Positions 1 to 26,817 of a stretch of DNA of 26,817 bases are shown piece by piece. The position numbers and the translations under genes are program-made. Source of the stretch: Pseudobdellovibrionaceae bacterium (GTDB lineage Bacteria > Bdellovibrionota > Bdellovibrionia > Bdellovibrionales > Bdellovibrionaceae); contig JAYWDA010000012.1 in assembly GCA_043780105.1 (NCBI GenBank), forward strand, positions 1 to 26,817. Direction: 5' to 3'. A model generated the notes under the pieces. It was given only the letters and a program-made list of their open reading frames with translations, was not told where the DNA came from and did no database searches. Each line of letters starts with the position of its first letter. Position 1 is the stretch's first letter.

Positions 1-2
1 AG

Positions 3-446
3 CATTCTCCGTTCATGAGTTTTCTGAACATTGCTAACAATAAAAAACGGTGTGCTAACAACGTCAGTGAAAAAACTTTTTTCAGTGATTGGAAATCAGG
101 AAATTTACCCAATTTTTCTTTGTACATTCCCGATTTAAATAACGACGGGCATGATACTTCCATTGATTATTCGGCTAAGTGGTTGAGAAGTAATTTTGAA
201 GCCGCTTTTAATGATCGTGAGTTGATGAAAGATACTTTAGTAGTACTGACATACGATGAAAGCACGTTCTCGGGTGGAAACAAAGTTTACAGCGTTCTGC
301 TAGGACCAAGTATTATTCCAGGTAGCGTGGTTTCGGATCAGCACACACATTCGTCATTTATAAAAATGATGGAAACAGAGTGGGATTTGGGATCACTGAA
401 CCGCGGTGACGCAAAAGCTTTACCGCTTGTTGGCATCTGGAAGTAA
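3..446 (+). CDS. Acid phosphatase / phosphoesterase family protein, C-terminal part (5' truncated by window edge)
   Basis: The frame is open back to base 3 (..K-H-S-P-F-M, like the KHNPF motif). It carries PNFSLYIPDLNNDGHD, LVVLTYDES and YSVLLGP...HTHSSFIKMMETEWDLGSL, typical of phosphoesterase-family (PF04185-like) acid phosphatases. Confidence 0.8.
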   Translation, partial: HSPFMSFLNIANNKKRCANNVSEKTFFSDWKSGNLPNFSLYIPDLNNDGHDTSIDYSAKWLRSNFEAAFNDRELMKDTLVVLTYDESTFSGGNKVYSVLLGPSIIPGSVVSDQHTHSSFIKMMETEWDLGSLNRGDAKALPLVGIWK

Positions 447-464
447 GTCGATGGTTTTTCTGGA

Positions 465-484
465 CTGTCTTAGATTGAGTCAGT
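465..484 (+). promoter_or_regulatory. Putative operator-like element CTGTCTTAGA-N6-CAGT upstream of fibre gene 575
   Basis: The same element recurs at 20876..20895 upstream of paralog 20974. Here it sits inside a GGACTG-N13-CAGTCC inverted repeat (462..486). Confidence 0.35.
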
Positions 485-540
485 CCTAAAAATAAAACTA
501 CAATTTGAAAAATTTTTTGCCAGAGTTTTGTTGGTCTTGA

Positions 541-568
541 TTGAGTTTTTGTTAGTAAAAACCGATCA
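541..568 (+). promoter_or_regulatory. Sigma-28 (FliA)-like promoter TTGAG-N15-ACCGATCA
   Basis: Resembles the sigma-28 consensus (TAAAG...GCCGATAA). Spacing is identical to the sites upstream of 3319 and 20974. It ends 6 nt before the ATG. Confidence 0.6.
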
Positions 569-574
569 ACTTGT

Positions 575-3151
575 ATGCTTTGGTACGTCAAAATCATCAT
601 TTCAGCATGCTTGGGTTTACTTGTGTTTTCATCGACTTCGCAGGCTGTGCCGCAAAACCTTTCCTTTCAATCTAAGATTTATAAACCAGATGGAACTCCG
701 CTTGACGCTGCTAGCGTAAGTTTTCGGTTTACTACAGTGGATCCGACAGGAACTTGTATTTTATTTGTCGAAGATTTTGCAGGCGCTAACATGTCTGCAT
801 CTGCCGGTTTAATTATTTTGAACTTAGGCACTGGAACAAAGGTTTTTCCCACCAGTGCTTATACTTACAAAAATGTTTTTAATAATTTAAATCCAACGTT
901 CAGTTGCCAAGGTGGAGGTACTTATACACCCGGCGCAAGCGGAGCAGATAATCGAAAAATTATTGCACAGTTTAATGATGGCACTGTGGCTGGTTGGCAA
1001 ACACTGCCAGCGATCGATGTGAATTCTGTACCCTTTGCAAATTATGCCGGTGATTCAGTCACGTTAGCAGGTTTTCCAGCCGGAGATTTTTTACGTAATG
1101 CCACTTTACCACTTTGTGCAACCGGAGAAGTTTTAACCGCATCTGATCCGGGTTCAGGAAGAACGTTAAGTTGCGTTCCAGTGGCCGCATCAACGGATGC
1201 CACAGCAATATCAAAAGGTGTAGTGCAAATTGGTTCTGGATTAAATGTTGCTGCGGGCGTTATAAGCCTTGGTAATTTCGATGCGGCAAAAATCACAACG
1301 GGAATTATTTCGCCTGCACGAATAGGATCTGGAGCACCCGGTGCCGGTAATTTTCTTCGTGGTGATGGTGTGTGGACTGCTATTTCTGCTGGCGGCGTAT
1401 CAAGTGTCTCGTCGACAAATAGTTATTTAACAATTGCAACACCCGCAACGACTCCAGCATTTACGGTTAACGTTGGCACCACTCGAAATCGTCTTGCATC
1501 CGTGGATCTAACCACAGGCAATGTGACTGGCTGGAACCCAAATATAGACAATCTTGTTAATGCTGTGGCAATCAGCGGTGCGAATGTTTATGCGGGTGGA
1601 ATCTTTACGTCGGTAAATGGCGGAACCACTCGAAATTATTTGGCCGCTTTGGATCTAACCACAGGCAACGTAACTGCTTGGGATCCTAATATGAATGGCA
1701 CTGTCAACGCAGTTGCAATCAATGGCGCGAATGTGTACGCGGGCGGAAGCTTCACCGCAGTTAATGGCGGGACTATTCGAAATCGTCTTGCAGCATTGGA
1801 TTTAACCACGAGCACTGCAACTGCATGGGATCCTAATATGAATAATAGCGTCAGCGCTGTGGCAATCAGTGGTACGAGTGTGTATGCAGGCGGATTTTTT
1901 ACAACGGTAAATGGTGGAACGACTCGTAATCGACTTGCGGCATTGGATTTAACCACGGGCACTGCAACTGCATGGGACCCCAATATGAATAATTTTGTCA
2001 CCGCTGTAGCAATCAGTGGTTCGAGTGTGTATGCAGGCGGATATTTTACAACGGCTAATGGCGGAACCACTAGAAACTACTTGGCCGCTTTGGATCTTAC
2101 CACGGGCACTGCGACTGCATGGGACCCTAATGTGAATAACTATGTCAACGCTGTGGCAGTCAGTGGAGTGAATGTTTATGCGGGTGGAAATTTTACGATG
2201 GTGAATGGTGGAACCACTCGAAATCGTTTAGCAGCCTTGGATCTAACTTCGGGCTTTGCAACTGCATGGGACCCTAATATGAATGGTCCGGTCAACACTT
2301 TGGTAATCAATGGTACAAATGTTTACGCAGGCGGAAGCTTTACGACGGTGAATGGTGGAACCACTCGAAATCGTATTGCGGCCCTAGATTTAACCACAGG
2401 TACTGCGACTGCCTGGAACCCTAATGTAGGTAACTCTGTCAATACCTTGGCAATCAGCGGTACGAATGTTTATGCGGGTGGACTCTTTACGTCGGTTAAT
2501 GGCGGAACCATTCGAAATTACCTGGCCGCCCTTGATCTATCGACGGGTACTGCGACTGCATGGAACCCTAATATGAATACCATTGTCAGCGCTGTGACAG
2601 TCAGTGGTACGAATGTGTATGCGGGTGGAAACTTTTCGACGGTAAATGGTGGAACCACTCGAAATCGTCTTGCGGCCTTGGATTTAACAACGGGCACTGC
2701 AACCGCTTGGGATCCTAATATGAATTCTGCGGTCAGCGCTGTGACAGTCAGTGGCACGAATGTGTATGCGGGCGGAAGCTTTACGACTGTAAATGGCGGA
2801 ACTATTCGGAATCGTATTGCAGCATTGGATATAACTTCGGGCACTGCAACGGCATGGGATCCCAATGTGAATAACACGATTAAGGCGTTAGTTATCAGTG
2901 GCTCGAATGTGTATGCGGGTGGACTCTTTACGTTGGTGAATGGCGGGACTGCTCGAAACTACATGGCCGCATTGAGTCTTGCCACGGGTGCTGTGACTGC
3001 CTGGAACCCCAATACGAATAGCGATGTCCGCACTCTAGCTATTAGTGGTACAAATGTGTATGCAGGTGGCGTCTTTACAGCGGTGAACGGGAGCAAACTC
3101 TCCGGTAACTACTGCGTGATTAATCAAACTTCGGGGATTAGTTTACCTTAG
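575..3151 (+). CDS. Secreted chimeric adhesin: fibre N-terminal domain (aa 1-301) fused to 11 x 49-aa beta-propeller repeats
   Basis: Sec signal (..SSTSQA/VP). The N-domain LSFQSKIYKPDGTPLD...TCIL is shared with 3319 and 20974. After FTVNVG the sequence switches to the RNRLAALDLTTG..WDPN..VYAGG.FT repeat that also occurs in the gene at 25678. Confidence 0.85.
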   Translation: MLWYVKIIISACLGLLVFSSTSQAVPQNLSFQSKIYKPDGTPLDAASVSFRFTTVDPTGTCILFVEDFAGANMSASAGLIILNLGTGTKVFPTSAYTYKNVFNNLNPTFSCQGGGTYTPGASGADNRKIIAQFNDGTVAGWQTLPAIDVNSVPFANYAGDSVTLAGFPAGDFLRNATLPLCATGEVLTASDPGSGRTLSCVPVAASTDATAISKGVVQIGSGLNVAAGVISLGNFDAAKITTGIISPARIGSGAPGAGNFLRGDGVWTAISAGGVSSVSSTNSYLTIATPATTPAFTVNVGTTRNRLASVDLTTGNVTGWNPNIDNLVNAVAISGANVYAGGIFTSVNGGTTRNYLAALDLTTGNVTAWDPNMNGTVNAVAINGANVYAGGSFTAVNGGTIRNRLAALDLTTSTATAWDPNMNNSVSAVAISGTSVYAGGFFTTVNGGTTRNRLAALDLTTGTATAWDPNMNNFVTAVAISGSSVYAGGYFTTANGGTTRNYLAALDLTTGTATAWDPNVNNYVNAVAVSGVNVYAGGNFTMVNGGTTRNRLAALDLTSGFATAWDPNMNGPVNTLVINGTNVYAGGSFTTVNGGTTRNRIAALDLTTGTATAWNPNVGNSVNTLAISGTNVYAGGLFTSVNGGTIRNYLAALDLSTGTATAWNPNMNTIVSAVTVSGTNVYAGGNFSTVNGGTTRNRLAALDLTTGTATAWDPNMNSAVSAVTVSGTNVYAGGSFTTVNGGTIRNRIAALDITSGTATAWDPNVNNTIKALVISGSNVYAGGLFTLVNGGTARNYMAALSLATGAVTAWNPNTNSDVRTLAISGTNVYAGGVFTAVNGSKLSGNYCVINQTSGISLP
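1478..3094 (+). repeat. 11 tandem 147-bp (49-aa) coding repeats, beta-propeller blades
   Basis: Counted by hand: TTRN(R/Y)LAALDLTTGTATAW(D/N)PNMNxxVxAxAISGTNVYAGGxFTxVNGG x11. 11 x 147 bp spans exactly 1478..3094. Confidence 0.92.
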
Positions 3152-3283
3152 GAAAATGGTCAATTTTAGCGTCTCAGCGTGATTCAAAATAAAGTCGTGA
3201 TACATCCACCACAGGCACAAAGTCCCGTTTCAGGATTTTGGTCGATTTTGTAAAACTTTTTTTCAGTGTTTGTTCAGGTTTGA

Positions 3284-3311
3284 TCAAGTTATGGTAAACA
3301 AAATCCGATAG
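3284..3311 (+). promoter_or_regulatory. Sigma-28 (FliA)-like promoter TCAAG-N15-TCCGATAG
   Basis: Same two boxes and 15-nt spacer as the other two fibre genes. It ends 7 nt before the ATG at 3319, with no SD. Confidence 0.65.
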
Positions 3312-3318
3312 CTTTAGT

Positions 3319-6300
3319 ATGCTTTGGTACGTCAGAATTCTTTTTACAGCATGCTTGGGATTATTTGCGTTTTCGCTGCCCGCGTATGCGGTGCCGCAAA
3401 GCCTTTCTTTTCAATCTAAAATCTACAAACCGGACGGCACTCCACTGGATGCAGCCAATGTTAATTTTCGCTTTACGACTGTGGATCCTACTGGAACTTG
3501 TATTTTGTATATTGAAGATTTTTTCGGTGCCGACATGTCAGGGTCTGCAGGCCTTGCGATTTTAAATTTGGGTTCAGGAACAAAAGTGTATCCAGCAAGT
3601 GCGATGGTTTTTACCAGTGTGTTTAATAATTTAAGTTCATTTTATAACTGCCGCGGTGGGGGAACATATTCTCCGGGTGTGGGTCGCACTGATAATCGGA
3701 AAATTATTGCGCAATTTTATGATGGCACGGCTGCGGGTTGGCAGACGCTTCCAGCAATTGATGTGAATTCAGTTCCGTTTTCAAGCTTTGCCGGTGATAG
3801 CGAAAAATTTTCTGGTTTTGTAGCCAGTGATTTTTTACGTTTTGCGACTTTACCTGTTTGTACGGGAAGTGACGTGCTGACCGCGACGAATTCAGGTTCT
3901 GGTACGAATCTATCTTGCGTACCTGGAGTCGCTTCATCCGTCGATGCGACCACAACAACAAAAGGTGTGGTGCAGATTGGCGCAGGCTTAGATGTAACCA
4001 CAGGAATAGTTAGCTTAGGAAATTTCGATGCCGCAAAAATCACTTCGGGAATTATTTCAACGGCTCGGTTAGGTTCTGGAACACCAAGTGCCGCTAACTT
4101 TTTACGCGGTGATGGTGCGTGGGTGCCGGTGACTACCGGAACCGTGACCAGCGTTTCTTCGACGAATAGTTATTTAACAATTACCACTCCGACAACCACA
4201 CCTGCATTTACGGTTAATGTTGGTAACACTCCAGGTACGCTAGCTGCGGGTGATGATGTGCGCTTATCTGACAGTCGCACACCGATTGGTAGCGCCGGCG
4301 GAGATTTAGCAGGCTCTTATCCGAATCCAACTCTGGGCACCTCGGGTGTCGTTGCAAACAGCTATGGATCAGCATCCAGTGTGGCTACTTTTACAGTTGA
4401 TAATAAAGGACGCTTAACAACAGCAGGAACAACTCCGATAGCGATTGCGGAAAGTCAGGTTACAAATTTAACAGCTGATTTGATTTCAAAAATTACGAAC
4501 GTGGGATCGGGTGCTGGTAACGTGGTGTTAACAATGCAAGCGGGTAATACTGCAGGCTTACCAGTTGCTGGTACTGATGGCCGCGTTTATTTCGATACGC
4601 AAGCAAAAATAATTTACCGCGATAACGGGACGGCCTGGATTCCAATTGCAAGTAATTCAGGTTCTGGTGGAACTATTACAGATGTTATTGCAGGCGTTGG
4701 ACTATCAGGCGGCGCCAGTTCAGGTGCAGCTACCTTAAATTTGGCAAATACATTGGTGGTACCAAATAGTTACGGTTCAGCATCAGCGGTATCAACATTT
4801 ACGGTGGATGCCCAAGGCCGATTAACAACTGCGGCGACAACTCCGATTGCAATTACTCAATCCCAAGTTGGAAGTTTGGTCACTGATCTTTCGAATAAAC
4901 AACCGCTGAACGCGCAGCTGACAAATATTTCTGGCTATGTGCCAACGGCTGATAATTTTCTTGTCGGAAACGGTGTCAATTTTGTTTTAAAAACTCCGGC
5001 GCAGGCGCGTGCAAGTATCGGCTTAGATGTGGCCGGCGGAGATTTAACGGGTAATTATCCGAATCCGACCTTAGCAAATATTGTGACAACAGGTACGAAT
5101 ACAAAAATCACTTACGATGCCAAAGGCCGTGTGACAGCGGGCACTTCGCTTACTGATACAGATATTCCAAATTTAGACGCTTCAAAAATTACTACCGGAA
5201 TTTTACCCATTAGCAACGGCGGAACGGGTTCTGCGACGGTTGCAAATAATTTAGTTTTTGCGGGACCCACGACTGGTGGTCCGCTGGCGCCAAGTTTCAG
5301 AGCTTTATCAGCAAGTGATATTCCGAGTTTAAGCGCAACCTATCTGCCGCTTACAGGTGGGACATTAACCGGTGCAGTGATTTCTGCAGCTGGAACTGCA
5401 GCGGCACCAAGTGTTGGTGTGGGACAAACATCTTCGGGATTATTTAGCGGCGGCACAAATATTTTAGGATTCAGTACAGCAGGTCTTGAACGTGCACGCA
5501 TCGATGCTGCAGGAAATTTAGGTGTGGGTGTTACGAATCCATTATACAAAGTCGATGTTTCTGGTGATTTAAATATTACCGGAAATTTTCGTATCAACGG
5601 CACACCAATTGGTGGTGGCAGCGGCACTGTGACGGCGGTCAGTTCAACAACGACAGATATTAATGTTGCAAGTCCTACGTCAACTCCGGCTTTAACTTTA
5701 AATTCTGGAACAGGTGCCAATCAAATTGTGAAATTAAATGCGTCGGCGCAGTTGCCCGCGGTGGATGGATCTTTGCTTACGGGTTTTACAGCGGTGCAGA
5801 TTCCGGCTTTAGACACAGGTAAATTAACCAGCGGAATATTACCCGTCGTTCGTGGTGGTACCGGAAATTCGAGTTTTGCAATTAACAGCGTCATCACGTC
5901 GAATAACACGGGCATTCAAGTTGCCTTACCTGGAACTACTTCGAACACGATGCTGCAGTATTCAGTGACAGGGCCCGTGTGGTCATCAGCAACGTTTCCG
6001 TCGACGACAACTGCAAATCAATTATTATATTCATCTGCAAACAATATTGTTGGCGGATTAACCTCTGCAAATGATTCGGTGTTAATCACAAATGGAACGG
6101 GTGTTCCATCGTTTGTTAACGCACTTCCTGCAACCATCGGTGGAACAGGCCAAACAACTTATGTGATTGGTGATTTACTTTATGCATCTTCAGGTTCGGC
6201 ATTAGCCAGATTGCCTGCTTCAACAACCGGATTAGTTTTAACAAGTAACGGAGTTGGCACTGCGCCAACTTGGCAAGCGGTTCCATCAAATCTGCCCGCA

Positions 6301-8889
6301 GCACCCGGAACAGCAGCAGCACCAGGTTACGCGTTCAGTGGTAACACGAATACAGGAATATTTGGTGCAGCTGCAAATCAAATTGGTTTTTCAACGAATG
6401 GTGTTGAACGTGTGCGTGTAGATGCGTCGGGCAATTTTGGAATTGGAACGCAGTCACCATCTGAAAAATTATCTGTTGTTGGTGCTTTTCCAAAAACGGA
6501 TAGCGTTAATTCAAATTTTGCTGTTTACGATTCTACAGGATTGCCTCGAACTAAATTAACCGGAAACGGCGTTCAAAACTGGTATTTGTACGACACAACG
6601 GGATTGGCTGAAATTGGTCATGTTGGTTATGCAACTCCGGGCGGATTGCCTGGAATCCTTTTAACAAACCCATCTTTCACAGGGCGATCGCAAATCGCGC
6701 AGCTTGCTTCGACAGGCGGCTTAAGTTTCGGCGCAACCACTGGCAGCGCAAACCCTGGAAGCCAAATGGTTTTAACAACGGCAGGTAATGTTGGTATAGG
6801 AACAGCGGCACCGGGCGCAAGACTTGATGTGCAATCGACAGATACAACTACAACAGGATCTGTGGTCGGAACAAAAATAGCTCCGACTTACAATCAAGCT
6901 GCAGCAACAACTTCAAACACAGATTTATTAATTAACCGAACTGAAACCGCAGTGGGTACTGGTCAGCAGAATTTAATCGACGCACAGGTCGGCGGAGTCA
7001 GCAAATTTCGCGTGGATAACACCGGAAAAGTTTTTGCCGATGGATCTGGATTAACCGGAGTGGCTGCATCGACAATTCCACTTTCGGGATTACGCGCAGC
7101 AAGTTCAGCGAACACGATTGATAACTTTAACTTTGCTCAGGTGTGGAATTTTTCGACAGCAACAACTGAAAATCCACTAAGTATTTCTGCCAATGCATTA
7201 ATTACGGGAAGCTTACTCAATTTAACCAGTTCAAGTGCAAGTTTAAATTCTACAAATGGATTATTAAACGTTGCCAATACTAGCGCTTCAACAACTGGAA
7301 TGGTTGCACGCATTCAGTCGAATTCAACAGCGGGTTCTGGAATGACTGTTCTTGCAAACGGAAACGTCGGTATTGGAACAACCGGACCAGCATTGCCTCT
7401 TGCAGTTGTCGGAAACATTTCATCGTCTACAGCAGCTAATTCATCTTCACTCTTACTGGATAATAATCGGAACGGGAACACAACGGCATTCAGCTTTGCT
7501 CGTGGAATTGCTTCTGGGTATTTTGGGGGTTATATCGGCGGCAATTTTAACGATCTTACAAACGGGGCAGTTTTTTTTGGAGCTGATTCTTCTGCGACTA
7601 AAATGTCGATGAACACTGTCGGTGCCGTGCCGATCACATTTAACACGGATAATTGGATCGAACGCGTGCGCATTCAACCAGTCACTGGAAACGTCGGTAT
7701 CGGAACAACTTCACCAACAGCGGTTTTAAATTTAAAAGCAGGCACAGCAGCAGCAAACACGGCGCCGTTGAAACTCACATCAGGTGTAAATCTAACAACT
7801 CCAGAATCAGGTGCCATTGAGTACGACGGTACTAATTTATTTTTCACAGATTCCACAGCAGCCCGTAGAACCATTGCAACAGCTACATCACTGGGAAGTT
7901 ATCTTCCACTTGCTGGTGGCTCAATGACAGGCGCAGTGATTTCATCAGCAGGAACTGCAGCGGCACCAAGCGTTGGTGTTGGTCAAACGTCGTCAGGATT
8001 ATTCAGTGGTGGTACAAATATTTTGGGTTTTTCAACTGCAGGCACAGAGCGTATGCAGGTTGGAGCCACTGGAAATGTTGGTATCGGTACGACAACACCA
8101 AGTAATGGTGGCACAGCGGCAAATAGTAACAGAACCTATGTGGGAATTTCAGCTGCAGCTGGCGCTGGAATACTTCAACTATCTTCTAATCAAGCTGACG
8201 CAGATGACATTTCGCAAGGAAATGTCGAATGGGTCGATAACGTAACTGCACAAGCAAATCGCCGGATAGGTTATCTGAATATCGTAAAAAGCGGCGCGAC
8301 TGCTAATAACCGTGGAACCTACATGGCGTTTGCGACAAAAGATGATAATGGCACCGGTGCTACAGAAAGAATGAGAATAACCAATCAAGGTAATCTTTCA
8401 ATAGGTACTATCACAAACACAGCACGCCTTGATGTTATTGGAACTACTAATGACTCTTCTGCATTAACGATGGCGGCTAGAAATTTCGGTGGAACAACGC
8501 TTTTTTCTGTTAGAAATGATGGCAACGTCGGAATTGGAACAACAGCACCGCGAGCTACACTTGACGTATCCGGAACCGTATTATTAAAACCCTCAACGGT
8601 TAATGCAACAGCGACAATAAATTTCTTAACAGGAAATTTACAACACACGACCAATAACTGCGGTGCTTTTGCTCTGCACAACATGAAAGACGGCGGATCA
8701 TACACTTTCGCAGTTAAGGGTGCAGTATCCGCAACGTGTTCATTTACTGCATTTACCGATGCTGGGGTAACTGGATTAACAGTTCATATGCCACCTGACC
8801 ATGCAGCAACAACAGCATCAAAACATACTCTGTATAGCTTCCTTGTTATGGGTACAGATGTTTACGTGACATGGTTGCCAGATTTATAA
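3319..8889 (+). CDS. Large secreted phage-tail-fibre-like mosaic adhesin (1856 aa), Bdellovibrio-type fibre without S74 chaperone
   Basis: Sec signal and conserved N-domain. G/T/S/A-rich stalk motifs (AGGDLxGxYPNPT, DAxKITxG, YLPLxGG) and multiple GNVGIGT triple-beta-spiral-type motifs, then a ~100-aa C-terminal domain ending YVTWLPDL. Confidence 0.85.
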   Translation: MLWYVRILFTACLGLFAFSLPAYAVPQSLSFQSKIYKPDGTPLDAANVNFRFTTVDPTGTCILYIEDFFGADMSGSAGLAILNLGSGTKVYPASAMVFTSVFNNLSSFYNCRGGGTYSPGVGRTDNRKIIAQFYDGTAAGWQTLPAIDVNSVPFSSFAGDSEKFSGFVASDFLRFATLPVCTGSDVLTATNSGSGTNLSCVPGVASSVDATTTTKGVVQIGAGLDVTTGIVSLGNFDAAKITSGIISTARLGSGTPSAANFLRGDGAWVPVTTGTVTSVSSTNSYLTITTPTTTPAFTVNVGNTPGTLAAGDDVRLSDSRTPIGSAGGDLAGSYPNPTLGTSGVVANSYGSASSVATFTVDNKGRLTTAGTTPIAIAESQVTNLTADLISKITNVGSGAGNVVLTMQAGNTAGLPVAGTDGRVYFDTQAKIIYRDNGTAWIPIASNSGSGGTITDVIAGVGLSGGASSGAATLNLANTLVVPNSYGSASAVSTFTVDAQGRLTTAATTPIAITQSQVGSLVTDLSNKQPLNAQLTNISGYVPTADNFLVGNGVNFVLKTPAQARASIGLDVAGGDLTGNYPNPTLANIVTTGTNTKITYDAKGRVTAGTSLTDTDIPNLDASKITTGILPISNGGTGSATVANNLVFAGPTTGGPLAPSFRALSASDIPSLSATYLPLTGGTLTGAVISAAGTAAAPSVGVGQTSSGLFSGGTNILGFSTAGLERARIDAAGNLGVGVTNPLYKVDVSGDLNITGNFRINGTPIGGGSGTVTAVSSTTTDINVASPTSTPALTLNSGTGANQIVKLNASAQLPAVDGSLLTGFTAVQIPALDTGKLTSGILPVVRGGTGNSSFAINSVITSNNTGIQVALPGTTSNTMLQYSVTGPVWSSATFPSTTTANQLLYSSANNIVGGLTSANDSVLITNGTGVPSFVNALPATIGGTGQTTYVIGDLLYASSGSALARLPASTTGLVLTSNGVGTAPTWQAVPSNLPAAPGTAAAPGYAFSGNTNTGIFGAAANQIGFSTNGVERVRVDASGNFGIGTQSPSEKLSVVGAFPKTDSVNSNFAVYDSTGLPRTKLTGNGVQNWYLYDTTGLAEIGHVGYATPGGLPGILLTNPSFTGRSQIAQLASTGGLSFGATTGSANPGSQMVLTTAGNVGIGTAAPGARLDVQSTDTTTTGSVVGTKIAPTYNQAAATTSNTDLLINRTETAVGTGQQNLIDAQVGGVSKFRVDNTGKVFADGSGLTGVAASTIPLSGLRAASSANTIDNFNFAQVWNFSTATTENPLSISANALITGSLLNLTSSSASLNSTNGLLNVANTSASTTGMVARIQSNSTAGSGMTVLANGNVGIGTTGPALPLAVVGNISSSTAANSSSLLLDNNRNGNTTAFSFARGIASGYFGGYIGGNFNDLTNGAVFFGADSSATKMSMNTVGAVPITFNTDNWIERVRIQPVTGNVGIGTTSPTAVLNLKAGTAAANTAPLKLTSGVNLTTPESGAIEYDGTNLFFTDSTAARRTIATATSLGSYLPLAGGSMTGAVISSAGTAAAPSVGVGQTSSGLFSGGTNILGFSTAGTERMQVGATGNVGIGTTTPSNGGTAANSNRTYVGISAAAGAGILQLSSNQADADDISQGNVEWVDNVTAQANRRIGYLNIVKSGATANNRGTYMAFATKDDNGTGATERMRITNQGNLSIGTITNTARLDVIGTTNDSSALTMAARNFGGTTLFSVRNDGNVGIGTTAPRATLDVSGTVLLKPSTVNATATINFLTGNLQHTTNNCGAFALHNMKDGGSYTFAVKGAVSATCSFTAFTDAGVTGLTVHMPPDHAATTASKHTLYSFLVMGTDVYVTWLPDL
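5341..5493 (+). repeat. 51-aa fibre module, copy 1 (copy 2 at 7900..8052)
   Basis: YLPLTGGTLTGAVISAAGTAAAPSVGVGQTSSGLFSGGTNILGFSTAGLER; 46/51 aa identical to copy 2 by hand alignment. Confidence 0.9.
7900..8052 (+). repeat. 51-aa fibre module, copy 2
   Basis: YLPLAGGSMTGAVISSAGTAAAPSVGVGQTSSGLFSGGTNILGFSTAGTER; many third-position differences from copy 1. Confidence 0.9.
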
Positions 8890-8910
8890 TTATAAGGACA
8901 TAATTAGCGC

Positions 8911-11900
8911 ATGAAGGTCACACGACGTGGGTTTTTAACAAAAATAGCAAATTATTCAAAACTATCCTTGGCGATGAGCTTTGCTCCGATTGGATTCTGG
9001 ATCACTTTATTTCGTGAAAATGCAGAAGCGCAAATGTTGAAACATGGCCTTTGGAAACGTCGAAGTGTTGTTGGTACGTTGTGGGCGTGGGGATGGAATT
9101 CCAGCGGGCAGCTGGGTCAAAATGATGTTAATAATTACTCTTCGCCTGTTTTAGTCGGCAATCAGCGTTTATGGGCCGAAGTTTCAACGGGCTACGAACA
9201 CACTTTAGCAGTAAGAACCAACGGGACACTTTTTGCGTTTGGAACTAATGATTGGACACGACTTGGCGACAGCACAAATATAAACCGATCATCGCCAGTG
9301 CAGGTGGGTGCATTAACAAATTGGTCCAAAGTTTCAGCTGGCAGAAATCATTCTTTAGCAATTAAAACGAACGGCACATTGTGGGCATGGGGTCGAAATA
9401 CGGAAGGTGAGTTGGGAATTCCATATGTTGAATTAACGAAAGACTCGCCCATACAAATTGGAGCTTTAACAAATTGGTCACAAGTTTCTGCTGGTGGTAT
9501 TCATACAGCCGCTGTTAAAACTGATAATACCTTATGGAGCTGGGGCGATAATTATATTGGACAATTGGGTTTCGGACCACCGAACCTGCCGACATTATCA
9601 AATTCAAGTAATAATTGGACTGAATTTTCTGCAGGCAGTGCCTATGTCATAGCAAAAAAAACAACTGGAACGTTGTCGGGTTGGGGCGGAAATTACGATT
9701 CGCAGTACACAACGTTAGGCCTTGGTTCTAGTATTTTCACATCGTCGCCCGTGCAAATTGGTGCATTAACCAACTGGCAAACTTTTTCTGCAGGTGCGAC
9801 TCATGTTCTAGCTGTAAAAACAGATGGTACACTTTGGGCTTGGGGGTCTAACGGTGCTGGACAAATCGGTGATGGCACAAGCATGTATTTATATAACGCT
9901 GTGAATTCCCCGATTCAAATTGGCAGTGGGACTAATTGGCAAAAAGTTTCCGCAGGTGATAATAGGTTCTGGGGTCATTCTTTAGCAATAAAAACAGATG
10001 GTACACTTTGGGCTTGGGGTAACAATGATAATGGTCAACTCGGATTACAGTTACCAAATATCCCTTTGCAAATAGGATCATTAACAACCTGGGCAAATAT
10101 AAATACAAGTTTAACTCACTCTTTAGCAGTTAAAACAGATGGAACACTTTGGGCTTGGGGACAAAATACTTTTGAATGGAGCGGCTCTTTAGGTGATGGG
10201 ACGAATATCAATCGATCATCACCAGTGCAAATTGGTGCTCTAACAAACTGGTCTATTGCATCAGCAGGTGCCGGGGCTACTTTGGCGATTAAAACCGATG
10301 GCACATTGTGGGCTTGGGGTCGAAATGATAGCGGTCAATTAGGTAATAGCACAACAACTTGGACATCTTCGCCAATTCAGATTGGTAGTAATACAACGTG
10401 GACAAAAGTGGCTTCATCTGGTGGTACTAACTCGGGTGGCTTTTCTACGGCTGTAAGATCAAATGGATCGCTGTGGCTATGGGGAGAAAATAACCGCGGT
10501 CAGTTAGGTGATAGCACGATAATTAGCCGATCATCGCCAGTACAACTTGGTGCACTAACAAATTGGAGTTCAACAGCTGTCGGTCGGCAACATGTGATAG
10601 CACTTAAAACAGATGGAACATTGTGGGCTTGGGGTAATAATGAAAATGGTCAACTGGCTGATGGCACAATAGTCGATCGATCGTCTCCGGTTCAAATAGG
10701 GTCAGCAACAAATTGGTCAAAAATTTCCACAGGCAGATACAATGCGGCCGCTATCAAAACGGATGGGACATTGTGGGTTTGGGGTAATAATGATCAGGGC
10801 CAACTTGGTAACGGCACGACATTAAGCACTTCATCACCAATACAAATAGGATTAAGTACGAATTGGTCTTTTATAAAATGTGGTCAAGAAAGCCCACACA
10901 CAGTTGCTATTAAAACAGATGGTACAATTTGGTCTTGGGGTAACGGTCAAAATGGAAGATTAGGCCAAGGTAATAATAATTTTTACAGTTCACCAGTGCA
11001 AGTGGGCACATTAACAAACTGGTCTAATGTGACTGTTGGTGATGGAACTTCGATGGCTATCAAAACGGATGGAACGATTTGGTCTTGGGGTGAAAACTCA
11101 AACGGAAAATTAGGGCTTGGTAGTTTATACAATTTTACAATACCCAATCAAGTCGGAGCATTAACAAACTGGTTAAAAATATGTGCGGGCAAAATTTCCT
11201 CTTTTGCGGTAAAAACGGATGGTACTTTATGGGCCTGGGGAGACAATACCGAAGGCCGGCTTGGTGATAACACAATAGTAAACAAGTTATCACCAATACA
11301 AATCGGAGCCTTAACTAATTGGGCTGACGTTTCACATCTGACGGAGCATACACTCGCAGTAAAAACAGATGGAACACTTTGGGCTTGGGGTGCCGATTAT
11401 TTTGGAAAACTTGGTCTTAATGTATCGTTTGTATCACGCAGTTCACCCGTGCAAGTGGGCGCATTAACAAATTGGTCAAAAGCAGTTGCAAGCAGTGGAC
11501 ACTCATTGGCGTTAAAAACGGATGGAACAATTTGGTCTTGGGGTTACAACGATAAAGGTCAGCTTGGTCAGGGCAATAACGTTTCGTTGTCGTCGCCAAC
11601 TCAAGTTGGAACTGACACAAACTGGGCAAAAATTGATGCCAATGAATCCTCATCTTATGCCATGAAAACGGATGGAACAATTTGGGCTTGGGGTGAAAAT
11701 GGTATAGGGCAGTTAGGTTTTGCTCCTGCGAATTCGCCCGTGCAAGTTGGTGCTTTGACAAATTGGTTAAAAGTTTCAGCAGCAGAATATTTTACTGCTG
11801 CCATTAAAACTGACGGAACATTATGGACCTGGGGTGCTAATAATAATGGCCAATTAGGCGATGGAACAACAATCAATAAATCATCACCCGTGCAAATTGG

Positions 11901-12258
11901 TGCGTTAACAACATGGTCAGATATTTCTGTTAAAAATGAACACACATTAGCTTTGAAAACTGATGGCACATTGTGGGTGTGGGGTAATAATACAACCGGG
12001 CAATCGGGTAGTGGAAATACAACTAATTATTCATCCCCTGTGCAAGTGGGCGCGCTAACAACTTGGTCAAAAATTGCAGCAGGCTACAATCATTCGGTGG
12101 CTTTAAAAACAGATGGCACTGTTTGGGCTTGGGGTGTAAATGCGACAGGAGAGTTAGGTGATGGCACAAATACAAACAGATCATCACCTGTGCAAATAGG
12201 CGTATTTAAAAATTGGGTTAAAATATCTGCAGGCAACCAAACTATGGCGATTAAATAA
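8911..12258 (+). CDS. RCC1-repeat beta-propeller protein with twin-arginine-type signal (1115 aa)
   Basis: N-terminal TRRGFL and an AEA cleavage site. 21 repeats of GTLWAWGxNxxGQLG...SSPVQIGALTNWxxVSAGxxHxxAIKTD. SD-like AAGGA upstream; starts after a 21-nt gap following the fibre stop. Confidence 0.92.
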   Translation: MKVTRRGFLTKIANYSKLSLAMSFAPIGFWITLFRENAEAQMLKHGLWKRRSVVGTLWAWGWNSSGQLGQNDVNNYSSPVLVGNQRLWAEVSTGYEHTLAVRTNGTLFAFGTNDWTRLGDSTNINRSSPVQVGALTNWSKVSAGRNHSLAIKTNGTLWAWGRNTEGELGIPYVELTKDSPIQIGALTNWSQVSAGGIHTAAVKTDNTLWSWGDNYIGQLGFGPPNLPTLSNSSNNWTEFSAGSAYVIAKKTTGTLSGWGGNYDSQYTTLGLGSSIFTSSPVQIGALTNWQTFSAGATHVLAVKTDGTLWAWGSNGAGQIGDGTSMYLYNAVNSPIQIGSGTNWQKVSAGDNRFWGHSLAIKTDGTLWAWGNNDNGQLGLQLPNIPLQIGSLTTWANINTSLTHSLAVKTDGTLWAWGQNTFEWSGSLGDGTNINRSSPVQIGALTNWSIASAGAGATLAIKTDGTLWAWGRNDSGQLGNSTTTWTSSPIQIGSNTTWTKVASSGGTNSGGFSTAVRSNGSLWLWGENNRGQLGDSTIISRSSPVQLGALTNWSSTAVGRQHVIALKTDGTLWAWGNNENGQLADGTIVDRSSPVQIGSATNWSKISTGRYNAAAIKTDGTLWVWGNNDQGQLGNGTTLSTSSPIQIGLSTNWSFIKCGQESPHTVAIKTDGTIWSWGNGQNGRLGQGNNNFYSSPVQVGTLTNWSNVTVGDGTSMAIKTDGTIWSWGENSNGKLGLGSLYNFTIPNQVGALTNWLKICAGKISSFAVKTDGTLWAWGDNTEGRLGDNTIVNKLSPIQIGALTNWADVSHLTEHTLAVKTDGTLWAWGADYFGKLGLNVSFVSRSSPVQVGALTNWSKAVASSGHSLALKTDGTIWSWGYNDKGQLGQGNNVSLSSPTQVGTDTNWAKIDANESSSYAMKTDGTIWAWGENGIGQLGFAPANSPVQVGALTNWLKVSAAEYFTAAIKTDGTLWTWGANNNGQLGDGTTINKSSPVQIGALTTWSDISVKNEHTLALKTDGTLWVWGNNTTGQSGSGNTTNYSSPVQVGALTTWSKIAAGYNHSVALKTDGTVWAWGVNATGELGDGTNTNRSSPVQIGVFKNWVKISAGNQTMAIK
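9073..12255 (+). repeat. 21 tandem RCC1 repeats (~47-58 aa each)
   Basis: Counted from the G(T/S)(L/I/V)W..WG anchors; repeats 4, 7 and 18 are shortened. Confidence 0.9.
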
Positions 12259-12296
12259 TATGAAAAACAACCTAGGTCTTCATCCACTAAATTACC

Positions 12297-13343
12297 ATGA
12301 ATAAATTTTTTTCTAATAAAACTGATTTTTTAAATCTGCCGCTATTAGATCAGCAATTGATGTCAGGGCTTCGCGGAGATTTCGAAACCGGACAGCGTGT
12401 GACGGACCAACTGAAAAAATTATCGCCCGCGTGCAACCGCGCTGGTTTTAACCGCGCGTGGTATGAAATGCGAAATGGAAATTTACTAGAGGGCTTAAAA
12501 CTTCTAGATTGTGGTCGTTGGGAAAAAGTTTTTGGTGATCCGCCGCTGCAGACAACAAAACCTATTTACCGAAATGAAGATCTTCAAGGAAAATTTTTAT
12601 TAATGTGTGCTGAAGGTGGCTTAGGTGATGAAATCATCAACGCCAGATTTGCCACAGATTTCGCAAAAAAAGGTGCAAAGGTTATTTTAACCTGTGATAC
12701 GGGTTTAGCCAGTTCTTTTTCGCGTATTGAAGGTGTGGCTTCTGTGATTGGCAATCGAAGAACTCCAGAAATTTATCATGACTTTTGGGTACCTGCCATG
12801 AGTGCTGCGCGGATTTTAGAATATCAATTTAAAGATTTAACGGGTGATCCGTATTTAACGGTGTGTCCAGAACATAAAAAAAAATGGGCCGAATACTTCA
12901 GTTCATACCCAAAAAATGAAAAAAAAATTGGGTTGCGCTTTTATGGCAATCCGAAATTTGAGCACGAACAATTTCGTCGGTTTCCGCCTGAAGATTTAAT
13001 CGCAGTTGTTGAAAACAGCATAAAAATCAGTTCCGAAAAAAAAAGATCGTGGATCAATCTGCAAAAAGAAGAAACCGAACTGCCGATTGAAACCTGGGAA
13101 GACACTTTAGCCATATTAGACCAAATGGATTTAGTAATTACTTCGTGCACTAGCGTGGCCCACGCCAGTGCAGCACTTGGTAAAAAAACATGGGTGATTG
13201 TTCCAATACTTCCCTATTACATTTGGGCTTTACCGACTAGCACTTCGCCTTGGTATAAAAATGTAAAACTTTTTCGCCAGGCAAAGTTTCAGGACTGGTC
13301 CAATGTATTTACAGAAATTCGTGCCGAATTAGAAAATTTTTAG
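12297..13343 (+). CDS. TPR-like / GT9-like (GT-B fold) glycosyltransferase
   Basis: Motifs EGGLGDEI..ARF, DFWVPAMS, KIGLRFYGNP, TWEDTLAILDQMDLVITSCTSVAHASAALGKKTW and SPWYKNVKLFRQ...DW, all typical of TPR + GT9-like proteins. Short helical N-terminal region. Confidence 0.82.
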   Translation: MNKFFSNKTDFLNLPLLDQQLMSGLRGDFETGQRVTDQLKKLSPACNRAGFNRAWYEMRNGNLLEGLKLLDCGRWEKVFGDPPLQTTKPIYRNEDLQGKFLLMCAEGGLGDEIINARFATDFAKKGAKVILTCDTGLASSFSRIEGVASVIGNRRTPEIYHDFWVPAMSAARILEYQFKDLTGDPYLTVCPEHKKKWAEYFSSYPKNEKKIGLRFYGNPKFEHEQFRRFPPEDLIAVVENSIKISSEKKRSWINLQKEETELPIETWEDTLAILDQMDLVITSCTSVAHASAALGKKTWVIVPILPYYIWALPTSTSPWYKNVKLFRQAKFQDWSNVFTEIRAELENF

Positions 13344-13392
13344 TAATTTTTTATTTTTTAAGTTACGATATTACTAGTTCATCAAAAAATAA

Positions 13393-13932
13393 ATGAGGTA
13401 TTTAATGAAAAAAATAGTTTTAGCTTTTATGTCTTTTATTTTTGTAGGTTTCACAGCATGGGCTGAAAAATCAGAGGTCAAAATTTTTGTGACCCTTACA
13501 CCAGCTGGTGATTTCATTGCAAAAACTTCGGATGTAAAAGGCACCGCGATTCTTAATTCCGCCGACGGATCGTACACTGCAGAAAATGTGGTGATCGACG
13601 TTAAAAGTTTAAAAACCGGATTATCTTTAAGAGACGATCACATGCTGAATAAATATCTTGAAGTCAGTAAATTTCCACAGATTGTTTTAAAAAAAGCTAA
13701 AGGCGTTAACAACAAGGGTGTTGGAATTCTTGTTGTTAAAGGAAAAGAAGTTAAGGTTTCAGGGACTTATAAAGCCACCGAACAAACTATTGTTGCTGAA
13801 TTCATGATGAGTTTGAAAGCTGCAGGCATTGAAGACGTTAGTTACAAAGGGGTCGGCGTTGAAGATGAAATAAAAATCATCGCTGAAATTCCAGCGCAAA
13901 AATTAGCGGCAAAGGCTGCCGTTAAAAAGTGA
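13393..13932 (+). CDS. YceI-family lipid/polyisoprenoid-binding periplasmic protein
   Basis: Sec signal and IDVKSLKTGLSLRDDHM (the YceI xxTGxxxRDxH motif); SD GAGG upstream. Confidence 0.85.
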   Translation: MRYLMKKIVLAFMSFIFVGFTAWAEKSEVKIFVTLTPAGDFIAKTSDVKGTAILNSADGSYTAENVVIDVKSLKTGLSLRDDHMLNKYLEVSKFPQIVLKKAKGVNNKGVGILVVKGKEVKVSGTYKATEQTIVAEFMMSLKAAGIEDVSYKGVGVEDEIKIIAEIPAQKLAAKAAVKK

Positions 13933-14309
13933 GCTGGTTAAAAAAAATCCTTTTAAGTACAAGTCTGGTATTTTTATTACCAGCTTGCGGCAGAATCAAT
14001 AATTCCAGCTCGACCGATAGAAATTTATACGGAGTTGTTACAGATTCTGGCTCTGCCGAGTTTTTAGCTGTGAAAACGATGCTGCGAAATAGTTGCATCA
14101 GCTGTCATGCTGAATGGAATTCGTACAGCAACACTGATTTTTTAAGTTCGGGCCTGGTGGTAGCGGCTAATGCCACCGGATCTAAATTATATTACCGCAA
14201 TCAGAAAGCGACCAGCGGATCTGGGCCCACGAATATGCCAAATGGTGGTCAAGTGGCTTTGACTGAAGCCGAACTGATGGTTATGACCAGTTGGATCAAT
14301 TCACTTTAG
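13929..14309 (+). CDS. Lipoprotein with single c-type heme motif (monoheme cytochrome c-like)
   Basis: Lipobox LPAC and CISCH at ~14094..14108, with a downstream MP as candidate axial Met. GTG start overlaps the yceI stop (GTGA). Confidence 0.72.
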   Translation: MSWLKKILLSTSLVFLLPACGRINNSSSTDRNLYGVVTDSGSAEFLAVKTMLRNSCISCHAEWNSYSNTDFLSSGLVVAANATGSKLYYRNQKATSGSGPTNMPNGGQVALTEAELMVMTSWINSL

Positions 14310-14863
14310 AATATTTTTATAAGTCCCAATGAATACGCTAAGGTTTCACTGCCACCCACTGTGCCAATGGTTTGTAGAAGTCTTGTATTATCGAAAATTT
14401 CAAAATCTATGTTTAATAAAGCGCTGTAATTAAAGCCCGAACCCACATCTTTGATGGTGTTGGTGTGCAACCCCAATTGTGGACCCAAAGTAAAAGTTTT
14501 TGAAATCCGGTAATTTATTTTTATATCCGAAGAAATAGTGCGTAAGCTTTTCCGGGGACCTACAAAAGATTGCAGTTTATGAAAATCAACTTCACCGAAG
14601 TGATAACCGGCTTCGATGGCATAACGCCATCGTTTTGAAAATAAATTTTCATAACCCGCACTGAACGAGACCGTTGTAAAAGTTCCTAAAAAATCTTTGC
14701 TGATTTTTCCTGTGGTGACTGGATCAGTGTAAGTAATTGGTAGTTTTTCTTGCCATGAATTTGAAGATAAACTTCCGGTGAAATCCGCCAAAGTTTGTAG
14801 CGAAAAAATAAATGAAACTAGAAAGCTAAAAGCCAATCTTAATTTCACACCTGATGTTACCAT
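14306..14863 (-). CDS. Small outer-membrane beta-barrel protein
   Basis: Signal peptide, alternating amphipathic strands and a C-terminal Phe (..SLGLIKIF). Start overlaps the upstream gene by 7 nt. Confidence 0.65.
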   Translation of the reverse strand: MVTSGVKLRLAFSFLVSFIFSLQTLADFTGSLSSNSWQEKLPITYTDPVTTGKISKDFLGTFTTVSFSAGYENLFSKRWRYAIEAGYHFGEVDFHKLQSFVGPRKSLRTISSDIKINYRISKTFTLGPQLGLHTNTIKDVGSGFNYSALLNIDFEIFDNTRLLQTIGTVGGSETLAYSLGLIKIF

Positions 14864-16023
14864 GATATATGCACCTGGGCTAAGCCACTCCAGGTGTCTC
14901 CGCTGGTATTCGCGGGGATGACTGTGCGGTCATTTAAGACTTCAATTCTGAATTCGGTTTTATACCACGGGTACATCAATAGACCCAGACCCAAGCGGTT
15001 TCTGGTTGTTCCATCTGAAGTTAAAGTGTCTTTGTAAGTTTGGTACGTTGATAAAAAATTATAACCGCGTTCGATGTTAATCAAGGTTTGAATATAAGTA
15101 TAAAAACCGGTTTGTGCACTTTGCGTGTTACTTTGTAGCGGCGTATCCGTACGGGTCCCAATTTCTGCCAGCACTGATTTACCTTTGGCAAAGCTTATTT
15201 TAGAATGAAGGGCCGTACGTTCCCATTTAACAAAATCATTTTGACTGCGTAAGATCGAAGTTCCTAATCCAACAGCTTCGGTTATAAAATATTCGGCCAT
15301 CAAAGAAAAACCCGCCTGTCTTAATTCTCTTTCTTGATTTAAATTTCCTACAAAAAGATGCGACACCAGATCGTATTTCTTTTGATCGTAATGCAGCAGC
15401 ACGCCATGGGTTTGATCATTTTGCCCAAGGCCAAAACCAGAATACCCACGGTTAAACGCCGTGTGATCGGGGTGCCTTAGACCAAAAGCTTTATCCATTA
15501 AGCCAAAGTACGTCCAAAAATTTTTAACGGCTTGCCAGCGAAAATAAATTTCTTTTGATATCCAGTTGGCCGGTTTTTCTGTACTGCTAGACGTGGCAAA
15601 TCGCCGCGGGGTTGGAATGTAGCCGTAACTGGCTACAAAGACCGCATTATTTTTTTTATCTAAAGCAATGGCTACGTTGGCATCGGCTTCCATTTGAATA
15701 AATCGATCAACAGAATCTTTTGCACCTAAATTACTTTTTAAAAATAAACCGCGATATTTAAAACCGGGCCGAAGCCAGTAGGGTAATTCGTAACTTCCAA
15801 AAAAACCAGCGCGGTTACCAAGTTCATCGTCCGTGGTTTTTTTGTTAACAAATGTTCTGGCGGTAATTTCAGTGGCAAATAAAGATCTTCCGTAATCTGT
15901 CAGTGCGCCGCCACCCATACCGTTGTAATGACAATTCAAACACGAATTATAACCGTAAGAAATAAAATCAGGATAAGAATACGCCTTGATCGTGATGAAA
16001 AAAATGAAGATAAAAAATTTCAC
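14857..16023 (-). CDS. Porin-like outer-membrane beta-barrel with N-terminal CxxCH heme motif
   Basis: GTG start and signal peptide, then YPDFISYGYNSCLNCH..GGGALTDYGR, amphipathic beta-strands and C-terminal LAQVHISW. Confidence 0.7.
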   Translation of the reverse strand: MKFFIFIFFITIKAYSYPDFISYGYNSCLNCHYNGMGGGALTDYGRSLFATEITARTFVNKKTTDDELGNRAGFFGSYELPYWLRPGFKYRGLFLKSNLGAKDSVDRFIQMEADANVAIALDKKNNAVFVASYGYIPTPRRFATSSSTEKPANWISKEIYFRWQAVKNFWTYFGLMDKAFGLRHPDHTAFNRGYSGFGLGQNDQTHGVLLHYDQKKYDLVSHLFVGNLNQERELRQAGFSLMAEYFITEAVGLGTSILRSQNDFVKWERTALHSKISFAKGKSVLAEIGTRTDTPLQSNTQSAQTGFYTYIQTLINIERGYNFLSTYQTYKDTLTSDGTTRNRLGLGLLMYPWYKTEFRIEVLNDRTVIPANTSGDTWSGLAQVHISW

Positions 16024-16049
16024 TGTGGTAAGTTTTGCAGTTTATGATC

Positions 16050-17222
16050 TTATTTGCAATAGACAGAATCAATTTCGCTAACAAAGGTCGATTCAATTGA
16101 GTGACCAATTTTAAATTTTGCAGGATCTGATTTAATCCAGTCCACACCATCCGTGCTTTTATAGACTGTTTGTGCGCTGTAATCACCGTTACCGCCGCTG
16201 ACAAAAATATAAGTTCCTGTTTTTTTATTGTAAGCTGCCGCAGGAGCGAAATACCAGCCCGCATTTTGACCATTTATTTTTATAAAAGTGTTGGTCCAGT
16301 TTAATCCGTCTGCGCTTTTGTAAACACGGGCGTTATCAACCGCGTTGGTCCACGCCAGAAAATGCGTTCCGTTAAACACAACTGACGACCAATCGTTTCC
16401 AATCTGCACCGATGACCAAGTTTTTCCACCATCCGCAGATCTGGTGATGTAACCCGTACTGAGCTGTCCGTTGACGTAAGTTTTTCCGACGGTCACAATA
16501 ACTCCGTTGCCTTCAGCAAATGACCGCAGTTGCGATTTTGTTGGCAGTACGTCTTGTAAAAGTGTCCACGTGCTGCCTTTGTCATAACTGGCTGCCATGT
16601 GGGCGCCGCGGCCGGCAATAAAAATACTATCCTTCACTTTATAAACCGCGCCGTAACTGATGCCACTTGCGACACTGTCGATATTTGTTAATTTGTTCCA
16701 GGCGCTACCAAAAGTTGATGATGTCGACCAGTCGGGCCCTGCGTGAAAAACTTGATCTTTAAAAGCGGCAACTCCGCCACCCCAAGAACCGCTGCGCACA
16801 GTTTCCCAGTTAAGACCATCTTTAGATCTTTTCAGGCTGCCGTTGTAACCCCAACCGTAGTTGATGTACGTGTATCCGTCAGCGTCGCTAATTCCATAAA
16901 ATGTGCGGGGTGAGTGTCCTTGTACGATTTCTCCACGGGCACTATCATCAGCCGAGCGGTCGTTAAACCAAGTTTCTCCGTCGTCACATGACATGGCAGT
17001 CCTTTCGTTCTGACCAGCAGCAAAAATAACAGTTTTCATAATTCCACTGGGAACTAAAACCGGATTCGCGACCGGAAGATTAACGCCAAGATTGGAATCT
17101 GCACCAGAGCCATCTAGACTTGCAGATATGAATTTTGATTGTAATTTTGTCGAGCAATTTTGAAAAGGCAAGATGACAATGAGTAGAACGATATTCAATA
17201 AAAAGAAGCGACTTGTTTTCAT
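16050..17222 (-). CDS. Lipoprotein with BNR/Asp-box repeats (sialidase-like beta-propeller)
   Basis: FQNC lipobox and about seven Asp-box-like motifs (SCDDGETW, SKDGLNW, SYDKGSTW, SADGGKTW, SADGLNW, STDGVDW); SD-like GGGGA. Confidence 0.78.
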   Translation of the reverse strand: MKTSRFFLLNIVLLIVILPFQNCSTKLQSKFISASLDGSGADSNLGVNLPVANPVLVPSGIMKTVIFAAGQNERTAMSCDDGETWFNDRSADDSARGEIVQGHSPRTFYGISDADGYTYINYGWGYNGSLKRSKDGLNWETVRSGSWGGGVAAFKDQVFHAGPDWSTSSTFGSAWNKLTNIDSVASGISYGAVYKVKDSIFIAGRGAHMAASYDKGSTWTLLQDVLPTKSQLRSFAEGNGVIVTVGKTYVNGQLSTGYITRSADGGKTWSSVQIGNDWSSVVFNGTHFLAWTNAVDNARVYKSADGLNWTNTFIKINGQNAGWYFAPAAAYNKKTGTYIFVSGGNGDYSAQTVYKSTDGVDWIKSDPAKFKIGHSIESTFVSEIDSVYCK

Positions 17223-17249
17223 AAAATTCCCCAGTCCGACATCTAAATA

Positions 17250-17276
17250 ATATCGGATTTTCTTTCGTTTTATTGA
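17250..17276 (-). promoter_or_regulatory. Possible sigma-28-like promoter TCAAT-N14-TCCGATAT for the minus-strand operon
   Basis: TCCGATA box matches the fibre promoters; the -35 box and spacer are imperfect. Confidence 0.4.
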
Positions 17277-17450
17277 TTTATATTTTCAATATTAAAAAAA
17301 TACTAACAAAATGTCTTTATCTGATTCGGTCAGTGTATAAAGATTAGTGCTTTTAATAGCACCGTCTAAAAAGTAGTCAGTTCAAACCAAATTTATTAAT
17401 ATCTCATCTTCAGATTATCGTGTGGAATCATTTATATTTGAGTGTAAAAC

Positions 17451-17458
17451 GCCGATAC
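17451..17458 (+). promoter_or_regulatory. Sigma-28-like -10 box GCCGATAC upstream of 17467
   Basis: Near-consensus -10 box ending 8 nt before the ATG. No convincing -35 box at 15-nt spacing. Confidence 0.4.
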
Positions 17459-17466
17459 TAAAGTGA

Positions 17467-19263
17467 ATGAAACCACAAGATAAAGATATATTTTTAATGC
17501 CTACTAAAAATAAAACGCGAATTATTGCTTCGATCATTTATTTAACTTCGACCCAGATTTTATTTAATAACTGCTCAGCGATAAAACAATCTTATTCGAC
17601 CCAGGAATACACGGCTTCGTCATCTGATTCATTGGCTTTAAAATTACAAGGGCCCGGTGCGGCTTCACTTCGCCGGATGTCTAATATTGAATACATCAAT
17701 TCGCTGAAACATGCGGTCGAAATTCAATTTAAACGTAGGTCCAGTGCAAATAATTTTGCGACAGAAATTTTTCAATATAGGGGTGGTGATTCCATTCTTC
17801 AGACTGTCCCCTCTGACACTCGGGACACGAATGTTTCGACGAATCAAGTGGCAGCAAATTTAACAGCTTCGAAGTTTGATGCATATTTAAAGGTCTCAAG
17901 AACAGTTGGAAAAATAATTGCTGATGATTTAAATTTTCTAAAAGCCTTTGCTGGTTCATGTGTTTCTGACAAAACAGATATTTCTAATCAAGTTTGCGTT
18001 GATCAGTTCATCAACGAATTTGGTCTGATAGTATTTCGCGCGCCAGTCAACCCAACCGAGCTGGCAGAGATAAAAAAAGGTGCAACAGACTGGAACAGTT
18101 TAATTTCAAGATTGTTGGTGCATCCACGATTTTTAGTGCCTTACTTCAGAGCTGGAACCAAAGTTGGTGGCAGTGATATTTACGAATTGTCGAATTATGA
18201 AATTGAAGCTAAGCTGACTTCTGTTTTTTGGAAAAGCTTACCTGATTTAGTTGGTTTGCAAGCTGCCGAAAAAGGTTTGTTAAAAACCGAAGCGGGATTA
18301 AGATCTGAAATTCAGCGTATACTGGATTCACCCAAAGCCGAAGCCATGATGTGGGAGTTTTACAAACAGTGGCTGGGTGAAAGTCGCATTCCTGGTGACA
18401 TGCGCCTGGGTCAAGAGTTTAATTTAATCACTGGATTTAATTTTGATAACGACACCAATAAAAACGGTCCTTATTTGCAGGGTATCCGAGACGACGCCAA
18501 TGAATTTTTAAGTTATTTAACATGGAAGCAAAAAGCAAAATTAGAAACATTATTTACCAGTCCATTGTTGTTTCCAAGACAAACCGATGTCGCTTTGGTT
18601 TACGGTGTCACTGCCAGAACCAGCATTACCGACCCACCTATTACGGATCAAACGGGTAACTACAAAGGAATTTTAAGTCGTCCATTTATTACCGTACAAA
18701 AACCAGGATCCTACGGAAGTATAAATCCGATTCAGCGTGGTTACCTACTAGCTCTGAATGTGATGGGCATCAAATTAGGTAAGCCAGTTAATTTCGGCGA
18801 ACAAAATGCAGTTATTGTTCCACCCGAAGCAAGTACTTCTCATGAGACCAGATTAAAAACCAATACGGCCGCATGTATATCCTGTCATTCAGTTATCAAT
18901 CCGGCCGGTTTTGCCTTAGCCAATTACAACGCTGTTGGTAAGTACATGACAATCGAGAAAAGATACAAACAAGCAACTCTTGTGGCATCAAATCCAGTCG
19001 ATGCAAAATCAAATTTAACTTTAGGCGGAAAGTATTATCAGATCGATGGCTTAGGAAGTTTTGTTGACGCAATGATTGATAGCGGGCAATTAGTAACTGG
19101 TTTTTCAAACTATTATTTTGAATTTACCCAAGGCCGTTCTGCTTCGCCAGACGATCAATCTTGGATCAATCGTTTTAAATCAAGTCTTCGCAATAAAAGT
19201 TTATATGACGCTTTAACAGATTATGGCATGGACAAAGATTTCGCGCGAGTTCGCGCTAAGTAA
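17467..19263 (+). CDS. DUF1592/DUF1588-type (PSD-domain) lipoprotein with CxxCH
   Basis: FNNC lipobox, LRRMSNIEYINSL, LSNYEIEAKLTSVFWKSLPD, GILSRPF..NPIQRG and CISCH..INPAGFALANYNAVGKY. The true start could be the ATG at 17497. Confidence 0.82.
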   Translation: MKPQDKDIFLMPTKNKTRIIASIIYLTSTQILFNNCSAIKQSYSTQEYTASSSDSLALKLQGPGAASLRRMSNIEYINSLKHAVEIQFKRRSSANNFATEIFQYRGGDSILQTVPSDTRDTNVSTNQVAANLTASKFDAYLKVSRTVGKIIADDLNFLKAFAGSCVSDKTDISNQVCVDQFINEFGLIVFRAPVNPTELAEIKKGATDWNSLISRLLVHPRFLVPYFRAGTKVGGSDIYELSNYEIEAKLTSVFWKSLPDLVGLQAAEKGLLKTEAGLRSEIQRILDSPKAEAMMWEFYKQWLGESRIPGDMRLGQEFNLITGFNFDNDTNKNGPYLQGIRDDANEFLSYLTWKQKAKLETLFTSPLLFPRQTDVALVYGVTARTSITDPPITDQTGNYKGILSRPFITVQKPGSYGSINPIQRGYLLALNVMGIKLGKPVNFGEQNAVIVPPEASTSHETRLKTNTAACISCHSVINPAGFALANYNAVGKYMTIEKRYKQATLVASNPVDAKSNLTLGGKYYQIDGLGSFVDAMIDSGQLVTGFSNYYFEFTQGRSASPDDQSWINRFKSSLRNKSLYDALTDYGMDKDFARVRAK

Positions 19264-19274
19264 GGAATAGGAAT

Positions 19275-20852
19275 ATGAAGAAAAATAATTTACCGAAAAA
19301 TGTTATAATCAATCCAAATTCCAGACGTATGTTTTTAAAATCAGTTGGTGGATTGTCGCTAGCGCTTCCGTTTTTGCCATCACTGGCATCGTTAGTTCTT
19401 TCTGAAAAATCGATGGCTGCGCAGATTAACCCAATTCGCTTTGTTAGCGTGCGCACAAACTTAGGTGGCCTAAAACATTCCAGTTGGGTCGGACCTAATT
19501 TGCCAACACAAAGTTTTGAACTGTATCCCGGTCAATTTGGCCGCAAAGATTTGATCGCTAATTTGGCGGGGCCCTCAGGGTTGTCACCGGTTTTTGATAA
19601 TTCGTTTGCAAGCTTATATCCGTATATGAACTTTATTTTAGGTGCGGATTTACCTAGTGTCTACGGTCATAATGTCAATGCGGGCTCTGGTGCTATTGCC
19701 AATAAAATCAGAAATTTTACCTCGGAAGGTCAAGGCACTTTGTTCGGTGAAGTCCCAAGCGTCGATCAAGTGATGGCTTTTTATAGTAAAAACGGAGTAT
19801 ACGGTTCGAATATTTCTGGGCGCACACGTTACATTAATATAGGCTCTTCTGAATCTTACGGCCGCGATGATTACGATTTGCAATCTTTGCCAGTTGTTCA
19901 GCGGGAAAATGTTTACGGTGCTGCAGGAGTTTTTAGTACTTTGTTCGGATCAGTTGCACCAGCCGATATGCAAAGTGCAACTCCAAGTGCAAATCCACTT
20001 TTGAATTTAGTGAATGAATTTTGGGCTTCGGGTAAATCTTTGATTCGAAGCTTGTCGACCGAAGATCGCAGATCACTGGATCAATTGTTTCAATTGGCCC
20101 AGCAGGCTTCAGAAGATTATGCGCAGCCGGGTCCATCGTGTTCGGGTTATGTTAAACCAGCCGATAATAGTTATTCAATGTCCGATTACGCTGACGTCAT
20201 CGCGATGGCTTTTAAATGTGATTTAACTCGAATTGTAAATATTGACTTACATGAGTCTATTAATGGTTACAATTGGCATGACTGCAGTCATACCGAATAC
20301 AAAGACCCTAATTTTGCAACTCGGCAGAATGAAATGATCCAGATATTTAATAATATTGCCAATAAGTTTTTTTTACGTTTGGGTACAAATTTGAACGTGG
20401 CTGATCCGATGAATCCGTCACAAACCCTTTTGACTAATTCCTTGATCAAGTGGACTCATGAAAACAAAGTGGCCCATGAAACTTTTTCTTTACCGGTGAT
20501 GTTGATGGGTGCTGCAGGTGGCAGAATCAATACTGGAATGGTTGCTGATTTACGTAACACAGCAATGCCATCGTTTGGAACAGATTACAGCGGCGATGGC
20601 ATGTATCAAGGTGATTTATTGAATAGATTGTGGCCCACATTATTTTACGGAATGGATGTTCCAAAATCAGCCTACGAATATCAGCGTGGTGGTGGACCTG
20701 TTTCACTTTCATTAGATAAAGGTTACGGTCATTTGATTCAGGAAAAAGCAGCTTGGTTTTACAGCCTTAATCACACAGTCAATACATACAACATATCAAA
20801 AATCGGTGAGCCTTGGGAATTTTTGCGAAAAAGTTCTGTGAACTGGGGTTAA
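19275..20852 (+). CDS. DUF1552-family Tat-exported protein
   Basis: SRRMFLK..ALPFLPSL Tat signal, SVDQV, MAFKCDLTRIV and WHDCSH. Canonical position after a DUF1592 gene; SD AAGGA/AGGA. Confidence 0.85.
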   Translation: MKKNNLPKNVIINPNSRRMFLKSVGGLSLALPFLPSLASLVLSEKSMAAQINPIRFVSVRTNLGGLKHSSWVGPNLPTQSFELYPGQFGRKDLIANLAGPSGLSPVFDNSFASLYPYMNFILGADLPSVYGHNVNAGSGAIANKIRNFTSEGQGTLFGEVPSVDQVMAFYSKNGVYGSNISGRTRYINIGSSESYGRDDYDLQSLPVVQRENVYGAAGVFSTLFGSVAPADMQSATPSANPLLNLVNEFWASGKSLIRSLSTEDRRSLDQLFQLAQQASEDYAQPGPSCSGYVKPADNSYSMSDYADVIAMAFKCDLTRIVNIDLHESINGYNWHDCSHTEYKDPNFATRQNEMIQIFNNIANKFFLRLGTNLNVADPMNPSQTLLTNSLIKWTHENKVAHETFSLPVMLMGAAGGRINTGMVADLRNTAMPSFGTDYSGDGMYQGDLLNRLWPTLFYGMDVPKSAYEYQRGGGPVSLSLDKGYGHLIQEKAAWFYSLNHTVNTYNISKIGEPWEFLRKSSVNWG

Positions 20853-20875
20853 TATTCTAGAGTCCAAAATTTGGT

Positions 20876-20895
20876 CTGTCTTAGAATAGAACAGT
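20876..20895 (+). promoter_or_regulatory. Putative operator-like element CTGTCTTAGA-N6-CAGT upstream of fibre gene 20974
   Basis: 15/20 nt identical to 465..484, at a similar distance from the ATG (98 vs 110 nt). Confidence 0.35.
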
Positions 20896-20939
20896 TAGTG
20901 AAAAAACCCCGCTTTTCGTCGAGCTTATACAAAAATTAA

Positions 20940-20967
20940 TTAAGCTTTAGTCAAAAAAATCCGATAA
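20940..20967 (+). promoter_or_regulatory. Sigma-28 (FliA)-like promoter TTAAG-N15-TCCGATAA
   Basis: Closest match to consensus of the three fibre promoters. It ends 6 nt before the ATG, with no SD. Confidence 0.68.
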
Positions 20968-20973
20968 ATCACT

Positions 20974-23900
20974 ATGCTTCGGTACGTAAAAACTATATTG
21001 ATTACCTATTTAGGATTACTAGCGTTTTCAGTATCAGCACACGCTGTACCATCAAGCCTTTCCTTCCAATCTAAAATATACAAACCCGATGGCACACCAC
21101 TTGAGGCCGCCAGCGTTAATTTTCGATTCACCACCATGGATCCTACGGGAACTTGTATTTTGTATGTCGAAGATTTTATTGGTGCTAGTATGACAGGGTC
21201 AACTGGGTTAGCAATTTTAAATTTGGGTACGGGAACAAAAGTTTATCCAACGGGTGCTTTCACATTTACCAGTGTGTTTAATAATTTAAGTCCGATGTTT
21301 AACTGCCAAGGTGGCGGGACCTATTCGCCGAATGTTGCGGGCATTGACAGTCGAAAAATCATTGCGCAGTTTTATGATGGCTCGGCAGCGGGTTGGCAAA
21401 CGTTACCAGCCATTGATGTGAATTCGGTGCCGTTTGCAAATTACGCTGGAGATTCTGCAAAGTTAGCTGGGTTTCCGGCAAGTGATTTTTTACGATTTAC
21501 GGGTTTGCCAGTTTGTACGGGAAGTGATGTACTGACGGCGGTGAATTCAGGTTCAGGGACAAATTTAGTTTGTGTTCCAGGTACAGCAGCATCTGTGGAC
21601 GCAACGACAACCTCAAAAGGTGTGGTGCAAATTGGTTCAGGACTAAATATTGCCGCGGGCATTATTAGCTTAGGCAATTTTGATGCGGCAAAAATCACAT
21701 CAGGAATTATAGCTCCTGCAAGACTTGGAACTGGAATACCGGGTGCAGGTAATTTTCTTCGTGGCGACGGTGTTTGGTCTAATGTGCCCGCAGGAACGGT
21801 ATCCAGTGTTACCTCTACAAATGGGTACATCAGCATAGCTACGACAACAACAACTCCGGCATTAACTTTAAATGTTGGAGTTTTAGCTGGAACCGTGGCT
21901 GCCGGAAATGATTCACGCTTTACCGATGGCCGCGCACCCATCGGCGCAGCTGGCGGAGATTTAACCGGAACGTATCCGAATCCAACTCTGAACACTTCGG
22001 GTGTGGTCGCTAACAGTTACGGAAGTGCTTCGGGTGTTGCCACATTTACAGTTGATAATAAAGGACGCTTAACGACAGCGGGAACATCACCCATCGCAAT
22101 TGCTGAAACTCAAGTTACAAATTTAACGTCAGACCTTGCTTCAAAAATTACGAACGTAGGATCTGGTTTAGGTAACGTGGTGTTAACCTTACAATCTGGA
22201 AACACGGCAGGTTTACCTGCGGCAGGAACAGATGGCCGCGTTTATTTTGATACGCAAGCAAAAGTTATTTACCGTGATAACGGTACAAGTTGGATTCCGA
22301 TAGCAAGCAATGCAGGTTCTGGCGGTGACATCACTGACGTTATTGCAGGAACTGGTTTATCAGGTGGTGCTGCTTCAGGTGCGGCCACTTTAAATTTAGC
22401 AAATACAACAGTCGCGCCGAACAGTTACGGATCAGCATCTGCCGTTTCAGCGTTTAGCGTCGATGCACAAGGGCGCTTAACAACGGCTGCAACAACTCCG
22501 ATTGCAATTGCAGAATCTCAAGTTACTAACTTGGTTACTGATCTTTCCAACAAGCAGCCGTTAAATGCACAACTAACAAATATTTCTAGTTACGCACCAA
22601 CTGCAGATAATTTTATTGTGGGTAATGGAACAAATTTTGTTTTAAAAACTCCGGCGCAGGCGCGGGTAAGTATTGGTTTAGATGTAGCGGGTGGAGATTT
22701 AACAGGAAATTACCCGAATCCAACTTTAGCTAATATTGTCATTTCAGCGACGAACACAAAAATCACGTACGATGCCAAAGGTCGCGTGACATCGGGCACT
22801 TCGCTTGTTGCTAACGATATTCCAAATTTAGATGCTTCGAAAATTACTTCCGGAATTTTACCAATTGCAAACGGCGGTACTGGTGCTACGACGGTCGCAA
22901 ATAATTTAGTTTTTGCAGGTCCCTCTACTGGTGGTCCATTAGCACCAAGTTTTAGAACTTTAGCTGCCAGTGATATTCCTAGTTTAAGTGCAACCTATCT
23001 GCCGCTAACTGGAGGCACTGTTACTGGCAATGTCAATTTTGAAACGCAAATCGCTTTAAAAGATTCAACATCAAATTATGTGACGATCAAGTCTCCAGCA
23101 ACGGTGACTCCATACACTTTGTCACTTCCGGTGAATGCAGGAACGACCGGTCAGTTTTTAGCAACAGATGGCAGTGGAGTACTAAGTTGGTCAGCTTCAT
23201 TGCCACAAAACAGTTCTGTCATTTATCAAGCACGAGTTGCAACAACTCAAAATATCAGTTTCTCTGGGCCACAAACGATTGACGGTGTTTCCGTTATAGT
23301 CGGTGACCGCGTCTTGGTAAAAAATCAGTCAAGTGCTACGCAGAACGGAATTTACGTTGTCAATGCGGGCGGTTTTACGCGGGCTTCTGAATTTGATACT
23401 TGGATTGAAACAATCGGATACAAAGTTCAAGTTACTGAGGGTACTAGCTATGCAGGATTTTTATTTTCTACTAGCACAGTTGTTGGTGGAACAATTGGAT
23501 CTCAAAATATTAAGTGGAATACTCAGGGAAATAATAATGGCGCCAGTCGTTTAACGGCTTACGGTGTTGATACTTTAAACTCTAATAGCTCTGGCTCAGA
23601 CAATGCGGCGTTTGGCCAATCTGCATTGGCAGTGAATACAATAGGTTTTCAAAATACCGCCGTTGGAACTCAATCGATGGCTTACAACACAACCGGTTCG
23701 TCTAATACCGGTATCGGTGCTTCAGCGCTTTTAACGAACTCAACAGGATCTAACAATACGGCGGTAGGCACTGGGGCACTATTCGTGAACACAACGGGAA
23801 ACGAAAATACGGGTTTAGGTGTTTCAGCATTAGGCAATAACTCGACGGGATTTTGGAATGTGGCCGTTGGTTCAAGCGCAATGTCTACAAATACAACTGG

Positions 23901-25677
23901 TTTGGGAAACGTCGCAATTGGCCGACAAACTTTACGACAAAACACAACCGGCGGTTACAATGCTGCAATTGGATTTCAATCCAACTACGAAAATATTACG
24001 GGTGCTGAAAATACCAGTATTGGTTACAACTCATTGTACAATAATAAAGCGCAAGATAGAAATACAGCAATTGGTAGTGATTCTATGTTTTATGCAAATG
24101 ATTCACTAACTGCTGGTACCGGCATGAATACGGCCGTTGGATACTCTGCCCTTCGTGGAAGCGCGACAGCTGCAAATAACACAGGATCTGCGAATACAGC
24201 TATTGGTGCCTATGCCTTGCAAGTTGTCACCTCGGGATCGAATAACGTAGCGATCGGAAATCTGGCGGGTGCCTCGATAACATCTGGTTCGAATAACGTG
24301 ATCATTGGAGCTAATACGGGAGCAACGTTTGCAACCACTTCAAATAATATTTCAATTAGTGATGGTTCCGGTACGGAACGTATTCGTGTTTTATCTTCAG
24401 GAAATGTCGGTATTGGATTAGCAAATCCAGGATACAAACTAGATGTTGCGGGCGATGTGAATATCACCGGAAATTTTCGTGTGAATGGCACCGCGATCGG
24501 CGGCGGCAGCGGAACAGTTACAAATGTGACATCTACGAACGCTGATATTGGTGTTGCAACAGGAACAACAACTCCTGTTTTAACTTTAAATTCTGGAACA
24601 GCTGCGAATCAAATTGTTAAATTAAATGCGACAGCGCAGTTGCCAGCGGTTGATGGATCATTATTAACAGGTTTTACTGCAGCACAAATTCCAAATTTGG
24701 ATACAGCAAAAATCACATCTGGAATATTGCCAGTTCTTCGCGGCGGTACCGGAAATTCTAGTTTTGCAATCAACAGCGTGATCGCATCAAACGGAGCTGG
24801 CAATCAAATCGCAGTTCCAGGAACAACGTCGAACACGATGTTGCAGTATTCTGTGACCGGGCCCGTTTGGTCTTCAGCAACTTTTCCATCAACGACGACT
24901 GCGAACCAATTATTATTTTCTTCAGCAACTAATATTGTTGGTGGATTATCTTCGACGAATGATTCCGTGCTAACAACAAACGGAACGGGTGTTCCATCAT
25001 TTGTCAGTTCACTGCCAGCAACGATCGGTGGTACGGGCCAAACAACTTACGTACTTGGTGATTTACTTTATGCTTCATCGGTATCTGCCTTATCAAGATT
25101 GCCAGCTTCGACAACAGGATTAGTTTTAACAAGTAACGGTGTAGGAACTGCGCCAACATGGCAAGCAAGCGCTTCAAGTTTACCAGCGGCTAGTGGAACT
25201 GCAGCGGCACCAGGTTATGCGTTCAGTGGTGATACGAATACAGGAATGTTCGGTGCAGCAGCTGATCAAATTGGTTTTGCTACGAACGGTGTAGAGCGTG
25301 TTCGTGTGGATGCCAGCGGAAACGTCGGTATTGGAACGACGATGCCGAGTGCAAAACTAACTGTTGCGGGCACAGCGAACTCGCTTCCAAATATTGTATC
25401 TTCTGGGGCGAACGTTGATTTAAGTTTATCCAATGTCCATCTTTTACAATCAGTGGGGGGGTCTGTTATCGCACTTTCAAATATTGCAAACGGGGCAAGT
25501 TATACGCTTGTTATAAGCGACACGGCCCAACAAGTTTATACTTTTACCGGATGCACAAACAGCTACTTCAGCCCTACAAATGGCCAGACTTTTCAGCAAA
25601 GCACCTATTCGATTTTAGCGATTGTAGTTGGGGGCAGCACAAATTGCTATATCAATTGGGTCACGGGGTTTAATTAG
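20974..25677 (+). CDS. Large secreted phage-tail-fibre-like mosaic adhesin (1567 aa), paralog of 3319
   Basis: Same signal, N-domain and stalk as 3319 up to YLPLTGGT. Then a unique cassette (DRVLVKNQ..QNGIY domain plus 17-aa repeats), shared stalk again, and a C-terminal domain ending CYINWVTGFN. Confidence 0.85.
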   Translation: MLRYVKTILITYLGLLAFSVSAHAVPSSLSFQSKIYKPDGTPLEAASVNFRFTTMDPTGTCILYVEDFIGASMTGSTGLAILNLGTGTKVYPTGAFTFTSVFNNLSPMFNCQGGGTYSPNVAGIDSRKIIAQFYDGSAAGWQTLPAIDVNSVPFANYAGDSAKLAGFPASDFLRFTGLPVCTGSDVLTAVNSGSGTNLVCVPGTAASVDATTTSKGVVQIGSGLNIAAGIISLGNFDAAKITSGIIAPARLGTGIPGAGNFLRGDGVWSNVPAGTVSSVTSTNGYISIATTTTTPALTLNVGVLAGTVAAGNDSRFTDGRAPIGAAGGDLTGTYPNPTLNTSGVVANSYGSASGVATFTVDNKGRLTTAGTSPIAIAETQVTNLTSDLASKITNVGSGLGNVVLTLQSGNTAGLPAAGTDGRVYFDTQAKVIYRDNGTSWIPIASNAGSGGDITDVIAGTGLSGGAASGAATLNLANTTVAPNSYGSASAVSAFSVDAQGRLTTAATTPIAIAESQVTNLVTDLSNKQPLNAQLTNISSYAPTADNFIVGNGTNFVLKTPAQARVSIGLDVAGGDLTGNYPNPTLANIVISATNTKITYDAKGRVTSGTSLVANDIPNLDASKITSGILPIANGGTGATTVANNLVFAGPSTGGPLAPSFRTLAASDIPSLSATYLPLTGGTVTGNVNFETQIALKDSTSNYVTIKSPATVTPYTLSLPVNAGTTGQFLATDGSGVLSWSASLPQNSSVIYQARVATTQNISFSGPQTIDGVSVIVGDRVLVKNQSSATQNGIYVVNAGGFTRASEFDTWIETIGYKVQVTEGTSYAGFLFSTSTVVGGTIGSQNIKWNTQGNNNGASRLTAYGVDTLNSNSSGSDNAAFGQSALAVNTIGFQNTAVGTQSMAYNTTGSSNTGIGASALLTNSTGSNNTAVGTGALFVNTTGNENTGLGVSALGNNSTGFWNVAVGSSAMSTNTTGLGNVAIGRQTLRQNTTGGYNAAIGFQSNYENITGAENTSIGYNSLYNNKAQDRNTAIGSDSMFYANDSLTAGTGMNTAVGYSALRGSATAANNTGSANTAIGAYALQVVTSGSNNVAIGNLAGASITSGSNNVIIGANTGATFATTSNNISISDGSGTERIRVLSSGNVGIGLANPGYKLDVAGDVNITGNFRVNGTAIGGGSGTVTNVTSTNADIGVATGTTTPVLTLNSGTAANQIVKLNATAQLPAVDGSLLTGFTAAQIPNLDTAKITSGILPVLRGGTGNSSFAINSVIASNGAGNQIAVPGTTSNTMLQYSVTGPVWSSATFPSTTTANQLLFSSATNIVGGLSSTNDSVLTTNGTGVPSFVSSLPATIGGTGQTTYVLGDLLYASSVSALSRLPASTTGLVLTSNGVGTAPTWQASASSLPAASGTAAAPGYAFSGDTNTGMFGAAADQIGFATNGVERVRVDASGNVGIGTTMPSAKLTVAGTANSLPNIVSSGANVDLSLSNVHLLQSVGGSVIALSNIANGASYTLVISDTAQQVYTFTGCTNSYFSPTNGQTFQQSTYSILAIVVGGSTNCYINWVTGFN
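23557..24318 (+). repeat. ~14 imperfect 17-aa repeats (N-T-T-G-x-x-N-T-A-I-G-x-x-A-L-x-x), YadA-head-like beta-roll
   Basis: Ten consecutive 17-aa units from NSSGSDNAAFGQSALAV to NKAQDRNTAIGSDSMFY, then about four more after short insertions. Confidence 0.85.
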
Positions 25678-26817
25678 ATGTGCTACTTAAAACTTTTGTT
25701 CGCAGCACTGGCGGTTACTTTTTGTAGCCTTACTACGAAGGCGCAAACCCCCTTTTCTAAGCCTTTCGGATTTGGCGGCGCTTCGATGAAAACTCCTGTG
25801 TGCGCAAATGGATCAATCGAGGCCATGGTACCATATTTAAATCGGCTGATGATTGTCGGCGGAACTTTCACGCAAATCGGTCCATGCTCTGGCAGTGGGG
25901 TGCCGTTAAACTTAAGCACGGGAAATAAAGTCAGCAGTTTTGATTGGTCCATCATGGGTGTGGTCGGCACAGTTAATGTGGCTATTTCAGACGGCGCGAA
26001 TGGCTGGTACATCGGGGGAAGCTTTACGGCTATAGGCACTAATAGCATTTTATATCTGGCGAAAATTTCTTCAACGGGTGCAGTTGATACATCTTTCAAT
26101 GCAAATCTTGATGGCAGTGTCGCTGCGCTTTATTTAGACGGCACAACCTTGTATGTCGCTGGCAGTTTTAACTATTTAGGCTCGGTGTTACGACCACAGT
26201 TAGCGGCCGTGAATGCAGCCACTGGGGCCGTGATCAACAGCTTTAATGGTGGCATCGGGACAAGTGTCAATGCTTTGACTAAATATGGAAGTAGCCTTTT
26301 GATTGGTGGTAGTTTTACGACCGTCAATGCCGCAAATGCGAATAACAGAGGAGCTGTTTTTGATACGACTTCAGGAGCTTTGCAAACAAATTTCCCGTTT
26401 GTGAATGGATCCATAGGTGTTGCTATTCCGGATGGTGCAAATGGATGGTACATCGGCGGATCATTTTCCAAAGTGGGAAACGCTTTAAGAAATAACTTAG
26501 CCAGAATTTTGGCTGATGGATCGGTATCCAATTGGAACCCTAATATGAATAGCAGTGTCCGCGCTCTGGCGATCAGTGGAACGAATGTGTATGCGGGCGG
26601 ATTTTTTACGACGGTGAATGGCGGAACCACTCGAAATCGTCTTGCAGCCTTGGATCTAACTACGGGTGCTGCGACGGCCTGGAACCCCAATATGAATAAC
26701 TATGTCAGCGCTTTGGCAATCAGTGGTACGAATGTGTATGCGGGCGGAAACTTTACGACGGTGAACGGCGGAACCCTTCGAAACCGTTTAGCAGCTTTGG
26801 ATCTAACCACGGGCACT
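25678..26817 (+). CDS. Secreted beta-propeller repeat protein, 3' truncated by window edge (missing from ORF track)
   Basis: ATG directly follows the fibre TAG, and 380 codons are open to the window end: MCYLKLLFAALAVTFCSLTTKA/QTPFSKPFGFGG...DGANGWYIGGSFT...WNPNMNSSVRALAISGTNVYAGGFFTTVNGGTTRNRLAALDLTTG. It carries the same 49-aa repeat as 1478..3094. Confidence 0.92.
   Translation, partial: MCYLKLLFAALAVTFCSLTTKAQTPFSKPFGFGGASMKTPVCANGSIEAMVPYLNRLMIVGGTFTQIGPCSGSGVPLNLSTGNKVSSFDWSIMGVVGTVNVAISDGANGWYIGGSFTAIGTNSILYLAKISSTGAVDTSFNANLDGSVAALYLDGTTLYVAGSFNYLGSVLRPQLAAVNAATGAVINSFNGGIGTSVNALTKYGSSLLIGGSFTTVNAANANNRGAVFDTTSGALQTNFPFVNGSIGVAIPDGANGWYIGGSFSKVGNALRNNLARILADGSVSNWNPNMNSSVRALAISGTNVYAGGFFTTVNGGTTRNRLAALDLTTGAATAWNPNMNNYVSALAISGTNVYAGGNFTTVNGGTLRNRLAALDLTTGT

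Follow-up and report, generated by a model that had tools for sequence, protein, structure and literature searches.

The gene at positions 575-3151 of the forward strand is a real fusion and represents a new variant of the mosaic adhesive trimer (MAT) fibre family. Our preferred reading, to which we assign a probability of about 60%, is that this is a real and intact MAT-family gene in which the base of a fibre was joined in frame to a normally separate secreted propeller, most likely through a deletion within an adjacent pair of genes. Our results establish the architecture, the junction and the distribution of fused and unfused forms, together with predicted trimer and propeller folds; we infer the deletion mechanism, and also the expression, the surface location and the prey binding of the product, and the fusion comes from one population of a single study. 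MAT fibres of Bdellovibrio bacteriovorus were presented in 2024 as a means of recognising a broad range of prey; they are displayed on the surface of the predator, relocate during prey invasion, and have a known tip ligand for one member only (Caulton et al. 2024, PMC10769870).

Architecture of the fusion gene

The window, i.e., the whole stretch of DNA that was analysed, is a 26,817-nt contig of a Bdellovibrio-like predator. The source organism is uncultured and known from metagenomes only. Positions 575-3151 form an open frame of 858 aa that encodes, in order, a signal peptide, a MAT-family N-domain, a short neck extending to TPAFTVNVG (aa 301), 11 propeller units and an 18-aa tail. The same contig carries a full-length fibre and a propeller as two separate genes. 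The features are as follows:

541..568, forward strand: putative sigma-28-like promoter motif TTGAG-N15-ACCGATCA, with 6 nt between its end and the ATG
575..646, forward strand: Sec-type signal peptide, aa 1-24, ending in ...SSTSQA and followed by VPQ, as read from the translation
617..1099, forward strand: Bdello_MAT_N domain (NCBIfam NF053851), aa 15-175, 132 bits, with the match placed at these positions by the genome search
1100..1477, forward strand: short neck, aa 176-301, predicted to be trimeric
1463..1486, forward strand: junction 24-mer, with the crossover placed in 1475-1478 by diagnostic bases
1478..3094, forward strand: eleven complete 147-nt (49-aa) beta-propeller units of the DUF5122/delta-60 type, aa 302-840
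3095..3151, forward strand: 18-aa C-terminal partial unit KLSGNYCVINQTSGISLP and stop codon, the native end of the propeller family
20974..25677, forward strand: full-length MAT fibre of 1567 aa, belonging to an unfused pair
25678..26817, forward strand: separate propeller gene, partial because it runs off the contig, whose ATG abuts the stop codon of fibre 20974

The earlier note had divided the protein into a fibre part (aa 1-301, up to TPAFTVNVG) and a propeller part beginning with TTRNRL, and this division was confirmed by the alignment of the fibres, the MAT_N domain and the 11 exact units. It had also described the fusion as devoid of the stalk, of the fibre C-terminal domain and of the divergent propeller blades, which the sequence and the domain searches bear out.

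The junction

The peptide of the fusion that spans the junction is ...PAFTVNVGTTRNR.... Bases diagnostic of the fibre extend up to position 1474 and bases diagnostic of the propeller start at position 1479, which places the crossover in 1475-1478 (GGCA). The exact microhomology amounts to approximately 3-4 nt and lies within a longer imperfect match. The three codon strings that had previously been quoted for the junction are correct, and the reported match of 18 of 24 nt between fibre 3319 and the propeller repeat, aligned in register at the junction, was reproduced. This value is the maximum over the 136,826 in-frame 24-nt pairs that combine fibre 3319 with the propeller repeats, and the junction is among the three pairs that reach it. 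When fibre 20974 was used in the same scan, the junction site, where the sequence reads LTLNVGVL, was unexceptional. Based on the alignment of MAT proteins, the junction coincides with a module end that serves repeatedly as a boundary in these proteins.

An assembly artefact had been raised as a concern for the fusion, and the junction proved to be bridged without mismatch by contigs of four sequencing runs. Logan contigs from three samples covered positions 1-2359 without mismatch and those of a fourth run covered positions 1425-1831, also without mismatch; the four runs were assembled separately, but all were from one study and three of them may be the source samples. Neither loose ends nor alternative joints were found at the junction in the Logan contigs of these four runs. 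Runs from 2021 and from 2023 gave the same sequence. The junction is likewise contained in a second gene call, which is 594 aa long and located on a 22.7-kb contig; no record was retrieved for this call by exact look-up.

The fibre part

The fusion protein matched the Bdello_MAT_N model with 132 bits, against a cut-off of 60. Its first 301 residues share 71% and 73% amino acid identity with the N-termini of the long fibres 3319 and 20974, respectively. At the nucleotide level, identity to either paralogous fibre is 71-72% with a dS of 1.4-1.5, which makes the two paralogues about equally distant, and no close match to the 301-aa part was found among the other genes of the genome. Because this part differs from both fibres to such an extent, the junction is not a mis-join of 20974 and 25678, in agreement with the earlier note. 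The phylogeny of the fibre part yielded an unresolved polytomy in which the fusion forms the longest terminal branch of its group (0.24, compared to 0.13-0.15 for the two paralogues). The alignment further revealed that the neck holds two modules common to MAT fibres, KGVVQIGSGL...FLRGDGVW and SSTNSYLTIATPATTPAFTVNVG, and that the layout of the signal peptide is the same in the paralogues and in other MAT proteins.

This part of the protein is predicted to form an intertwined homotrimer. The prediction reached an ipSAE of 0.87 (best control: 0.00) and extends up to the junction, with contacts throughout aa 147-300. The three runs shared at least 95% of their contacts and the pLDDT of the partner chains was at least 87 (88-89). 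In the calibration of the tool, the ipSAE mark was reached by 20 of the 30 proteins solved as pairs of one chain and by one of the 23 proteins solved as single chains, and this calibration fits only roughly here since three copies and a custom alignment were used.

The propeller part

From aa 302 (TTRNRL) onward, the protein is built from precisely 11 units, each 49 aa (147 nt) long, and ends in the 18-aa tail. The units share homology with the canonical repeats of propeller gene 25678, a separate gene that possesses its own signal peptide and divergent N-terminal blades ahead of its canonical 49-aa units; both of these additional elements are absent from the fusion. The AlphaFold2 monomer model presented a pLDDT of 80-95 over approximately aa 370-840 and low confidence over aa 20-353, a region that includes the first half-unit (aa 302-325). 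The top Foldseek matches were beta-propellers. The Pfam family PF17164 (DUF5122) scored 21.1 bits on the fusion, which is below its cut-off of 27, and 56.1 bits on the separate propeller 25678. The repeat region aligned with hundreds of secreted PF17164 proteins at 40-58% identity over 63-66% of the query, with E-values near 0. The most variable positions within the units are positions 24-28, 42 and 45. At the nucleotide level, the tail is 88% identical over 92 nt to the end of another contig of the genome, which holds the 3' end of a separate propeller gene, and the propellers of genome G104 finish in a comparable partial unit.

We estimated dN/dS at 0.12-0.14 for the fibre part and at 0.21 for the repeat units among themselves. 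These values mostly reflect the history before the fusion and, therefore, are no proof of selection on the fused product.

Fused and unfused forms across genomes

The unfused arrangement, a fibre gene followed by a propeller gene, was found on this contig; at least four other genomes (G104, G118, G070 and G060), representing three or four other genera, have it as well. Where the boundaries could be read, the two genes abut directly or lie one base apart: 25677/25678 on this contig, 7939/7941 in G118 and 12164/12163 in G104. A second pair of G104 has approximately 0.8 kb between the called ORFs, and the pairs of G070 and G060 were placed by their coordinates. The fused form was detected in none of the 181 genomes of the family, in none of the 61 other proteins bearing the MAT N-domain and in neither of two protein searches. 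Searching for the junction pattern TxNVGTxRNxLA returned one match in genome contigs and eight in metagenome contigs, all of them in unrelated proteins. It had been considered that the fused architecture might be ancient and widespread; instead, it was present in no other genome or protein searched, and unfused pairs recur in other genera. One candidate for a second fusion, suggested by weak MAT_N fragments 5' of a propeller in G118, was rejected: the short fibre there is frameshifted and terminated by a stop codon of its own, and the propeller that comes next is encoded as a gene apart.

We also examined the phosphoesterase locus in relatives. A single relative (GFS_4320, genome G164) was found with a fibre at the orthologous locus, where the fibre adjoins the phosphoesterase, and its contig ends at codon 269, 32 codons before the position of the junction. 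The missing 3' part of this fibre was not found in its own genome, in which both fibres appear to reach contig ends. In four further genomes of the same genus (G162, G165, G167 and G178), no fibre lies downstream of the phosphoesterase. In the genomes assigned to the same genus as our contig (G001-G004), the phosphoesterase homologues are 42-45% identical and have neither a fibre nor any other gene of the window beside them. The genes of the contig are, however, much closer to another genus than to their own, with 82% identity to G164, and G001-G004 are therefore poor comparators of synteny.

Origin of the fusion

We propose that a fibre gene located directly 5' of a propeller gene would have lost all of the sequence after fibre codon 301 and up to a boundary between repeat units of the propeller. 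The deleted segment would comprise the stalk, the C-terminal tip domain, the stop and start codons, and the signal peptide, N-terminal peptide and divergent blades of the partner. The break may have occurred where the hinge motif of the fibre, (F/L)TxNVG(T), resembles the propeller motif FTxVNGGT. In the fusion, the 5' end of the fibre and the 3' end of the propeller are retained in the order of the operon, which is what a simple internal deletion would leave. The earlier note had attributed the gene to a microhomology-mediated deletion that collapsed a fibre-propeller operon, and this account held in part: the real junction, the unfused pairs elsewhere and the conserved order speak for the deletion, whereas the exact microhomology amounts to only about 3-4 nt and no parent pair was identified in the genomes of relatives. 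A deletion of this kind would destroy its own parent, and the data are therefore silent on the age of the event.

Alternatively, the gene could be real but derive from ectopic recombination or from MAT-type tip swapping, in which a propeller segment of a gene located elsewhere was joined to a fibre at the conserved TxNVGT hinge; we view this origin as rather unlikely. The MAT family has been described as mosaic with swapping of tips (PMC10769870), the junction lies at a module boundary where other members switch content, and no parent pair was found at the locus in the genomes of relatives. The propeller tail is also nearer to the other propeller of the genome (88% over 92 nt) than the fibre part is to either fibre (71-72%), although this comparison of tails is too short to carry weight. 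However, the two halves follow each other in precisely the same order and orientation as in the conserved operon, which this contig and other genera also possess, and a single deletion is therefore the simpler route.

It is also conceivable, but improbable, that the fusion is a recent neutral or harmful product of deletion whose open frame has not yet decayed and which is no working adhesin. The gene was seen in a single population, its first propeller half-unit is without partner strands and was modelled with low confidence, and its fibre part has the longest terminal branch. On the other hand, the 858 codons contain neither a stop nor a frameshift, even across 11 slippage-prone repeats, and both the promoter-like motif and the signal peptide have been retained. 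The strong trimer prediction up to the junction and the identical sequence of the 2021 and 2023 runs likewise argue against this scenario.

We find it very unlikely that the fused form is ancestral and that the separate fibre and propeller genes arose by fission. The polytomy of the fibre part would accommodate this scenario, but each separate propeller carries a signal peptide of its own, an N-terminal peptide that the propellers share and additional divergent blades, and the separate fibres are equipped with long stalks and with a tip domain that is conserved; splitting an 858-aa gene would create none of these parts. Moreover, the unfused form is present in at least four genera and the fused form in one population. 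Finally, we give next to no credence to a chimera of assembly or binning, which could be suspected from a fragmented metagenome bin (573 contigs, N50 of 5.4 kb) and a contig ending inside propeller repeats, but contigs assembled run by run from four runs extend hundreds of bases beyond the junction in both directions without a mismatch, the shared junction sequence is a few bases only and the 301-aa fibre part has no close match elsewhere in the genome.

Comparison with known systems

Like the MAT fibres of the subgroup without S74, the fusion combines a signal peptide and an N-terminal domain, a predicted intertwined trimer and a variable C-terminal binding part, and its locus holds several fibre copies and belongs to a member of the same bacterial family. 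Its stalk is approximately 125 aa long (aa 176-301), in contrast to the 1250-1550 aa of the paralogous MAT fibres, and it is thus not a long projecting stalk. Its C-terminus is a 557-aa single-chain propeller array where MAT fibres have a compact trimeric cap or an S74 chaperone domain; the domain search gave no match to PF13884 or to any other tip domain on the fusion. The word "propeller" does not occur in PMC10769870, and the published MAT family is without propeller tips. Likewise, no propeller family appears in the precomputed Pfam annotations of the 61 other MAT-N proteins. With DUF5122/delta-60 proteins, the fusion shares a homologous repeat region and a predicted propeller fold, but it differs from them by its 49-aa repeat period and its PF17164 score below the cut-off. 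None of the other DUF5122/delta-60 members that we found carries a MAT N-domain.

Two-part fibres are known in other systems; the long tail fibres of T2-type phages, for instance, carry the separate adhesin gp38. As in such systems, the components here are a trimeric fibre and, after it, the gene of a secreted binding protein, in the same order; in the fusion, however, the link is covalent, and the proposed docking domain and the N-terminal peptide of the partner are both deleted. A Rosetta-stone fusion unites, in one genome, two proteins that some other genomes encode separately. The present gene resembles such fusions in that several genomes encode its components as separate neighbouring genes and one genome has them fused, but it differs in keeping only part of each component. 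It therefore supports a shared function and is no proof of contact between the deleted parts.

Implications and proposed working

These results suggest that the fibre and the propeller normally operate together as a single device: the fusion links fibre genes functionally to the propeller genes downstream of them and supports the view that each of the widespread unfused pairs functions as a single adhesin. More tentatively, the gene may be a natural Rosetta stone, such that many prey-recognition fibres of the Bdellovibrio type would be two-part, with a secreted and fast-evolving propeller as the real prey-binding head on the fibre tip, here hard-wired onto a minimal trimeric base. If true, the fusion would offer a compact and directly expressible construct for finding the ligands of propellers; it is in any case a small self-contained protein suited to binding studies. 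The gene also shows that, in the MAT family, a trimer with hardly any stalk can bear a large propeller head made of a single chain. The junction constitutes a clean natural case in which a new domain architecture arose at a short motif common to unrelated repeat families.

In the working that we propose, the signal peptide would export the protein and the N-domain would hold it on the surface of the predator, as proposed for MAT fibres. Residues 147-300 would form the intertwined trimer and each chain would carry 11 propeller units, whose variable positions 24-28, 42 and 45 may form ligand-binding loops. The product would be a stubby trimer with three covalently attached propellers near the cell surface, as opposed to a long fibre with a detachable partner.

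A Pfam match to Urease_beta (73 bits, with no single passing stretch) was rejected as the sum of weak matches to the repeats. A scan for terminators 3' of the gene returned one weak hairpin at 3218-3240, which is no better than expected by chance. Upstream, the alignment of the three regions preceding the fibre genes revealed a conserved block, TTnAnnnAG ... AAAAnCCGAT, just 5' of all three ATGs, and the other intergenic DNA has diverged.

Architecture of the fusion gene

The ORF at 575-3151 is a real gene of 858 aa. Over its full length, the N-terminal part (aa 1-301) aligns with each of the two long fibres of the contig (71% and 73% amino-acid identity). The N-domain model of the mosaic adhesive trimer (MAT) fibres, Bdello_MAT_N (NCBIfam, cut-off 60 bits), matches aa 15-175 with a score of 132 bits. 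From aa 302, the protein consists of exactly eleven 49-aa units followed by an 18-aa partial unit. The separate propeller gene shows two canonical units, to which the fusion units are 75-86% identical in DNA, against 67-85% among themselves; its signal peptide and divergent N-terminal blades are missing from the fusion. The frame is intact through all eleven slippage-prone repeats. Over 92 nt, the tail at the C-terminus has 88% nucleotide identity with the end of another contig, C214, where the separate propeller gene evidently has its 3' end. Our contig breaks at 26817 inside the repeats of that gene; the last 29 codons of a propeller gene lie at 3010-3098 of C214, and the DNA 3' of their stop is unrelated to what follows the fusion gene.

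Both the sequence and the predicted trimer described below place the fusion in the MAT family; unlike other MAT fibres, it has neither a long stalk nor an S74 domain or compact cap at the tip. Its propeller is homologous to DUF5122 proteins, yet the Pfam model scores below threshold. We rejected a urease identity: the propeller repeats are hit by the NCBIfam urease-beta models and by Pfam Urease_beta (73 bits, cut-off 25), but no single stretch passes, the best being aa 750-790. This is an annotation trap of summed repeat matches. One source names a homologue 'urease beta subunit'.

Genomic context

The source bin comprises 573 contigs (2.58 Mb, N50 5.4 kb, 78% complete, GC 42.5%), of which the window is by far the longest, and is placed in the family that includes Bdellovibrio. 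Our genome search found 21 MAT N-domain matches on the single 3.7-Mb contig of one family member, and the published MAT count for B. bacteriovorus HD100 (PMC10769870) is consistent with this number. Three MAT N-domain genes occur in the window:

541-568, conserved block just 5' of the fusion ATG
575-3151 (+), fusion gene
3284-3311, conserved block just 5' of the second fibre ATG
3319 (start), long fibre
8911-12258, partner of fibre 3319, an RCC1-repeat protein of 1115 aa with a twin-arginine (Tat) type signal, RRGFL
20940-20967, conserved block just 5' of the third fibre ATG
20974-25677, long fibre (stop at 25677)
25678-26817, DUF5122-type propeller gene, its ATG directly adjoining that stop; runs off the contig

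The two long fibres thus precede propeller genes of two different families. The conserved block (TTnAnnnAG, about 15 nt, AAAAnCCGAT(A/C)) resembles a sigma-28 promoter, and a ribosome-binding site is not obvious; outside it, the intergenic DNA has diverged among the three genes.

The genes of the window are much nearer to those of GFS_4320, a bin of another genus, where the flanking genes have clear orthologues: a phosphoesterase at 82% amino-acid identity and a syntenic block from the RCC1 gene to gene 14857 at 59-88%. In contrast, the four genomes listed under the bin's own genus present the phosphoesterase at 42-45% and no synteny. The window may be mis-binned, or it may be a transferred island. 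In the compared stretch JAYTPC010000136.1 (1-10810), the phosphoesterase has the RCC1-to-14857 block upstream of it, unlike in the window; only a remnant of window gene 16050-17222 is present there, and the DUF1592/DUF1552 pair (17467-20852 in the window) is missing.

The junction

An assembly artefact, the outcome that the earlier note named as fatal to the fusion, is not indicated as far as contigs can show. The region is held by four runs of one sediment-metagenome study. Per-run Logan contigs bridge the junction with zero mismatches: those from three samples extend over 1-2359 (in one case 4-2359), and one from the fourth run (2021) covers 1425-1831. The per-run contigs revealed neither alternative joints nor loose ends there. 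This support represents independent assembly rather than independent sampling, as all runs belong to one study and the bin may derive from the three samples. A separate 594-aa gene call on a 22.7-kb contig also crosses the junction.

The codon strings on which microhomology had been proposed proved exact. The last fibre-diagnostic base is at 1474 and the first propeller-diagnostic base at 1479, which places the crossover in GGCA (1475-1478). The 18/24-nt match noted between fibre and propeller is the maximum over all in-frame 24-nt pairs of fibre 3319 and the canonical repeats of the separate propeller, a score reached by three of 136,826 pairs: one is the junction site, and the other two pair a single fibre site with two copies of a repeat. 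The same scan with fibre 20974 left the junction site unremarkable. The scan, in which fibre 3319 stands in for the true parent, is support rather than proof.

The two proteins are also alike at this point: the hinge motif (F/L)TxNVG(T) of the fibre, which all close MAT relatives share, resembles the propeller's FTxVNGGT, and both are conserved. Owing to this resemblance, propeller alignments from other genomes often begin at fusion aa 295-301. In our alignment of MAT proteins, the hinge closes a module that is absent from some members or succeeded by different content in others, which makes it a mosaic boundary of the kind typical for MAT proteins. A module of about 70 aa (KGVVQIGSGL...FLRGDGxW), between the N-domain and STNSYL...TxNVGT, is missing from some relatives (e.g., P0131 and P0132), which shows module-level gain or loss right beside the fusion point.

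Fused and unfused forms in relatives

The earlier note had also asked whether the architecture is widespread; we did not find the fused form elsewhere in 181 family genomes, protein searches and junction-pattern scans. A junction-spanning query (aa 180-440) matched at full length only in its own genome, among 41 relatives and then the 181 genomes. In a 5.8-billion-protein collection, precomputed Pfam annotations assigned a propeller family to none of the 61 other MAT N-domain proteins (471-2743 aa) retrieved with the N-part. Every match of a whole-protein search was confined to the propeller. Scanning genome and metagenome contig collections with a degenerate DNA pattern of the junction peptide retrieved only unrelated sequences.

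Unfused pairs were found in several genomes. In one (G104), a propeller gene of 1410 aa directly adjoins a fibre of 1430 aa, and a second propeller gene lies about 0.8 kb beyond a second fibre; these fibres have the tip domain of fibre 20974, and the propellers start with a similar peptide after the signal. In another (G118), an orthologue of the propeller at 25678 begins one base after a short, frameshifted fibre that has this tip too. This fibre (contig C5, stretch 6168-10000) is broken into at least three frames, keeping the conserved tip and ending in ...NCYINWVTGFN, and the propeller gene changes frame at 9488; the breaks reflect either decay or sequence errors. Two genomes of the same genus as the HD100-like genome (G070 and G060) have, by coordinates, a MAT fibre ORF directly upstream of a propeller ORF. 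In GFS_4320, a MAT fibre comes after the phosphoesterase and is readable to codon 269, where the contig ends; a search for its continuation found none, and four other genomes of that genus have no fibre-like gene after the phosphoesterase. The main value of the fusion is as evidence that fibre and propeller work together.

Origin of the fusion

The fusion keeps the promoter-like motif, start and signal peptide of a fibre and the native end of a propeller. Since both kept ends stand in operon order, one in-frame deletion is the simplest route; from a parent similar to the 20974 pair, it would have removed about 4.7 kb or more. A live alternative is ectopic recombination at the hinge. A deletion destroys its own parent, and so neither the saturated dS between the N-part and both paralogues (1.4-1.5) nor the N-part tree, which lacks resolution, speaks to timing. 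Estimates of dN/dS (0.12-0.14 for the N-part, 0.21 among units) largely represent pre-fusion history.

Predicted structure and function

We folded aa 24-301 as three chains, with 14 relatives in the alignment, in three runs and against three controls; a trimer was predicted. The ipSAE was 0.87 in all three runs (best control, 0.00), with pLDDT of 88-89 and 95-96% of contacts shared among runs; confident predicted contacts extend from about aa 147 to aa 300, up to the junction. In the tool's calibration, 20 of 30 proteins solved as pairs of one chain attained this ipSAE mark, as did one of 23 solved as single chains; this calibration applies only roughly to three copies with a custom alignment. 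Solved structures of MAT stalks exist, and resemblance to them may account for some of the score; for the MAT N-domain itself, no PDB homologue was reported (PMC10769870).

In the monomer AlphaFold2 model, confidence is high in the propeller (pLDDT 80-95 from about aa 370 to aa 840) and poor for aa 20-353, and Foldseek matched eight-bladed and tandem propellers. The strand pattern suggests that each blade combines the last two strands of one unit with the first two of the next. On this pattern, the fusion would form eleven complete blades, and the tail would close the final one; the first half-unit (aa 302-325) would be left without partner strands. The most variable unit positions (24-28, 42, and 45) are candidates for a binding face.
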